From contig OZ251230.1 of assembly GCA_965240325.2 (NCBI GenBank), positions 2,762,667-2,826,666 on the forward strand: a DNA stretch of 64,000 nucleotides. Reading direction: 5' to 3'. This DNA comes from Rebecca billardiae RCC1528. Its lineage: Eukaryota; Protista; Haptophyta. A program made the translations under genes and the position numbers. This document shows positions 1-64,000 of this stretch, one piece after another. The notes beneath the pieces are model-generated. The model did not search any database and was not told where the DNA came from. It saw only the letters and a list, made by a program, of their open reading frames with translations. Numbering within the stretch: the first letter of the stretch is position 1; every line of letters begins with the position of its first letter.

Positions 1-1633
1 CCACGACGTGCAGCTCGAGTACAGCCGGTAGAAGTGCGTGCCCAGCTCGGAGGTGCCGCCGTGCTCGTCGACGGGCGAGTCGTCGCGCTTCATCTCGCAC
101 ATCGAGGCGCCCAGCAGCAGCGCGCGCTGCACGAGGCGCTCGTACCAGAGGCGGCCGTCGCCGAGCATGATCTCGTGGTGCAGCGGGTGCCCGCTCAGCA
201 GGCCGAGCTGCGCGGGCGTCACGCCGACGAAGACGGCCACCTGCGCCGAGCGCGGCGGGCGGGGCGGCGCGGGCGGCGCGGGCGCGGCGTCGGCGGGCGG
301 CGCTGGCGCGCGGCGCGGGCCGCGGGCGCGCGCCGGCGTGCGCGCGGGCGCAGCGCGCGAGCCGCGGTGCGGCGCGGCGCGGCGCGCCGCCCAGCGCCTC
401 CGCGCACCTGCTCCGTCCACTGCAGGTGGTTGTGCCACCACGCCCACAGCGCGCGCCCGCCGATCGGCGGGAAGGAGCCCGCGCTCCACGCGTAGCTCTT
501 GCGGTCGCCCGGCACGACGAAGGTGTTGGCGTAGCCCTTCTCCTCGTGCTTGTTGGTGCCCGTGTGCCCGATGCAGAAGAGCGTGAGCGAGTGCGGCGCG
601 CGCCACTCCTCCTGCTCGCGCAGGAAGCGCACGCCCACCGTGAACCAGTGCTCGAGCGGCGCCGAGCCCGCGGGGCGCACGTCGTTCACCTCCGCCCACG
701 CCGTCATCGGCATCGCCATCTGGTGCGCGTAGCCCTCGGGGTAGAGGCGGATGTGGCACGCCGCGCCGCCCTCCGCGTCCTTGCACGCGCTGTCCCCGTG
801 CGCGATGATCTCGTGCGCGGTCACGTGCGTCCCGTTCTGCACCAGGTGGAAGTGGTGCTGGTGCAGCGGCGGGAAGTCGAGCAGCTGCAGCGAGGCCGAG
901 GTCGAGCCGAGGTAGGAGCCGGTGATGCGCGGCAGCGGGCCGAGGAGCGGGTGCAGCACGCGGAAGGTCTGCGCGCCGGGGCGCGCGCGCGGAGGAGGGC
1001 GGGGAGCGCGCGGAGCTCGGCGCGCGACGGGGCCGCGGGCCTCGGCGGTCGTACGCGCGCGCGCGCGCGCGCCCGCGCCCGCGGCCGCGCGCTCGCCCGC
1101 GCGCGCGCACGCACCGCCTCGGTCCACGAGTACCCGCCCGTCGTCGTGATCGGCCCGACGCGCACGAAGACCCAGTCGCCCTCCGTGCCGGCGGTCGTGC
1201 CGTTCGACGGGTCGATCGTCGTGACGCACCACTCCTTCCAGTGCGGCCCCTTGGAGCGGCGGTAGCTGCCCGGCAGCGTGAGCATCGGCCCGTCCGACAC
1301 GCGCACGGGCGGCGCGCCGCCGACGTACCGGCGGAAGTCGCACGACGCCATCGCGCGCTCGATCGCGAGGCGCTGCTTCTTGCGCGTGTTCGGGTGCGGG
1401 AACATCGCCTTGCAGAACTCGCGGTACTCCTTGTCGCGGTGCCGGTCGCACGTCTCGTGCGACTCGACCCACGGCCGCGCGGCGGGCACGGGGCGCTCGG
1501 GCGCGACGGGCACGGCGCGCGCGCCGCCGAGCGCGGCGGCGAGGGCGGAGACGAGCAGCGCCGCGCGCGCCGTGGCGTGCCGCCGCCGCGGCGCGCGGGC
1601 GCCCATCGCGCCGGCACGCGCCGCCTCCGCCAT
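1..1633 (-). CDS. Uncharacterised secreted/membrane-anchored His-motif protein, 3 exons seen (1633-1115, 968-408, 240-<1), runs off the window edge
   Basis: ATG at 1633 and a hydrophobic leader (AALLVSALAAALGGARA). GT..AG introns 1114-969 and 407-241 join WTEA|TFRVLH and WTEQ|VAVFVG in frame. His motifs PPLHQHHFHL, IIAHGDSAC and WWHNH. Confidence 0.75.
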
Positions 1634-2056
1634 CGGGTGGGCGCAGCAAGGGAGGGCACGGGAGAGATCCTCGGTTTCGCGGCCAGTCGCCGGGGCGGCT
1701 GCTGCCCAAAACACGGTCACGCATGCGCGATATGCCGTTCAATTGCTAATCGATTTTACTCTGCACATCAGGCGCAGCTGCTAAAATTAAGTTCTATGAT
1801 AGTAATTCCGGTATGCCGGCTGCGCGTCAGCTCGGAATGCCACGGCTACCTTTAGCAACGACTGACTTAATGACGTCGAATGACTGCAACAAGGGAGTTC
1901 GCTTGGTGTCGCGTCGAAGGCAACCGTCGTCGCGGCGAGCATCAGTTCCCGCGGGAGAGTACTCACCGCGGCGGCGCCTGCTGTCCACGAGACCCCGAGG
2001 CGTCACTCACCGGACCGTGGGAGACTGGCAGCCGCACCACGACTCAGTCAGCCAGC

Positions 2057-3622
<1,566 letters not shown>

Positions 3623-3828
3623 TCATCATTCATCTGTGAGTCAGTTGTCTTGCCTGGTAGCTACTAGTAAGTATTAGTAGAATGCTGAGAGCTTGATAGT
3701 TGATCACGCGGAGTTCGTACGGCTAGTGCTGGCCCTGGCAGCTGGAGCTGCGGCGCAGCACGACCGGCGCCATCAGCGCCGCGCGCTCGCGGCGGCAGCG
3801 CAGCTGCCCGCATGCGACGCAGCCCGGC

Positions 3829-4719
3829 TCAGCCGCCGCTCGACACGCCGCCCATGTAGTCCGTGTCGCCGCGCACGCGCGCGCGCAGCCGGCGCGCCTC
3901 GTGCACGTCCTTTGGCGTGAAGTGCTCGGTGTGCGTCGTCGTCCACTGGCCCGCGTGCGGGTCCCACGTGTACCCGGCGGCGCGCGCGCGCGCCTCGTCG
4001 GTGTCCGAGATCGCGTACGGCCGCGGCCGCGCCTGGCGCGACGAGTACGCCGCCGGCTGCACGGGCAGCGGCTCGACGCCGCGGTCGGCGTTCTGCCGCT
4101 GCGCCGCCGTCACGTAGCGGCCCGCGGCGCCGTCGGCGCCGTCGCCGCCGCCGCGCCCGCCGTCCTCGAGCGCGTAGGGCAGCGGCCGGCCGTAAAAGTC
4201 GGCGCCGCGGTGGCGCTCGACGGGGCCCACGCCGTCCCACCCGCCGCCGTCGCGGAACTGCCGCTGCGTCGCGCTGAGGTACCGCTCGCTGTCGGCGCCG
4301 TCGCGCGCGCCCGCGCCGTCGGCGGCGTCGCGGCCGTCGTGCCGCGCGTACGGCAGCGGCCGGCCGTGGAAGTCGGCGCCGCGGTGGCGCTCGGGGCGCT
4401 GGAGGCCGTCGGCGGCGGTGAAGGCGCGGTGCGTCGCGCTCACGAAGCGCTCCGGGTCCTCGTCCGCGCCCGCGTCGCGCGCGTACGGCAGCGGCAGGCC
4501 GGCGAAGTCGTAGTGCGCGCTGCGCGGCCGCGGCCGCGCCCAGTGGCGCCGCTCCTCCTTGGGCGTGAAGTCGCGCTTGTACGTCGAGAGGTAGGGCTGC
4601 GGCACGAGCGGCGCCTCCTGCACGAGCGTCCGCCGCGGCGACGTCGCGCGGCTGATCAGCGCGAGCCGCGACGGCGTGCCCGCGGGCGGCTTGGCGCTGG
4701 CGGGGCGGGCGGCGGCCAT
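3829..4719 (-). CDS. Repeat protein (296 aa), possible axonemal microtubule-inner protein with Mn-like motifs
   Basis: ATG at 4719 and GC3-biased codons. Internal repeats ERHRGADF-GRPLPYA, plus STYKRDF, SATHRAF, SATQRQF and TTHTEHF motifs. Confidence 0.6.
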   Translation of the reverse strand: MAAARPASAKPPAGTPSRLALISRATSPRRTLVQEAPLVPQPYLSTYKRDFTPKEERRHWARPRPRSAHYDFAGLPLPYARDAGADEDPERFVSATHRAFTAADGLQRPERHRGADFHGRPLPYARHDGRDAADGAGARDGADSERYLSATQRQFRDGGGWDGVGPVERHRGADFYGRPLPYALEDGGRGGGDGADGAAGRYVTAAQRQNADRGVEPLPVQPAAYSSRQARPRPYAISDTDEARARAAGYTWDPHAGQWTTTHTEHFTPKDVHEARRLRARVRGDTDYMGGVSSGG

Positions 4720-4817
4720 GGGGCCGGCCGTTGAGAACCCCCGCCGTTTGAAGGCGCAGCCGTCCGGCCGGGTGGTCCGGGACTCACTTTTCTCGCAGGA
4801 TGGCGAGCGGCTCTTGA

Positions 4818-5741
4818 TCACTCCGCCCGCTTCTCCACCACCGCCGCGAGCGCGCAGAGGCGGCGCTTGCGGCTGATCGCCTCGAGGTCGACGCCGAGCA
4901 CGAACTTGGCGAAGCGCACGACCGAGTCCACGGTGAAGAGCACGTTCGTCAGCAGCATCGCGCCGATCGCGACGCAGCCCGCGCAGAAGAGCGCGGTGTC
5001 GCCGCTCGCGCGCAGCATCGCGAGCAGCCGCCACGCGAGCGCGCCGAAGCGCGTGCAGCGCGCGTGGACGAACATGAGCATCGCGAGCGTCGCGAGGAGC
5101 TGCATCTGCAGCCGCTGCCGCCTGCGCGCCAGGTCGAGCGAGAGCACGTAGTAGTTGATGCCGAGCGCGGCCGCGCTCGCCGCCTGCAGCAGGAACACGA
5201 GCTCGTGGTACGCACCGGACTCGGCGTGGCGCACGTTCATCGGCAGCACCATCAGCAGGCCCAGCGCGTGGTGGGTGACGCAGATCGCCATCAGCAGCGG
5301 CGGCGTGAGCTGCGCGCCGCGCGGGTGCGCCCGCCACTCGCGCGCGCGCGTGAGCAGGTCCTGCAGCTCCCAGCCCGCCTCCGACGCGGCGCCGTGGCAC
5401 GCGAGGCGCGCGGCGAGGCGCGGCGGGAGGCCGAGCGCGGGGCAGACGGCGGGGAGGCAGAGCAGCCCGCCGCACAGGTGCTGCGCGATGCACGCCATCC
5501 CGCGGCACGTCGCCTCGAGCACGCAGTCGCCGTGGTCGACGCCCGCGCGCGCGCACGCGCGGCCGATGCGCTGCACGTACGCGGCGCGCTGCGGCCACGC
5601 GGCGAGGCGCGCGTGGACGCGCGCCTCGATCCGCGGCAGGACCGCCGCCCAGAGCAGCGCGAAGCCCAGCACGAGCGTGAGCTGCGCCCGCCACGTGGGC
5701 GCGCACCGCAGCAGCTCGTCGAGCGAGGGCAGCACCGCCAT
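4818..5741 (-). CDS. TLC (TRAM/LAG1/CLN8)-like multi-pass membrane protein
   Basis: 307 aa with several hydrophobic helices, a THH motif (ICVTHHALGLL) and a downstream FVHAR, typical of TLC domains. Confidence 0.7.
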   Translation of the reverse strand: MAVLPSLDELLRCAPTWRAQLTLVLGFALLWAAVLPRIEARVHARLAAWPQRAAYVQRIGRACARAGVDHGDCVLEATCRGMACIAQHLCGGLLCLPAVCPALGLPPRLAARLACHGAASEAGWELQDLLTRAREWRAHPRGAQLTPPLLMAICVTHHALGLLMVLPMNVRHAESGAYHELVFLLQAASAAALGINYYVLSLDLARRRQRLQMQLLATLAMLMFVHARCTRFGALAWRLLAMLRASGDTALFCAGCVAIGAMLLTNVLFTVDSVVRFAKFVLGVDLEAISRKRRLCALAAVVEKRAE

Positions 5742-5873
5742 CGTGCGGCGGCTCGACCTGAATTCATTACATCAGCTGTCTGCTGTCGACGAAAAAGAAT
5801 TGCATCACGTCCCCCGAGCACTGCCAGCATGGCTGCCGCATGGCTGCGGGCGCAGACTATGGAGGGTGAGTGC

Positions 5874-8723
5874 CTAGGCGAACACGTGCGCCGCGGCGAA
5901 CGCGCGCAGCGCCTCCTCGCACGTCTGCTCCAGCTCGGCCGCCGGCCGCTCGGCGCACGCCGCCGGCCGGTGCATCCGCACCGTGTCGTTGCACTGGCCG
6001 GCGCACGCGAGCGAGCCGCGGTGCGGGCCGAGCGCGCCGAGGACGGCGGCCTCGCGCTCGGCGGCGGAGAGGCCGCGCAGCCGCGGCAGCGCGCCGCCGG
6101 GCGGCACGCGCAGCTCGACGACCGACGCCGCGCCGCCGTCCTCGCGCCGCGCGCGCAGCGCGCGCACGAGCGCGCGGCCGTCGGCGTGCGCGCCGGCGCG
6201 CAGCTCGACCACGCGCCGCGCCGCGCGCGCGCCGGCGCACTCGCGCAGCACGAGCACGGGGTGGACGAGGCGCACGCAGTGGAACGACGCGTGCGCGCGC
6301 GGCACGCACATGCCCGTGCGCGGCTCGCGGTTCAGCCCCCACACGAGTGCGCAGCACGCGGCCGAGCGGTTGGTGCCGCCGCCGCCGCGGTCGTCGTCGT
6401 CGTCGTCGCCATCGTCGCAGCCGCGGCCGGCGGCGCCGGCGGCGCCGGCGGCGCCCGGCGCGTGCGCGACGGGCACCGGCGCCACGCGCACGTGGACGAA
6501 GCGCGCGCCCAGCCCCGCCGCCGCGCCCGCGCCCGCGCCGCCCGCCGCCGCCTCCTCCGCCTCGGGACGCACGCGCGCTAGCCGCTGGTCGATGCCGCGC
6601 CGCGCGCGCGACCGGCCGTCAAGCGCCCAGCCGCCGAGCGCGGCGCACGGCGGCAGCAGGTCGACGGGCTGCGCGCCCGCCGCGGCGGCGACGAGCGCGA
6701 GCCACAGCCGCGCGTGGTTCGCCCGCGCGACGAACGCGCCCACCGCCGCCGCGCCGAGCAGCTCGGCCACGCGGCCGCGCGCGCCGCCGAGCGCGAGCAG
6801 CGCCGCGCCGCGCTCGCACGGGCCCGCGCCCGCGTGCGCGCCGGCGGGCGCGCTGAGCTCGGCCTCGGCCTGGTTGAAGGAGGTGGCGGCGGCGGCGGCG
6901 GCGAGCGCGGCGAGCGGCGGCGCCGCGCCGCCGCCCGCCTCGCCGCCGCCCTCCGCGCGTGCCGCCGCGGCCGCGCGCACCGCGGCCGCGCTCGCGCCGA
7001 GCGCGCCGCCGTCCATCAGCCCGAGCGCCTGCATGGCGCCGAGCTTGTGCGGCGCGCCGACGAGGTGGAGCAGCGCGGGGCCGAGGGCGGGCGTGGCCAG
7101 CGCGCGCTGCACCAGCCCGGACGAGCCCACCACGCCGCCGCCCACCACCGCCTGCCCAAAGTTGAGCAGCACGGCGGCGGGCGCGAGGGCGAGCGACTCG
7201 GAGGCGCCGGCGCCGCGCGCGCCCGCGGGGTGCGGCGGGCGCGGGCCCCACGCGTGCGCGCCCGCGCCGTCGTGCGCGCCGAGCCAGCTGCCGTTCGCGC
7301 CGCGCGCGCGCGGCGGCGGCGGCGCGCACGCGCGCGCGCCGCCGCGCTCGCAGCCGGCCGTGCCGAGCGCGCGCAGCCGGCGCGCGGCCGCCTCCGCCCA
7401 GCCGGCCGCGCCGCCGTCCGCGCGGCGCGCGGCTCGCAGCGGCGCGGCCTGCGCGTCGGGCAGCGCGCGCAGCGCGGCGAGGCGCTGCGCGTGCGACGCG
7501 CGCGGCTCGTGCCAGTGCCCGATGGCGTGCGCCCACACGCGCTCGCCCTCGCCCACGCCGCCCTCCGCCGCCGCCGCCCCGTCGGCCTCCGCCGCCGCCG
7601 CCGCCGCCGCGGCGCCGCCGAGCTGCTGCGGCGCCATCGCGTCGCACGAGCGCGCGAAGAGCGCGCGGTGGGCGCGGTGCTGCCCGCCGCGCTCGGCCCA
7701 GTGCTTCTCCGCCGGGTGCACCTGCGCGTACACCGCCGACGCGCAGCACGCCGACGCCGCCACGTCCGCGAGCAGCGAGTTGGAGCGTGGCGGCCGCGCG
7801 CGCCAGTGCGGGCCGCGCGTGTGCCCCAGCGCGTCAAAGCGCGCCCACCAGCGCTGCACGAGGGCGTCGTCGGCGGTGGCGAAGCGCTCGAGCCGCGCGA
7901 GCGCGCGCGCGAACAGCGCCTCCGCTGGCCCGTCCGGCGCGCAGCGGTGGCAGTGCACCAGCCCGAGCAGCACGTCCGCGCACGCGCGCCGCTTGGCCGG
8001 GTGCACGGAGACGTGAGGCGCAAACAGCAGCGCGTGCGGCAGCAGCGGCGGCGCGCGCAGCGCGGGGTACGGCGAGCGGAGCACGGCGACGTCCGCGTCG
8101 AGGAAGAGCGGGCTCACGCGCAGCCCGACCAGCCGGCGCACGTAGTGCAGCTTCGACCACTCGAGCCGGTACGCGGGCGTGCGCGCGGCGCCGAGCGCGT
8201 AGAACGACGTGTGCGCGCACGACACGCGCCACGGCGGCGCGGCGAGGAGCGCGCAGTGCGCGGGCGAGAGCACGACGACGAGCGAGTGGTCGACGCCGAC
8301 GCGCTGCAGCCCGCGCACCAGGTTCACCGCGTACGCCGACGCCACCTCCGTCGCGATCGTGAAGACGAGCTCGCCGTGGCGCGAGCGCGCGGCGAGCGCC
8401 GCCTCGAGCGCGCACGGCGCCTCGAGGTCGGCGCCGCGGTACACGGGGAGCAGCGAGGTGTTGGGCACGGGCGAGCCGCGCGGCACGTCCGTGTTCCGCA
8501 CCCACGACAGCCCCGCGCACGCCGCGCCGCCGGGGCCGGCGCCGCCGCCGCCGCCGCCGCCGCCCGCGGGCAGCACGCGCTCGGGCGCGCGCAGCGGCGC
8601 GCGGACGAGCCAGCCGAGCGCGAGCGCGAGCGCGAGGCACGCGGCCGCCGCCACGCGCCGCGGCAGCCCGCCGCGCGCCCGACGCGCGCCGCCCGCCGCC
8701 GCGCCGCCGTCAGCTCTCGTCAT
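5874..8723 (-). CDS. Type II membrane glycosyltransferase, nucleotide-diphospho-sugar transferase (GT77-like)
   Basis: N-terminal anchor (AAACLALALALGWLV), then AVNLVRGL, WSKLHYVRRLV and DxD motif LFLDADV. Long Ala/Gly-rich C-terminal extension. Confidence 0.75.
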   Translation of the reverse strand: MTRADGGAAAGGARRARGGLPRRVAAAACLALALALGWLVRAPLRAPERVLPAGGGGGGGGAGPGGAACAGLSWVRNTDVPRGSPVPNTSLLPVYRGADLEAPCALEAALAARSRHGELVFTIATEVASAYAVNLVRGLQRVGVDHSLVVVLSPAHCALLAAPPWRVSCAHTSFYALGAARTPAYRLEWSKLHYVRRLVGLRVSPLFLDADVAVLRSPYPALRAPPLLPHALLFAPHVSVHPAKRRACADVLLGLVHCHRCAPDGPAEALFARALARLERFATADDALVQRWWARFDALGHTRGPHWRARPPRSNSLLADVAASACCASAVYAQVHPAEKHWAERGGQHRAHRALFARSCDAMAPQQLGGAAAAAAAAEADGAAAAEGGVGEGERVWAHAIGHWHEPRASHAQRLAALRALPDAQAAPLRAARRADGGAAGWAEAAARRLRALGTAGCERGGARACAPPPPRARGANGSWLGAHDGAGAHAWGPRPPHPAGARGAGASESLALAPAAVLLNFGQAVVGGGVVGSSGLVQRALATPALGPALLHLVGAPHKLGAMQALGLMDGGALGASAAAVRAAAAARAEGGGEAGGGAAPPLAALAAAAAATSFNQAEAELSAPAGAHAGAGPCERGAALLALGGARGRVAELLGAAAVGAFVARANHARLWLALVAAAAGAQPVDLLPPCAALGGWALDGRSRARRGIDQRLARVRPEAEEAAAGGAGAGAAAGLGARFVHVRVAPVPVAHAPGAAGAAGAAGRGCDDGDDDDDDRGGGGTNRSAACCALVWGLNREPRTGMCVPRAHASFHCVRLVHPVLVLRECAGARAARRVVELRAGAHADGRALVRALRARREDGGAASVVELRVPPGGALPRLRGLSAAEREAAVLGALGPHRGSLACAGQCNDTVRMHRPAACAERPAAELEQTCEEALRAFAAAHVFA

Positions 8724-9556
8724 CGCGGCGCGGCCGCCATGGCGCCGCGCGGATGGAAGTCTGAAGTCTCGCGGACACATGGACGCCTGGGGAAAAGAAA
8801 TGCAGAAGGACGAAATAAAGAAAAAGAGAGTCCGCCGCCGAGATGAGCGCGAAAGCGGCGTGCGCGAGCAACGCCTACGACTACGTACGAGGAGACGCGC
8901 GAGCACACGGCGGCCGTGTTGCGCCAACACGGCACATCAGCGCACTGTCAAGTAGTGATGGCATATCATCAGGCGGCATCAGCACTCATCAGCTATGGCC
9001 GCGCCTCGGCCGATCAGCATCACGCACTGCCGCTCAGCCGCAGGGCGGCAGTCTGACGACATCTGCTGATGACATCTCGGCGCCCGGCCTCGCCGTCGGG
9101 CCTGCCATACTGTGCCTGTGGGCCTAGCGGCTAGCCGTCGATATCTGCCACTCTGTGCCACTGTGATGGGCTCTGCTGTGGCTGTGCCTAGTCGGAGTGG
9201 CGGCGACCGTGTCGTATGAACTGATAACGACGCGACGACTCAGGCTGTGCTGAGCAGTCGTCATCACTACTAGCGTGATCAATGCGGTGCTCGTAACCGT
9301 GCCCGCTCGGATACGTAACATGCAGGCATCAAAACAGCAGCATGAGCATGAATAATAACGGCATCATCGCGTCATCATATCGTCGCGATATCGCATCATG
9401 CATCGCATATTATGTAGTATCGCGTCGTATGACGTATCATCATCAGGCGCGTCTCTACTCAGTCTCGTCTCGTCTCTCTCTCACTCGATCTCTCCGTCTC
9501 TCTCGATCTAGCTACGGCGGTAGTCTCTCGTCTCGTCGTCTCGAGTCTCGTCTGCT

Positions 9557-9587
9557 TATTATAATAATATACTTATATATATATAAG

Positions 9588-9619
<32 letters not shown>

Positions 9620-9665
9620 CGTCGTCTCTCCCGTCTCTCTCTCTCTCTCTCTCGTCTCTCTCTCT
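9557..9665. repeat. (TA)n and (CT)n microsatellites in an AT-rich intergenic patch
   Basis: Directly visible tatatata and ctctct runs. Confidence 0.9.
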
Positions 9666-9668
9666 ACA

Positions 9669-10616
9669 GGCTCCAGCCACAGTCAGGGACGTCCACTGAC
9701 CCTATGGGGGGGGTGCATTTAGACGAACCCCTGGGAGCCAGGGAGCGATGAGGGTACCAATCGAAAGGTCTCCGGGGCGGCGGACGAAGCCGCAGGTTCA
9801 AAACCGAAGCCGCAGACGATTTCGTATGTTTCCTTGTCCTTGAACGCGTCGTCACAGTCGAACACGGAGGACTCCATCGTGCTGAACTTTTTTTTGGGCT
9901 CCCGGACCGGTCTCTCGCACGATGGAGCGCCGCCGAGCGGGCGAGGAGACGAGACGTCTTGGAGGCCTTGATCCGGGCGCATCCGCTGGTTGGCCGCGGC
10001 ACCCTGTCGCGCTCGCGCCCCGGGTGCACGTTCGTGCACTGAGAGTCACCGATGGGCGAGAAGCTGCTCGTCGACTCGAGCAAGCTGCGCGCTTTCCGCG
10101 TCGAGCTGCTCGCGCCGGCGGCCACATCTCGCGGCGGTGCGGGCGTGCGCATGAGCTTGTCGGCTTCTAGCTGCTCGCGCCCCGGGCCGCGCCGTCAGCT
10201 CGTGGTGCCACGGGTATGCGCACGAGCTCGTGCTTGGCTGCAGCTCCTCAGAGGACTGCCACAGCTGGCTGGCTCAGAGCTTGTTCGCGAGTGCTAAGGT
10301 GCGGCGTGGCCTGCGCGGTGCGCCGCAGCGGTCAATGCGTTGCTCGATCCTGCACTACGCTACGTCTTGACTCGCGAGGGAGGCGCCGATATTGGGGCTG
10401 TGTGCAATGCGTCATGGCCGCCCGGCGCAGAGCCGACGCCGCACGACGCAGCCCTCAGCCAACACCAGCGAACACGGTCTGCTATGCGAATTCTGGCGAG
10501 TTGGGGCCTTATTGAGGCGTATTTGGTCCTTCGATCGGCTGGGGGGAGCCCCCCCCAGACCCCCCCAGAGAGTCTGAATGCACCCCTGCTGGACGTCCCG
10601 GACAGTGACCGGAGCC
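9669..10616. mobile_element. 948-bp non-autonomous TIR DNA element with 4-bp TSD (TACA)
   Basis: Left end GGCTCCAGCCACAGTCAGGGACGTCCA..GGGGTGCATTTAGAC matches the reverse complement of the right end, GGCTCCGGTCACTGTCCGGGACGTCCA..GGGGTGCATTCAGAC. TACA at 9665-9668 and 10617-10620. Confidence 0.8.
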
Positions 10617-10808
10617 TACATGAGTGCGGAGCAGTCGCACGCGACGTGGCGTGGTGCAGCTGGCGATGACGACGACGGTCGCGTCATACTACTACTCATA
10701 GCCGGATCATGATGCCTCAGCCAGTTACGAGTCGTCGCGCAGTTCGTCCGGCCGCGTACAGTAGAGAACGCCCCCCGGGCCGGCGTCCGTCGCACGCGGC
10801 CCGCCCTG

Positions 10809-11918
10809 TCACGTCGGCGGCGTGACCGTCGAGATGGAGTCGCGCCTCGGGTCCGAGCCCGTCGCGCTGCCGCTCGGCTCGCAGCCCGCCGGCGAGGGCG
10901 GCGACGCGCCGCGACTCGGCTGCGGCGGCGCCGCGCCGCCGGCCGCGGCGCTCGGGCCCGCCGCCTTGTGCCGCTTGGCGGGCGGCGGCATCGGCCGCGG
11001 CGGCGGGGCGGGCGGCGCGGGCTCCGGCGGTGCGCGCGAGCTACCCGCCGCCGCGCCGCCGCCGCCACGCGCACCGCCGCCGCCGCCCGCCGCCGCTCGC
11101 GCCGCCGCTGCGCCGCCGCCGCTGTCGAGCGCGGCCGGGCCGGCGCGCGCGCGCGGTGCGGCAAGCTGCACGGCGCCCGCGCGCGCGTCGCGCTCGCGCT
11201 CGGCGCGCGCGGCGTCGAGCGCGGCCCTCACCTCGTCGAGCGCGTCGGGCACGAGCAGCTCCGCCCACGCCCGGCCGCGCGTGCGCGCCGGCTCGAGCCG
11301 GCGCGGCGGGCGCTCGAGCGCGCGCGCGCCGAGCAGCGCGGCCGCCATCGCCGCGCGCGCCTCGGACGCGCCCGGCGGCGCGTCTCGCATCACCTGCTCG
11401 ACGGCGTCGGCCGTGTGCAGCGCGGCGGCGGTGGCGTCGCGCACGCGCAGCGCGAGCACGCGCTGCAGCACCGCCGCGCGCCGCGAGCGCAGCGCCGTCG
11501 CGGCGGCCTCGCCCGCGCCGCTCGCCATCCGCTCGAACGCGCCGGCAAACGCCTCGTTGCTCGCCGCAAAGTTGTCGAGCTGGGGCGGCGCGGAGCGCAG
11601 GCCGGCGGCGAGCGCGGCGATGCGCTCGCGCGGCGCCTCGAGCCGCAGCACGCCCTCGTGCACCGCGTGGCGCAGCACCGCGACCGCGGCGGTCGCGGTC
11701 GGGCAGCGCGCCTCGAGCGCCGCGCGCTCGGCGGCCGCGACCGCGGCGAGCTCGGCGACGGCGGCGTCGTGCGCGGCGCTGTGCGCCTTGAGCTGCATGC
11801 CCTCGAGCATCACGTCCAGCAGGAACGTCGCCTCCGCGTCCGACGCGGCCAGCCGCGCGATCAGCTCGACGGGCGGCGAGAGCTCGAGCGCGTCGTCGGG
11901 CGGCTCGTCCTCGGCCAT
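10809..11918 (-). CDS. Hypothetical helical protein (369 aa)
   Basis: ATG at 11918 (MAEDEPPDDALELSPP), protein-like composition and GC3 bias. Divergent from the SDR gene. Confidence 0.6.
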   Translation of the reverse strand: MAEDEPPDDALELSPPVELIARLAASDAEATFLLDVMLEGMQLKAHSAAHDAAVAELAAVAAAERAALEARCPTATAAVAVLRHAVHEGVLRLEAPRERIAALAAGLRSAPPQLDNFAASNEAFAGAFERMASGAGEAAATALRSRRAAVLQRVLALRVRDATAAALHTADAVEQVMRDAPPGASEARAAMAAALLGARALERPPRRLEPARTRGRAWAELLVPDALDEVRAALDAARAERERDARAGAVQLAAPRARAGPAALDSGGGAAAARAAAGGGGGARGGGGAAAGSSRAPPEPAPPAPPPRPMPPPAKRHKAAGPSAAAGGAAPPQPSRGASPPSPAGCEPSGSATGSDPRRDSISTVTPPT

Positions 11919-12025
11919 CGCTGCCAGGAGCTTGAAAGTTGGCTGCGCGCGGCAAGGTCGTTGGGCAGCCGCGCTTGGCCCCTGGATTCGGCGATTCGCC
12001 GCCGACTCCTGGTCCGGCATTGGCG

Positions 12026-13087
12026 ATGGCGGTGTCATGGGGCACGGCGGCGCTGGGCACGGCGGCGGCGCTCGCGGCGGCGGCGGCGGCGGCGGTGCGC
12101 CGGCGCAACCGGCTCGCGTTCCGGCTGGCGGAGCACTCCCTGCGCGGCAAGCACGTGGTGATCACCGGCGCCACCAGCGGCATCGGCTACGCGGTCGCCG
12201 AGGGCGCGGCGCGCGCGGGCGCCTCGCTCGTCGTGCTCGGCTGCCGCGACGCGCGCGCGGCGGAGGCGGCGTGCGCGCGCGTGCGCGCGCGCACGGCGCA
12301 CGCGGCGGTGGTGCACGCCCCGCTCGACCTCGCCCACCCCGACTCGGTCCGCGCCTTCGCCGACGCGCTGGGCGGCGAGTCCGGGCTGGCGCGCGGCCGC
12401 GTGGACGTGCTCGTCAACAACGCCGGCGCCATGTTCCACTCGCGCGGCGCGGCGGCGTACGCGGACGCGGCGGGCGTGGCCGGCGCGTGCGAGCGGACGT
12501 ACGCGACCAACTTCGTCGGCCACCTCGCGCTCACCGTGCGCCTGCTGCCCCTCCTCCGCGCCGCGCGCGAGGCGAGCGGTGAGCGCGCGCGCGTCGTGCA
12601 CGTCGGCTCGCGGCTCGAGCGGCGCGCGCCCGCGCTGCCCGCGGGCGCGGACGCGCCGCGCGCGCTGGACGCGCTGGTGGCGCCGGGCGCGTACGAGCCG
12701 TTCCGCGCGTACGCGCTCTCCAAGCTCGCGCAGACCGCGTGCGCGCTCGAGCTCGGCCGCGCGCACGGCGCGTGCGTGCTGAGCGTCGTCGTCTCGCCCG
12801 GCATGGTGGCGACGCGGCTCTCGCGCGACCTGCCGCCCGTGCAGCGCGCGCTCGCGGCGCTGCTCGGGCCGCTGGTGCTGCGCTCGGCGGAGAAGGCGGC
12901 GGAGAGCGTGCTCTACGCGTGCGGCGCGCCGGACGACGGCGCCATCCCCGCGTACGTGCGCGACTGCGCGCCCGAGCCGCCGTCGGCGCAGGCGGCCGAC
13001 CGCGCGCTCGGCGCCGCGCTGTGGGAGGACGCGCTGCGCCGCGCGGGCGAGGGCCCGAGCCCACACCCTCGCCAGCCCCGACCCTAG
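12026..13087 (+). CDS. Short-chain dehydrogenase/reductase (retinol dehydrogenase-like)
   Basis: TGATSGIG nucleotide-binding motif, LDL, NNAG, catalytic YALSK and PGMVAT. N-terminal hydrophobic anchor. Confidence 0.92.
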   Translation: MAVSWGTAALGTAAALAAAAAAAVRRRNRLAFRLAEHSLRGKHVVITGATSGIGYAVAEGAARAGASLVVLGCRDARAAEAACARVRARTAHAAVVHAPLDLAHPDSVRAFADALGGESGLARGRVDVLVNNAGAMFHSRGAAAYADAAGVAGACERTYATNFVGHLALTVRLLPLLRAAREASGERARVVHVGSRLERRAPALPAGADAPRALDALVAPGAYEPFRAYALSKLAQTACALELGRAHGACVLSVVVSPGMVATRLSRDLPPVQRALAALLGPLVLRSAEKAAESVLYACGAPDDGAIPAYVRDCAPEPPSAQAADRALGAALWEDALRRAGEGPSPHPRQPRP

Positions 13088-14020
13088 CCCCGCGCGGCGG
13101 GAGGACGCGCTGCGGCGGCGCGGGCGGCGGCGGCGCGCGCGGCGGCCGCGGGGGCCGGCGGGGAGCCGGGGAGGCGCGGTGGATCGATCGGTGGGCGTCG
13201 CTGGCGGCGCGGGCGGCCAGCCGGCGCCGACCGCCCGCTCGCCCAGGGTGAGGTGCGCCGCGCGCCGCGCGCTCGCGCCCCGCCCGCGGGCCGGCTCGGC
13301 GGCATGGCTGCCTGCGGGCGGCGCTGGCGGAGTGACGCGGCGTGGGCGGCGCGTCATCCGTCATCATCGATCCATCCGCGGCCGCCACTAAAGAGCCACG
13401 TGATGCTGGTACGCTGGCTCCAGTCTCGCACGCCGTCACGCCGTGGACGCATCGGTGATCGGTCTGCGGGCGGTGACGCGATCCGCGGTCGTGTCAGTAC
13501 TGACTACTGTCATCAGTTCAACGGCAACGCGCCGGGGTGATGCCGCCGCATCACGCCGTCTGTTTATTTGATCCGCCGGGATCGGCCCCGGAGTACGTAC
13601 GTACATGTCCATGACAAGACTCTTCAAGATGCATCACATGTCAATCACTACTCATGGACATGGGCCATATGCCCGACCTGCCTCAAGGACAAGACAGTAG
13701 AGTGAAGAGTCTAACTCTAAAGGCGCTACTAAGCGCCGAACAGCTGACGCTGTGCCGTATACTTGTGCTTCGATGGCCGGCTTATCGATAACATCACTAC
13801 AGTATCTTATCTCCTCCGAGACCAAGATGACAATGCAAGGCGGCAAGACGTATCATCCTTGCCCGATCAACATCTGTACCCGCCCGATACTTGTAGATAC
13901 TTGCCTCATGATGCGCGCCTGAAGGCTTGATGTGCGAACTGCGAAGCGCATCGAAGGCTGTGTGTTGAGACGGCCGCTCTCGCAGTGCCCGCGCTTCGGT
14001 CCTCGGGACGCGTCGCGATC

Positions 14021-17000
14021 ATGCCGACGCGTCGCGGCGTCGCGCACGCGGCGCTCGTCGCGGCGGCGCTCGCGCTCGCGGCCCGCCCCGTGGGAGGCGC
14101 CGCGGGCGCGGCCGCGCCGGAGGTGCACGTGCTCGGCCTCTTCCCGCTGAGCGTGCCCGGCGCGCACGGCGCGCAGCTCGCGCGCGCGGCCGAGCTCGCG
14201 GCCGGCCGCGTGTCCGCGTCCGCGGCGCTGCTGAACGGCACGGCGCTGCGCATGCGCGTGCGCGACACGAACGGCTCGGAGGCGCGCGCGCTGGCCGAGG
14301 CGATCGACGCGGACGCCGCCCACCCGCTCCACGCCATCGTCGGCGCGCTCGACGCGGACGTGACGCGCGCGCTCGCCGCGTACGGCGGCGCGCGCGGCGT
14401 GCCGGTGCTGAGCTACGGCGCGAGCGCGCGCGAGCTGAGCGAGCCGGCGGCGCTGCCGCTCTTCGCGCGCGTCGTGCCCTCCGACGCGCTGCAGGCCCGC
14501 GCGCTCGCCGACGCGCTCGTCGGCCACCTCGGCGCGCGCCGGTACGCGCTGCTGCACGGCGCGGACGGCCGCTGGAGCGGCCGCGCCGCGCGGCTCGAGC
14601 TCGCGCTCGGCAGGGCGGGCGCCGAGCTGGGCGCGCGCGCGAGCGTGGAGCGCGGCGCGGACCCGACGGCGGCGCTGGGCGCGCTGCTCAACGCGAACGC
14701 GCGCGTCCTCCTCCTCGTCCTCCCGCCCGCGGACACGCGCGCCGCGCTGCTCGCGCTCGAGGCGGCGCGCGCGCTCGGCCCGCGCGCGCCGCGGCCGCGC
14801 GCGCTCGTGAGCGTGGGCGCGGAGGGGGCGGCGGCGGCGGCGGAGCTGTGGGCGGCGGGGGCGGCGGGCGAGGCCGAGGCGGCGCGGCTGCGCGGCGCCG
14901 CGGAGGGCATGCTCCTCGCCGCGCCCTCCACCGCGCACCGCGCCGCCGAGCCTCCGGCCGCCGCCGCCGCCGCCGCCGAGTTTTGCGAGCGCTGGGACGG
15001 CGACGCGGAGGTGCGGGCGCGCGGCTGGCCGACGTGCGCGGAGGAGGCGGCGGGCGGTCGACGCGTGCCGCCGCTCGTGCCGCACGCGCACGACGCGGTG
15101 CTCGGCGTGGCGCACGCGCTGCACGCCGTGTGCGAGCGCGCGGGCGGGCCGGCCGCGTGCGCCGACGCGCTGCGCGACGGCGGCGCGGTGCACGGCGCGC
15201 TGCTCGGCCTGTGCGCACGCGGCGGCGCCGACGGCGGCGCCGACGGCGCGCCGTGCGTGCGCGGCGCGACGGGCGCGCTGCAGCTCGACGGGCGCGGCGA
15301 CCGCGTCGGCGCGTTCACGCTGCTCGCCGCGCGCGCCGCCGCCGCGGACGGCGCAGCCGGCCTCCGCCTGGAGCCGTGGGGGCGGTGGAGCGCGGGCGGC
15401 GGGTTTGCGAGCGCGCCCGGCTCGGAGCGGTGGGTGCGCTGGCCCGCGTGGGGCGAGGGCGAGGCGGAGGGCGGCGGCACGGGCGCGGACGGCGCGGGCG
15501 CGGGCGGCGGCGCGGCCGGCGGCGAGCCCGACGGCGCGTCGCGCGGCGGCGCCGGCCCCGCCGCGCTCCCCGACGACCTTGGCGAGCGTATCGGGCAGGT
15601 CGCGTTCGTGCTGGGCACGACGCTGGGCATGCTGTTCGCGATGGGGCTGATCTGCGTGTCGCAGGCGCTGCAGCGGCGCGCGCGCGTGCTGCTCGAGGCG
15701 GCGGACCTGCAGCGCAAGGCGGAGCACGAGCGGGTGTCGCGCGCGGTGCACGCCGTCACCTCCGTCTCCTTCTCGGTGTGCTTTGTCTGCTTCCGAGACT
15801 TCCGCCGCATGGGCAGGCTCGTGCCCCACGAGGAGATGCGCGAGGCCGGGCTGATCGTGACGTGCGACACGTACGAGGAGGTGGTGGCGTTTGCGCGCAG
15901 GCACCACTCCGTCTTCATCTCGCACCAGTGGTGCGCGCACCGCCAGCGCGCGCGGCGCGCGCGGCGCCGCCGCGCGCGCTCACGCGCCCTCGCGCGCGCG
16001 CCGCCGCTGGCGCTGTGACGCAACGCATGGCCGGGTGTGGGCGGCGCGTCCCTGCGCCACGCGCCTCTCCAGGCTCGGGCTGGGCGAGCCCGACCCGCAC
16101 TGCGTGCACTTCCCCGCCATCGTCGCGGCGGTGGGCCAGCTCGCAGCGCGGCAGGACATGCGCGAGGAGGACGTCTACATGTGGGTGGACTACTGCTCGA
16201 TCCCGCAGCGCAACCTCACGCTCAAGAGCATCAGCATCGGCTCGCTCGCCGTGTACGCGTCGGTGGTGCGCTACTTTGTGGTGATCGCGCCGCCCGCCAC
16301 GCACGCGGACACGGGCCAGCGCTGCGACACGCGCACGTACCAGCGGAGGGGCTGGTGCCGCCTCCAGCAGTGGGCGCGGTGCGCGCGCACCTCTTGCGCG
16401 CGCCGTGCCCGCGCCCACTGCGCGTCTCATCGCTCCGACTGGCTCTCGCGGACGCTCACCCCGCCGTCGCCTCCCTCGCGCGCGCGTGCGTGTGCGCGCG
16501 CGGCACGCGCGCAGCATGACGTTTGGCGGGCTGCAGCACATGTACGTGTACGACACGCCCGTGCCGGCCGGGCGGCGCAGCCGGCGGCTGACCGCCGAGA
16601 GCGTCGCCGACGCGCCGCCGCCCCTGCCGGCGCAGCGTTGCAGCGGCCTGCGCTCGATCCGCAACGAGCCGCAGTGGTACCACGACTCGATCGCCGTGTT
16701 CGAGGGCGAGTTCACGCTCGAGTCGGACAAGCCCAAGCTGGTGGACGCGGTGCTCGGGCTGTGGGCGCTCGCGCTGCACTACCAGCACCGGCCGGAGCAG
16801 CGCCGGATCGTCGAGCTCGTGCGCGCGCACCGCGAGGCCGTCTTCCCCGCACAATTCTTCGGCTCGCTCGTGGGCCTGCTCGAGCGGCGCATGCGCGAGG
16901 AGGGCTCGGACGCGCTGATCACGGCCAACGTGCAGCGGCGCGCGTCGTCCGTGCTGCCGCCCTCGCCCGCGCAGCAGCTCCACCGCTTCGGCGCGCACCA

Positions 17001-17754
17001 CGGCCGGCGCCGCCCGCTCGACCTCGCGGACGCCGTCGACGGCGAGGACGACGGCGGCGCCGCGCCGCGCCGGCTCTCCGACGCCTCGCGCCGCTCCAGC
17101 TCGGACGCGGACGCGGAGGGCGGGGCGGAGGCGGAGGCCTCGGGGTGGGAGCGGCAGCCGCACGCGCACGGCACGCCGCTGCGGCTCGCGAGCGCGCCGC
17201 TGGCGCTGCTGCCCTCGCCGATGCGGCGCGCGCGCAGGCGGCTCTTCTCCTACACGGCGGAGGAGCAGGGCGGCGAGCGAGCCACGGCCGTCGACGACGA
17301 GCCCGACCCCGAGCTCGGCCACGCGAGGCCAGCGGCGCCGGCGGCGTGCGGCGGCGTGCGCGCGGCGCCGTCGAGCGCCGCCTCGCCCGCGGCCGCGCGC
17401 CGGCGCAAGGGCGGCCGCGTCGCGCCCGGCTGCTCGCCCGGCGCGCGCCGGCGCGCCGAGACGGTCAACGTCGCGTCGATCGCGTCGCTCACGTCGGCGC
17501 CCGCCGAGCGCGCCGACGGCGGCCGCCCGGCCGGCGGGGCCGGCGGCGGGGCGTGGGCGCCGCTCGCGTCGCTGGGCGAGCGCGCCTCCGGCCGCGGCTC
17601 GTCGGGCGGCGAGACGACGCTCGGCGACGCGGCCGAGCGCGCGCGCGCCACGCTCGCGGCGGAGGCCGGCGCCGGCGGTGCTGACGAGGCCGAGCTGGGC
17701 GCGTGCGCCGAGAGCAGCAGCACGAGCTCCAGCCTCGCCGAGGTGGTAGTCTGA
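14021..17754 (+). CDS. Single-pass receptor: signal peptide + periplasmic-binding/ANF-receptor-like ectodomain + TM + HET-like cytoplasmic domain; exons 14021-15930, 16073-16378, 16515-17754
   Basis: Ectodomain motifs VLGLFPLS, AIVG, VPVLSYGASARELS, FARVVPSDALQA, AHDAV and GATGALQLDGRGDR. TM segment VAFVLGTTLGMLFAMGLICV. Splicing restores FISHQWLGLGEPDP, MWVDYCSIPQ and YQRRGWCRL. Confidence 0.85.
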
Positions 17755-17775
17755 CTACAGCAGCACTACTGCGCT

Positions 17776-17816
17776 ATATACACACACACACACACACATG
17801 CATGCATATATATATA
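17776..17816. repeat. (CA)n/(TA)n microsatellite
   Basis: Visible cacacaca and tatata runs between convergent genes. Confidence 0.85.
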
Positions 17817-18027
17817 CGCCGCCGTGTGATGACATGATGCTGCGCACGTACCTTACATGCAGCAGATATATGCTAGCTGCATGCGCGTACGTACGACGCC
17901 GTGCGCCATTATAATTCAGATTCGGACTTATCGGAAACGTGCGTCCGCGCCACCGGCCGCTCGTGGCCCGGCGAATGCAGTTGTGATGCGCGCGCGCGAG
18001 CGCTTCCGCCCGGCGGGCAGCCGCGCT

Positions 18028-18645
18028 CTAGTCGTCCACGACATCGACGTCGATCACCCCGCCCGGCCCGTCGGCCGCGCCCGGCACCGCGTCGTGCGCG
18101 AACGCGGCCTCGGCGGCGAGCGCAGGCGGCGAGAGCGACGGGCGCACGCGGTCCGCGCCCATCACGCCCGCGCTCTGGAAGACGATGACAAACTCCTTCT
18201 CGGGGTCGTACTCTTTGATGCGCGTCTCGATCGCCGCGTACCCCTCGCCGTCCTCGCCCGCCGACGCCGTCAGCTTGGAGAGCGGCACGTACATGCCGGC
18301 GACGTCGCCCGACTTGCCGCCCGCGCTCGCGTCGTCGTTCACAAAGATGGCGCCGCGGCCCATCTGCTCGAAGCCCTTCCACGAGAGCGTGGCCCAGCGC
18401 TTGCCGCGCTCGCGCACGGCCGCCTGGTACGCGCGCTCCCACGCGCCGCCCGAAGTCTCCGCCGCCTGCGCGCGGACGGCCGCGCGCCGCGCGATCGGCG
18501 ACCGCGCGGCCGCCGCCGGCCGCGCAAGCGGGCGCGCGCAGCCGAGCGCCGAGGCGAGGCGGGAGGCGGCGAGCGGCGGCGCGTGCGAGCCCGCAACGGC
18601 GGCGGCGAGGAGCGCGGCGGCGCACGCGCGCGCGCGGGTGGGCAT
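18028..18645 (-). CDS. Hypothetical protein with bipartite (signal + transit-like) leader, probably plastid-targeted
   Basis: Hydrophobic leader, then an Arg/Ala/Ser-rich stretch. Mature region SWKGFEQMGRGAIFV...IKEYDPEKEFVIVF. Confidence 0.75.
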   Translation of the reverse strand: MPTRARACAAALLAAAVAGSHAPPLAASRLASALGCARPLARPAAAARSPIARRAAVRAQAAETSGGAWERAYQAAVRERGKRWATLSWKGFEQMGRGAIFVNDDASAGGKSGDVAGMYVPLSKLTASAGEDGEGYAAIETRIKEYDPEKEFVIVFQSAGVMGADRVRPSLSPPALAAEAAFAHDAVPGAADGPGGVIDVDVVDD

Positions 18646-19599
18646 GGCGGCGCTGCTGCGCGGTGGGCACGTGCGGCCGGCCTTCGGCTGCGCTCTCAGC
18701 TCGCGGTCCAGTGACGACTTCGACTGGCTGCTGGGCGCAATAACCGCGCGCGTCGCGCTCCGCCTTATGGCGGTCCGGTGTTTACGTTGGGCGGCTGCCT
18801 AGCTTGCCTGGGGCCGCCAGACGTCACGGGGGGCCGGGCGGCGAGACAGCGCCCGCCCCCACGCGGACGCTGACTCAAGCCGCACCCTGCCCCGGCGCGG
18901 CGATCCAACGCCGAGGGAGGGCGGGCGGGAGGCGGAGGAGCGCAGCTGGTTGTCCGTGCGGCTGCTCGGCGCCAAGCGTGGCCCGTCGGCTGGGTTTGGT
19001 AGTCGGGCGGCGGTCCGGTCGGCTGTCGGGCAGGGCGAGGTGCGCCGTGCGGTCGGGCGGGAAAGCGGACGGCTGCTGGGCGAAACTCGCTCCTGTTCGC
19101 CAAAGCCGGTCACTGCCCGTCAACTCCCGGCGCGCGCTCACTTTTCTGCGGTCCGCGCCAAAAGCGAGCTGCCACACGCTCGGAACGCTGTCCGGGGGCG
19201 CGCTGCGAGCTCCGAGCTCCGAGCCCGTCCGGGCGGGGGTGCGGTCGGAGGGGCGCTGGAGGAGGGTATCGGGCGGCGGCGAAGCGGCGCCGGCAGTCAT
19301 AACGCGATAACCGCCGCAGACTGCCAAACCCGCCACTCCCGTCGCGTCGGCCATCGCCCCATAACCGCGCGCGTCGCGCTCCGCCTTATGGCGGTCCGGT
19401 GTTTACGTTGGGCGGCTGCCTAGCTTGCCTGGGGCCGCCAGACGTCACGGGGGGCCGGGCGGCGAGACAGCGCCCGCCCACAGGGGCGCAGCGCCAGGCG
19501 CCACGCCGGCATGGGCGGCGTCGGCCGGCGCGGTCGAGGCCAGGCCCGGCCCCGACCCCCAGAGACGCTGCGCCCGGCCACGCCCCGACGCACGCCGTC

Positions 19600-21060
19600 A
19601 GCGCCAAGCGCGTGCCGTCGGGCGGGGCAGCTCCCGGGAAGTACGTGCGGGGCGCAGGCCCCGCCCACCGCCCCGCAGCGGTGATCTCGGCCGCGGGAAG
19701 CCCCAGGAACGGCCAGCGTCGCCACGGCCGAGCGTCGAACCGAGTTGGCGCCAACACACGTTGTGGGAGCCCCAGCGCCCGACACTCATCGTGCAGCCAC
19801 GCCAGATACGCCGCGCGAAAGCCTCGCACGCGCGCCAACCCGCCCGGTGTCGGCCGTCGACGGCGGGCAGCACCCCGAGCTCCGCGAAGCGACGTCCAGC
19901 CAGCGTGCGTAGCCCTGAATCGCCATGCGCCCCTTGGACCTTGGACGCGAAGGGCGAAGCGCCGAAGCCCGCTGTCCGGCTGTGGCAAACCGCCGGGCCG
20001 CCTGCGCTGTGGGAGCGATGGCGGCCGGTGGAAGCGGCGGGGAGTAGGCGACGCACGCCGCGCGAACGAGGACGGTCGCGCGGCACGCGAGCGACGGCGG
20101 ACGCGCCGCGGATGATCGGCGCGCACGCATGACGATCGGCGCATGATGATCGGCGCGCGCGCATGATCGGCGCATGATGATCGGCGCGCGCGCATGATGA
20201 TCGGCGCGCGCGCATGATGATCGGCGCGCGCGCATGATGATCGGCGCATGATGATCGGCGCGGGCGCATGATCGGCGCATGATCGGCGCATGATGATCGG
20301 CGCGCGCGCGTGATCGGCGCATGATGATCGGCGCGGGCGCATGATCGGCGCATGATCGGCGCGTGATGATCGGCGCGCGCGCATGATCGGCGCATGATCG
20401 GCGCATGATGATCGGCGCGGGCGCATGATCGGCGCATGATCGGCGCATGATCGGCGCATGATCGGCGCATGATCGGCGCATGATGATCGGCGCGCGCGCA
20501 TGATCGGCGCATGATGATCGGCGCGGGCGCATGATCGGCGCATGATCGGCGCATGATCGGCGCATGATGATCGGCGCGCGCGCATGATCGGCGCATGATG
20601 ATCGGCGCGGGCGCATGATCGGCGCATGATCGGCGCATGATCGGCGCATGATCGGCGCATGATCGGCGCATGATGATCGGCGCGCGCGCATGATCGGCGC
20701 ATGATGATCGGCGCGCGCGCATGATGATCGGCGCATGACGATCGGCGCGCGCGCATGATCGGCGCAAGATGACCGGCGCGCGCGCATGATGATCGGCGCG
20801 CGCGCATGATGATCGGCGTGCGCGCGTGATGATCGGCGCGCGCGCATGATGCTCGGCGCATGTTGACCGGCGCGCGCGCATGATGAGCGGCGCGGACGGT
20901 GGCGCGCGGCGCCGCCACCCGCCGCCGCGGCGTCGAAGGCAGCAGCAGCGAACGCCGATGGTTCTTGGCTGGGCCAGGCGAGCATGCCGGGGGCACGCAG
21001 CAGGCGTGCACGATCGGCACTAGCAGGGTCAAGGGGCAGGTCGGCCGGCTGAGTCAGCAC
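19600..21060 (-). pseudogene. Disrupted tyrosine recombinase of the retrotransposon
   Basis: C-terminal LGLPAAEITAAGRWAGPAPRTYF matches the DIRS YR G-R-W..Y motif. The H-x-x-R box is not readable in frame and the middle is occupied by a minisatellite. Confidence 0.7.
20110..20890. repeat. Irregular minisatellite of GATCGGCGCAT / GATGATCGGCGCGCGCGCAT units
   Basis: About 780 bp of interleaved 11-20-bp variants of the same core. Confidence 0.95.
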
Positions 21061-21104
21061 TGCTGACCCGCCCCGCTGGCTGCTGAGCGGCGGCGACCGG
21101 GCGT

Positions 21105-22835
21105 TCAGGGCAGGCCGTGCTGATCGCCGGCCGCCGCGAAGGACGCGGCGGCCTCATCCCGGAGCTCGGGCCAGTACTCGGGAAGCGCCGCGCGGAAGCA
21201 CCGGCTGATTGCGTCCGCCACCCGATTGCGCGCCCCAGGCACATGCTTGCAGAGCAGCGTGCTGGATGTCTCCGCCGCGAGCAGGGCGAGGTCTTGCAGC
21301 AGGCAGTTGAGCACCGGTCGGTGGGGCACAGACATGCGCGACAGCCACGCCACGGATGCAGAGTTATCACACAGTAAGAGGAGGTGCACAGCGGAGCGGC
21401 CGGCGAGCCAGCGCAAGCCGGCGAGCAGGACGCACAAGCACTCGAGCTCGTTGATGTCCCACGCCTCGCCGGCCGGCACGAAGGCGCGCAGGTCCCACGC
21501 GGCGACATGGCCCGCCGACGACGCCGCCCCACCGCGCCCCGTGGAGAGGGCGGCGTCCGTGGCCACCGCCAGCCGCTCCGAGGGTCGCACGTACAGCTGC
21601 CGCCGACACGAGCCCCGCTCGAGCAGCCGCGCGAAGAAAGCGCACTCGCGCGGCAGCAGCACCCCCAGGGGCGCCACGAGGGTGCCGGACGCAGCGAACG
21701 CATCGTGCCGCGCATAGAGGAGGTCGAGGAAGGGGCGGATGAACGGGCGAACCGCGGGCTGTATCCGAGCGATCCAGCCGAGCTTGCCGATGAGCGAGCT
21801 GAGCTCCGGGCGCGTCACGCGGCTGCCGAGCAGCGTGAGCAGCGCCGGGAACCACTTGGCGCGCTTCCGCTCGGGTAGAGACACCGAGCCCTGGACCGCG
21901 TCAATGACGACGCCAAGCAGCTCGATGTGCTGGCATGCGGGCACGATCTTGGTCGGCTTGGCCGACGGCGGCAGACCCGCGGCGCGCAGCGTCGAGCAGT
22001 AGAGCTGGAATGCCCGATCGAGGTCCCCCCGGTGCGAGCTCCACCCGAAACCGTCATCGACAAAATTCTTGAGCTTGAAGCGCAGCTCCCCCGACCAGCG
22101 CGCCACGAACGCGTGCCGCAGCAGATCTGAGAGCCGGCAAAACAGGAACGGCGCGGACGCGGCGCCGAAGGGGAGCGAGGTGTACACGTAGTAGGCGCCC
22201 TCCCACCAAATGCAGAGCAGCCACAGATCCTCCGGGCGCACGGCGACGCGCGTGTATGCCGCGTCGATGTCCACCTTGAAGATCCAGGTGCCGGGGGTCA
22301 GATCGGCCAGGAGCTCGTCCAGCGACTCAAAGGTGAACCGCGGCGCGCGGATGTCGGCGTTCACGCCCGAGGCCGTCATGTCCACGATGAGGCGGAAGTC
22401 GTCCTCGTCCTTCGGTACGCAACCGAGCGGCGACACCGCCACTGGCCGCGGCAGGGGCCGGCCGCCGCGCGCCGGCCCCGCCAGCACGCCCGATGACACA
22501 TACTCGGCGAGCCGCGCGCGCACAAACTCGGGCTGCGCCAGCGAGGAACGGTGGTTGGGACGGAACCGCGACACGCGCGCGCCGCGGTAGAGCAGATCGA
22601 CGCCGTCACGCAGCTCCACGGACAGGTCAACGCCGGTGAAGGCATGGATGAAGGACGCCAGCGCCACGTAGTTGCGCTGCATGGCGTTGGGCACGAGACT
22701 GTGTGCGAGGTCAGCGCGCAGGCCGGTGCGCGCGACCATCTCGGCGGAGGTGATGGGCGGGCGAGTCATAGCGAGCGGCGCGCCGCGGAACGCGGCGGGC
22801 ACCGACAGGGGATCTCGTCGCGCGCCCACCGCCTC
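21105..22835 (-). CDS. Reverse transcriptase + RNase H of the DIRS/Ngaro element
   Basis: RT motifs PLGCVPK, FRLIVD, KVDIDAAY, LPFGAASAP, FVDD and LLGV. RNase H motifs ATDAA, INELE, CDN and NRVADAISR. The frame is intact. Confidence 0.95.
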   Translation of the reverse strand, partial: EAVGARRDPLSVPAAFRGAPLAMTRPPITSAEMVARTGLRADLAHSLVPNAMQRNYVALASFIHAFTGVDLSVELRDGVDLLYRGARVSRFRPNHRSSLAQPEFVRARLAEYVSSGVLAGPARGGRPLPRPVAVSPLGCVPKDEDDFRLIVDMTASGVNADIRAPRFTFESLDELLADLTPGTWIFKVDIDAAYTRVAVRPEDLWLLCIWWEGAYYVYTSLPFGAASAPFLFCRLSDLLRHAFVARWSGELRFKLKNFVDDGFGWSSHRGDLDRAFQLYCSTLRAAGLPPSAKPTKIVPACQHIELLGVVIDAVQGSVSLPERKRAKWFPALLTLLGSRVTRPELSSLIGKLGWIARIQPAVRPFIRPFLDLLYARHDAFAASGTLVAPLGVLLPRECAFFARLLERGSCRRQLYVRPSERLAVATDAALSTGRGGAASSAGHVAAWDLRAFVPAGEAWDINELECLCVLLAGLRWLAGRSAVHLLLLCDNSASVAWLSRMSVPHRPVLNCLLQDLALLAAETSSTLLCKHVPGARNRVADAISRCFRAALPEYWPELRDEAAASFAAAGDQHGLP

Positions 22836-24943
22836 CTAGACGCGGCCCACGCCCGTGTGCTGCTGCACGTGCGCTGTCTCGGCGTGCGCGCCGGCCAAGT
22901 GGCCAAGGCTCCCGCACAGAGCGCACTTGGTGGCGTGCGCGAGCGTGAAGTTGTGCTGCATCTGCGCAGACGGTTGGCCGCCGGCCGACCGGTACGCGGC
23001 GAACAGCGGGCACGCCGCCGCGGAGCAGTCGCCGAATAGCTGGTGCCGTAGGCAGCCGTGCGCGCGGAAGACGCGGTGGTTGGCCTCCGAGAGCAGGGGC
23101 CGCCCGCTCGCGTCGCACACACCCCCGTACCGCGCCAGCTCGCGCGCCAGCGTCAGCGGCGGCACGCCCCCCGCAGAGGCGGCGCCCGGGAACGGTTGCG
23201 GCAGCGTCCGCGGCGGCCCGCCTGGCGGCGGGGGCGGCGGGCCGGGAGGCGGCGCCTGCGGCCCCGGCGGGTACGGCGCCGGTGTGTACGGCGCCGGCCC
23301 GGGCGCCCAGGCCGAACCCGCCGGCGGCACGTACGTGAGCGCGAGCGGCGCGGGCCCGGGCTGCGCCCCCTGTACCGGCGGCGCCGGCGGGGCCGGCGCT
23401 GCCGCCTGCAGCCCCTGCGGGTACGGCGCCGGCGGGCACAGCGCCGGGCGGGGCGCCCAGGACGATCCTGCCGAGGGTGCGCACGTGAACGAGAGCGGCA
23501 CGGGCCCGTGCGGCGCCACCTGCATCGGCGCCGACCACGACCAGCAGCCCCACTCCGCTGCGCCGGGCGCCGCCCCGCCAAAGCCGGGCGACAGGTCCTG
23601 CACCATCAGCGACGGCGGCGGCGGCGGAATCGGCATGCTCCCACCGTAGACGCGCATCAGCGGGCGCATGGCAAACTTGTCATGGAAGGGGTTGTCGTTC
23701 TTGTAGCAGTCGAAGAACGGCTCCCGCCCGCCACCGATGCTCGCCACCAGCGCCGCCACGCCCGAGCGCGCGTCGAGCACCCGCCCGAGGCTCTCCGAGA
23801 ATTCAGAGTGGAACTGTGCCGCCGCCCGCCAGTCGCGCGCCTCAGCGAGCTGCATCACGAAGCCCCTGTACTCGCGCAGCACCTCGGCGTCACCCGCGCG
23901 CGTGCAGAAGCCCTCGGCCTGCTCGACGAGCAGTATGAAGTGGAGCTGGCTGAGGAGCTGGTAGGCCTCGCGCAGCTCGCCCTTCGTGTTGAAGTAGACG
24001 CTTCGATCGACCTGCGCGTGCGGCACCTCAGCCATGTTGAAGGACTCCCAGACGACCGAACCCGCCGCGTTCGCCGGCACGCCCAAGCCGCGCCGCATGG
24101 ACGAAAACGCCCCGCGAGCCGGGAAGCTCGGCCTCCCCCCCCCGGTCCCACGGAGTTGGCCGCCCGCGCCGCCCGCGAGCGCGCAAGCGTTCGCGAACTC
24201 GTGCGCGGCCCCCGCAAGGAAGCCAGCCCCACCGAAGGGGACGGGATGCGGCACGAGCGAGCTGGGCGGGGCGAGGGGCGCCGCCGCGTCCGGCGCCGGC
24301 CGGACGCCCCAGGGCGGCGGCCGCGGCGGCGGGACAGAGGTGGGCCCCGTCGGTGCGCCGTCGGCGGGCGGCGCGCCCGAGTGGCCACCGACCGCCCCAT
24401 CACCCGCACCGTTGCCGTGGACGCCGCGAAGGAAGTCAGTGAGGCTGTTCGCGAGGTCGGGTGGTAGGCCAGTCGGAATGCCCGGCTGGCCAGCGGGCGC
24501 GGCCGGGGGGGCGGGTGCCTGCGGCTGCGCAGCAGCCGCCGTCGACGCGGCGCCGGCCGCTCGCCCGGGCGCGGGCGCGGGAGCAGCCCCCGCCGTCGTC
24601 CTGGCACCGGCCGCCGGCGCGGTCGCGGGCGGCGGCTGGACCGGCAGCGGGCCGAGCTGCTGCACCGGCGCGGCAGGCGGCAGGGTACTTGCTTGGCGGC
24701 CACCCGCGCGCCCACCCCGGCCCCGACCGCGGCCCCCGCCGCCGCGCCCACGAGCGCCGAGGACCTGCTGGTTGACGACGCGGCAGGCGGCAGGGTACTT
24801 GCTTGGCGGCCACCCGCGCGCCCACCCCGGCCCCGACCGCGGCCCCCGCCGCCGCGCCCACGAGCGCCGAGGACCTGCTGGTTGACGACGGCCGCTGCCG
24901 CCGCGCGGCGCCGCGACACGCGTTGGACTGCAGGCACCGCCAT
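22836..24943 (-). pseudogene. Gag-like ORF1, frameshifted near its start by a 110-bp tandem duplication
   Basis: ATG at 24943 (MAVPAVQRV) reads into the long Pro-rich ORF only if one copy of 24669-24888 is removed. C-terminal Cys/His motifs CLRHQLFGDCSAAAC and CALCGSLGH. Confidence 0.75.
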
Positions 24944-25849
24944 GTCGCCTGTCGGGACGGCGGGAGGCGGAGGAGCGCAGCTGGTTGTCCGTGCGGCTGC
25001 TCGGCGCCAAGCGTGGCCCGTCGGCTGGGTTTGGTAGTCGGGCGGCGGTCCGGTCGGCGGTCGGGCAGGGCGAGGTGCGCCGTGCGGTCGGGCGGGAAAG
25101 CGGACGGCTGCTGGGCGAAACTCGCTCCTGTTCGCCAAAGCCGGTCACTGCCCGTCAACTCCCGGCGCGCGCTCACTTTTCTGCGGTCCGCGCCAAAAGC
25201 GAGCTGCCACACGCTCGGAACGCTGTCCGGGGGCGCGCTGCGAGCTCCGAGCTCCGAGCCCGTCCGGGCGGGGGTGCGGTCGGAGGGGCGCTGGAGGAGG
25301 GTATCGGGCGGCGGCGAAGCGGCGCCGGCAGTCATAACGCGATAACCGCCGCAGACTGCCAAACCCGCCACTCCCGTCGCGTCGGCCATCGCCCCAAAAG
25401 CGCAGTCCGCCCAAGCCGAAGGGTCCGCGCCGTGGCTGCCTCGTCACGTCAACCGGACGACAGCCACACTGATGAGTGATGGTAGCTCACTGACTTTTGT
25501 CTTTGTCTGACCGTGTGACACGATCCCGGTGTCTGTGACCGACTCTGAGCTGAGTCGCAGGGATTGATTGGTGATTCTGACAACTACGTCTCAGGTACAG
25601 CGCACCGCGCGTCATTCATCGTCAGATTGGCGCCGGCGGCACACTGACACTGTCACCATTGGTAACAGCGTCGTCAGTGTCGGCGACAACCTCCCCGCCG
25701 TCCGCGCGGCGTGATGCGCGCCAATCGGCGCCGCACGCGGCACGGGCCGGCCGCGGGCGCCCCGCCCCGGCTCGGCTCGCGCGCACGCCGTCCGACGAGA
25801 CGCCCGCCGCGCACGCGCCGCGCACCGCCCGCCCGCCGGCACCCAGCCG

Positions 25850-26463
25850 TCACCACACCGTCGACGCGGGCTTCTTCTTGGGCGGCGGCGGGCTGGCAGC
25901 AGCGCCCGCCGCGCCCTCGGCGCCGTCGCGCGCTGCGGGCGGCGGGGGCAGGGCCGAGCCGTCGACCGAGCTGCGGAGGGCGCGCGGCGGGGCGCGCGGC
26001 GGGCGCGCGGCACGCGCGTCGTCAGCCAAACCGCGCGCGCGCGCGCGCGCGCGCGCGGCGCCGGCGGCCAGTCCGGGCGAGGGTCGCGGCCCCACCTGAG
26101 GATGGCGCGTGCGCGCGCGGCGGCGCCAAAGGCGCCGAGGCCGCGCGGCGCGAGCGCGTCGCGCGCGTCGGCGAGCGTCGCGCGCAGCGCCTCCTTCTCG
26201 GCGCGCAGCTTCTCCGCCTCCTCCTGCTGCGCCAGCAGCTGCTCCTCGAGCTGGACGACCGCGGTCGCGTACTTGGACTTGTACTGCAGCACGCGGAAGG
26301 AGCAGTACACGCCCCAGCCCGTGGCGGCGAGGGTGACGACCGTGTCCGCGGAGATGCCCCACGCCGACGCGCGCGGCGTGGGCTGCGCGCCGCCGCCGCC
26401 GCCGCCGCCGCCCGCCGCCTGTGTGGCGGTGCTCAGCCACCGCCGAGCGTGCCGCGCCGCCAT
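25850..26463 (-). CDS. Small protein with mitochondrial-type presequence, one TM and a coiled coil; intron 26095-25971
   Basis: Leader MAARHARRWLSTATQ and TM VVTLAATGWGVYCSF. The AG|GTGGGG..CCGCAG|C splice is phase-compatible. Confidence 0.65.
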
Positions 26464-26657
26464 CGCGGTGCCCTCGTCGCAAAGATCCACCGGGGCCGGT
26501 CCGGATTCCGATTTCCGGCCAACAAAGGTCAGGCCGGCTGGCGCCGCGAGCTCGCGAGCTCCACAGCGGCGGCGGCACACTCGTCAACTCGATCGGTTGG
26601 CCAACGACCATCCTCGTCGGAGAGCTCGACGCGAGCAGCGAGCGCGCGCCTCGCGGG

Positions 26658-29600
26658 ATGGCGAGCATGCGCCGGATGGGCGCGGACGACGCGCTGCGGC
26701 TGTGCGCGGACCAGGTGATCACCGGGCTCCCCTCCGCGCTCAAGGAGCTCGTCGAGAACGCGCTGGACGCGGGCGCGCGCACGGTGGACGTGACGCTCGA
26801 GGCGCACGGCGCGTCGCTGCTGCAGGTGGCGGACGACGGGCGCGGGATCGCGGGGGCGGAGCAGCACGCGCTGATCGCGCGGCGGCACGCCACGTCCAAG
26901 CTGCGCCACTTCGCCGAGCTCGACGCCGTCGCCTCCTTCGGCTTCCGCGGCGAGGCGCTCTCGTCGCTCGCGGCGCTGGCCGAGCTCGAGGTCGAGACGC
27001 GGCCGCGCGCCGGCGCGCCCGGCGGCGAGGTGGGGCGGCGGCTGCGCTTCGGGCACGACGGGCGGGTGCTCTCGAGCGAGATCGTCGCGCGCCAGCCCGG
27101 CACGTGCGTGCGCGTGCGCAACCTCTTCTGCACCTTCCCCGTGCGCGCGCGCGAGCTCGCGCGGCGCGCCAAGCCGGAGCTGCGGCGCGCGCTTGGCCTG
27201 CTGCAGGCGTACGCGCTCGCGCGGCCGGACGTGCGCTTCAGCCTGAGCCACGCGCCCACGCCGGGCGGCCGCGCCGGCGCGCCGCTGCTGCGCACCGAGG
27301 GCGCGCCGCCGGGCGCCGCGCCGCCGCCGCCGGGCGCGGAGGCCGAGGGCGGCGGCGCGGCGCGCGCGCCGCCGTCCGCCGCGCTGCTGCTGCGCGCGGC
27401 GGGGTCGGTGTACGGCGCGGCGCAGGCGCTCGAGCTGATGCACGTGGACGAGACGGCGGAGCTGGGCGGCGCGGCGGAGGAGGCCGCGCCGCCCGCTGCC
27501 GACGCCGCCGCCGCCGCCGCCGACGCGGCGCCTCCCGCCTCCGGTGCGGAGGGGGGCGGCGGTGGCGGCGGTGGCGGCGGTGGGGGCGGTGGGGGCGGCC
27601 TGCTGCTCGACTCTCTGCACGCACTGGCGCACGGCACACCCGCCCCCGCGCCCACGGGCGCAGGCGGCGGCGGAGGCAGCGGCGCGGGCGCGCAGGGCGG
27701 CCTGCCCGCGCCCGGGCGCGTGCGCGTGTGCGGGCTGGTCTCGCGGCCGCGCACCGCCTCCGCGCGCGCGTCCGCGGAGCGCCAGACCTGGCTGCTGAAC
27801 GGCCGGCCGGTCGAGTGCGCGCGGCTGAGCCGCGCGCTGAACGAGGCGTTCCGCAGCGCCACGTCGCGCGCGGACGCGTTCCCCGCGGCGGTGCTGTGGC
27901 TCTGCCTGCCCGAGGGCGCCTTCGACGTGAACGTGAGCCCGGACAAGCGCACCGTGCTGCTGCGCGACGAGGCCGCGGTGTGCCACGCGGTGCGGTGCGC
28001 GCTGCTGCGCGCGTACGACCGCGCGCTGCTGGGCGCGGGCGGAGGGGCGGGGGGCGGGCGGCGGGGCGGCGAAGGGGGCGGCGCGGCGGCGGCGGCGGGC
28101 AGCGCGCGCGGCGCGCTCGCGCTCGGCGAGGCGGCCGCGCCGCACGCCGGCGCGCGCGCGGCGCACGGCGCGGCCGGCCTCGGGCGCGCGCTGCCCGGGG
28201 GCGCGGTGCAGGGCGTGCTGCCCGCGCCCACGCCGCTGCCCACGCCCACCACGCTGCCGCGCGCGAGCGCCGCCGACGCGGGCGGCGATGGCGACGGCGC
28301 GCCGCCCGAGCTCGGCGCGTTTGGGCACGGCGCGGCCCCGAGCGCGCCTTCGCTCTGCGGCCGCGGCGGCGGCGGCGGCGCGGCCGCGCCCGAGGCCGCG
28401 CCGCCGCCGCGGTGCGCAGCCGCGCCGAGCGCGGCCGATGGCGGTGGCGGTGGCGGTGTGCGCCCGCTGGTGCGGCTGGACGACCTGGGCTGCCTGCGCG
28501 CGCACGAGGCGGCGGCCGAGCTGCGCGGCGCGGCGGAGCGGCTGCTCGGCGCGCGCCCGCCGCTGCGCCCCGCGCGGCGCGCGCGCGCGCTGTGCGCCGC
28601 GCTCGCGCTGCAGTGCGCTGCCGGCTCGGTGCCGGACGGGCCGGCGGGCGGCGCGCTGCTGGGCGCGGCGCTGGGCGCGCTGGGCGCGGTGGCGGGCGGC
28701 GCGCTGGGCGTGCGCGAGCTCGCGGCGGCGGCGGGCTGGCGCGGCGAGGCGCGCGGCGCGCCGAGCGCCGCCGCGCTGGTGGACGCGCTCGGCGCCGCCG
28801 CCGCCGCCGCCGACGACGCCGACGCCGCCGCCGACGCCGCCGCCGCCGCGGGCGCGCCTTGGCCGCGGGCGGCGGCGCTCGGCGCCGATCCGGACGCACC
28901 GTCGCCGCCGCCGTCGCGCGCGGCGTCGAGCAGCCGGCCGGCGGACGCGCGAGACGCGGCGGCGGCGGCGGGCCTGCTCGGCGCGCTCAGCGTGCCGCCG
29001 AGCGCGCCGCAGCCCGCGGCGGCCGGCGGCGGCGGCGCGCGGCGGCGCGCGCGCGGCGGCGCGGCGGCGGGCGCGCGCGGCGGCGGCACGCCGCCGCTCT
29101 CGGTGGCCTTCGACGCGGGCCAGCTCGCCGCCGCCGCGGCCGCCGCGGGCGCGCGCGCGCCGCCCCAGCCCGCGCCGCCCGCGGGCGGCGCGGCGGGCGG
29201 CGCGCGCGCGGGCGCCGGAGGCATCCGCTCGGCGGGCGAGCTCGAGGCCGCGGCCGCGGCCGCGGCCGCGGCCGCGGCGGGCGGCGGCGGCGGCGGGCCG
29301 GGGCTTGGCGCGCTCGAGGCGGCGCTGAGCGCGCGCGTGCTCTCGAAGGGCTCGTTCGGCGCGATGCGCGTGCTCGGCCAGTTCAACAACGGCTTCATCC
29401 TCACGCGCCTCGGCTCCGACCTCTATGTGGTCGACCAGCACGCGGCCGACGAGAAGGCGCACTTTGAGAAGCTGCGGAGCCGGGCGGCGGTGGAGCGGCA
29501 GCCGCTGGTGGCGCCGCTGCCGCTGCCGCTGAGCGCGGCGGAGGAGGAGGCGGTGCGCGAGGCGCAGCCCGTGCTCGCCGCGAACGGGTTTGGCGTGGCC

Positions 29601-30063
29601 ATCGACGAGGCCGCGCCGCCGACCAAGCGCGTGAAGCTGACCGCGCTGCCCGCGTGCAAGCGCGCCACCTTTGGCGCGCGCGACGTGCACGGTGCGCGCG
29701 CGCGCGCGCGCCGCGCACCGCCGACGATGCGCGTGCTGTGTCGCCCGCGCGCCGCCTCGCTCGCTCACGCGCGCGTCGCCCCCGTCGCCTGCCCCCGCGC
29801 GCGCCGCCGCGCGGGCAGAGCTGCTCGAGCTCGCGCGCGACGCGCCGCCGGGCGTGCCAGTGCAGCTGCCGCGGCTGCGCACGCTGCTCGCCACGCGCGC
29901 GTGCCACGCGTCGGTCGTGATCGGCGACGCGCTCGACGTGGGCCGGATGGAGCAGATCGTGTGCGCGCTCGGCGAGCTGCAGCAGCCGTGGAACTGCCCG
30001 CACGGCCGGCCGACCGTGCGCCACGTGGCCGACCTCGAGCGGCTGCTGCCGCGCGCGCAGTGA
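26658..30063 (+). CDS. PMS2: MutL-family mismatch-repair endonuclease (PMS2 / yeast PMS1 type); intron 29692-29818
   Basis: GHKL ATPase motifs KELVENALDAGA, DDGRGI, TSKL and GFRGEAL. C-terminal GQFNNGFI, DQHAADEKAHFE and CPHGRP. Confidence 0.95.
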
Positions 30064-30168
30064 GACGACCGCCGTTCGTCGGGGCCACGCTCACCCGTTA
30101 TTAATCACCGACGGCAAATCATGCACTGACTACTATATGTGGCGTTATTGGCACAATAACTGAGTGTC

Positions 30169-30481
30169 TAAGAGCGACACCAAGATCCGGCTCGCGTGGC
30201 GTCATCAACCAGCTCGGTCCGGCCGGGGCGCCAGCCGCCCAGCGCGCGCAGTCCTCGGCGCGGGTCGGACAGACCCTTTTCGGCAGCCAATCCGGTCGGC
30301 ACCGGGCACCGCTTGCAGGACTTGCTCGGCGATTCCTGTTCCATCCGAGGCGACTCTTTTGGCCTCGGCACGGCTCGGCCCAAGGTACGGGGGCGCCATG
30401 ACACAAGGCGCCGAGCTGAGCAGGGGCGGCCCACGACACCGTCAGCACGCTACTCACTACTCTCCTCCGACCGCACTCTTA
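30169..30481. mobile_element. Possible 313-bp small insertion (MITE or solo-LTR-like)
   Basis: GTGTC on both flanks (30164-30168 and 30482-30486). Termini TAAGAG...CTCTTA. Confidence 0.4.
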
Positions 30482-31240
30482 GTGTCTAGTGAGCTCGGCA
30501 GGCACAGGACGAGCAGGTGTATACGCTGCTTTGGCGGTAGTCCCCCCTGCTCGGTGAGGTTGCTGCTGTCAGCGCCTCCGCCCTGCAGCGCCGCACCGCA
30601 GCCGCGTCGTCGCTCACGTCCGGCATATCACACTTTCTCGTCCAGCTAAGCTCACGTGCTGCCGCGTCACCGTGCTGTCCGTGGCCTCCGCGGCGCTGAT
30701 CATCGGATGAGTCCGCGTGACTCATCGGTCATCCGCGGCGCATCCGGCGGCAGGCCGCATGCCGGCGGCGCATGGATCCGCCGCCGGCGCCATAGACCTG
30801 AGTGAATCAACTGCTCTAGTGAGTGAGTGGTGCTCGTCGAATCTAAGTCAGCTGCCGGCACCCGGCGCAGACCCGCGCGGCGCGGCCGGCCCGGCCCCGT
30901 GACGGTCGTATGACGAGTCGTCATCGCAGCAGCATCATCAGCAGCGCATATGTATATCGTCAGCGCACGTAGTAGCGCAGTACGGTCCGAGCGCATCGTC
31001 ATATCATCGTAGTCGATATCATCAGCAGTGCTGCTATCTGCGCCGCCAGCCCGGAGCTGCCCGGTCACCGCCTCCGCTGGCGCCATCCAGCTAAACGGTG
31101 AGCCGCGGCGCCTGACGGTCACCGCCGACAGTCCCTCCGCCCGGCGCCGGCCGGGCGGTGGGCGCCGGCAGCGCACTCTCCGCACTCCGCCTCCGCGATG
31201 CCGCACGGACGGGCGCGCGTCGAGGCGCGCGCGCAGCGGC

Positions 31241-31747
<507 letters not shown>

Positions 31748-31806
31748 TCATCAATCACGCGCGACTTGGCGCGGCCGACGCGTCCAGACGCTCGCTCGCC
31801 GACGCG

Positions 31807-33309
31807 ATGGCGGACGCCAAGGTGGCGGGGCTGGCGAAGCAGATCCGCGAGCAGGTGGAGAAGTCGGACGAGTACGACCTGGACAACTACTCCGAGGCCG
31901 CCGCCGCCGAGCTCATGGCCGCCGCCTTTGCGAAGCCGCTGGACGCGCCGCACGCCGTGCGGTGCACCTTTCTGATCGGCGGCGGCAAGTCGGTGCGCGG
32001 CCGGTACGACCCGCACCTGCAGCGCGGGCTGTCGCAGGCGCTGCACGCGCTGGGGTTTGAGGACGACAGCGGCGCGTCGCTCGGCTCGAGCCGCTGCTTC
32101 AAGATGCAGCACGACACGGGGCGCAACCTGAAGCTGCTCCACGTCTTCCCGCCCACCGCGCAGCCGGACGGCGGGCAGCGCGCGGGCGAGGGCGGCGCGC
32201 AGGCGGCGACGCTCGACCCGACGTCGCCCGCGTACCTCGTCCTCGCCGCGCCCGACCTCACCTCCTTCGCCGCCCTCGTCGACGCGCACGCGCCCGCGTA
32301 CATGCAGCGCGTGCGGCTCAAGGAGACGCTGGGGCGCAGCTTTGTGCCGCTCTTCGCCGCCATCGACGCGAAGCTGATCGGGGGCACGCCGCTGGACGAG
32401 GCGGAGCAGGCGTGGTCGGAGGTGCGCGCCGCGCGCCGCCCCGCCGCCCTGCTGCTGCGCGCGCCGCGCGCGCGCGCCCCGCCCTGACGGCGCGCGCGCG
32501 GCCCTCGCCCTGCTGATCTCTGGCCCTGCCGCTGCGCCCGCTCAGGTGTGCTCGGCGGACGCGCTCGCGGAGCGGCTCGGCTGGCTGGGCGCGTCGCTCA
32601 AGCGGCTGGTGGACGAGGGCGCGCTGACGGCGGCCGAGCGCAAGCACGTCGAGGCGCAGGCGTCCGCCAAGCTCGAGGCGCTCGACGCCGAGCTCGACGC
32701 CGCGCGCGCCGAGGGCAAGGAGAAGCGCGCCGAGAAGCTGCGCGCGCAGCGCGAGGCGCTGCTGGCGGCGCGCGCCGCGGCCGAGCGCGGCGCGCCCGCG
32801 GTGCCGCGCCCGTCGGCGGCGGCGGCGGCGGAGCTGGAGAAGCTGTGGGTGCAGGTGTTCGGGCTGCGCCGCGTGCAGGAGGCCGCCAAGGCGAGCAACA
32901 CGCTGCTCACGCTCGAGCAGGCGCGGCAGGTGCGCGCGGCCGCGGCGCGCGCCCGCGCGCGCGATCGCGCGCTGAGGCGCCGAGCGCGCGCGCGCCGTCG
33001 CGCGCCCCGCAGGTGGGCCAGCTGCCCGAGCTCGAGGAGGCGATCGAGGCGGTGCACGAGCGCGAGCGGCGGTGGTTCGAGACGGACGAGGAGCTCCGCG
33101 CGCGCATGGCGCCGCCGCGCCAGGCCGCCACCGCGAAGGCGAAGAAGGCGGCGAGCGCCGCGTCCGCGCGCGCCGCGGCCAGCGCGGGCTGGAGCACCGC
33201 CGGCGGTGGGGCCAAGGGGCGCGGCGCCGGCGGCCGCTCGGCCGGCGGCGGCGGCGGCGGCAAGCCCGGCGGCGGGTTCGCGCTGCTCGGCGACGACTCG
33301 GACCGATGA
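31807..33309 (+). CDS. Hypothetical protein with coiled-coil C-half; exons 31807-32421, 32546-32929, 33013-33309
   Basis: Strong GC3 bias. Two phase-0 GTGCGC..CAG introns join three open frames. Confidence 0.8.
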
Positions 33310-33878
33310 GCGCCGCGCCGCCGGGGCGACGATCGACTCGTCTGAGCCGCATCCCGCCGCGCCGATCAGCCGAGATGCCGCGCGACGTGCTGATGATGAA
33401 AGTTTGATTGTCGTCGTCAGCACTACTCAGCAGGCTTGGGCGCTTGCGTCGTCGCGCGCGCGCAGTACGACTTTCAAAAATCGTTGTCAGCAGAGCGCAG
33501 CGGCCGGCTGACGATGCTGAGCAGACTACTGGATGGCGCGCGCGCTACGCTTGATGACAGAGCATCAGTCACTGGTGCGTGATACATGTATGATGTGCGT
33601 GCATGTGCTGAGCTGATCGTCATGGACGACTCGTCAGTCGTCCTCAATGACAATGAGCGCGCGGCCCCCTGAGTCAGTCAGTATGAGCCGATCGACGACG
33701 CGACTGCTGCGCCGCGTGAGTGAGGAGCCACGCAGGGCGGCGGCCACGCGGGGCCGGCGCTGGGCGGGATGCAGGCGGCGCCGCGCGGCGGCGGGTCGTG
33801 CGGTGTACAGCCCGAGCGGCGGGCGGGAATCAGGGAATGCGCGCGGAGCGCAGCAGCGCCCCCACTCACTGAAGTGAC

Positions 33879-35156
33879 TCACGCGGCCGAGGGCACGTCC
33901 TCGCGCTCGCGCGGCGGCTGCGGCGGGCGCGCGGGGTGCTGCGCGTCAAAGGAGCGGCTGCGGTCCCACAGCGTGTGCGGGTGCGCGTCGACGAACGCCT
34001 CGAGCTCGGCGAACGCCGCGTCGACGTGCGCGTCCTCGATCGCGTCGACGAACACGCACGCGCCGATCGGGCCGGGCAGCGGCGCGCGCAGCAGGCCGTC
34101 GCGGTGCACGGTGATCTCGCGCACGGCGCGCTTGTACGTGGCGGCGCTCACGCCGCGCACGGAGCAGGGCAGGCCGAGCGCCTCGTACGCGGCGAGCACG
34201 CGCTGCGCGTCCGCGCGCGAGAGCAGCCCGAGCTGCTGCGCGAGCAGCGTGGAGAAGGCGCAGTCGATCGCCACCGCCTCGCCGTGCCGCAGCTTGAAGG
34301 CCTCCGACGCCTCGAGCGTGCGCGAGAGCGAGTGACCAAAGTCCATCGGCCGCACGAGCGACTCCTCCCACAGGTCGGGGCCGATGCAGGTGAGCATCGC
34401 GTCGACCGAGCGGCGGATGGCCTCGTCCGCCGCCGCCGAGCCGTCGTCGAACTTGGAGTCCACCAGCGCGGGCCCGTGCGCCTCGAGCAGCTCGAAGAGC
34501 GCGGCGTCGTGCACGAGCGCCGCCTTCATCATCTCGCCCACGCCGCTCAGCACGTCGGCGCGCGGCAGCGTGGAGAGGAAGGAGGCGTCGACGAAGGTGT
34601 GCAGCGGCGAGTGGAAGGCGCCGACGCCGTTCTTGCGGATGTAGTTGGTCGCCACCTTGATCCCGACCGACGCGTCCACCATCCCGAGCAGCGTCGTCGG
34701 CATGCGGCACCACGGGATGCCGCGCCGCCACAGCGCGCACGCAAACCCGGCCATGTCGGTGAGCACGCCGCCGCCGATCGCGAGCACGGGCTCGGAGCGG
34801 CGGAGCGGGTCGACGCGCGCGAGCTCGTCGAGGAGGTGCAGCACGTTGGGCATGGTCTTCTGGTCCTCGTTCCCCGCCAGCACGATCGGCTCGACGCGCA
34901 CGCCCTGCCGCGCCGCCCACCCCTGCACGGCGGGGCCGTACAGCGCCCAGACCGTGTCGTCCACGACCGCGACCACGCGCCCGGTGGAGAGGGGCAGCGC
35001 GCGCGCGAGCAGGCCCTCGCCCGCGCGCGCGTCGAAGAGGCCGCGCGCCTGCCAGATGCGCTGGGTCGTGCGCCCGTCGAACGTCTGCCACCGCGGCTGC
35101 ACGCCGGGCGCGTCGCGCCCGCCCAGCGTCGCCGCGTCCGCCGCCGCCGACGCCAT

Positions 35157-35187
<31 letters not shown>

Positions 35188-35744
35188 CCGCCGACCGGCG
35201 CCGCGCCCGCGGTCGGCGCGGCGCGCAGCTCGTCGAGCGCGCGCGCGCCGCCCGGCCCGGCGGGCGGGGCGAAGCGCAGCGTGAGCGCGAGCTCGAGCGG
35301 CGCCGCCGCCTCGGCCCACTCGAGCCGCAGCGCCATCGCCCACTCCTCCGCCTCCGCCGCCGCCGCGTCGGCGCCGCCGCGCCTCGACGCGTCGCCAAAG
35401 CGCGCGGCCGCGCGGCCAACCTCCGTGCCGAGGAGCTCGTGCAGCCGGCGCTTGATCGCGCCGTGGCCGACGGCGGGCTCGCGCTCGGGCATGCTCAGCT
35501 GCCCCCAGTACGCGAACTGGCACACCAGCTCGTCCACGCGCCGCGGGTCGGCGAGCGCGTCGGCGACGGCCGCGGTGAACGCGCGCACATGGCGCGGCGG
35601 CGGCGAGGCGCACGCGGCGGGCGCGGCGCGCGGGCGCGCGGCGGCGCGCGCGCGGCCCACGCGCGCCGCGCCGCCGCCCGCCGCGAGCGCCGCGAGCGCC
35701 GCGAGCGCGAGCGCGCCGCGCATGTGGCGGGGCCGGCCGCCCAT
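33879..35744 (-). CDS. Sedoheptulose-7-phosphate cyclase (2-epi-5-epi-valiolone synthase-like, DHQS superfamily) with targeting leader and SnoaL-like N-terminal domain
   Basis: GGGVLTDMAGFA, PTTLLGMVDASVGIK, KNGVG, EMMK, PDLWE..RPMDFGHS, HGEAVAID and HRDGLLRAPLP. Confidence 0.88.
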
Positions 35745-35896
35745 CCTCGACGATGAGGATGGCTGGATGACGGCGCGGAATTACGGAGCGCAATCATTCG
35801 TGGCAGGAGCCCCGGACCGCGGGGGGCCGACGACGGCCGGACCGTCCATTGTCACCATCCACTCATCGCTGAGTGAGTGTCGTCAGTAGGGTCATG

Positions 35897-37279
35897 TCAG
35901 ATGACGCGCACGGCGCGCAGCGCGGCGCGCAGGTCGGCGAGGAGCTGCACGTCGTCGGCGCGGTACGGCGCGCCCGCGCCGCGCAGCGCGTCGCGCCCGC
36001 CCGCCCCGCGCGCCGAGCGCAGCACGTGCGCGAACGCGCGGCGCACGTCGGCGCGCGTGCCGCGCGCGGCGTCAAAGTGCGCGGGCACGATAGTCGAGAA
36101 GTCGCCGAGCGAGCCGCCGCCGATGGCGCGCACCCACTCGGCGAGCGCGTCGCGCACGGCGGGCGCGTCGTACACGAGCGCGGCGCACACCGGCCCGACG
36201 ATCCACCGCCCCGCCAGCGCGCCGAACGCCTCGCCCGGCGCCGCGAGCGCGGCGGGCGAGGGCCCAAAGTAGAGCGCCAGCAGCGCGCACCGCTGCCAGC
36301 CGAGCAAGAGCGCCGCGCGCGCGCTCGGCGGCGGCGGCGCGGCGGCGGCGGCGCGGAGCTGCGCGCGCGCGCCGCGCCAGTTGGCCGCCGCGGCGAGCGC
36401 GACGACCGGGTTGGTCGGCGCGCCGAGCGCGCGCAGGTTGGCGCGGTCGAGCACGGGCGGCGGGGCGGGCGGCACGCGCAGCAGCGCGTCGGTCACCAGC
36501 AGCGTGCGCGTGGCCGCGTGCACAAACGCGCCCTCCACGGCGGCGTAGCCGAGGCCGAGGCGCGCGCGCGGCGCGAGGATGGCGTAGGGCAGCTCGGCGC
36601 GCGCCCACGCCGGCGCGCCCGCCGCGCGGCGGTCCAGCGGCAGCGCCCGCGCGCGGCCCAGCCCGAGCGCCGCGTCGGGCAGGTCGAGCGGCCAGGCCCA
36701 CTGCTGCGGCACCGCCCACACGGCCGCGCGCGGGAAGCGGCGCGCAAACGGCGGGACGAAGACCTTGTGCTCGTACTGCGTCGAGCCGAGCACGATGTGC
36801 GCCACCTCGCCGCCCAGCCCGCGCAGCAGCGCCACGCACTCCGCCGTCGGCGCCACCGGGTTGAGCACCCACAGGCTGCCGTCGTCGAGCCGCGCCACCA
36901 CCATCCGCACGTTTGCCGAGATCGTCGCGCCCGCGCCGACGCCGAGGGACTGCTCCTGCTCGAAGGCCCACATGCGCCCGCGGTGGAGCTCGCGCACCGC
37001 CGTGCGCCGCTCGAGCAGCGGGCCCAGCGGGAACGGGAAGCCCGTCAGGTTGATGTACGCGCGCGACGCGCGCCGCCGCGCCGCCGCCGCCGCGTCGTCG
37101 TCCTCCTCCTCCTCGCGCGCGGGCGCGCGGCCGAGCGCGAGCGCGGCGCGGCCGTGCGCGGCGCGGCGCGCGACGGCGCGCGGCGGCAGCGCGGCGCGGC
37201 GCAGCGCCGCGGCGGGCGCCGCCGCCGCCGCCAGCAGCAGCAGCGGCAGCAGCGCGCCTCGGGCGGCGGCCCTCGCCAT
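35897..37279 (-). CDS. DUF4336 family protein (metallo-beta-lactamase-like fold), probably plastid-targeted
   Basis: PFPLGPLLERRT, WAFEQ, VRMVVARL, LWVLNPVAPT, EHKVFV, WAWPLDLP and TLLVTDAL. Signal-like leader. Confidence 0.85.
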   Translation of the reverse strand: MARAAARGALLPLLLLAAAAAPAAALRRAALPPRAVARRAAHGRAALALGRAPAREEEEDDDAAAAARRRASRAYINLTGFPFPLGPLLERRTAVRELHRGRMWAFEQEQSLGVGAGATISANVRMVVARLDDGSLWVLNPVAPTAECVALLRGLGGEVAHIVLGSTQYEHKVFVPPFARRFPRAAVWAVPQQWAWPLDLPDAALGLGRARALPLDRRAAGAPAWARAELPYAILAPRARLGLGYAAVEGAFVHAATRTLLVTDALLRVPPAPPPVLDRANLRALGAPTNPVVALAAAANWRGARAQLRAAAAAPPPPSARAALLLGWQRCALLALYFGPSPAALAAPGEAFGALAGRWIVGPVCAALVYDAPAVRDALAEWVRAIGGGSLGDFSTIVPAHFDAARGTRADVRRAFAHVLRSARGAGGRDALRGAGAPYRADDVQLLADLRAALRAVRVI

Positions 37280-37433
37280 CGTGCGCGGCGAGCGATGCTT
37301 CGCGCGGCTTCTGCCGCTCGCCGGTCCGGCTGCCACCGGCAGCCGTCTTTCTCGGTTGTCTTTCCGCTTGGGAGTCGGAGCGAATCTCCTGACGAAATCA
37401 GACGAACTTGACCAATCTCGCGTCCGACTCGCA

Positions 37434-37522
37434 ATGAGCGCCCCGACCAGCCGGCTCGCCGCCGCCGCCGCGGCGCGGCGCGCGGCGCCGGCGGCGGCGC
37501 GCAGGCTGACCGGCGCGCCGGG

Positions 37523-37553
<31 letters not shown>

Positions 37554-38114
37554 GCCGGCAGCGCCGGGCGGTACGCCGGCCCCGCGCTCGGCGCGATGGA
37601 CGAGCGGCAGAAGGCCATCTACGACGAGATTGCGCGCTCGAGGCCGCGCACGGGCGTGCGCGGGCCGTTCCGGCCGTGGCTGGCGAACCCGGCGCTCGCG
37701 GACGCGGCGCAGCAGCTCGGCCGCGTCTGCCGGTACGGCACCTCGCTGCCGCCCGCGCTCTCCGAGGTCGCCATCCTCACGTGCGCCGCGCACCACCGCT
37801 CGGACGTCGAGTGGCGCATCCACGAGGAGGAGGCGCGCGTCGTCGGCGTGCACGCGCCGGCGATCGGGCGGATCAAGGCGGGCGAGGCCGACCCGTTCAA
37901 CGACGCGGCCGACGGCTCCGACCGCGAGCTCGCCGGCGCCGTGCACGCCTTCGCCGCCGAGCTGCTGCGCGAGTCGCACGTGTCGGACGGCACGTACGCG
38001 CGCGCGGCCGCGCAGCTCGGCGACCGCGGCGTCGTCGAGCTGATCGCGATCGTGGGGTACTACTCGTTCGTCGCGTACACGCTGAACGCGCTCAAGCTGC
38101 GGGACGGCGGCTGA
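37434..38114 (+). CDS. Carboxymuconolactone decarboxylase / AhpD-like protein with mitochondrial-type leader
   Basis: GPFRPWLANP, LSEVAIL, EWRIH and GVVELIAIVGYY. Confidence 0.88.
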
Positions 38115-38526
38115 GCGGGCGCGCAGGTCGTCGCGAGCGCCTCACCGTGACCGCGCCTCCTGTCTCGCAGGTCAGCTCGCTCGGTCTGCTCACTGCTCGG
38201 ACGAGATTCGCGGCGGCACATGCGTTATTCTGCTAGTGCTGATGCGCGCGCTGATTTCATATGGCTGCCTAGCTAAACTACTGCGCTGCTGCCATCATCG
38301 TATCACTCGGACGGCGCGCGGCCGAGCAATCTGCGCCGGCGCGCGCACCGGGGCCGGTAGGCCGGGCCCGTCCGCGGTCACTCTGTACCAGGTCGTTCCC
38401 CCTGCACTGGGAATCCGCGGTTTCGCACTATTCAGAGCGCGAGGCCGCGGCATAGCAACGCAGATTTAGCGTTCATCCGCTTCCTCTATCAGACCACTTG
38501 AACGATCTAATCAAGGTTTCCAATTG

Positions 38527-38947
38527 AAAAGCTCGCCTTCCTCACACAGTAGACCGCGCTGCCGTGGTTTTGCTACGATGAGCCGGCAGTGAGACTGAAC
38601 TCAGACTCTCTGCCTGGGAGCCCGTCGTGAAGTTCGACGCGCACGGCCGCCTCGATCTGCTGCGCTTCAACGAGTACGACCGCGGTGACCTGCCGGGTGC
38701 TGGCGACTGGTACGACCGCATCTTCCTGCCCCACTGGCGTGCACTCGTCGAGTGCGTCAACCGGCCGGCGCACGTCGAACGCTTCCGCCTCCAGCCGGGT
38801 GAGGGCCTCATCGTGAGCAACCACCGCGTGATGCACGGGCGCACTGCCTTCTCCGGCGGGCGGCGCGAGATGATCGGCTGCTACATAGGACGCGACGACT
38901 TCGACAGCCGCTTGCGCTCGCTTGGATTGCTGCCAATGGGAGGATAG
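38527..38947 (+). pseudogene. 5'-truncated TauD-family dioxygenase (gamma-butyrobetaine/trimethyllysine hydroxylase-like) remnant
   Basis: RFNEYDR, LQPGEGLIVSNHRVMHGRTAF and REMIGCY. No start codon, an upstream in-frame TAG and an apparent 11-bp frameshifting insertion near 38597. Confidence 0.8.
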
Positions 38948-39899
38948 TCCTGTCAGAGTGATCTCAGTCAGAGCCTCGTCAGCAATCCGCGCGCGCGGCA
39001 GACGAGCCCCGGGGCTGGCCTCCGGTACCGGAGTCGGTCGATCTTGACAATGTTCCAATCGATCATCGACGGGACCGTGATGGCGACCGTCGATTGGGCA
39101 AACTCAGCGCGTGCTGGCTGCCGCACAGACAATAACTGACAATAAGCGCTGAGGACGGCCTTTGTTGGCGGCCGCAGCGACCGGCGGACGGGTGCTGGCC
39201 GTCATGCCCGCGCGCGCGCGCTCGGCGTGGCGCGTGCAGCGGGCGGGCGGCGGGCGCATGCGTGCGCGATGGATCGATGGCGCTGCGCTCGCGCCACTGC
39301 GCGGGGCTGCGTACGCGTGCCCGCGCGTGGCTTGCTCCCTTGCGGTTAGGGTGTGCATAGCCCTGCATGCGGCCGCGACCGCCGCGGCGCAGCGCTCGCC
39401 GCGCTGGGAGCAGGCGCGCGGGCGGGTGCGCGCCGGGCGCCGGGTGACGCGTCTTTGCTGCGGCGCGCGCCTCCCCGGCCCGTGCGCGACCGCGCGCGCC
39501 TGCCGTCGCGCGAGCGGGCGCGGGCGGAGCGGCGAAGGCGCCGCTCGCGCCCGGAGGCGATGCCGCCATCGCTCTTTCTACCGGGCTGGCGGCCGCTGAC
39601 AAAACGAATCCGTGTGGTCGTCCGGGCGAATTTCGTCTTTCCGCGGCCGAGGAGCAGCCAGCATGGCTGCCGAGGCGGCGGTTGGCACGTGCTTTCTGTG
39701 TTGGCGCTCACGGCACGCTCACGGCGGCGCGGCGGCGTGCGGCGCGAGCGCGTGCTCGCACAGCAGGCACGTCGCGCGCTGCACCGCTTTGCGAGACCGC
39801 CAGTGCCACCGCGCGCAAAGAGTGCCGCCGCTGAGCGCGCGGCCCGCAGCGGTGCGGCGGCTTCCGGCTCGCCGCCGCCGCGTGCCGGCGGCGAGCACG

Positions 39900-42800
39900 C
39901 AGGGCTCGGCGCGCGCGCGCCTTCTGGTGCCAGACGCGGTGGCATGCGGCTTGGAGGCATACGTCACACGGCCAGCCCCTGTGCCACCGCGCCAGCGTGA
40001 GACTCAGCGCCAGTGCTCGGTCCGGCCGGCCGGCAGCCCTGCCGCCCTCAGCGTGCAGTCGGACGGCCTCGGGGGATGGCGGGTTGGGCGGCGGACGAGC
40101 GACGACGGGCGCCTACTGGCGAGCCTTGGCCGCGTCATGCGCGCGTCGTCAAGCCAAGCAGCCATCGCCCGCGCCCGCGCCCACCGCCGCCATTTGTAGT
40201 AGTCGCAGTTGCCGCGCGCGGCAACTGCGCCGAGTGCTCCGACCGCACGGCAGCTGCAGGTCTGGCTGGCGAGGTGCGATGAACCGCTGCGCAGCACGCG
40301 GCGTTCGAGCCGAGCGCGAGGCGTGGGACCCCCCGGGCTACCCGCACGAGGGCGCACACGACGACCCCGAGCCAGCCTCGAGGGCTGCGGCTGCAGCGCC
40401 GAGGCCAGTGCGTCCGGAGCCCTGCCGGCGGCGCCGATCGCGCGCGATGCCAGGCGCGGCCGCGTCCAGTGCGGCTCGGCTGGGCTCGCCTGACCTCGGC
40501 GCAGCACGGGCGCCGCGGCCGAGGTCGAGGCGTGGCACCCCGCGACTATGCCCGCGCGGGCCCGCACGGGCTGCCCGTGCCCCAGGCTCGGGCTGTCGCG
40601 GCCGTACCGATGCTGGGCCTGGGGCAGCGCGCGCTGCCGTCGCGGGCTGTCCATCGCGCGCCCGCGCGGGCGCGACGGCAGCGCGTGGGGCGGTGCGAGC
40701 CAGCCGAGCGACCGCAGCGCGTGCTGCTCGGCGGCGCGTGGCGGGAGCGCGCCGCGGACGTGGCTGGCGCCGCGCACCAGCTCAGCTGCCCCCGCCCCCG
40801 CGCCCCCATCTTCCACCTCGTCCGAGCTGCCTCTAGTGCGCGCCATCACGGCAGCGAGCGGCCTACGCGCAGCTGCTGCATGCCGCTGGTCGCGCACGCG
40901 CCTCACGTCGAAGGCGCGGCCGCCCCTTGCAGGGACGCGTGCACGTGGCGATCGAGACGAGCACACCCGAGCGCGGTCAGCGCGGGTCGGCAGTGGCGAG
41001 CAGCAGAAGAGCAGTCTACATGTTGAACGGCCGCGCACGCCGCGGCCGAGCTCTGCGCGCAGACTTGGCGGCTGTTCACGCGTTGCTGACGGGCACCGCG
41101 CACTGTGCGGCGTCGTGCAAGCGACGGAAACGCGAGTGCATCCCCCCAGTACGCGCGCTCGACCGCTCGGCAGTGCACCCGCGCGGCCGCGCGCGGCCGG
41201 CTGCGTTTGCGTGGCAGCGCGGCCGAGCGAGGGGAGTGGCGGTGCGCTCGCGTCGCAGCGCACTGTCGCGATGGCAGCGCGTGGGACGTGGTGAGCTGGC
41301 CGAGGCGCTCCGGGCGCGTGCTTCGACGGCGCGTGGATCCTCTCGCGCACCACTGGGCCGCCGTGCGCGCGCACGCGACGCGCACGACAGCCGCCCTCTG
41401 GCGGACGGCCGGGAAGCGGCGCCGCCATGCTGGCTTCCGAGGCCAGTTGTCTTTTACCTCGCCTGGAATATCGGTGGTAAACTTTTTTTCGCGACGTCAA
41501 CGACGACCGTTGGTCGCGGCTGCGCGCGAATCAGCATGGCCTCTCCCCACGAGTCTGCATCCCGCGGCGCAAGATGGGCGCGAGCCCGCGTCGGACGAGG
41601 CGGTCGTGCGCCTGGAGGCGCGTACGTGGAGCGCCGTATCCGCCCCTGCGCCTCGCACGAGCCCAAGGTGCGTATCTGTCCCAGCCCAGTCTCACTCGCC
41701 ATCCGACCTGTCTCCGGCGAGCGGCGCGGGCCGTCCGATAGCCGCGCTGGGCGGTTTGGGGAGGCAGGCGGCGATGGCGGGCGTCTATCGACGAGCCTTG
41801 GCTGCTTTGTGCACACCGTCGAATCAGCAGCCATCGCCCGCGTCGCCGCCCACCGCCGCCATTTGTGGTCTCTGTCGCAGCGCGGCCTGCGAGTGTCCCG
41901 CGGACCACTCAGCAACTGCAGCCGAGAGGGGTGGCAATGCCACCTCTCTCTGCTAAACCTGCAGCTGGCTTGTGCCGTTGTGGCTGGCTAGGTGCTGTTG
42001 CGCTTCGCGTGGCGCAGCACGGCATGGCTGTGCGCGGGCAGTCGGGCCACTCGGACGGCCGAACTGGTGGGTGAACGGGCCACGCCCGCGAGGGCATCCC
42101 CGCGTGCAGCAAGGGCGGCCCAGTCAGGGCGGGATTGCAGCCGCGCCGAGCGGCGCGTCACGGCTGCCAATTGCGCGGCTCTTGCGCGGTGGGACGTGTG
42201 TGAGCCCCGCCGCGCACGCTCTTGCGGCGCCGAGGCTGCCGCTCCGCGCCCGAGCAGATCGCGCGGCGCGCGCGGCGGCGCCTGCCGGGTGCTGCTGCTC
42301 GGTGGCAGCTACCGCCGAGCGCTGCTGGCTGGGCCGCGCCGGAGAGGTGGGCCGCGCGGCCGGGCGCTGCGGATGTGGAGCGCCGCAGCCGTCTCAGCGC
42401 CTCGCACCGATCGATGCTGCCCCCGCCCCGGCCCCCCATCTTACCCTCCGTCAAGCCTGCGCCTGGTGGGCCGCGTAGTGAGCGCGGCAAGCATCAGGGC
42501 GCTCCTCATCGCGCGTGAGCGCCAGCTCATCTGCGCACGGCCGTCCCTAACTGCGGTGCGGCTGGGTGCGCGCGCGCCTCGCGTCGAAGGAGCGGGCTCG
42601 GCTTGCAGCGGCGGCCGAGACGAGCACTGTCGATGCACTGTCGAGCGCGACCATCGCGGCGGCGAGCAGCGGTTGTGGCTGGCGCAACGCACCGGCCCAG
42701 CCCGCCCCCGCCCCCCCCTTGCGCCCCCATCATCCATCTCGTCCGAGCTGCCTCTGGTGCGCGCCATCACGGCCGCGCTGCGCACGCTCGCACACGCGCC

Positions 42801-44300
42801 TCGCTTGGAGGGAGCGGCCGTCCCTTGCCGTGGTGCGTGGCGGTCGAGGCGAGCGCACACTCCGGCGCCCATGATCACCGCGGGTCGGCGGTGGCGAGCA
42901 GGAGTCGCGCAGCCTTCATTTTCAACAGCCGCGCGCGCGCCGCGGCCGAGCTCTGCGCGCAGACTTGGCAGCTGTTCACGCGTGGCTGGCGGGCACCACG
43001 CACTGCGCGGCGTCGTGCGTGCGAGTGGCGGAGACGCGAGTGCATCCCCCCAGCAAGCGCGCTCGGCCGCTCGGCCGTGCGCTCGCGCGGCCGCGCGCAG
43101 CCGGCAGCGTTTGCTTTCAGCGCGGGCCGAGCGAGCGGGCAGTGCGCTCGCGTCGGGGGCGCAGTCGCAAGGGCCACGGGTGGGGCGGTGCGAGCCGGAG
43201 GGGGTGCACCGAGCGCATGGTGCTCGGCGGCGCGTGCCCCCTCTCGCGCACCGCTGAGTCGCGCTGAGTCGGCGTGCGTGCGCGCCGGACAGCACGACGT
43301 CCGCCTTGAGCCCTTGAGTCTTGACCCCGCGAACGCCGAGGCGGAACGAGGGCCGCCATGCTTGCAAGTTGCAGAGGGCTGTTTTTTTTGGTGCGTGGGT
43401 CGCCGGGCGGTGCTTTTTTCCCTCGCGCTCCCGAATTCCGTCGCTTGTTCGCGAATCAGCATGGCAGCCCGAGTTCTCCGCGGGGTGGGTCTCGCTTTGC
43501 AGACGGGCGCAACGGCGGGAGGTGCCGGCGGGTCAGCAACGCGCGCACGCGCGTATGCGTGCTCCTCGTCCGCTACGCGCGCGTGCGCGCTCACTGCCTC
43601 GGCGCAGGCGTAGCTGCGCGCCGCGTGGCGGCTCGCGACCGCCGGGCGTCGCGGCTCGGGCCTGGCAGGCGGGGCTCGCGCCGACGAGCAGCAGCCTGCG
43701 CACTGCGGTTTCGCGCGGGGTGCGTGCTGCGCGCTTGGGCTGTCCTCTTGCCCGCGACTGCACGCACGCTCTGCGACGCGCATGCCGCTGCGCGGCGTGG
43801 CGGCTCTCCGAGGCTGCGTTGGGCGTCGGACGGCGGCGCGGCCGCGCGCCGGGGGCGACGCGCGCATGGCACCCCACTGCCGTCCGAGCGCCTCGCACCG
43901 TTTGAAGCTGGCCCCGCCCCGGCCCCCCATCTTCCACCTCGTCCAACCTGACCCCGGTGGGCGGCAACTGCTGAATGCAGCGCTGCTGCCGCGCACGCCG
44001 CGCCGCCGGACTTGTGCGCTGGCCCCCTGTGATGTGCCGGCTGCGGCCGCGCGTCGAAGCTCGCGCCGGCTCGAGTGCGTTCGAGTGCGTGCCCGGTGCG
44101 TGCGCCCGGTGCGGGCCCGGAGCGGCCAACGCGCCCACTCCGCGGCGCAACGCACCGCCGCGCACCCCAACGCATCGCCGCTGCTCTCGCGCGAGGCCGG
44201 GGTGGGGTGCGCCCGCTGCAGCGCCCAGCTGCCGAGCAGGGGCACGGGCTGAGGGCCGCGGCCGCGCGCCGCCGCTGTGCTCGCTCCGGCGGGCCACGAG
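39900..44300. repeat. Highly diverged tandem copies of a ~1.7-1.9-kb non-coding unit
   Basis: Shared anchors: GCAGCCATCGCCCGCG (~40158, ~41827), GAGCTCTGCGCGCAGACTTGGC (~41048, ~42948) and GCGAATCAGCATGGC (~41526, ~43451). Confidence 0.7.
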
Positions 44301-44480
44301 CGCCCGCTCCTGCGATCGAACCTCGCGCTTCGACCGGCCCGACCAATATTATTCTGAACGTACGATCAGCCGCCGCGTGCAGACCCGCGGACCGCGTGCG
44401 AGCGAGCGCCGGGCTAGGTTAGCGCGCCGCTCGTGCGCACAGGCGCCGGGAGGCGCAGCGCCGCGCGCCGCGCGCCGCGC

Positions 44481-44885
44481 GGCGGGTGGCAGTTACGGCA
44501 AGCAGGCCGCATAGGGACGGTCGCGCAGGGCCCGCTCTCGAGCAAGCGCTCGCTGGCCGTCGAGCATATGTGCTGGGGGGCTCCGAACCGCCGGGTAGAG
44601 GTGAGAGCGGCGCGTGCTTTGCTTGGCTCTGGTCACCTACCGGCCGCGCGCGCGCTCGGCAGGGCCGGCGGGTGGCAGCTAAAGCAAATAGGCCGCATAG
44701 GGACGGTCGCGCAGGGCCCGCTCTCGAGCGAGCGCTCGCTAGCCGTCGAGCATATGTGTTGGGCGGCTCCGAACCGCCGGGTAGAGGTGAGAGCGGCGCG
44801 TGCTTGGCTTGGCTCTGGTCACCTACCGGCCGCGCGCGCGCTCGGCGGGGTCGGCGAGTGACAGTTCAGGCAAACAGGCCGCGTA
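44481..44885. repeat. Two-plus copies of a ~186-bp repeat leading into the main satellite
   Basis: GGCGGGTGGCAG..GGCCGCATAGGGACGGTCGCGCAGGGCCCG at ~44481 and ~44667. Confidence 0.9.
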
Positions 44886-44887
44886 GA

Positions 44888-47800
44888 GATTAATGCAAGG
44901 TGTCGGCCGCACTGATTTCAGGCGGGCTGGCTCCTCGCGCGCCGCACCGCCCGGTGGGTGCAGTCGACGGAGCCAGGGGCTAGGACCAACTTTCAGGGCT
45001 TGCGGGAGCGCACCGAGTGCACCTGCGTGCCCGGCGGCGGCGCGCGGCTGCATATTATATAGTGATTTTCGCGATTAATGCGAGGTCTCGGCCGCACTGA
45101 TTTCAGGCGAGCTGGCTCCTCGCGCGCCGCACCGCCCGGTGGGTGGAGTCGACGGAACCAGGGGTTAGGGCCAACTGTCAGGCCTTGTGGGAGCGCGCCG
45201 AGTGCACCCGCGCGCCCGGCGGCGGCGCGCGGCTGCCTAATATGCTGATTTTCGCGATTAATGCGAGGTCTCGGCCGCGCTGATTTCAGGCGAGCTGGCT
45301 CCTCTCGCGCCGCACCGCCCGGTGGGTGGAGTCGACGGAACCAGGGGTTAGGGCCAACTGTCAGGTCTTGTGGGAGCGCGCCGAGTGCACCCGCGCGCCC
45401 GGCGGCGGCGCGCGGCTGCATAATATATGCTGATTTTCGCGATTAATGCGAGGTCTCGGCCGCACTGATTTCAGGCGAGCTGGCTCCTCGCGCGCCGCAC
45501 CGCCCGGTGGGTGGAGTCGACGGAACCAGGGGCTAGGGCCAACTGTCAGGCCTTGTGGGAGCGCGCCGAGTGCACCCGCGCGCCCGGCGGCGGCGCGCGG
45601 CTGCATATTATCCTGATTTTCGCGATTAATGCGAGGTCTCGGCCGCGCTGATTTCAGGCGAGCTGGCTCCTCGCGCGCCGCACCGCCCGGTGGGTGGAGT
45701 CGACGGAGCCAGGGGCTAGGGCCAACTGTCAGGCCTTGTGGGAGCGCGCCGAGTGCACCCGCGCGCCCGGCGGCGGCGCGCGGCTGCATATTAGAGTGAT
45801 TTTCGCGATTTATGCGAGGTCTCGGCCGCGCTGATTTCAGGCGAGCTGGCTCCTCGCGCGCCGCACCGCCCGGTGGGTGGAGTCGACGGAACCAGGGGCT
45901 AGGGCCAACTGTCAGGCCTTGTGGGAGCGCGCCGAGTGCACCCGCGCGCCCGGCGGCGGCGCGCGGCTGCATATTAGAGTGATTTTCGCGATTAATGCGA
46001 GGTCTTGGCCGCGCTGATTTCAAGCGAGCTGGCTCCTCGCGCGCCGCACCGCCCGGTGCGTGGAGTCGACGGAACCAGGGGCTAGGGCCAACTGTCAGGC
46101 CTTGTGGGAGCGCGCCGAGTGCACCCGCGCGCCCGGCGGCGGCGCGCGGCTGCATATTAGAGTGATTTTCGCGATTAATGCGAGGTCTCGGCCGCGCTGA
46201 TTTCAGGCGAGCTGGCTCCTCGCGCGCCGCACCGCCCGGTGGGTGGAGTCGACGGAACCAGGGGTTAGGGCCAACTGTCAGGCCTTGTGGGAGCGCGCCG
46301 AGTGCACCCGCGCGCCCGGCGGCGGCGCGCGGCTGCCTAATATGCTGATTTTCGCGATTAATGCGAGGTCTCGGCCGCGCTGATTTCAGGCGAGCTGGCT
46401 CCTCGCGCGCCGCACCGCCCGGTGGGTGGAGTCGACGGAACCAGGGGTTAGGGCCAACTGTCAGGCCTTGTGGGAGCGCGCCGAGTGCACCTGCGCGCCC
46501 GGCGGCGGCGCGCGGCTGCATATTATCCTGATTTTCGCGATTAATGCGAGGTCTCGGCCGCGCTGATTTCAGGCGAGCTGGCTCCTCTCGCGCCGCACCG
46601 CCCGGTGGGTGGAGTCGACGGAACCAGGGGTTAGGGCCAACTGTCAGGTCTTGTGGGAGCGCGCCGAGTGCACCTGCGCGCCCGGCGGCGGCGCGCGGCT
46701 GCATATTATCCTGATTTTCGCGATTAATGCGAGGTCTCGGCCGCGCTGATTTCAGGCGAGCTGGCTCCTCTCGCGCCGCACCGCCCGGTGGGTGGAGTCG
46801 ACGGAACCAGGGGCTAGGGCCAACTGTCAGGCCTTGTGGGAGCGCGCCGAGTGCACCCGCGCGCCCGGCGGCGGCGCGCGGCTGCATATTTGAGTGATTT
46901 TCGCGATTTATGCGAGGTCTCGGCCGCGCTGATTTCAGGCGAGCTGGCTCCTCGCGCGCCGCACCGCCCGGTGGGTGGAGTCGACGGAGCCAGGGGTTAG
47001 GGCCAACTGTCAGGCCTTGTGGGAGCGCGCCGAGTGCACCCGCGCGCCCGGCGGCGGCGCGCGGCTGCCTAATATGCTGATTTTCGCGATTGATGCGAGG
47101 TCTCGGCCGCGCTGATTTCAGGCGAGCTGGCTCCTCGCGCGCCGCACCGCCCGGTGGGTGGAGTCGACGGAGCCAGGGGTTAGGGCCAACTGTCAGGCCT
47201 TGTGGGAGCGCGCCGAGTGCACCCGCGCGCCCGGCGGCGGCGCGCGGCTGCCTAATATGCTGATTTTCGCGATTAATGCGAGGTCTCGGCCGCGCTGATT
47301 TCAGGCGAGCTGGCTCCTCTCGCGCCGCACCGCCCGGTGGGTGGAGTCGACGGAACCAGGGGTTAGGGCCAACTGTCAGGTCTTGTGGGAGCGCGCCGAG
47401 TGCACCCGCGCGCCCGGCGGCGGCGCGCGGCTGCATAATATATGCTGATTTTCGCGATTAATGCGAGGTCTCGGCCGCACTGATTTCAGGCGAGCTGGCT
47501 CCTCGCGCGCCGCACCGCCCGGTGGGTGGAGTCGACGGAACCAGGGGCTAGGGCCAACTGTCAGGCCTTGTGGGAGCGCGCCGAGTGCACCCGCGCGCCC
47601 GGCGGCGGCGCGCGGCTGCATATTATCCTGATTTTCGCGATTAATGCGAGGTCTCGGCCGCGCTGATTTCAGGCGAGCTGGCTCCTCTCGCGCCGCACCG
47701 CCCGGTGGGTGGAGTCGACGGAACCAGGGGCTAGGGCCAACTGTCAGGCCTTGTGGGAGCGCGCCGATTGCACCCGCGCGCCCGGCGGCTGCGCGCGGCT

Positions 47801-49069
47801 GCCTATTATTGCGATTTTCGCGATTAATGCGAGAACTCGGCCGCGCTGATTTCAGGCGAGCTGGCTCCTCGCGCGCCGCACCGCCCGGTGGGTGGAGTCG
47901 ACGGAACCAGGGGTTAGGGCCAACTGTCAGGCCTTGTGGGAGCGCGCCGAGTGCACCCGCGCGCCCGGCGGCGGCGCGCGGCTGCATAATATATGCTGAT
48001 TTTCGCGATTAATGCGAGGTCTCGGCCGCGCTGATTTCAGGCGAGCTGGCTCCTCGCGCGCCGCACCGCCCGGTGGGTGGAGTCGACGGAGCCAGGGGTT
48101 AGGGCCAACTGTCAGGCCTTGTGGGAGCGCGCCGAGTGCACCCGCGCGCCCGGCGGCGGCGCGCGGCTGCCTAATATGCTGATTTTCGCGATTAATGCGA
48201 GGTCTCGGCCGCGCTGATTTCAGGCGAGCTGGCTCCTCTCGCGCCGCACCGCCCGGTGGGTGGAGTCGACGGAACCAGGGGCTAGGGCCAACTGTCAGGC
48301 CTTGTGGGAGCGCGCCGATTGCACCCGCGCGCCCGGCGGCTGCGCGCGGCTGCCTATTATTGCGATTTTCGCGATTAATGCGAGAACTCGGCCGCGCTGA
48401 TTTCAGGCGAGCTGGCTCCTCGCGCGCCGCACCGCCCGGTGGGTGGAGTCGACGGAACCAGGGGTTAGGGCCAACTGTCAGGCCTTGTGGGAGCGCGCCG
48501 AGTGCACCCGCGCGCCCGGCGGCGGCGCGCGGCTGCATAATATATGCTGATTTTCGCGATTAATGCGAGGTCTCGGCCGCGCTGATTTCAGGCGAGCTGG
48601 CTCCTCGCGCGCCGCACCGCCCGGTGGGTGGAGTCGACGGAGCCAGGGGTTAGGGCCAACTGTCAGGCCTTGTGGGAGCGCGCCGAGTGCACCCGCGCGC
48701 CCGGCGGCGGCGCGCGGCTGCCTAATATGCTGATTTTCGCGATTAATGCGAGGTCTCGGCCGCGCTGATTTCAGGCGAGCTGGCTCCTCTCGCGCCGCAC
48801 CGCCCGGTGGGTGGAGTCGACGGAACCAGGGGTTAGGGCCAACTGTCAGGTCTTGTGGGAGCGCGCCGAGTGCACCCGCGCGCCCGGCGGCGGCGCGCGG
48901 CTGCATAATATATGCTGATTTTCGCGATTAATGCGAGGTCTCGGCCGCACTGATTTCAGGCGAGCTGGCTCCTCGCGCGCCGCACCGCCCGGTGGGTGGA
49001 GTCGACGGAACCAGGGGCTAGGGCCAACTGTCAGGTCTTGTGGGAGCGCGCCGAGTGCACCCGCGCGCC
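44888..49069. repeat. Subtelomeric satellite, ~23 units of 183/185 bp
   Basis: GATTAATGCGAGGTCTCGGCCGC recurs every 183 or 185 bp. Each unit carries GGGGTTAGGG or GGGGCTAGGG. Confidence 0.98.
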
Positions 49070-49637
49070 TAGAAGTATGTTTTCTCGAGATTGACCGAGC
49101 CAAATTCTCTCAAAATTGGAGGGCCCTTAGCGCTTCCCATTTCCATGGCAGAGCCCAAGTCTCGTTGAAATCGGTTCGGTCAATGTACATTGTACATTCG
49201 GAAATGTACATTGTACATTTGGAATGTACTACATTGTACATTCGGATACATTTGATCATCAGATGTACTGTTGCAATGTACATTCGGATACATTCAGATG
49301 TACAATCAAGCAGTGTACAGAGTGTACAAAGTGTACAAATGTGTACATTCAAAATGTATACAATAGTGTACATTCATATGTACAATCAAGAAGTGTACAA
49401 AGTGTACAATATACCGTCAGAATCTACATTCGGATACATTCAGAGGAATGAGCAAAAACATACAGAGTGTACAGATATGTACAGTCAAAAACGTACTTTC
49501 GCGCCTGCAGTCTCAGAGCACAGCACCGGTCGATGCAGGCCCCGCCCCGCCCCCCCATCTGAAGCCTAGTCCTACTTGACTCTGGTGAGCAGCAACTGGT
49601 GAGAGCAGCTGCTCGTACATACGTCCTAGTTCTGTGC
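49070..49637. repeat. Telomere-junction cassette copy 0 (internally deleted, distally truncated)
   Basis: Starts TAGAAGTATG like copies 1 and 2. Lacks ~589 bp including the 18-mer array and ends at GTTCTGTGC. Confidence 0.9.
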
Positions 49638-49653
49638 TACTGGGTTAGAAGTA

Positions 49654-51695
49654 CACAGTAAAGAAATCGATTTTCGGCGTTACCGTAACCCGTCCGCACT
49701 TCCGCCCAGTGGGGATGCGGGGGAATTGTTTTCATGCCGCGTTCGCGGCACTTCGCGCCGCCACAGTGGAGAAAGATCGGGCCGAAGCCGTTTGAGCATG
49801 GTCGGTTGTGGGCACGCCCATTCGAATCGATGGCGCGCTCCGAGCGGCGGGCATGCGCGCATGTGTGCCGCGAGGGGGGCTGCGAGGCGTCGGCCGGCTT
49901 GCCAAGGCGGTTCCCCGGGGCGGCATCACCCTCGCCCGCCCCTCCTCGCCCACCCTCGCCCCACGGGCGGCCACACGTGACCTGTTAAGATGAGTTCACG
50001 GGAGCCGCACGGCACGCGCGCGGAGAGGCGAGGAAGTGGTGTTTCGCGGAAAAACGCTCTATAGCATTGTGCTCAACCCATGTGGTCACCCGCTCCACAA
50101 GTTTGTACGCCGCCAAACCGCACACAGCGGCCTGAGCAGCTCCCAGACTGAGTTTCGCTCTTGAAGCCTGTTTTTGGGCCAGATCTTGGTGTGGATGTAG
50201 CGCGGCGAGGAGGCGCCGGGCGCGCGCCCGAGCTGCGTGCTGGCACTCGCCATGACCCATAGGCATCGTCCGTCGCGAACGACCCGGCTCGCCTCGACCT
50301 CTCCGACCCGCCGGGCAGCCACGACCGAGCACGGCACGACAATGGCCAAACCGGGAGGCTTCTCAGACCGCGCGGGATGGGCATAGGCGCGAGAGAGGGC
50401 GCCCAGCGCGCTCTTGAGATGCACAGGAGCACGCACTGATGCGTATGGAACCATCCCATCACGATCGCCCCGACCTGGCGCGCCCTATCTGGCCCGTCAG
50501 GCTGCCCGCGCCGCCGCCGCCGCGCCACGCCGCCACCACGGGCGCCGCCGCATCACGGGCACATGGGTAAGTCTGTATTCAACAAATACAGAATTTCCGG
50601 TGCGGCCCTCTGTTGGGCGGCAAGGTCGATCTGGTCGACACCTGCCACGCGGCATGGGCCACGGCGCGGCGAGGTGGCGGCTGGCGCACCGCGGCGCGGG
50701 CGGGATGGCTCGAGGACACCACCGCCCCGCCTCCCACGCCGCGCCGTGCGCGTGCGCCGTGCTCTCGTCGCGTACCGAATTTCCTGCGGCGAGCGACAAC
50801 ACACAGCGCGACCATGCCATCGCGCGACGAGCTGCGTTCAGCTCGGCGATTTGTCGTATTTGTTGAATACATGCGGGTACGAATCCGACGCACGACGCCC
50901 TCGACGCACACGTCGAGAGCCACGCGCGCGGCGTGGACTGGCACGCGACGCGGAGATGGCGGGCGCGGTGCCGCGGGCGCGCGACTGGTCTAGAACAGCA
51001 CAATGAAGCGCGGGACGGCGCCGCGCGCGTGGGCTCGCTGCCGTCTCCTCGCAGTCGAATATTTCTGTGCACCCTCCTACCAGGTCAGTCGACCGACTTG
51101 CACGCGGCATGCGAGCACTGCGTGCGGGGAGGAGTGTGACATGGCAGGCTGTGGCGAGGTGGATGGCCGTGCAGGAGTATGCTAGGAAGGGCCGCTCCCG
51201 CGCTCGCGCGGTGCCTCGCGCACGCCTCGTCGAGGACGAGCGTGTTTGAATGGCTCCGGGGAGGCCTGAGACTTCGCTTGTTCACAGCAGCGCGCGACAG
51301 GTGCACACAACGGAGGTGACGACCAGGCACTCCGGCGAGGGCGGCTGTGCTGGCAGCAGACTGCATTCGGAGTAAGATGCGCCATCTTACGCGCCGCTTC
51401 GCCTCGCTGCATCGCCGCACTGAGCAGCAGGGCTCCACGCTCACGAATCTCACGAATGGCTCACCACGAGCTACGTGACCGGCCAGCCGCGTGCAACCCG
51501 GCGAGGCAGAGAGGGGCGGAGGGATGGGGAGGCTGGGTGGAATGTTGCAGTCCCATGCCCGGGGCACTCGTCAGGCGCCTGCGCGGCCACCGTAGCGTCT
51601 TCTGTGCGCTCGTGCGGCCCGCGAGAGAATTTCCCCGAAAATCGGCTCGTGTCGGACGGGTTACGGTAACGATAATCCCGTTTTTGTTCACTGTG
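49654..51695 (+). mobile_element. 2,042-bp non-autonomous CACAGT-ended DNA transposon, TSD TA
   Basis: 43-bp imperfect TIRs (CACAGT...CGTTACCGTAACCCGTCCG). TA at 49652-53 and 51696-97. The empty site GAAG-TA-TGTT is seen at ~49072 and ~54193. No credible ORF. Confidence 0.93.
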
Positions 51696-51700
51696 TATGT

Positions 51701-51814
51701 TTTCTCGAGATTGACCGAGCCAAATTCTCTCAAAATTGGAGGGCCCTTAGCCCTTCCCATTTCCATGGCAGAGCCCAAGTCTCGTTGAAATCAGTTCGGT
51801 CAATCTCGAGAAAT
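51701..51814. repeat. Inverted-repeat block with 18-bp arms TTTCTCGAGATTGACCGA (also 54201-54314; partial at 49081-49184)
   Basis: The arms are exact reverse complements around a ~78-bp spacer. Confidence 0.93.
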
Positions 51815-51852
51815 TCTCATTTTAGTACTGACGACCCTAACCACCACCCTAA

Positions 51853-52135
51853 CCCTAACCCTTACCTGCGCCCTAACCCTTACCTGCGCCCTAACCCTTA
51901 CCTGCGCCCTAACCCTTACCTGCGCCCTAACCCTTACCTGCGCCCTAACCCTTACCTGCGCCCTAACCCTTACCTGCGCCCTAACCCTTACCAGCGCCCT
52001 AACCCTTACCTGCGCCCTAACCCTTACCTGCGCCCTAACCCTTACCTGCGCCCTAACCCTTACCTGCGCCCTAACCCTTACCTGCGCCCTAACCCTTACC
52101 TGCGCCCTAACCCTTACCTGCGCCCTAACCCTTAC
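51853..52135. repeat. 18-bp telomere-like array (CCCTAACCCTTACCTGCG), ~15 units, inverted relative to the telomere
   Basis: Directly visible tandem repeat. Confidence 0.97.
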
Positions 52136-52145
52136 CCTCACCCTC

Positions 52146-52700
52146 ACATTGTACATTTGGAATGTACATTGTACATTTGGAATGTACATTGTACATTTGG
52201 AATGTACATTGTACATTCGGAAGTGTACATTGTACATTTGGAATGTACATTGTACATTCGGAAGTGTACATTGTACATTTGGAATGTAGTACATTGTACA
52301 TTCGGAAATGTACTTTGTACATTTGGAATGTACATTGTACATTCGGAAGTGTACATTGTACATTTGGAATGTAGTACATTGTACATTTGGAATGTACATT
52401 GTACATTCGGAAATGTACATTGTACATTTGGAATGTACTACATTGTACATTCGGATACATTTGATCATCATGCAGATGTACTGTTGCAATGTACATTCGG
52501 ATAAATTCAGATATGTACAATCAATCAGTGTACAGAGTGTACAAAGTGTACAAATGTGTACATTCAAAATGTATACAATAGTGTACATTCATATGTACAA
52601 TCAAGAAGTGTACAAAGTGTACAATATACCGTCACAATCTACATTCGGATACATTCAGAGGAATAAGCGAAAACATACAGAGTGTACAGATATGTACAGT
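52146..52700. repeat. AT-rich TGTACA(TT)-based repeat tract (also 60755-61305 and 49184-49485)
   Basis: TGTACATTTGGAATGTACAT units that decay distally. Confidence 0.93.
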
Positions 52701-53255
52701 CAAAAACGTACTTTCGCGCCTGCAGTCTCAGAGCACAGCACCGGTCGATGCAGGCCCCGCCCCGCCCCCCCATCTGAAGCCTAGTCCTACTTGACTCTGG
52801 TGAGCAGCAACTGGTGAGAGCAGCTGCTCGTACATACGTCCTAGTTCTGTGCGGGGAGTATCCCTCAATAATGTGGTTGGCATCAGCACCAGCCAGTCGA
52901 TCTCGAGTTGCAGCTGTGAGCTGTCAATCATCGATGACGAGACCTCGATGATGACAACGACAGTTGATAGGGCAAATCAAGCGCATGGCTGCTAAGCAGA
53001 GTGGCTGTGGCAGAATAGTATGCTGCGGTGCGGACGAGTGCAGCACCTGTCAAAGCTCAGCTCAAGCGCTGAGCACCTGTCAAAGCTGCCCCCGCCCCGC
53101 CCCCCCATCTTGCTCTTGGCTCAACCTGCACAGGGGGCGCGCACAGAGCAGCACCCATTGCATGCCACAGCTCAAGCAAGCAGAGGGGACGATTGCTCTC
53201 CAGCCTTGTCAACGTGCGCAAGCGGATCCTTGACCGCCCATCTCAGAATGATTTG

Positions 53256-54179
53256 CCCAGCTCGGCAGAGTCGGCCGGCCCAGAGCCTCCTGGGCCGCCA
53301 GACACGCCGCCCCAGCCGGCCGCCACCGGGTCGAAACGGCCGCGGCTGGTAACCTCACTCAGGGTAGATGTCTCTTTGGGCCTAACCTCACCACTGCGCG
53401 CCCAGTGCGCAGCCGGCGCGCAGCCTGGCGCCAGCCCTCCCAGCCCAGCTGGAGCCGGCCTGGGAGGCTCTGGGCAGCCCAGCTCGGCCCACTCGGCCGG
53501 CCCAGAGCCTCCTGGGCCGCCAAACACGCCGCCCCAGCCGGCCCCCACTGGGCCGAAACGGCCGCGGCTGGTAACCTCACCCAGGGTAGATGTCTCTTTG
53601 GGCCTAACCTCACCACTGCGCGCCCAGTGCGCAGCCGGCGCGCAGCCTGGCGCCAGCCCTCCCAGCCCAGCTGGAGCCGGCCTGGGAGGCTCTGGGCAGC
53701 CCAGCTCGGCCCACTCGGCCGGCCCAGAGCCTCCTGGGCCGCCAAACACGCCGCCCCAGCCGGCCCCCACTGGGCCGAAACGGCCGCGGCTGGTAACCTC
53801 ACCCAGGGTAGATGTCTCTTTGGGCCTAACCTCACCACTGCGCGCCCAGTGCGCAGCCGGCGCGCAGCCTGGCGCCAGCCCTCCCAGCCCAGCTGGAGCC
53901 GGCCTGGGAGGCTCTGGGCAGCCCAGCTCGGCCCACTCGGCCGGCCCAGAGCCTCCTGGGCCGCCAAACACGCCGCCCCAGCCGGCCCCCACTGGGCCGA
54001 AACGGCCGCGGCTGGTAACCTCACCCAGGGTAGATGTCTCTTTGGGCCTAACCTCACCACTGCGCGCCCAGTGCGCAGCCGGTGCGCAGCCTGGCGCCAG
54101 CCCTCCCAGCCCAGCTGGAGCCGGCCTGGGAGGCTCTGGGCAGCCCAGCTCGGCCCACTCGGCCGGCCCAGAGCCTCCT
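53256..54179. repeat. 222-bp tandem array, ~4.1 units
   Basis: CAGAGCCTCC at 53281, 53503, 53725, 53947 and 54169. Confidence 0.96.
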
Positions 54180-54624
54180 AGGTTTAGGGTTAGAAGTATG
54201 TTTTCTCGAGATTGACCGAGCCAAATTCTCTCAAAATTGGAGGGCCCTTAGCCCTTCCCATTTCCATGGCAGAGCCCAAGTCTCGTTGAAATCAGTTCGG
54301 TCAATCTCGAGAAATTCTCCACAGTAAAGAAATCAATTTTCGGCGTTACCGTAACCCGTCCGGCGGCCCGCCCAGTGGGCGGAGCGATGTCCTGTTTTTT
54401 CACCCTTCGGCGCCGCCGCTCGCGGAAGACCAGTGGACAGCTTCGGGCCGAGCGTCGTTCAAGCGACGAGCCGAGCGCCCCGCCCGTCGACCCGATCGCC
54501 AGGTATCGTGGCCGTACCGCGCGGCGTACGCGGCGCGCTGCGGCCGCGCGCGATGATGACCCATGCCACAGTGCCCCAACCCCCCGCGTAGGCACCACGG
54601 AGCCCGTCACCAACCTCTCCTTCG

Positions 54625-55617
54625 ATGGTCGAGCGGTACAACGGTGCGCGCGCCGCGAGACTCGACCCGCGCGCGCTCGCGCGCGCGCGCGCGGCGAGGC
54701 GGCGGGCGGATGCGAGATATCTTTCTATAGCATTTCGCCCAACTCACCCACGAACCACGCCCGCATGTTTGTACGCCGTCAATCCGCACACAGCGTCCCC
54801 TGCAGCCCGTGGACTGATTTTCGCTCTTGCAACTGACACGCCGCCGCGCCCCGCGGCGCGCACGGCGCGCGCAGGAGAGGAGGGCCGGAAGCGACCCAGG
54901 GCGCCGACCGCCGCGAAGAAGGTGGTGAAGAAGGCCAAGCTGGGCAGCTCGCCGCCGGCGACCGGCCCCCCGCGCCTCGCGCCGATGCCGATCACCATGG
55001 AGATCGACCTCGCGCCGTGGGTCTCGGACTTCCTCTACATGATGTGGAAGGCGGCGGCGTCGACGTGCCGCGCGGATGGGCGGCACTTCAAGGAGTACCG
55101 GGCGGACCCGATGCCGTGGCAGGTGTTCAAGCACCTGATGACGTGGCTGCTCGAGGGCACGGAGTCGTACATCATGGCGGACCTCGACCCGCGCATCTCG
55201 TACTCGGAGACGGCGGCGCGGCGCACGCACACGGTGCGGCTCACGGACATGCAGCACCTCTCGCGCCGGCTTGGCTTCGGCCAGCTGAAGGCGGACGCGT
55301 CGGTGGCGACGGCGCGGCAGAGCGCGAAGGGCAACCTGAACGCGGTGATCGAGGTGGAGGCGGTGCACGTCACGCGGCGCAACCCGGCGACGTGGCGCAA
55401 GCGCGAGTCGGTGACCGTGCGAGTCTGGCTGGCCGCGGTCAACGCGACGGGGCGCGTGTCGCTGCCGGAGGCGCGGTACACGGCGGCGGAGGAGGCGGCC
55501 ATCACGACGTACATGCGCTCGCTCACGGTGCAGGGCAAGGCGGCGGGCAAGCCGATCAACCCGCAGATGCACCGCGCGCTCCGCCAGGTGGCCAAGGCGC
55601 AGCGCCGCTCGCAGTGA
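54625..55617 (+). CDS. Transposon ORF1 of unknown function (basic NLS-like stretch + ~200-aa globular region); probable intron 54644-54874
   Basis: Strong GC3 bias from 54875 and the basic stretch RKRPR..KKVVKKAK. Donor G|GTGCGC, CTGAC branch-like site and acceptor GCGCAG are phase-compatible. Confidence 0.7.
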   Translation: MVERYNGARAARLDPRALARARAARRRADARYLSIAFRPTHPRTTPACLYAVNPHTASPAARGLIFALATDTPPRPAARTARAGEEGRKRPRAPTAAKKVVKKAKLGSSPPATGPPRLAPMPITMEIDLAPWVSDFLYMMWKAAASTCRADGRHFKEYRADPMPWQVFKHLMTWLLEGTESYIMADLDPRISYSETAARRTHTVRLTDMQHLSRRLGFGQLKADASVATARQSAKGNLNAVIEVEAVHVTRRNPATWRKRESVTVRVWLAAVNATGRVSLPEARYTAAEEAAITTYMRSLTVQGKAAGKPINPQMHRALRQVAKAQRRSQ

Positions 55618-56096
55618 GCGGCAGCGCGCCGCGCGCGCCCGGCGCGCCGCGCGCGCCGCGCGCGCCGCGCGTGCCGCACGCGCCGAGCGAGGGCGGCGGC
55701 GCGGGCGGCGGCGCGGGCGGCGATGGCGGCGGCGGCGGCGGCGGCGGCGGCGCTGGCGGCGGCGGTGGCGCTCACGGCGGCCGAGGCGGCGGCGGCGCTG
55801 GCGGCGGCGCTGGCGGCGGTGCTGATGACGGTGGTGGCGGCGGCGGCGGCGCTCGCACTGCCGCGCCCGAGCTCGCGCGCGGCGCGGCTGACACGGGCGC
55901 GGCTCACGTCGGCGCGGCTGACGACGAGCACGATGCTGGCGGCGCAGACGGCGCGGCCGGCGCAGGCGGCGCAGGCGCGCGCGGCGCGGTCGGAGCGGCA
56001 GCGGCCACAGCGCCTCCGCCGCGGGCGCTCGCGGCAGCCGAGGACGACGGCTCGCCGCTCGGCCCGCTACTCGTTGTCCGGCTCAGCTTGAGCGGG

Positions 56097-59000
56097 ATGC
56101 GGGGTTGGACCAAGCGGGCGCCGCCGTCGCTCCAGCGGCGAGATCATCTCGTGCGCGCTCGTGCGCAGCTGCAGGCGACTCGCGCGGCCGCGGGCGGCGA
56201 GCGCGCGGCGGTGGCGGCGCCCTTCCCGGCGCCGCTCGCCGCCGCTCGCGGCGGCGCGCTCGTGCCGCTGGCCGATGCCGCGCGCGCGGGCTCGCCCGCG
56301 CCGCAGCCCGCGGCGCGCCGGACGCCGCGCGCGCCGCGCGCGCAGCCCGCCGCGCCGCCGCGCGTGCTCGTCGTGTCGACGATTGGGTCGGTGCCGTCGC
56401 CCGCCACGCCGGACGGCGCGGCGGCGGGTGCAGCGACAAGAGCCGCTGCCGCCTCCGCGTCACGCACCGTGCGCACCACCGCGCTCGCGCCGATCGTCCC
56501 GCACATCACGCGCCGCGCTCTCGCCGACGCGACCAACGCGGCGGCGAGCAGCGACGCCTGGCTGCAGCGGGAGGCGCAGTCGACGGTCGAACTCAACGAG
56601 GAGAACCGGCGGCTGCACGCGCGCAACTACGAGCTCGCGCGGACCGAGCAGGCGTCGCTCCGCCTGCTCGCGCGCACCCGCGCCGAGAAGACCGATCTCC
56701 TCGCCCAGAACGACGAGCTGCGCGCCGAAGTCGAGCAGCAGCGCGAGCGCGCGGACGCGCGCGCGGAGGCGGCAAAGAAGTCGCAGCGCAAGCTCGCCGC
56801 CGCTCGCGCCGCCGCTCGCGCCGCTCGCACCGGGCTGCTGCGTCGTGAGGGGCACGCGCATAACGACGGTCTCCGCATCGCGCAGGTCGAGGAGGAAAGC
56901 CTCGAGCAGGCGGAGCAGATCGACGAGCTCAACGCGCAGATCCTCGAGCAGTCGGAGGAGATCGATGCGCTCAACGCGCGGCGCCTCGAGCGCGAGGAGG
57001 AGTTCGCCGAGCTCGAGGCGAATTTTTTGAGGTTCGAGGCCGTCGGCGAGGAGCACGTGGGCGCGCTCGAGCGCGAGATCGATTGGCAGGGCGCGCAGCT
57101 CGCGGCGCTCGAGCGGCGCGACAAGGAGCGCAAGGAGCAGCGCAGCTCGGCCGCGGTCAAAGCTGCGGCGCGAGAGCGCGAGGCGGCCGCGCTGGCGCGC
57201 GCGGATGCCGAGGCCGCGAGCGCCAAGGTGGCCGCGCTCAAGAAGGAGAGGACGCGGCTGGCGGACGCGAAGCGCGCGAGCGAGGCTCGCCGCGCTGCGA
57301 GCAGTGCGCGCTTGTGCTTACTCAACCCCGCCCTGCGCCAGCGCGGCCGTCCGACCGCCGCCGGGCGCGACGATGCGAGCAGCGGCAGCGGCTGCGACGG
57401 CGGCGACTCGGACAGCAGCAACGACGGCGACGGCCCCGGCGGCGGCTTGAACAAAGCAGCGGAACGCGTGAGGCGGCACCGCGCGCGGGCCGACATCCGC
57501 GCCGTGAGCGATCGCTTCGGCGGCGGCGGCGACTCGGCGCTCGACTCGCTCCTCTTCGCCAACGGCGGCCTCGCCGCGCGCCTCAAGGGCCAGCCGCACT
57601 TTGACAAGTTCGTCCACGGCATCCGGCGGGAGCACTCGCGGAAGGTGGGGGAGACGCTGTTCGCGCTCGACAGGACGACGGACCTCTTCATCCACGCCAA
57701 CCTGTCGACGCGCTCTGTGCACCTGACTCGCGAGGTGATGGGCTTCGAGTACTCGCTCACCACGGGCGAGCGCAAGCAGCGCGCCGTCGACGGCGTGCCG
57801 GTGCCGCTCCCGCTGTCGTGCTACATCATCACCAAGGAGGTGAGACGGCGGCTCGGCGCGCTCGGCGTGCGCCTCGCGGACGGCACCGAGGGCAAGGCGG
57901 CCGTGATGGACTGCACGCTCGCGCTGTGCCGCCTGCTCGTGGAGGCGCGCGCGCTCTCGGGCTCGAACCCGCTCGACGACGTCGGCGGCCCCGTCTTCGC
58001 GCTCAAGTTCGACTCGGCGGAGATGGGCCGATCGATCCACATGATGCTCGCCAGCATCTCGTACCCGATGGTCGGCGTGGGCGCGCAGTCGGAGGGCCAG
58101 CACAAGACGATCGGCGTCGCGGTGGGCAAGGACGAGATGATCGGCACGGTGCTCGACGCCAACCGCGAGGAGGTGGAGCGCCTCTGCCTCCGTCGGCGCA
58201 TCCGCCTGCCCAAGTGCGCGCGCAAGAAGCTGTCCGAGGTCAGCTCGCGCGACAAAGCGGCCGGGCTCGCGTTCGAGAAGCTGATGTGCGACCTGTGCGC
58301 CAAGGTGGAGGAGGGCGGCTGCAGCGGCGGCTGCTGCGAGGAGTGGGACGAGCTGGTGGCGCAGATGATCGCGGTCGCCGACGACGCGGCGAAGCGCAAG
58401 CTGCTCGGGCTCACGACGCACACCGCCAAGTTCGGCTCCATCGACTACGTCGACGCAGTCTCCGACCTCGTCACGCCGGGCTACGAGCCGACGCCGAGGA
58501 ACATCGTGAGCATGTACCACTCGGCGCACGTGCCGTTCCCGGGCGATCCGGAGGGCCCGGTCAAGTGCCCGTGCTGCTCGTACTGGGCGCCCAGCCACGC
58601 GCAGGCGCGCAAGGACCGCGCGGCGGACGACGCGCGCTTCGCCAAGGACGCGCTCGCGCGGCAGCAGCGCGGGTCGTCGCACGCTGGCCAGCTCTACGCG
58701 CCGCAGCTGCCGATCCCGATGACCAACGTGATCACGCCGATCATGCACCTCCTCGAGAACGCGTTCAGCTACGCGCACACGCACGCGATGTGGAACTACC
58801 CGGCGACTGTCATCTCGGGGCTCAGCGACTTCACCGAGGCGAAGAGGACGCGCCTGCTCAACTGCGTGCGGTACGACGCCGTCGAGATCCTGCAGACGAT
58901 GGGCATCCGCGCTGCGAAGCTGCCGCCGCGGCGCGGAGACGACGTGAGCGAGCCGAAGTTCCTCTTCACCGAGGTGCGCACGCTCATCAGCTCGCTGCCC

Positions 59001-59870
59001 TTCATCTTCTACGTCGTGGCGCTGTGCGCGCACGTCCACGACCTCGTGCGCCGCGAGCGCGCGGCCGCCGGCGCCGCAGCGCCGCCGCCGCCGCCGCCGC
59101 CTGCGGCAGCGCCGAGGCCCGCTGCGCGGCCGGAGCCGTACCAGGCCCTGATGGACGCGCTCGCGGACGAGTCGGACTCGGAGGACGAGGACGACGCGCC
59201 GGCCGCGCGCGCAAGGTCGGACGCGCAGGCAGCGCTCGAGATGGAGGACGACGACTTCACGCAGGCGTTGAAGGTGTGCCGCATGCTCCAGGCGTACGGC
59301 GAGTTCGAGATGGCCGTCTCGTCCACCGACTACCGCCACGACGACCGTGCTGAGCGCGAGGCCCACGCTGCTCGCGTCGCCGAGGTCGGCCGCGAGTTCC
59401 TCAAGCGGCGCGGCCAGGCGCTGCCGGCGAGTGAGCACGCGTGCTCGGTGTACGATGTGGTGATCCTGCACAAGCTGCCGGCGGACCTGCGCCGGTGGGG
59501 GCACATCATCGTGCACGGGCGCGAGGACGGCCAGGAGAAGAAGAACCAGGAGGCCAAGGCCATCTCTCGCCGGTGCGTGCGGCGCCTGACCAAGTTCGTC
59601 TCGTACGTGAAGAAGAACGGCACGCGCGTGGACGTGCAGCGCACGATGTCGCTGCAGATCGCCGAGCGGGTCGCGCTCAAGGAGCAGGTGCAGCTGAGGA
59701 TGGGCACGTACGTCAAGCACCTCGCCGTGCACGCCAGCGGCCACTGGCGGCAGGACCAGCTCGACCAAGGCTACTCGGTCAAGCGCGCGCGCTCGCAGTT
59801 CACGAGCGAGCTCGAGGAGCAGATCGCCAAGCGCGGCAAGCACGACATGGACGCGTGGATGAAGCGTTGA
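56097..59870 (+). CDS. Transposase: long coiled coil followed by a RAG1/Transib-like DDE core (start uncertain; may be spliced to ORF1)
   Basis: FALKFD (Asp codon 58011), IAVADDAAKRKLLGL (58380), PIMHLLEN (His 58746) and YDVVILHKLPADLRRWGHI..EDGQEKKN (Glu 59535) parallel the RAG1 D600, D708, H795 and E962 regions. The frame is uninterrupted. Confidence 0.8.
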   Translation: MRGWTKRAPPSLQRRDHLVRARAQLQATRAAAGGERAAVAAPFPAPLAAARGGALVPLADAARAGSPAPQPAARRTPRAPRAQPAAPPRVLVVSTIGSVPSPATPDGAAAGAATRAAAASASRTVRTTALAPIVPHITRRALADATNAAASSDAWLQREAQSTVELNEENRRLHARNYELARTEQASLRLLARTRAEKTDLLAQNDELRAEVEQQRERADARAEAAKKSQRKLAAARAAARAARTGLLRREGHAHNDGLRIAQVEEESLEQAEQIDELNAQILEQSEEIDALNARRLEREEEFAELEANFLRFEAVGEEHVGALEREIDWQGAQLAALERRDKERKEQRSSAAVKAAAREREAAALARADAEAASAKVAALKKERTRLADAKRASEARRAASSARLCLLNPALRQRGRPTAAGRDDASSGSGCDGGDSDSSNDGDGPGGGLNKAAERVRRHRARADIRAVSDRFGGGGDSALDSLLFANGGLAARLKGQPHFDKFVHGIRREHSRKVGETLFALDRTTDLFIHANLSTRSVHLTREVMGFEYSLTTGERKQRAVDGVPVPLPLSCYIITKEVRRRLGALGVRLADGTEGKAAVMDCTLALCRLLVEARALSGSNPLDDVGGPVFALKFDSAEMGRSIHMMLASISYPMVGVGAQSEGQHKTIGVAVGKDEMIGTVLDANREEVERLCLRRRIRLPKCARKKLSEVSSRDKAAGLAFEKLMCDLCAKVEEGGCSGGCCEEWDELVAQMIAVADDAAKRKLLGLTTHTAKFGSIDYVDAVSDLVTPGYEPTPRNIVSMYHSAHVPFPGDPEGPVKCPCCSYWAPSHAQARKDRAADDARFAKDALARQQRGSSHAGQLYAPQLPIPMTNVITPIMHLLENAFSYAHTHAMWNYPATVISGLSDFTEAKRTRLLNCVRYDAVEILQTMGIRAAKLPPRRGDDVSEPKFLFTEVRTLISSLPFIFYVVALCAHVHDLVRRERAAAGAAAPPPPPPPAAAPRPAARPEPYQALMDALADESDSEDEDDAPAARARSDAQAALEMEDDDFTQALKVCRMLQAYGEFEMAVSSTDYRHDDRAEREAHAARVAEVGREFLKRRGQALPASEHACSVYDVVILHKLPADLRRWGHIIVHGREDGQEKKNQEAKAISRRCVRRLTKFVSYVKKNGTRVDVQRTMSLQIAERVALKEQVQLRMGTYVKHLAVHASGHWRQDQLDQGYSVKRARSQFTSELEEQIAKRGKHDMDAWMKR

Positions 59871-60317
59871 GCGATCGGTGAGCGCGCCGCCGCGCCACCG
59901 GCCGCAGGACGCGCGCGCGCGCGCGCGCACGTCCTCATGGCCGCGCCGCCCCACCCGCGCCTGCGCACCTACCTTACACGCTTTGCCGTACAGGACGAGC
60001 ACGGGCCAGCAGTGCGCCGCTCGACCAGTGACGCGTCCGACTGCCGGCCGACGGCTCGGCGCGCGCGCGCGCGCGCGCGATCGCGCGAGCAGCTGGTCGA
60101 CCTGATGCCGGCGCTGATGGGCAGCGCCAGCTCGCTCGCACTCAGGCCCCTGACGGTGCCCATAGTGCGCGCTCGTCCGCGGCATAGGGGCCGTCAAAGG
60201 GGCACTTCGCAGAAAGCTGTAATAAAACCTGTGAATTTCGGACGGTTTGCTGTAACGATTTAATTGTTTTTGTTCACTGTGTCATTTTAGTACTGGCGAC
60301 CCTAACCACCACCCTAA

Positions 60318-60745
60318 CCCTAACCCTTACCTGCGCCCTAACCCTTACCTGCGCCCTAACCCTTACCTGCGCCCTAACCCTTACCTGCGCCCTAACCCTT
60401 ACCAGCGCCCTAACCCTTACCTGCGCCCTAACCCTTACCTGCGCCCTAACCCTTACCTGCGCCCTAACCCTTACCTGCGCCCTAACCCTTACCTGCGCCC
60501 TAACCCTTACCTGCGCCCTAACCCTTACCTGCGCCCTAACCCTTACCTGCGCCCTAACCCTTACCTGCGCCCTAACCCTTACCTGCGCCCTAACCCTTAC
60601 CAGCGCCCTAACCCTTACCTGCGCCCTAACCCTTACCTGCGCCCTAACCCTTACCTGCGCCCTAACCCTTACCTGCGCCCTAACCCTTACCTGCGCCCTA
60701 ACCCTTACCTGCGCCCTAACCCTTACCTGCGCCCTAACCCTTACC
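60318..60745. repeat. 18-bp telomere-like array, ~23 units
   Basis: Same unit as 51853-52135, but the array is 144 bp longer. Confidence 0.97.
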
Positions 60746-61860
60746 CTCACCCTCACATTGTACATTTGGAATGTACATTGTACATTTGGAATGTACATTG
60801 TACATTTGGAATGTACATTGTACATTCGGAAGTGTACATTGTACATTTGGAATGTACATTGTACATTCGGAAGTGTACATTGTACATTTGGAATGTAGTA
60901 CATTGTACATTCGGAAATGTACTTTGTACATTTGGAATGTACATTGTACATTCGGAAGTGTACATTGTACATTTGGAATGTAGTACATTGTACATTTGGA
61001 ATGTACATTGTACATTCGGAAATGTACATTGTACATTTGGAATGTACTACATTGTACATTCGGATACATTTGATCATCAGATGTACTGTTGCAATGTACA
61101 TTCGGATAAATTCAGATATGTACAATCAATCAGTGTACAGAGTGTACAAAGTGTACAAATGTGTACATTCAAAATGTATACAATAGTGTACATTCATATG
61201 TACAATCAAGAAGTGTACAAAGTGTACAATATACCGTCACAATCTACATTCGGATACATTCAGAGGAATAAGCGAAAACATACAGAGTGTACAGATATGT
61301 ACAGTCAAAAACGTACTTTCGCGCCTGCAGTCTCAGAGCACAGCACCGGTCGATGCAGGCCCCGCCCCGCCCCCCCATCTGAAGCCTAGTCCTACTTGAC
61401 TCTGGTGAGCAGCAACTGGTGAGAGCAGCTGCTCGTACATACGTCCTAGTTCTGTGCGGGGAGTATCCCTCAATAATGTGGTTGGCATCAGCACCAGTCA
61501 GTCGATCTCGAGTTGCAGCTGTGAGCTGTCAATCATCGATGACGAGACCTCGATGATGACAACGACAGTTGATAGGGCAAATCAAGCGCATGGCTGCTAA
61601 GCAGAGTGGCTGTGGCAGAATAGTATGCTGCGGTGCGGACGAGTGCAGCACCTGTCAAAGCTCAGCTCAAGCGCTGAGCACCTGTCAAAGCTGCCCCCGC
61701 CCCGCCCCCCCATCTTGCTCTTGGCTCAACCTGCACAGGGGGCGCGCACAGAGCAGCACCCATTGCATGCCACAGCTCAAGCAAGCAGAGGGGACGATTG
61801 CTCTCCAGCCTTGTCAACGTGCGCAAGCGGATCCTTGACCGCCCATCTCAGAATGATTTG

Positions 61861-62624
61861 CCCAGCTCGGCAGAGTCGGCCGGCCCAGAGCCTCCTGGGC
61901 CGCCAGACACGCCGCCCCAGCCGGCCGCCACCGGGTCGAAACGGCCGCGGCTGGTAACCTCACTCAGGGTAGATGTCTCTTTGGGCCTAACCTCACCACT
62001 GCGCGCCCAGTGCGCAGCCGGCGCGCAGCCTGGCGCCAGCCCTCCCAGCCCAGCTGGAGCCGGCCTGGGAGGCTCTGGGCAGCCCAGCTCGGCCCACTCG
62101 GCCGGCCCAGAGCCTCCTGGGCCGCCAAACACGCCGCCCCAGCCGGCCCCCACTGGGCCGAAACGGCCGCGGCTGGTAACCTCACCCAGGGTAGATGTCT
62201 CTTTGGGCCTAACCTCACCACTGCGCGCCCAGTGCGCAGCCGGCGCGCAGCCTGGCGCCAGCCCTCCCAGCCCAGCTGGAGCCGGCCTGGGAGGCTCTGG
62301 GCAGCCCAGCTCGGCCCACTCGGCCGGCCCAGAGCCTCCTGGGCCGCCAAACACGCCGCCCCAGCCGGCCCCCACTGGGCCGAAACGGCCGCGGCTGGTA
62401 ACCTCACCCAGGGTAGATGTCTCTTTGGGCCTAACCTCACCACTGCGCGCCCAGTGCGCAGCCGGCGCGCAGCCTGGCGCCAGCCCTCCCAGCCCAGCTG
62501 GAGCCGGCCTGGGAGGCTCTGGGCAGCCCAGCTCGGCCCACTCGGCCGGCCCAGAGCCTCCTGGGCCGCCAAACACGCCGCCCCAGCCGGCCCCCACTGG
62601 GCCGAAACGGCCGCGGCTGGTAAC
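61861..62624. repeat. 222-bp tandem array, ~3.4 units, truncated by the telomere
   Basis: Same unit as 53256-54179. Breaks at CTGGTAAC|TAGG. Confidence 0.96.
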
Positions 62625-62783
62625 TAGGTTAGGGTTAGGTTAGGTTAGGGTTAGGGTTAGGGTTAGGGTTAGGGTTAGGGTTAGGGTTAGGGTTAGGGTT
62701 AGGGTTAGGGTTAGGGTTAGGGGTTAGGGTTAGGGTTAGGGTTAGGGTTAGGGTTAGGGTTAGGGTTAGGGTTAGGGTTAGGG

Positions 62784-62824
<41 letters not shown>

Positions 62825-63423
62825 GGTTAGGGTTAGGGTTAGGGGTTAGGGTTAGGGTTAGGGGTTAGGGGTTAGGGTTAGGGTTAGGGGTTAGGGTTAG
62901 GGTTAGGTTAGGGTTAGGGTTAGGGTTAGGGTTAGGGTTAGGGTTAGGGTTAGGGTTAGGGTTAGGGGTTAGGGTTAGGGTTAGGGTTAGGGTTAGGGTT
63001 AGGGTTAGGGTTAGGGGTTAGGGTTAGGGTTAGGGTTAGGGTTAGGGTTAGGGTTAGGGTTAGGGTTAGGGTTAGGGTTAGGGTTAGGGTTAGGGTTAGG
63101 GTTAGGGTTAGGGTTAGGGTTAGGGTTAGGGTTAGGGTTAGGGTTAGGGTTAGGGTTAGGGTTAGGGTTAGGGTTAGGGTTAGGGTTAGGGTTAGGGTTA
63201 GGGTTAGGGTTAGGGTTAGGGTTAGGGTTAGGGTTAGGGTTAGGGTTAGGGTTAGGGTTAGGGTTAGGGTTAGGGTTAGGGTTAGGGTTAGGGTTAGGGT
63301 TAGGGTTAGGGTTAGGGTTAGGGTTAGGGTTAGGGTTAGGGTTAGGGTTAGGGTTAGGGTTAGGGTTAGGGTTAGGGTTAGGGTTAGGGTTAGGGTTAGG
63401 GTTAGGGTTAGGGTTAGGGTTAG

Positions 63424-63461
<38 letters not shown>

Positions 63462-63570
63462 GGTTAGGGGTTAGGGTTAGGGTTAGGGTTAGGGTTAGGG
63501 TTAGGGTTAGGGTTAGGGTTAGGGTTAGGGGTTAGGGGTTAGGGTTAGGGGTTAGGGGTTAGGGTTAGGG

Positions 63571-63611
<41 letters not shown>

Positions 63612-64000
63612 GGTTAGGGTTAGGGTTAGGGTTAGGGTTAGGGTTAGGGTTAGGGTTAGGGTTAGGGTTAGGGTTAGGGTTAGGGTTAGGGTTAGGGTTA
63701 GGGGTTAGGGTTAGGGTTAGGGTTAGGGTTAGGGTTAGGGTTAGGGTTAGGGTTAGGGTTAGGGGTTAGGGTTAGGGTTAGGGTTAGGGTTAGGGTTAGG
63801 GTTAGGGTTAGGGTTAGGGTTAGGGTTAGGGTTAGGGTTAGGGTTAGGGTTAGGGTTAGGGTTAGGGGTTAGGGTTAGGGTTAGGGTTAGGGTTAGGGTT
63901 AGGGTTAGGGTTAGGGTTAGGGTTAGGGTTAGGGTAGGGGTTAGGGTTAGGGTTAGGGTTAGGGTTAGGGTTAGGGTTAGGGTTAGGGTTAGGGTTAGGG
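62625..64000 (+). repeat. Telomere (TTAGGG)n
   Basis: About 1.38 kb of TTAGGG to the window end, with occasional TTAGG, TTAGGGG and TTTAGGG. Confidence 0.99.

Follow-up and report, generated by a model that had tools for sequence, protein, structure and literature searches.

A non-coding unit with one exact start and variable distal ends is layered on the chromosome ends of a haptophyte-like alga

Terminal retroelements have been found to coexist with telomerase in few lineages (rotifers, some fungi, silkworm, Giardia and Chlorella), and such elements bear on the relation of telomerase to retroelements. We found that most ends of a complete, near telomere-to-telomere algal genome are capped by a non-coding unit, here called U, which we compared with described systems. 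The MoTeR elements, which are experimentally mobile, match U in polarity, in head-to-tail arrangement, in having short telomere tracts where copies meet and in the terminal-C bias (PMC7367193). Like U, MoTeR1 and MoTeR2 of Magnaporthe oryzae and the FoTeRs of Fusarium are strictly telomeric with the 5′ end tipward (PMC7367193, PMC12857005). As in U, MoTeR copies stand head to tail with between half a telomere repeat and a few repeats separating them, and many have lost their 5′ (distal) part and been healed by telomerase from seeds that are in register, most exceptions having a terminal C; MoTeRs, too, coexist with active telomerase. MoTeR2, moreover, is non-coding and has only its termini in common with its coding partner. 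MoTeRs differ in inserting into telomere repeats via a REL-endonuclease RT and in having a long telomere-like 5′ tract, whereas for U no coding partner was found, many copies abut unique DNA with 0–4 telomeric bases, inverted (C-strand) telomere-like arrays sit just inside a conserved hairpin, and the host is no fungus but a haptophyte-like alga.

The EN− Penelope-like elements (PLEs) Athena and Coprina, together with Terminons, resemble U in being confined to termini, in attaching to the G-rich strand in telomeric register with the 3′ end proximal, and in distal truncation (PMC8557442), whereas U encodes nothing, has no detected hammerhead motif and contributes only CUA from its own terminus. 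HeT-A, TART and TAHRE of Drosophila likewise form head-to-tail terminal arrays with a fixed proximal 3′ end and variable 5′ truncation, and HeT-A, which has no RT, relies on one supplied in trans. The Drosophila elements, however, encode Gag, show poly(A) at their junctions and substitute for telomerase, while the joints of U have no A/T run and U coexists with a TERT gene and with TTAGGG tracts of 1–3 kb beside it. Yeast Y′ and the Sultan-type subtelomeric repeats of Chlamydomonas spread by homologous recombination, as whole units with shared boundaries. As with U, many ends carry the shared repeat beside their telomere, tandem copies are separated by short telomeric tracts, and ends exchange sequence, but in U arbitrary sequences are joined at one exact base and copies are mostly short and truncated. 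Telomerase RNA carries a template and a template-boundary helix. U is similar in that a strong helix, adjoined by CCCUAA-type motifs, is set at a constant close spacing to a short single strand, whose copy would begin with TAG as new telomere seeds do; it differs in having no recognisable pseudoknot or CR4/5, in being copied over hundreds to thousands of bases, and in occurring as terminal copies only, with no gene.

U was examined in a 64-kb window, the whole stretch of DNA that was analysed, from a very GC-rich genome of 72 Mb. The window carries three head-to-tail copies of U with telomere-like bases at the joints, all features lying on the + strand. The starts (49070, 49646 and 54191) coincide with the only three matches to TAGAAGTA in the window, against 0.1 expected, and the ends fall at 49637, 54178/54179 and 62624; the original prediction of a common start with different ends was thus borne out, as were its joint letters. 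The array is preceded by a 183-bp satellite (44888–49069; 22.8 copies), an older subtelomeric layer that is broken off mid-unit at 49069 and capped directly by U (cgcgcc/TAGAAG; slashes mark joints). The same satellite, cut at a different position, also precedes U at the left end of another contig, C12. Copy 1 (49070–49637; 568 bp) comprises the start module A to about position 115, the GTACA minisatellite and part of the unique segment, within which it is truncated; an internal deletion runs from U position ~115 into the minisatellite. It is followed by a sloppy telomere-like seed, TACTGGGT (49638–49645), which ends in the GGGT register, so that the joint reads gtgc/TACTGGGT/TAGAAG.

Copies 2 (49646–54179) and 3 (54191–62624) had been taken as continuous, and two transposons within them had been overlooked. 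E1, a 2,042-bp non-autonomous TIR transposon (CACAGTAAAG...CACTGTG; 49654–51695), splits copy 2 at a TA at U positions 7–8 and is flanked by a 2-bp TA duplication. E2, a 5,962-bp TIR transposon (54320–60281) with a long ORF (55017–59870) and a 2-bp TC duplication, splits module A of copy 3. Both are cut-and-paste insertions and no part of U, so the cassette measures about 2.5 kb instead of 4.5 or 8.4 kb: without the inserts copy 2 is ~2,490 bp long and copy 3 ~2,470 bp. In copy 2, U positions 1–8 (49646–49653) are followed after E1, from 51696, by the module A hairpin (~51702–51812), 15.8 copies of an 18-bp array (CCCTAACCCTTACCTGCG; 51853–52136), the GTACA minisatellite (52146–52455), the unique part (52456–53254) and 4.2 copies of a 222-bp array (53255–54179). 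A filler, (T)AGGTTTAGGGT (54180–54190), leads into copy 3 (cctcc/TAGGTTTAGGGT/TAGAAG), whose module A (54191–54319, resuming at 60282) precedes 23.8 copies of the 18-bp array (60318–60745), the minisatellite (60755–61064), the unique part (61065–61859) and 3.4 copies of the 222-bp array (61860–62624). Copies 2 and 3 both end within the 222-bp array, in different phase. The terminal (TTAGGG)n telomere (62625–64000), with its G-rich strand on +, begins straight after ...GGTAAC (gtaac/TAGGTTAGGG...).

The start of U was then located throughout the genome. Its 15-mer TAGAAGTATGTTTTC had 40 exact matches, against 0 for the reversed control, and all 40 lay at 25 contig ends and one scaffold join (C31, 200 N, one copy), every one pointing outwards. 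Nearly all assembled chromosome tips examined carry U, with up to three starts per end, in agreement with the prediction that the same fixed start and variable end would recur at other chromosome ends in one polarity. Internal copies were absent from BLAST, 15-mer and covariance-model searches of the genome, the last of which added no copies to those already found. We also found no target-site duplications or Helitron ends on U, and no defined distal terminus: copies end in telomere, another U or captured DNA. None of the observations that would have counted against a terminal element (internal copies, such duplications or Helitron ends, restriction to this one end) was made. A Helitron or other interstitial transposon was considered and rejected, given the lack of internal copies and of a distal terminus. 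The ORFs of U were only repeat-derived and none had a Pfam match above cut-off, supporting the view, already held in the prediction, that U is non-coding. Three subfamilies, A, A′ and A″, have the terminal module in common but unlike bodies (L016, L018 and L009), recalling SINE/LINE or MoTeR1/2 pairs, whose members share a 3′ tail.

About 40 different flanks, comprising unique genic DNA, three satellites and truncated earlier U copies, meet U at one identical first base, which indicates that the donor terminus is set physically or enzymatically and not by homology. Between flank and start lie 0–24 telomere-like bases in a fixed register (..GGT/TAG), most joints having 1–4 and 11 of the 41 none. 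The base at −1 is T in 30 of the 41 joints (background 15%, p = 5e-17), with G at −2 in 26 and at −3 in 27. New telomere seeds at truncation points likewise begin TAGG, so the register in which U begins is that of a telomerase round; the joints of U obey the same rules as these seeds, and no RT of its own was found. The claim that every break is C/TA stood as a strong bias, since C precedes 16 of the 20 distinct additions that start with TAG (p = 7e-5), but not as a rule, since many of the other joints open with G or GG behind a different base. Taken together, a fixed proximal start on eroded, broken or briefly healed ends, with a variable distal end, was supported.

Copy length was strongly skewed. 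Although the unit spans at least 2.5 kb, 17 of 21 terminal copies are shorter than 600 bp (p = 8e-8 versus uniform truncation), and after copies of 34, 36, 91 and 133 nt come a few telomere-like bases and then a restart. Of the truncation points, 17 lie in the CCCTAA-type array and 9 in module A; the GTACA minisatellite and the unique part have 5 each, and the 222-bp array has 4. Abortive synthesis accounts for this excess better than does erosion that would have had to stop, time after time, only tens of bases from a joint. The first 125 nt of U form a hairpin (module A; folding z = −4.7) that is conserved across the three subfamilies, with compensatory changes at six base pairs among A, A′ and A″. 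Pairing reached 95% in the minus sense versus 86% in the plus sense; the minus-strand G·U bias of the main stem amounts to just 6 cells versus 2, in a structure that was itself derived from the minus strand.

We searched for an enzyme, a transcript and a partner. The prediction had pointed to an EN− PLE RT sharing the terminus of U, but BLAST, the 15-mer search and the covariance model revealed no coding element with that terminus, the unplaced contig C40 being covered by the A-module comparison (BLAST and covariance model). RVT_1 matches sit elsewhere than near U-bearing ends. No hammerhead ribozyme was detected in U (Rfam scan, E ≤ 5, both strands), and U showed no poly(A) trace or intron-loss signature.

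The anatomy, exclusively terminal location, exact start, junction register, length skew and conserved hairpin of U are direct observations. To account for them we favour, at about even confidence, the reading that U is a non-autonomous, telomere-specific, retroelement-like unit added to chromosome 3′ ends by RNA-templated, telomerase-like synthesis, as for MoTeR2, HeT-A or Athena, with a presumed RNA intermediate and enzyme. Location and polarity, exact start, register, length skew, hairpin, the shared end with different bodies and the MoTeR parallel were counted in its favour; as in elements of the MoTeR2/HeT-A type, U is terminal only, in one orientation, with an exact 3′ proximal terminus and variable 5′ truncation. 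Counted against it were the lack of an RT gene with the U terminus or near U-bearing ends, including any RT-encoding autonomous partner with shared termini (BLAST, 15-mer, covariance model), and of poly(A), hammerhead and intron loss, together with the small G·U bias, the orientation of a gene fragment captured between U copies, and the joints and terminal duplication that point to copying of DNA. In the proposed mechanism, a minus-strand U RNA, read inward from the chromosome tip, would end ...CAUACUUCUA, often extended by ACCC derived from upstream telomeric bases, with the long hairpin 12 nt from the RNA end. The G-rich-strand 3′ end of a short, eroded or broken chromosome would serve as primer for reverse transcription on the RNA end, pairing through a few telomeric bases (..GGT/TAG) or not at all, and the first bases copied would be TAGAAGTATG... 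in every case. Synthesis would frequently abort, above all where it meets the hairpin or the array whose template strand is rich in G, and would be followed by TTAGGG repeats from telomerase or by the next round of U, yielding head-to-tail layers with fixed proximal starts and variable distal ends. The candidate enzymes are TERT itself and an RT acting in trans. If addition is RNA-templated, the system lets the copying enzyme be asked directly (TERT versus transposon RT), shows the healing of breaks inside genes and satellites in a haptophyte-like alga, and provides ~40 naturally formed junctions from which the choice of telomerase start site (TAG after C) can be read.

Sequence is also copied from end to end at the DNA level, as shown by whole joints common to different ends and by a terminal duplication. 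The window joint at 54179 recurs at the left end of C29 (L010) with one more TTAGGG, the satellite flanks of the C14 and C29 left ends (L005 and L010) match, and the C37 right end (L017) holds a duplicated block of 2.5-kb flank, U and telomere; blocks and joints common to different ends are what Y′-like exchange would leave. Between two U copies at the left end of C7, a 613-bp single-copy gene fragment (source C14:817 kb) is captured in sense orientation on the G strand, opposite to what a simple template switch onto its mRNA would give. That U spreads altogether in this way, by recombination, break-induced replication or end-joining as in yeast Y′, is a lesser possibility, which we would back about one time in four. 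A terminal U–telomere fragment with a defined cut end might be ligated to uncapped ends, or short telomerase seeds might invade the telomere/U boundary of another end, and every joint offers 3–7 nt of possible microhomology if TAG is counted as telomeric. Yet 0–4 nt of microhomology cannot give one exact base in ~40 independent flanks, where invasion or microhomology joints should scatter, and shared homology or telomeric tracts of the length that strand invasion needs are lacking: most joints have 1–4 telomeric bases, 11 of the 41 have none, and the flanks all differ. Break-induced replication copies the donor to the tip and does not predict very short copies, or 34–36-nt copies with restarts; a cut-and-ligated fragment gives no amplification; and hairpin conservation by compensatory changes, with differing subfamily bodies, is left without a reason. 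Were the spread DNA-based, it would still be an unusually clean case of layered end repair.

Within RNA-templated addition, we regard it as improbable, though worth stating, that U is a parasite or auxiliary template of telomerase. TERT would exchange its normal template RNA for the 3′ region of U RNA (hairpin, 12-nt single strand, CUA[ACCC]), start the round with TAG and continue for tens to thousands of bases, making U a non-coding retroelement mobilised by telomerase that rebuilds broken ends.

Slightly more doubtful still is movement of U in trans by an EN− PLE of the Athena/Coprina type encoded elsewhere, through a common 3′ end of reverse-complement telomeric repeats. EN− PLEs are reported to attach to G-rich overhangs through such repeats (PMC8557442), the polarity agrees, U joins G-strand ends in a fixed telomeric register, and C40 bears three tandem RVT_1 ORFs ~3.3 kb apart. 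However, the A module is not matched on C40, elements that bear this module or the terminus of U contain no ORF, let alone one of PLE-type RT, and U presents only CUA, with longer telomeric complementarity supplied by upstream sequence, in place of 3′ reverse-complement telomeric repeats with an adjacent hammerhead, a motif that neither strand yielded at E ≤ 5.

It is very improbable that U is a passive duplicon of the subtelomere or a product of misassembled repeats: subtelomeres are difficult to assemble, the C31 join has a U copy and the joints are those of the assembly, but a duplicon would have common proximal flanks where these differ, at 25 ends ~40 distinct flank/start joints came independently out of the assembly, with different upstream and identical downstream sequence, and one contig of an independent run (X1) contains a further U-to-U-start joint at exactly the base found at 49070.

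The window forms the right-hand end of contig C13, in a genome of 72 Mb, 41 contigs and roughly 75% GC. The three copies sharing one start that had been described there were observed correctly, because the octamer TAGAAGTA occurred three times in the 64 kb, against 0.1 expected, and marked a start each time. Distal to a 183-bp satellite (44888–49069), copy 1 of the unit, U, spanned 49070–49637 (568 bp) and was joined by 8 filler bases, TACTGGGT, to copy 2 (49646–54179). Copy 2 was joined by about 11 bases, (T)AGGTTTAGGGT, to copy 3 (54191–62624), beyond which lay the terminal telomere, (TTAGGG)n with the G-rich strand on plus (62625–64000). The ends that the original prediction gave for the three copies stood; overlooked was that copies 2 and 3 were inflated by one cut-and-paste transposon inside each, which explained their apparent great length. 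Both elements belonged to one family, with the ends CACAGTAAAG...CACTGTG, E1 (49654–51695) lying in a TA at U positions 7–8 of copy 2 and E2 (54320–60281) in a TC at U positions 128–129 of copy 3. With the inserts subtracted, copy 2 measured about 2,490 bp and copy 3 about 2,470 bp. A full U consisted of five parts: a start module of ~160 nt (module A), a repeat array built from CCCTAACCCTTACCTGCG, a sequence like the C strand of the telomere and hence inverted relative to it, a minisatellite rich in GTACA, a unique segment of about 800 bp and an array of 222-bp units. Copy 1 lacked everything from ~115 of module A through the end of the GTACA array, and splicing was ruled out as the source of this deletion, since its boundaries (AAT microhomology) fitted GT-AG on neither strand.

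A genome search for module A returned 41 sites, all a few kb or less from contig ends; matches near contig starts were without exception on the minus strand, and those near contig ends on the plus strand. Only one site seemed not to be terminal: it lay 45 kb into contig C31 but adjoined a gap of 200 N and 440 bp of telomere, and hence was a scaffold join. Scoring with a module A covariance model recovered the same sites and no others (150 scored of 1,252 first-look candidates). Uniqueness to this one end would have spoken against a terminal element, and U was not unique: the 15-mer TAGAAGTATGTTTTC had 40 exact matches genome-wide and none in a reversed control. The fixed start and variable distal end recurred at U-bearing ends across the genome, in a census of such ends for which 25 were fetched besides the window (82 contig ends in total). 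Dispersed internal copies and Helitron-type ends, which would also have counted against the original prediction, were not found, nor were target-site duplications of the U copies at the ends examined. A Helitron or other interstitial transposon was ruled out for U, which lacked both internal copies and a second terminus. Metagenomes yielded no relatives to the 33-mer that is most conserved in the module A hairpin loop, and we found no papers on haptophyte subtelomeres or haptophyte telomerase RNA.

We found that the first bases, TAGAAGTATGTTTTC, were identical in all U copies and that the upstream flank was different at nearly every one. Flanks included GC-rich unique DNA that often looked coding, the 183-bp satellite, broken off at one position in the window and at another at the left end of C12 (L004), a 197-bp satellite (left ends of C14, L005, and C29, L010), another subtelomeric family (end L009) and earlier U copies, cut anywhere. 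From 0 to 24 telomere-like bases separated flank from U start, with none at 11 joints, 1–4 at 27 and more at 3. Base −1 was T in 30/41 joints (background 15%; p = 5e-17), base −2 was G in 26/41 and base −3 was G in 27/41, so that the typical joint is ...GG(G)T|TAGAAG. The register of the joints was fixed. Telomere tracts after a cut U were seeded by G/T microhomology where present and otherwise started with TAGG, often TAGGTTAGGG, so that U, starting TAGAAG, and new telomere tracts share a TAG beginning. The earlier reading that every break is C|TA had a real core, as 16 of the 20 distinct TAG starts were preceded by C (p = 7e-5), but it did not hold for the other 4. In Magnaporthe, MoTeR truncations that were healed have been reported to show the same C bias (PMC7367193). 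An independent U–U joint was provided by X1, a DNA run of a related strain kept as short contigs, and concerns that strain's DNA, not the joints of the window strain. On 48900–51850 the run contained satellite and E1-like sequence, and in one contig U broke off at its position 310 (window 49379) and was followed by 11 bases and then by a new U start, exactly at 49070. At the left ends of C14 and C29 the ~197-bp satellite was cut at the identical unit position (...GATGCCCCAG), but the U copies capping it were of two subfamilies (type II and type I) and the intervening bases were GGGT and GGT, respectively; either a favoured seed site was used twice, or U was converted after duplication.

U positions 13–123 were predicted to form a long, partly branched hairpin, and the folding z of module A RNA was −4.7 in minus sense and −4.8 in plus sense. 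The stem was kept through compensatory changes in two rarer subfamilies, A′ (start TAGAAGGAGG; right end of C30 and a 45-nt piece at the left end of C18) and A″ (start TAGAGTAAGG; right end of C33), both of whose starts were preceded by c|TAGGT. Six pairs were changed on both sides, the observed values being reached by 0–1 of 500 shuffles, and the hairpin loop was nearly invariant. Paired cells made up 95% in minus sense versus 86% in plus sense. Single-sided changes in the main stem that still paired numbered 6 versus 2, which, with a tested structure itself derived from the minus strand, hints weakly at minus as the folded strand. Bodies downstream of module A differed among subfamilies (L016, L018, L009), and CCCTAA-type motifs lay 20–40 nt past the hairpin in each. 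Two main subfamilies of module A, type I and type II, coexisted. The order ran from type I to type II in four arrays with a clear type I copy (L003, L006, L007, L014) and from an intermediate copy to type II in L015, and was reversed in one case (L008).

E1 and E2 had inserted symmetrically, each about 4 nt beyond one foot of the hairpin, with the 2-bp duplications TA and TC. At the left end of C17 (L008) an unrelated 1.9-kb TIR element, TAGCCTGGTCC...GGACCAGGCTA, with the 7-bp duplication TTAGAAG, sat a base or two from the E1 site (U positions 7–8). The foot of the module A hairpin looks like an insertion hot spot. A supposed 9-nt U copy at the left end of C17 was rejected: a transposon with the 7-bp duplication TTAGAAG had divided a single U start.

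Truncation points of U fell in module A (9), the CCCTAA-type array (17), the GTACA part (5), the unique part (5) and the 222-bp array (4), and the L009 copy, on a contig without telomere, extended 2.6 kb or more into additional repeats. Terminal copies had a median length of 269 bp, 17 of the 21 being <600 bp (p = 8e-8 versus uniform truncation of a 2.47-kb unit). Tiny copies passed into a new start after 34 nt through AGGT (L008), after 36 nt through (T)AGGGGT (L015), after 91 nt through TTGGGT (L010) and after 133 nt directly (L014); those of 34 and 36 nt ended within the distal part of the stem's first arm (U positions 13–38). Micro-abortive copies (TAGAAG, 6–14 nt) were absent from the telomere tracts of the 26 ends. 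At the left end of C12 (L004, original coordinates about 2070–2085) the U/telomere joint read ...ACCACGACCCTAACCCTAACC|GTCGTGGTTAGGG..., and its first 8 post-break bases were the reverse complement of the array just upstream, suggesting that a fold-back event may have turned the inverted array into a telomere seed. A 232-bp, 23% GC (AACTTT)-like repeat block lay inside the TTAGGG tract at the left end of C17 (L008, original coordinates 1248–1479).

We put at about even the chance that U is joined by RNA-templated addition to the G-strand 3′ end, in the register of telomerase rounds, a process favoured by the exact start at ~40 flanks, the short copies with restarts and the conserved hairpin. 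The G-strand 3′ end of the chromosome would be extended on an RNA template, the minus strand of U; copying would start in the same register as a telomerase round, and synthesis would abort and then restart, giving short U copies. RNA 3′ ends that a reverse transcriptase recognises are usually marked in this way, by a conserved hairpin beside the terminus that is common to differing bodies. Abortive templated synthesis is expected to leave an excess of short copies, with restarts after 34–36 nt; repeated erosion to tens of bases from the joint would not yield them. A template prone to G-quadruplexes, such as the 18-bp array in its minus-strand form, CGCAGGUAAGGGUUAGGG, could be why so many copies stop there.

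DNA-level copying between ends operates too. Window joint 54179 recurred at the left end of C29, plus one more repeat, and the right end of C37 carried a duplicated block of flank, U and telomere. Recombination of the Y′ type accounts for such joints shared between ends, but leaves the exact start of U unexplained. In the C37 end (L017) the block, 2.5 kb of unique flank, 972 bp of U and telomere, was present twice in identical form (2671–4232 and 6735–10000), the first copy being followed by about 590 bp of interstitial telomere; the repeat arose by terminal duplication or else reflects misassembly. The boldest reading, copying of U by telomerase itself, seemed improbable. Homology-driven invasion could be ruled out as the main process from the joint sequences, because an exact donor terminus met about 40 unrelated sequences with 0–4 bases that could pair, and invasion joints would scatter.

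The predicted non-coding nature of U was borne out, as none of its ORFs had a Pfam match above cut-off. An Rfam scan of U found no family, hammerhead and telomerase RNA included, and gave only sub-threshold miRNA-like matches on palindromic GTACA repeats; the U joints had no poly(A)-type run. An endonuclease-less Penelope-like (PLE) reverse transcriptase sharing the U terminus had also been expected, and none was found: the 55 RVT_1 matches in the genome all lay at least 60 kb from U-bearing ends, except those on C40, a small contig with three tandem RVT_1 ORFs and without module A. At the start of C40 (6–6678, minus strand) the RVT_1-containing open frames were 503–1161 aa and about 3.3 kb apart; these frames may belong to a retroelement array, tandem or terminal, and are a candidate reverse transcriptase source. 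TERT was a single gene, on contig C24.

Among the systems compared, U appears closest to MoTeR2/MoTeR1 of Magnaporthe, which it resembles in polarity, head-to-tail order, joint repeats, healed truncations and a non-coding member. The MoTeRs are arranged head-to-tail with half to many telomere repeats at the joints, their 5′ truncations are healed from in-register seeds and one family member is non-coding (PMC7367193). With Athena/Coprina elements U has the terminal niche and attachment to G overhangs in common, but neither the PLE reverse transcriptase nor the reverse-complement repeats beside a hammerhead that define them (PMC8557442). With HeT-A, U would share dependence on an enzyme supplied in trans, which is putative for U. 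By analogy, U works like a telomere-specific retroelement of a new variant type; its membership is putative, since the RNA step is inferred and the genome searches run found no coding partner.

Other events were found at chromosome ends. At the left end of C7 (L001) a 613-bp insert (4563–5173, minus strand) separated a truncated U from the next U start. It was 99% identical to a single-copy ORF-like stretch or gene (C14:817382–817992), with the sense on the G strand and with 2 nt and 1 nt microhomology at its ends; it is internal DNA or cDNA captured at the chromosome end. At 2096–2716 the same end contained a retroelement fragment, the initial ~620 bp of an element of ~7.2 kb whose direct repeats measure 617 bp (another copy lies, for example, at C7:3674261–3681528), flanked by truncated U and by telomere seeded at a TGGT shared with the element. 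The precise joining of this LTR to the chromosome end was not special, being an ordinary insertion later cut about 620 bp in and healed at TGGT. Ordinary transposons inside U were E1, E2 and the 1.9-kb element with the 7-bp duplication (L008); further inserts were a 494-bp insert and a retroelement LTR (L001), a 1.57-kb repeat (L016) and a 166-bp MITE (L018, right end of C30). The 166-bp element (L018, 5376–5541) had >25 dispersed genome copies at 99% identity and is probably a MITE that was active recently. Further in at several ends lay another subtelomeric family, V, made of tandem units of ~700 bp in outward orientation like U (L018, 5342–8721; C14:18425–22320; C37:4733–10601; C36:4140–7106; C29:18861–28652; C23:4397–7501; C33:1597–14442; C11:3074791–3077192), and at the left end of C25 it was cut and then capped by U.

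Follow-up and report, generated by a model that had tools for sequence, protein, structure and literature searches.

Subtelomeric cassettes and their inverted-repeat units

The window, i.e., the whole stretch of 64,000 nt that was analysed, ends in a terminal (TTAGGG)n telomere tract, which begins at position 62625 and runs to 64000 on the + strand. The tract places the structure described here at most 13 kb from the chromosome end, and the subtelomeric setting proposed in the preliminary description is thus borne out. Every subtelomeric cassette has the same fixed beginning, a unit that adjoins telomeric bases. One inverted-repeat unit is 124 nt in length and displays two opposed 18-bp arms with 77 nt between them. 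The arm 18-mer, TTTCTCGAGATTGACCGA, contains the palindrome TCTCGAGA, a dyad-symmetric 8-mer, and the near-palindrome TTTCTCGAGA lies within the outer part of the arm.

Arm copies are found five times in the 64 kb, where none is expected. Unit 0 has a left arm only (49081-49098, + strand), its partner arm having been lost by deletion. Unit 1 has a left arm at 51701-51718 (+ strand) and a right arm at 51796-51813 (- strand), and the arms of unit 2 are at 54202-54219 (+ strand) and 54297-54314 (- strand). Two of the five arms have a transposon on the outer side: element 1 at the left arm of unit 1, and element 2 at the right arm of unit 2. The other three are unoccupied.

The 124-nt unit has no Rfam match at the gathering score. 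A known RNA was considered as its identity and rejected, the sole Rfam match being a miRNA hairpin at 25.8 bits against a cut-off of 100 bits. When GTDB was scanned with the 18-mer, 25 bacterial matches came up, about the chance number in 596 Gb, and these were discarded.

Two insertions in mirror orientation

Element 1 (49654-51695, + strand) is a non-autonomous element of 2,042 bp with the ends CACAGTAAAG...TTCACTGTG. Copies of its TSD, TA, are at 49652-49653 and 51696-51697, and a 3-bp spacer, TGT (51698-51700), separates the right TSD copy from the left arm of unit 1. Element 2 (54320-60281, + strand) has the same termini, is 5,962 bp in length and is apparently autonomous. It is separated from the right arm of unit 2 by a 3-bp spacer, TTC (54315-54317), followed by the left copy of its TSD, TC (54318-54319); the right copy is at 60282-60283. 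The geometry claimed in the preliminary description, whereby both elements lie a TSD plus 3 bp outside an 18-bp arm, is exact to the base. The two elements are on opposite arms, at an identical offset from an identical 18-mer and in mirror orientation, and relative to the unit their insertion points form a symmetric pair, one at each outer edge, with 121 bp between them. From the centre of each insertion to the TCTCGAGA dyad is exactly 10 bp, or one helical turn. When the two sites are aligned as mirror images, 18 of 21 bases are common to both; aligned in the same orientation, they have almost nothing in common. No family insertion away from the arms is found in the 64 kb, and the element ends are present only four times.

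Each insertion has an unoccupied counterpart. The TA site equivalent to that of element 1 is intact and unoccupied at 54197-54198, and the TTC-TC site equivalent to that of element 2 is intact at 51814-51818. For reconstruction of the empty sites, each element was removed together with one TSD copy, and the result was compared with the paralogous cassette. The reconstructed site of element 1, GTTAGAAG-TA-TGTTTTCTCGAG, is an exact match to 54190-54211, and that of element 2, GAGAAATTC-TC-ATTTTAGTAC, is an exact match to 51806-51826. The exact matches therefore identify two genuine, separate insertions with 2-bp TSDs, and the target motif pre-exists at the empty sites in the paralogous cassettes, i.e., it was not brought by the element.

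The two elements agree at 90% over their first 60 bp, at 76% over one internal block of 107 bp and fully over the last 16 bp; the remainder is unrelated, and the sizes are 2.0 kb and 6.0 kb. As the elements are unlike in both size and sequence, they represent separate events. Thus the independence of the two insertions, also claimed earlier, is upheld by the empty sites and by the divergence of the elements. The two cassettes that carry the insertions (cassettes 2 and 3) are subtelomeric and 99.5% identical with one insertion each, and the insertions therefore postdate the cassette duplication. Both are recent, cut-and-paste insertions. A single ancestral insertion moved by rearrangement was rejected, given that the elements and their TSDs differ and both empty sites exist. 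Also rejected was the unit as a MITE inserted beside the transposons, since the empty sites show that the unit came first.

Coding capacity and relatives of the elements

The family 5′ end is CACAGTAAAGAAATC and the 3′ end is GTTTTTGTTCACTGTG; element 1 has in addition a subterminal GTTACCGTAACCCGTCCG that is inverted at both ends. That the arm imitates the ends of the element was considered and rejected, the best ungapped match being 13/26. In element 2, ORF1 ends at 55617 and the transposase reading frame extends from about 56100 to 59870. The transposase has a long N-terminal extension and carries the motifs KFD, ADD, CPCC and HIIVH-GRE. Relatives do not conserve the second histidine of H(3)H, and two glutamates, in HLLEN and REDGQE, are candidates.

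A predicted model of the transposase (pLDDT 61 overall, above 80 in the core) was compared with known folds. RAG1 accounts for all 27 best VIA rows, with Z scores of 10.0-11.3 over 290-370 residues; the predicted fold aligns with mouse RAG1 residues at about 532-966, and the next unrelated fold has a Z of 5.4. A Foldseek search with the model agrees weakly with a RAG1-like fold. At the sequence level the transposase has no Pfam family at E ≤ 1, and a profile search of PDB sequences gave no RAG1 match. ORF1 yielded no family or fold lead, and no DNA-binding domain is recognisable in either ORF1 or the transposase.

Searches for further copies gave little. Word-indexed protein searches with the transposase core, and with an ORF spanning the left junction of element 2, produced no match. 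A scan of JGI metagenomes was empty by protein profile and by 5′-end DNA pattern, as were a GTDB scan with the element 5′ end and a scan of viral contigs. Neither the junction nor a neighbouring gene matched any listed sequencing run. The sole public trace is one Logan contig of 1 kb, which lies inside element 2.

Distant relatives, at 30-40% identity, have TSDs of AG, GG and probably TA, the last from the 3′ flank of relative L033, which begins with TA and is AT-rich. A 2-bp TSD is present in four of four family insertions: TA in element 1, TC in element 2, AG in L002 and GG in L003. The termini are CACAGT...ACTGTG in elements 1 and 2, L002 and L033, and CACGGTG...CACCGTG in L003. L003, L030 and L031 (GCA_026770615.1) are decayed fragments with clean ends in L003 only, and L004, L032 and L034 are too short to hold ends. 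Among distant relatives three insertions are datable (L002 and L003, each by both flanks, and L033 by its 3′ flank), and these have no flank motif in common; no inverted repeat was found beside L002, the only relative scanned for one. Relatives elsewhere thus lie beside unrelated flanks, and any preference for the arm would therefore belong to this lineage and not to the wider family.

Choice of target and comparison with known systems

The probability of a mirror match was assessed by drawing insertion points in pairs, at random, from the reconstructed empty sequence. A match required both points to have one 18-mer in common (17 or more of its 18 bases) at the same offset, within 0-10 bp. With points drawn from the cassette array, 0.0175% of pairs are of the mirror type and 0.26% of any type; with points from the whole window the values are 0.0035% and 0.0115%. 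When only array positions of at least 70% AT are used, the mirror type rises to 0.28% and the direct type to 2.4%. Of 5,000 positions drawn at random from outside the array, none had a perfect arm of at least 18 bp within 0-6 bp. Even a null adjusted to favour coincidence leaves it unlikely. The mirror layout is real and looks non-random, and at n = 2 events it no more than hints at aimed insertion.

Arm-directed choice of target is the best reading of the two events, with a probability of roughly 0.4. We infer that the arm is the thing recognised, by its sequence rather than its structure, and by a protein of the element. One of the transposon's own proteins, ORF1 or the transposase (which is extended at its N-terminus), would read duplex DNA at the outer end of the 18-bp arms, where the near-palindrome is the part read, and strand transfer with a 2-bp stagger would then be set 3 bp outside the arm. 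Because the arms are inverted, the same mode of recognition would give two mirror-image sites 121 bp apart, one for each element. Against arm targeting are the number of events, which is only two, the unrelated flanks of relatives and the lack of an inverted repeat at L002. A preference for AT-rich DNA would by itself already concentrate targets in the cassettes. ORF1 and the transposase are also without a recognisable DNA-binding domain, and the arm is unlike the element ends.

The mirror arrangement may instead be a coincidence on top of a coarse preference, for AT-rich bendable DNA or for chromosome ends in general, which we consider rather unlikely. Both insertion sites are 75% AT over 16 bp in a 75%-GC genome, and of the 497 positions in the window with at least 70% AT, 289 (58%) are in the 5.5-kb cassette array; the flank of L033 is AT-rich as well. 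Under the AT-rich null, a shared flank of either type, direct or mirror, arises in about 2.6% of pairs, and it should be noted that the mirror pattern was noticed after the fact. However, the mirror type alone remains at 0.28% under this most favourable null and at 0.0175% without the AT limit, and the large AT-rich TGTACA satellites, which account for most of the AT-rich positions, have no insertion.

Two further explanations place the signal in what is bound to the DNA or in how it folds. The determinant might be a chromatin particle in a fixed position, or a protein of the host, on the arms with their palindrome TCTCGAGA or on the whole 124-nt unit. It would either tether the transposase or shield all DNA except that at the two edges, much as Ty3 is placed by the Pol III machinery. 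The symmetry of the insertion points at the outer edges of the unit would suit a bound factor, as would the 10 bp from each insertion to the dyad-symmetric 8-mer. Bound factors are plausible on a unit that opens every subtelomeric cassette beside telomeric bases, and the element's own proteins have no detected DNA-binding domain. Direct readout accounts more readily for such base-pair precision, however, and we know of no such host factor for this organism; this explanation is judged quite improbable. Slightly more doubtful again is targeting by structure, whereby a RAG1-fold enzyme would prefer the distorted DNA at the base of a stem, either in a cruciform or in a single-strand hairpin formed at the time of replication. 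Of the two targets proposed in the preliminary description, the arm sequence or its cruciform, the cruciform is the weaker, because 18-bp arms that are 77 nt apart do not readily extrude. As single-stranded DNA the unit folds into an 18-bp stem at -28.5 kcal/mol (z = -6.2 against shuffles), and the transposase is predicted to have the appropriate RAG1-like fold. Hairpins and cruciforms are reported to stimulate RAG transposition in vitro, but the RAG targets are hairpin tips (PMC1618415), whereas the insertions described here lie outside the base of the stem. Moreover, L002 is without an adjacent inverted repeat.

Strict choice of target is rare among eukaryotic cut-and-paste transposons and, to our knowledge, not known for the EnSpm/Transib/RAG1-related clade. 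Should the arm direct insertion, the locus would show by what means an enzyme with the RAG1 fold is guided to one particular duplex sequence. It would also be a natural case of a transposon that keeps to harmless subtelomeric repeats, in a genome of the algal type that is compact and gene-dense. The system would moreover be simple and tractable: the site is 18 bp, the offset is fixed at 3 bp, and the 6-kb element appears to be intact. Carried to its full extent, arm-directed targeting would mean that a RAG1-fold CMCT lineage evolved site-directed integration, its own proteins reading an 18-bp subtelomeric sequence and inserting one helical turn from the dyad, and the repeated unit at chromosome ends would give it a safe place to land. 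Within the clade from which the V(D)J recombinase arose, such a lineage would be the first whose insertion is directed by sequence, a proposal that we put forward tentatively. If the arrangement is a coincidence, the locus still records recent activity of an undescribed CMCT lineage with 2-bp TSDs.

The CMCT clade includes EnSpm/CACTA, Mirage, Chapaev, Transib, ESTA and others (Kojima 2025, PMC12730594). The element fits this clade (EnSpm/Mirage/Chapaev/Transib), though not Transib proper, by its combination of a RAG1-like fold in the predicted catalytic core, 5′-CA..TG-3′ termini (here CACAGT..ACTGTG) and TSDs of 2 bp, within the 2-5 bp range of the clade. A C(2)C motif (CPCC) past the second candidate aspartate is a further likeness. 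The element differs from the clade in the lack of a sequence-level match to any Pfam transposase family or to RAG1, in the second H of H(3)H, which is not kept among relatives, and in the possession of a conserved upstream ORF1. We know of no CMCT superfamily in which insertion occurs at a set distance from a particular sequence.

Transib and RAG1-RAG2-like elements resemble the family in a heptamer-like end, CACAGTG, in asymmetric bipartite ends and in the RAG1-core fold (Z 10-11.3). They differ in that the TSD is here 2 bp and not 5 bp, as confirmed by the empty sites, in the absence of detectable sequence similarity to RAG1 or Transib, and in an ORF1 without a detectable family. AanRAGL of the alga Aureococcus also has a second gene upstream in the same direction, but its ends are CACACCCAAACCT (PMC9435367).

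Dada is reported as the first strictly targeted case among eukaryotic cut-and-paste transposons (PMC3706591). It shares with the present elements insertion at a defined position in a multicopy, harmless target, the logic of a "safe haven", but it belongs to another superfamily, targets tRNA and snRNA genes and has many copies across species (PMC3706591). The target here is a subtelomeric palindromic unit, with two copies in support. In Tn7 a dedicated target-selector protein is known. Tn7 (TnsD at attTn7) and the REP-targeting IS likewise recognise a sequence or a palindromic repeat and insert at a fixed position, the latter using repeated extragenic palindromes as harmless landing pads (PMC1525189); both are bacterial, and their transposases are unrelated. 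The transposition of RAG into hairpins and cruciforms also brings together a RAG1-fold enzyme and a target able to form a stem loop. RAG inserts at hairpin tips with 5-bp TSDs (PMC1618415), whereas the insertions at the subtelomeric unit are 3 bp outside the base of the stem and have TSDs of 2 bp.

Palindromic units in the subtelomeric cassettes

The window, with a GC content of about 75%, terminates in a (TTAGGG)n telomere that runs from 62625 to the window end. Adjacent to it are three copies of a subtelomeric cassette, arranged head-to-tail at 49070-62625. Each cassette starts with a few telomeric bases, followed by the fixed string AAGTATG and then by a 124-nt unit that carries a perfect 18-bp inverted repeat at its borders (arm TTTCTCGAGATTGACCGA; spacer of 77 nt). 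The unit is followed on its 3′ side by a C-strand-like array of 18-bp repeats, a satellite rich in TGTACA, unique sequence and 222-bp repeats. The arm is found five times in the 64-kb window, against a chance expectation of zero: at 49081, 51701 and 54202, and on the minus strand at 51796 and 54297. In the first unit the right arm has been lost. Cassettes 2 and 3 match each other over 2.2 kb with an identity of 99.5%. The unit was also considered as a known RNA, but it does not correspond to one.

All cassette joints (49064-49080; 49640-49653 with 51696-51700; 54180-54201) display telomeric G-strand bases, i.e., TAG, GGGTTAG or TTTAGGGTTAG, and then AAGTATG and the arm. The cut point of the preceding cassette varies from joint to joint, and the proximal end of the cassette is the 124-nt palindromic unit in every case. 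The joints look as if cassettes had been added repeatedly to ends that were healed or capped by a telomere. The internal 18-bp array, (CCCTAACCCTTACCTGCG)n at 51853-52136 and 60318-60745, is telomere-like and in C-strand orientation, opposite to that of the terminal (TTAGGG)n. Thus each unit has G-strand bases to the left and C-strand repeats to the right.

Two insertions outside opposite arms

Element 1 (49654-51695, 2.0 kb, without open reading frames) is flanked by the target-site duplication (TSD) TA/TA, and element 2 (54320-60281, 6.0 kb, with intact open reading frames) by TC/TC. Their termini are CACAGTAAAGAAATC at the start and GTTTTTGTTCACTGTG at the end, found nowhere else in the window, and both have the subterminal motif GTTACCGTAACCCGTCCG. 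Their similarity is limited to the first 60 bp (90%), one internal 107-bp block (76%) and the final 16 bp; the two represent distinct members of the family. When either element is removed with one TSD copy, the uninterrupted sequence of the neighboring cassette is obtained, to the base. Thus in both cases a classical insertion took place into a unit that already existed. Despite the near-identity of cassettes 2 and 3, each has only one insertion, and the two events are therefore recent and separate. The independence of the insertions, proposed in the preliminary description, is borne out by the empty paralogous sites, the different elements and the single insertion per cassette.

Outward from the arm, element 1 reads TA-TGT-arm, and element 2, on the other strand, GA-GAA-arm. 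The placement at the same offset outside opposite arms, also described previously, is exact: the 2-bp TSD plus a 3-bp spacer at both sites. In mirror alignment the two sites have 18 of 21 bases in common; in the same orientation only scattered T's coincide.

Chance, possible targeting and the target sites of relatives

Random pairs of insertion points were drawn in the reconstructed empty sequence, and a match was scored when both points had the same 18-mer (at least 17/18) beside them, at an equal offset of 0-10 bp. In the 5.5-kb array, 0.26% of random pairs have any shared flank, nearly all of them same-phase tandem-repeat matches, and 0.0175% are of the observed mirror type; for the entire window the values are 0.0115% and 0.0035%. 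Because each site is in a patch of 75% AT, the assay was repeated with positions of at least 70% AT only (289 in the array, 497 in the window), giving 0.28% for the mirror type and 2.4% for the direct type. Outside the array, a perfect arm of at least 18 bp was never found within 6 bp of a random position. These low rates, together with the mirror alignment, make a pure coincidence of mirror placement unlikely, with the reservation that there are two events and that the pattern was noticed post hoc.

Arm-directed insertion is plausible, as judged from these two events. The favored mechanism, with a probability of about 0.4, is reading of each arm's outer part, as duplex DNA, by a protein that the transposon encodes; the 2-bp staggered strand transfer would thereby be placed 3 bp outside the arm. 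Exactly 10 bp separate the insertion centre from the dyad of the TCTCGAGA core, so that both are on the same helix face. Inverted arms would automatically provide two mirror sites, 121 bp apart. A likeness of the arm to the element's own ends was considered and rejected, as there is no resemblance.

Coincidence superimposed on an AT-rich or regional preference is unlikely, with the higher rates in the AT-restricted assay in its favor. A host factor or chromatin particle bound to the unit, serving as a tether for the enzyme or leaving only the unit edges accessible, is quite improbable. Slightly less probable still is that a cruciform or hairpin is targeted for its structure. The single-stranded unit does fold well (-28.5 kcal/mol, z = -6.2), but cruciform extrusion is unfavorable with a 77-nt spacer. 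Hairpins stimulate RAG in vitro, but RAG inserts at hairpin tips and not at stem bases (PMC1618415).

Among relatives of the elements from outside the window, no inverted repeat adjoins the L002 flanks on either side, and the flanks of L002, L003 and L033 show no relation to each other or to the arm. Thus nothing here suggests palindrome targeting in the wider family, and arm targeting, if real, would be a property of the lineage in the R. billardiae genome only. The sequence AGCTGAAT is found immediately 3′ of the CACYGTG terminus in both L002 (5183-5197; from an ENA metagenome) and L031 (11310-11324; from GCA_026770615.1), i.e., in different sources. It represents either a common target or an asymmetric 3′ end that extends further.

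Element proteins and classification

ORF1, upstream of the transposase gene in element 2 (54625-55617), has a homologue at the equivalent place in L002 (906-1547). It shows no detectable family and no fold lead, and is a candidate for a partner or targeting role. Before the catalytic core, the N-terminal part of the long open reading frame of element 2 (56500-57400) has a stretch of about 300 residues with abundant E, R, A, L and Q, which by eye resembles a coiled coil; comparably long N-terminal extensions are present in the transposase relatives P0002 and P0016. This part is possibly a multimerisation or tethering domain.

The 717-residue C-terminal part of this open reading frame matches no Pfam family. 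When 1.84 billion representatives were scanned exhaustively with HMMER, only 23 relatives were detected. All but one are at most 51% identical (most 27-47%) and come from marine/environmental assemblies and one eukaryotic genome. The exception, and the sole public trace of element 2 found, is L001, a 1-kb Logan contig of run ERR14847151 that is 99.8% identical to 59078-60087; it covers the 3′ part of the transposase gene and the downstream region, with low-complexity tracts at both ends.

The AlphaFold model of the transposase has a mean pLDDT of 61, rising to more than 80 in the core. Its top PDB matches are all RAG1 (Foldseek E 0.04-1), and VIA-align to RAG1 gives Z 10.0-11.3 over 290-370 residues, with the next fold at Z 5.4; no match to RAG1 was found at the sequence level. 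The protein displays the motifs KFD, ADD, CPCC and HIIVH-GREDGQE. All four family insertions datable by their flanks have 2-bp TSDs without a fixed sequence: TA and TC here, AG in L002 (insertion at 323-5189) and GG in L003 (9925-12869). By our own arithmetic, four dinucleotide matches would arise by chance about once in 65,000.

The CMCT clade (EnSpm, Mirage, Chapaev, Transib, ESTA and others) is characterized by CA..TG ends, a TSD of 2-5 bp, a C(2)C motif and similarity to RAG1 (PMC12730594). On these traits the element is filed under this clade as a novel and highly divergent lineage; arm-directed insertion, if true, would be a new behavior for the clade. The element is not placed in the strict Transib/RAG-like group: that group, like the Aureococcus RAGL element (PMC9435367), has a 5-bp TSD, whereas the TSD of the present element is 2 bp.

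Follow-up and report, generated by a model that had tools for sequence, protein, structure and literature searches.

We identified in the window (the whole 64,000-nucleotide stretch of Rebecca billardiae DNA analyzed here) a 6-kb element with two genes, ORF1 and ORF2, which we judge, with a probability of roughly 0.8, to be an autonomous DDE transposon that represents a lineage of the CMC+Transib (CMCT) assemblage not profiled before, with Mirage, Plavaka, ESTA, and Lanisha compared by description only. It adds a new branch to a known transposon assemblage and is no new kind of element. Its boundaries and target site are as follows:

54320-60281: the 6-kb element (ORF1 and ORF2), with ends CACAGT...CACTGTG
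54318-54319, no strand: left copy (TC) of the target-site duplication (TSD); the empty paralogous site has a single TC
60282-60283, no strand: right TSD copy (TC)
54320-54362, plus strand: 5′ terminal inverted repeat (TIR), bipartite
60239-60281, minus strand: 3′ TIR
51811-51830, no strand: empty paralogous target site with a single TC, within a repeat unit that shares 99.8% identity with the filled one

The 5′ end at 54320 reads CACAGTAAAGAAA and the 3′ end at 60281 reads TTTGTTCACTGTG. The 43-bp TIR arms are imperfect, matching at 29 of 43 positions in two blocks, 1-13 and 25-43. The 5′ arm consists of CACAGTA and AAGAAA (1-13), a variable stretch (14-24), and the inner block CGTTACCGTAACCCGTCCG (25-43), and the 3′ arm, read as its reverse complement, starts with CACAGTG and AACAAA and has its inner block, CGTTACAGCAAACCGTCCG, likewise from position 25. 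The 13-mer end motif was found five times in the window versus 0.07 expected. The filled site reads GAGAAATTCTC, the element, and TCATTTTAGTACT, while the empty paralogue, located 2.5 kb upstream, reads GAGAAATTCTCATTTTAGTACT. The left flank (repeat family D16) matches this paralogue at all 124 bp, and the filled and empty repeat units share 99.8% identity over 2167 bp, differing by one substitution and one indel. The 2-bp TC duplication is therefore proven by an empty site in a near-identical repeat unit, and the same near-identity marks the insertion as recent. These results confirmed the CACAGT ends, 43-bp TIRs, and TC duplication with an empty site in the original prediction. However, the pairing of a 2-bp TSD with CAC...GTG ends, which it had taken as an anomalous mix, falls within the range described for the CMCT clade, i.e., 5′-CA..TG-3′ termini and a TSD of 2 to 5 bp, together with C(2)C and His motifs (Kojima 2025, PMC12730594). 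One full-length copy was visible, and from its sequence it is apparently a structurally intact cut-and-paste transposon that was recently mobile.

A second family member was found nearby, and it shares a subterminal block with the 6-kb element:

49654-51695, plus strand: 2042-bp non-autonomous relative, with 5′ and 3′ end types as in the 6-kb element
54187-54210, no strand: empty paralogous site of the 2-kb element, GGGTTAGAAGTA followed by TGTTTTCTCGAG, with a single TA
49068-49090: second empty copy of this site
54724-54829, plus strand: subterminal block of about 107 bp in the 6-kb element, 76% shared with the 2-kb element at 50058-50163

The subterminal block is a candidate cis element, promoter, or leader. 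The TSD of the 2042-bp element is TA, located at 49652-49653 and 51696-51697. Contig L001, from a marine metagenome, bears a complete relative with CACAGTG ends, the matching ORF1 and ORF2 layout, and an AG/AG flank, and a third lineage (L004) terminates in ...CACTGTG. The TSDs of three insertions are all 2 bp: TC and TA, each with empty sites, and AG on L001. The inner block, of the CGTTRC type, starts at position 25 in six of seven termini, leaving a 17-bp spacer after the heptamer at both ends. This common position rules out a 12/23 asymmetry of the ends; a heptamer-12-AAAAAAATC arrangement was seen at the L004 3′ end only.

The coding features of the 6-kb element are the following:

56097-59870, plus strand: ORF2, transposase, 1257 aa; third-position GC (GC3) 0.88-0.97; 39% identity to the relative P0002 over the full length
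56580-57446, plus strand: N-terminal coiled-coil-like, charged helical region of ORF2, with heptad-like counterparts in P0002 and P0016
57858-59540, plus strand: RAG1-like catalytic core of ORF2, model residues 138-698, aligning with mouse RAG1 532-963
54625-55617, plus strand: ORF1, accessory gene; codon bias from about 54900; GC3 0.97-0.99, in a frame other than that of ORF2

The frame 55017-59870 is open for 1617 codons, as expected from the uninterrupted ORF described previously. However, GC3 indicated that it is coding only from about 56100, with the bias stopping at the stop codon; the first ATG, at 56097, gives the 1257-aa product, and the separate ORF1 upstream had been overlooked. The motifs LKFD, AVADD, CPCC, MHLLEN, and EDGQEKKN occur in this order and are kept in relatives, in agreement with the RAG1/Transib-like order noted before. 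The candidate residues, in long-ORF codons, are D999 (LKFD), D1123 (AVADD), C1184/C1187, H1222, H1244-E1247-N1248 (MHLLEN), and E1503/E1507 (REDGQE); model residue numbers, used hereafter, are these minus 810. In the pattern C-x2-C...H...H-x2-E-N, residues C377, H412, E437, and N438 were invariant, and C374 and H434 nearly so. The second Asp was present in 6/6 sequences of a hand-checked alignment, and E693/E697 were retained by all non-degenerate members; the first Asp could be judged from just three sequences with a reliable alignment. The CMCT clade has an H(3-4)H motif (PMC12730594); an H-x3-H (H686, H690) occurs in the window copy only and is absent as a conserved motif in relatives. D189, D313, and E693/E697 are candidate catalytic residues. 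The N-terminal coiled coil, also part of the original prediction, was recovered as a coiled-coil-like segment in the window copy, P0002, and P0016, with marginal matches to coiled-coil Pfam models, and it probably mediates oligomerization. Long overlapping ORFs are frequent in the window, where the DNA is 75% GC.

ORF1 has a conserved domain at residues 112-323, preceded by a basic NLS-like stretch, and its start position is uncertain. Its counterpart on L001, located upstream of the transposase gene there, is 44% identical (E = 2e-51), and further counterparts occur among Pavlovales proteins and transcripts; both genes are conserved across species. The ORF1 model (pLDDT 75) contains a 211-residue alpha/beta domain with a best PDB Z score of 4.5, and the PDB comparison gave no kelch or propeller match, which ruled out ORF1 as a RAG2-like partner. 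ORF1 is, as modeled, a family-specific accessory protein without a recognizable fold. Splicing that would join ORF1 to ORF2 immediately ahead of the CxxC, the arrangement seen in Pavlovales transcripts, was also considered, with potential sites at 55585-55589 (CAG/GT) and 58552-58553 (in-frame AG), and was dropped: fitting sites are frequent, and in Pavlovales the two genes are contiguously fused in the genomic copy L003.

An exhaustive HMMER search of 1.84 billion representative proteins found 24 relatives of the transposase, whose sources are Pavlovales sp. CCMP2436 and marine metagenomes; judging from these, the hosts of the family are haptophytes or marine protists. A profile of AT-richer members gained one extra fragment. 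Pfam gave no match at E values up to 10 for 22 family members, including to Transposase_21/EnSpm, Plavaka, and the RAG1 domains (RAG1_RNase_H, ZnC2, and ZnH2). Sequence searches of the PDB with the single sequence, a full-family profile, and a profile of a 75-column C-terminal block returned chance matches or none; this block may resemble RAG1 around H942-E962, a likeness that the profile search did not bear out statistically and that carries no weight in our reading. No relatives were found by word-indexed searches of proteins, whether the query was the single sequence or the family alignment; low-complexity words probably swamped their candidate list. Pattern scans of JGI metagenome contigs and viral contigs found no relatives. 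A phage tblastn search, uninformative as a test, found none either.

In Pavlovales sp. CCMP2436, the relatives are transcribed and have ORF1 fused to ORF2, with one catalytic Asp or both missing, a hint of domestication or of non-autonomous derivatives. Together with the commonness of long ORFs at 75% GC, this raises the possibility that the 6-kb element no longer moves, being dead or domesticated, with genes that are intact by chance in GC-rich DNA or serve the host. We consider this quite improbable, as the GC3 of 0.9-0.97 is frame specific and ends at the stop codon, ORF2 aligns with P0002 over its full length without frameshifts, both end repeats are intact, the host repeat unit is 99.8% identical to the empty paralogue, and a second, non-autonomous member has inserted nearby.

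The likeness of the transposase to RAG1/Transib is, in its AlphaFold (AF2) model, at the fold level only. The model had a pLDDT of 69 and a pTM of 0.65, with core blocks mostly at 75-97 and the weakest region (pLDDT <50) around E693-E704. The 43 best Foldseek matches in the PDB were all RAG1 (best E = 8.7e-5, probability 1.0), as were the 8 best matches among Swiss-Prot AFDB models. VIA-align Z scores were 13-14.3 for RAG1 (370-413 residues), 13.8 for BbRAGL, 10.1 for HzTransib, 6.0 for the next unrelated fold, and 4.9 for the P element; however, the PDB cannot tell Transib from CMC because no CMC structure has been solved. The RAG1 alignment, of about 375 residues, starts in the pre-RNase H region, continues through RNase H, ZnC2, and ZnH2, and ends at the helix with E962. 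In the model, D189 is placed on a strand, D313 just after a strand, and residues 696-698 opposite RAG1 962-964. Among AFDB clusters and the ESM Atlas, the nearest folds were uncharacterized eukaryotic proteins and clusters labeled Transposase_21, Plavaka, or DUF1280, the Atlas clusters with Transposase_21 having TM scores of 0.33-0.43. Of the 10 named matches closest to the core by language-model features, 8 carried RAG1 RNase H, ZnC2, or ZnH2 domains, and no named match carried Transposase_21. The original prediction had proposed this AlphaFold and Foldseek comparison, and its suggestion that an alga may harbor a little-characterized lineage of the CMC/Transib-RAG superclade was upheld by the RAG1-like fold, the lack of Pfam matches, and the 24 relatives.

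RAG1 and BbRAGL being the best solved fold matches, the family might be a deep sister of Transib/RAG outside animals, rather than of CMC, with RSS-like bipartite ends. The mostly RAG1-domain language-model neighbors, the terminal heptamer CACAGTG, identical to the RSS consensus (PMC1131882), and the bipartite form of the ends point the same way, but we regard this placement as unlikely: the TSD is 2 bp instead of 5, the inner block is no A-rich nonamer and lies at equal distance at both ends, the RAG1 Pfam domains are silent, HzTransib scores below RAG1 (Z 10 versus 14), RAG1 is no closer than the Atlas shapes labeled Transposase_21 or Plavaka, ORF1 is not RAG2-like, and the fold comparison includes no solved CMC structure. 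Similarly doubtful is that the family belongs to a named CMCT lineage with a 2-bp TSD (Mirage, PlavakaA, ESTA, or Lanisha) that lies outside the available profile libraries. Such lineages exist, ESTA shows HHpred similarity to RAG1 (PMC12730594), and the nearest Atlas and AFDB folds, which include unnamed streptophyte, cnidarian, and rotifer clusters and DUF1280 clusters, could represent them. On the other hand, ESTA duplicates TA only, Plavaka elements terminate in TGT..ACA or CATCA..TGATG, the Plavaka Pfam model is silent, and none of the 24 HMMER relatives among the 1.84 billion representatives came from fungi, nematodes, or mosses.

For an unprofiled CMCT lineage, the following mechanism can be proposed. 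The ORF2 core would comprise a pre-RNase H region, an RNase H-like domain (D189, D313), a Cys/His module (C374, C377, H412, H434) that may bind zinc, a helical insertion, and a C-terminal helix with E693/E697. The transposase would bind the bipartite ends, recognizing at each a CACAGTG-type heptamer and, after about 17 variable bp, a CGTTRC-type inner block. It would cut at the CAC boundary, possibly with hairpin chemistry, and the element would have inserted by strand transfer with a 2-bp stagger; ORF1 may also have a role.

With this element, the assemblage that yielded the V(D)J recombinase gains a compact two-gene transposon, apparently active, from little-studied algae. Since the family is invisible to existing profiles, repeat annotation of haptophyte and marine protist genomes will overlook it. 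A position on the Transib/RAG side would mean a broader host range for that lineage and make the family a natural comparison for the evolution of end recognition (a heptamer with a second block), stagger (2 versus 5 bp), and partner protein around one catalytic scaffold. If it is a deep sister of Transib/RAG, the two-component, bipartite-signal design would be older than the capture of RAG2 or independently evolved, with a structurally novel, unrelated ORF1 in the place of RAG2. For haptophytes, the intact autonomous copy and the matching non-autonomous element beside it could also serve as a genetic tool.

Among known systems, RAG1, ProtoRAG (BbRAGL), and Transib (solved structures 4WWX, 6CG0, 6B40, 6PQR, and others) resemble the haptophyte transposase in its predicted fold and in the order D...D...CxxC...H...E, but show no detectable sequence similarity to it. 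The conserved His pair adjoins the catalytic Glu in these proteins, whereas it closely follows the CxxC in the haptophyte protein, and the N-terminus is an NBD/Chapa/RING region in the RAG1 group but a coiled coil here. The partner in RAG-like/ProtoRAG elements is a kelch RAG2-like protein, a fold that ORF1 lacks. Both the element and the RSS have bipartite ends that start with the CACAGTG heptamer. In the Transib TIR of about 38 bp, however, a CACAATG-like heptamer and an A-rich nonamer are separated by a variable spacer of 23 bp (or 12 bp), and the TSD is 5 bp (PMC1131882), whereas the haptophyte element has CGTTRC at position 25 of both ends and its family has a TSD of 2 bp (TC, TA, or AG).

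The CMC elements (EnSpm/Mirage/Chapaev) have TSDs of 2 to 4 bp and CAC... termini, as does the haptophyte element. En/Spm elements also encode two gene products each, like the element described here, but the haptophyte transposase lacks the EnSpm core motifs (DxPA and GPL..FE) and any Transposase_21/tnp2 match. ESTA, Plavaka, and Lanisha are divergent CMCT-type transposases, recognized for the most part through distant homology to RAG1 or EnSpm. Mirage, PlavakaA, and ESTA have 2-bp TSDs; ESTA is a TA-specific, fungal TET-associated lineage, PlavakaA ends in TGT..ACA and PlavakaB in CATCA..TGATG, and Lanisha is a moss lineage (PMC12730594). The haptophyte family shares the 2-bp TSD with ESTA and PlavakaA but differs from the former in its targets and hosts and from Plavaka in its termini and in the absence of a match to the Plavaka Pfam model. 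With the CMCT clade as a whole, it shares the CA..TG termini and a TSD within the range of 2 to 5 bp. As to residues, the family conserves D, D, C-x2-C, and E and two other His (H412 and H434, invariant or nearly so), and an H-x3-H is confined to the window copy.

The element at 54320-60281 is a real, intact two-gene DDE transposon, which starts with CACAGTAAAGAAA and finishes with TTTGTTCACTGTG. The original prediction described it as holding an uninterrupted ORF, and the frame at 55017-59870 is indeed open for 1617 codons, but it is coding only in part. Its third-position GC is 0.88-0.97 only from about 56100 onward, with the first ATG at 56097, and at about 54900-55600 a different frame, that of ORF1, shows a third-position GC of 0.97-0.99. 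This frame-specific third-position GC indicates that the element carries two genes, ORF1 and, downstream of it, the transposase gene ORF2, whose product combines a charged, heptad-like region at its N terminus with a catalytic part after it. No Pfam match was found in either ORF.

Features of the window discussed here
54320-60281: the 6-kb element
54625-55617: ORF1
56097-59870: ORF2, transposase, 1257 aa
49654-51695: non-autonomous relative of 2042 bp
51696-51819, also 54197-54319 and 49076-49185: 18-bp inverted-repeat region

The 43-bp terminal inverted repeats were found to be present, but only 29/43 positions agree in an ungapped alignment, mostly positions 1-13 and 25-43. Against an expectation of 0.07, the window holds five copies of a 13-nt terminal motif: two at the ends of the 6-kb element, two at the ends of the 2042-bp element, and one at an internal position. 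Among seven termini compared, CACAGT(G) occupied positions 1-7 in all seven and CGTTRC positions 25-30 in six, so the ends are bipartite, with the second block equally distant at both ends. In both window elements, positions 7-24 distinguish the 5′-end from the 3′-end in a consistent way, an asymmetry of sequence and not of spacing. In another lineage (contig L004, 1868-1916), the 3′-end read inward shows CACAGTG, 12 bp, and then AAAAAAATC, i.e., a heptamer-12-nonamer layout with the nonamer that PMC1131882 gives as the Transib consensus, although a single terminus showed this and chance may explain it. The autonomous and non-autonomous elements share a 107-bp block (54724-54829 and 50058-50163; 76% identity), some 400 bp in from the 5′-end, which might act in cis or serve as a promoter; their interiors are otherwise unrelated.

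As originally predicted, the target-site duplication is 2 bp: the 6-kb element has TC on either flank, and the adjacent repeat unit presents an unbroken GAGAAATTCTCATTTTAGTACT in which TC is not duplicated. For the 2-kb element the flanks are TA/TA, and an empty target, GGGTTAGAAGTA|TGTTTTCTCGAG, is found at 54187-54210, as well as a second one at 49068-49090 with a shorter left match. With empty sites for both elements, the 2-bp duplication is shown twice in the window. The 6-kb insertion is young, because the filled and empty units share 99.8% identity across 2167 bp, and the element has probably been active recently.

The right end of the window is a head-to-tail array of repeat units with telomere-like CCCTAA-variant repeats, one unit of which hosts the 6-kb element. 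These units (49075-62900) measure about 2.5 kb each and are 97 to 100% identical. Within them are telomere-variant arrays of the 18-bp CCCTAACCCTTACCTGCG type, at 51835-52260 and 60300-60850, together with 222-bp repeats at 53255-54220 and 61860-62600, a setting that appears subtelomeric. At 44870-49215 lies a satellite array of about 23 units of 183/185 bp, 95 to 99% identical, between which a diverged variant unit occurs. Both insertions lie a few bases outside opposite arms of one 18-bp inverted repeat (TTTCTCGAGATTGACCGA ... TCGGTCAATCTCGAGAAA), which, with two cases, may reflect a preference for palindrome-flanked targets or merely the local repeat structure. The GC content of the window is approximately 73-75%, close to the 73.25% of the pavlovophyte Diacronema lutheri (PMC8379373), so the DNA probably comes from a pavlovophyte.

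We modeled the transposase core with AlphaFold2 (long-ORF residues 811-1617, 22 aligned sequences; subtracting 810 from a long-ORF codon gives its model residue number). The model had a pTM of 0.65 and a mean pLDDT of 69, with most core blocks at 75-97, the weak parts being a low-complexity linker and segment 693-704. In a Foldseek search of the PDB, RAG1 chains made up the top 43 matches (best E value 8.7e-5, probability 1.0); BbRAGL and HzTransib came next, and Hermes was a far weaker match. Consistent with the RAG1/Transib-like core originally proposed, VIA-align aligned 370-413 residues to RAG1 at about 4 Å with Z scores of 13-14.3 (model 138-698 to mouse RAG1 532-963), as compared with 13.8 for BbRAGL, 10.1 for HzTransib, 6.0 for the best unrelated chain, and 4.9 for the P element transposase. 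RAG1 also accounted for all the top eight matches among Swiss-Prot models. The best AFDB fold clusters (E values of 4e-9 to 1e-5) were uncharacterized proteins from diverse eukaryotes, and the nearest ESM Atlas shapes were unnamed eukaryotic clusters (TM of about 0.5), with DUF1280, Transposase_21, and Plavaka clusters at 0.33-0.55. As a lead only, the named clusters nearest to the core by language-model features mainly carried the RNase H, ZnC2, and ZnH2 domains of RAG1. To our knowledge, no CMC (EnSpm/Mirage/Chapaev) transposase structure has been solved, and the PDB result therefore establishes a CMC/Transib-type architecture, not the Transib side specifically.

Among the candidate residues, D189 (LKFD) lies inside a predicted strand, and D313, directly after a strand, is the second D of AVADD and the conserved one, not D312, in six reliably aligned relatives. 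C374-x2-C377, H412 (HxGQL), and H434-x2-E437-N438, all invariant or nearly so, probably form a zinc module. E693 and E697 (REDGQE) are retained in every nondegenerate member and lie one helical turn apart; RAG1 E962 falls at model 696±1 in structural alignments, which favors E697 as its candidate counterpart. Only the window copy has, as H686-x3-H690, the H(3-4)H motif that PMC12730594 gives for CMCT (CMC plus Transib) transposases. A second Cys-rich stretch, C-x2-C ... C-x3-C-C (58281-58350; model 279-300), just before the second candidate catalytic Asp, is a possible additional metal site, kept in the relatives P0002 and P0004 and missing from the distant TARA member.

When 1.84 billion representative proteins were searched exhaustively with HMMER, only 24 matched at E≤1e-3; these came from marine metagenomes (ENA, TARA, JGI, and Logan), MMETSP transcripts, and Pavlovales sp. 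CCMP2436. The closest, P0002 (955 aa; 39% identical along its entire length), is encoded on the metagenome contig L001, whose 5.3 kb include a complete element with CACAGTGATCCGAAAA at each end, AG on each flank, and an ORF1 homologue upstream of the transposase (44% identity, E value 2e-51). L004 represents a third lineage, with a terminus of ...CACTGTG. In the Pavlovales sp. CCMP2436 relatives (L003:8410-10476; P0005, P0007, P0012, P0026, and P0027), the ORF1 domain is fused to a C-terminal portion of the transposase. The first catalytic Asp is absent from these fusions, and both are absent from the MMETSP transcripts; the genome has several diverged copies, and three transcripts are recorded. 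They could be nonautonomous derivatives, domesticated genes, or analogues of alternative En/Spm transcript products. A JGI metagenome relative (sample 3300038657; L005:1095-2155) is internally deleted, with ORF2 residues 485-772 joined straight to 1131-1206.

The ORF1 conserved domain was modeled as a mixed alpha/beta fold (pLDDT 75, pTM 0.74), for which nothing significant was found by Foldseek against the PDB, in a scan of 48,161 chains that did not rely on Foldseek (best Z 4.5), or against the Atlas (TM≤0.36). A RAG2-like identity was rejected, since the model is not a kelch propeller. The conservation of ORF1 beside the transposase in two distant elements, together with a preceding basic stretch, suggests a nuclear accessory factor, which might function in end binding or the regulation of transposition.

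By definition, Transib elements make 5-bp duplications and have 38-bp ends in which 23 (or 12) bp separate a CACAATG heptamer from an A-rich nonamer (PMC1131882). The 2-bp duplication and the different second end block found here do not support placing the element in Transib proper. The element family matches none of the lineages tested (Transposase_21, Plavaka, RAG1, and ESTA): the Transposase_21, Plavaka, and RAG1 Pfam models gave no match, its termini differ from those of Plavaka, and it does not share the TA specificity of ESTA, itself recognized through an HHpred likeness to RAG1 (PMC12730594). Branching with Transib/RAG, if true, would raise the interest of the family. The mix of features originally considered unusual is present, but it is less anomalous in that the CMCT clade already spans CA..TG termini, 2- to 5-bp duplications, and C(2)C/His motifs (PMC12730594). 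The family fits this clade in its ends, duplication, most motifs, and fold and, in line with the poorly described algal lineage first proposed, the element represents a rare haptophyte/marine-protist lineage of the CMC and Transib assemblage that current profiles do not detect.
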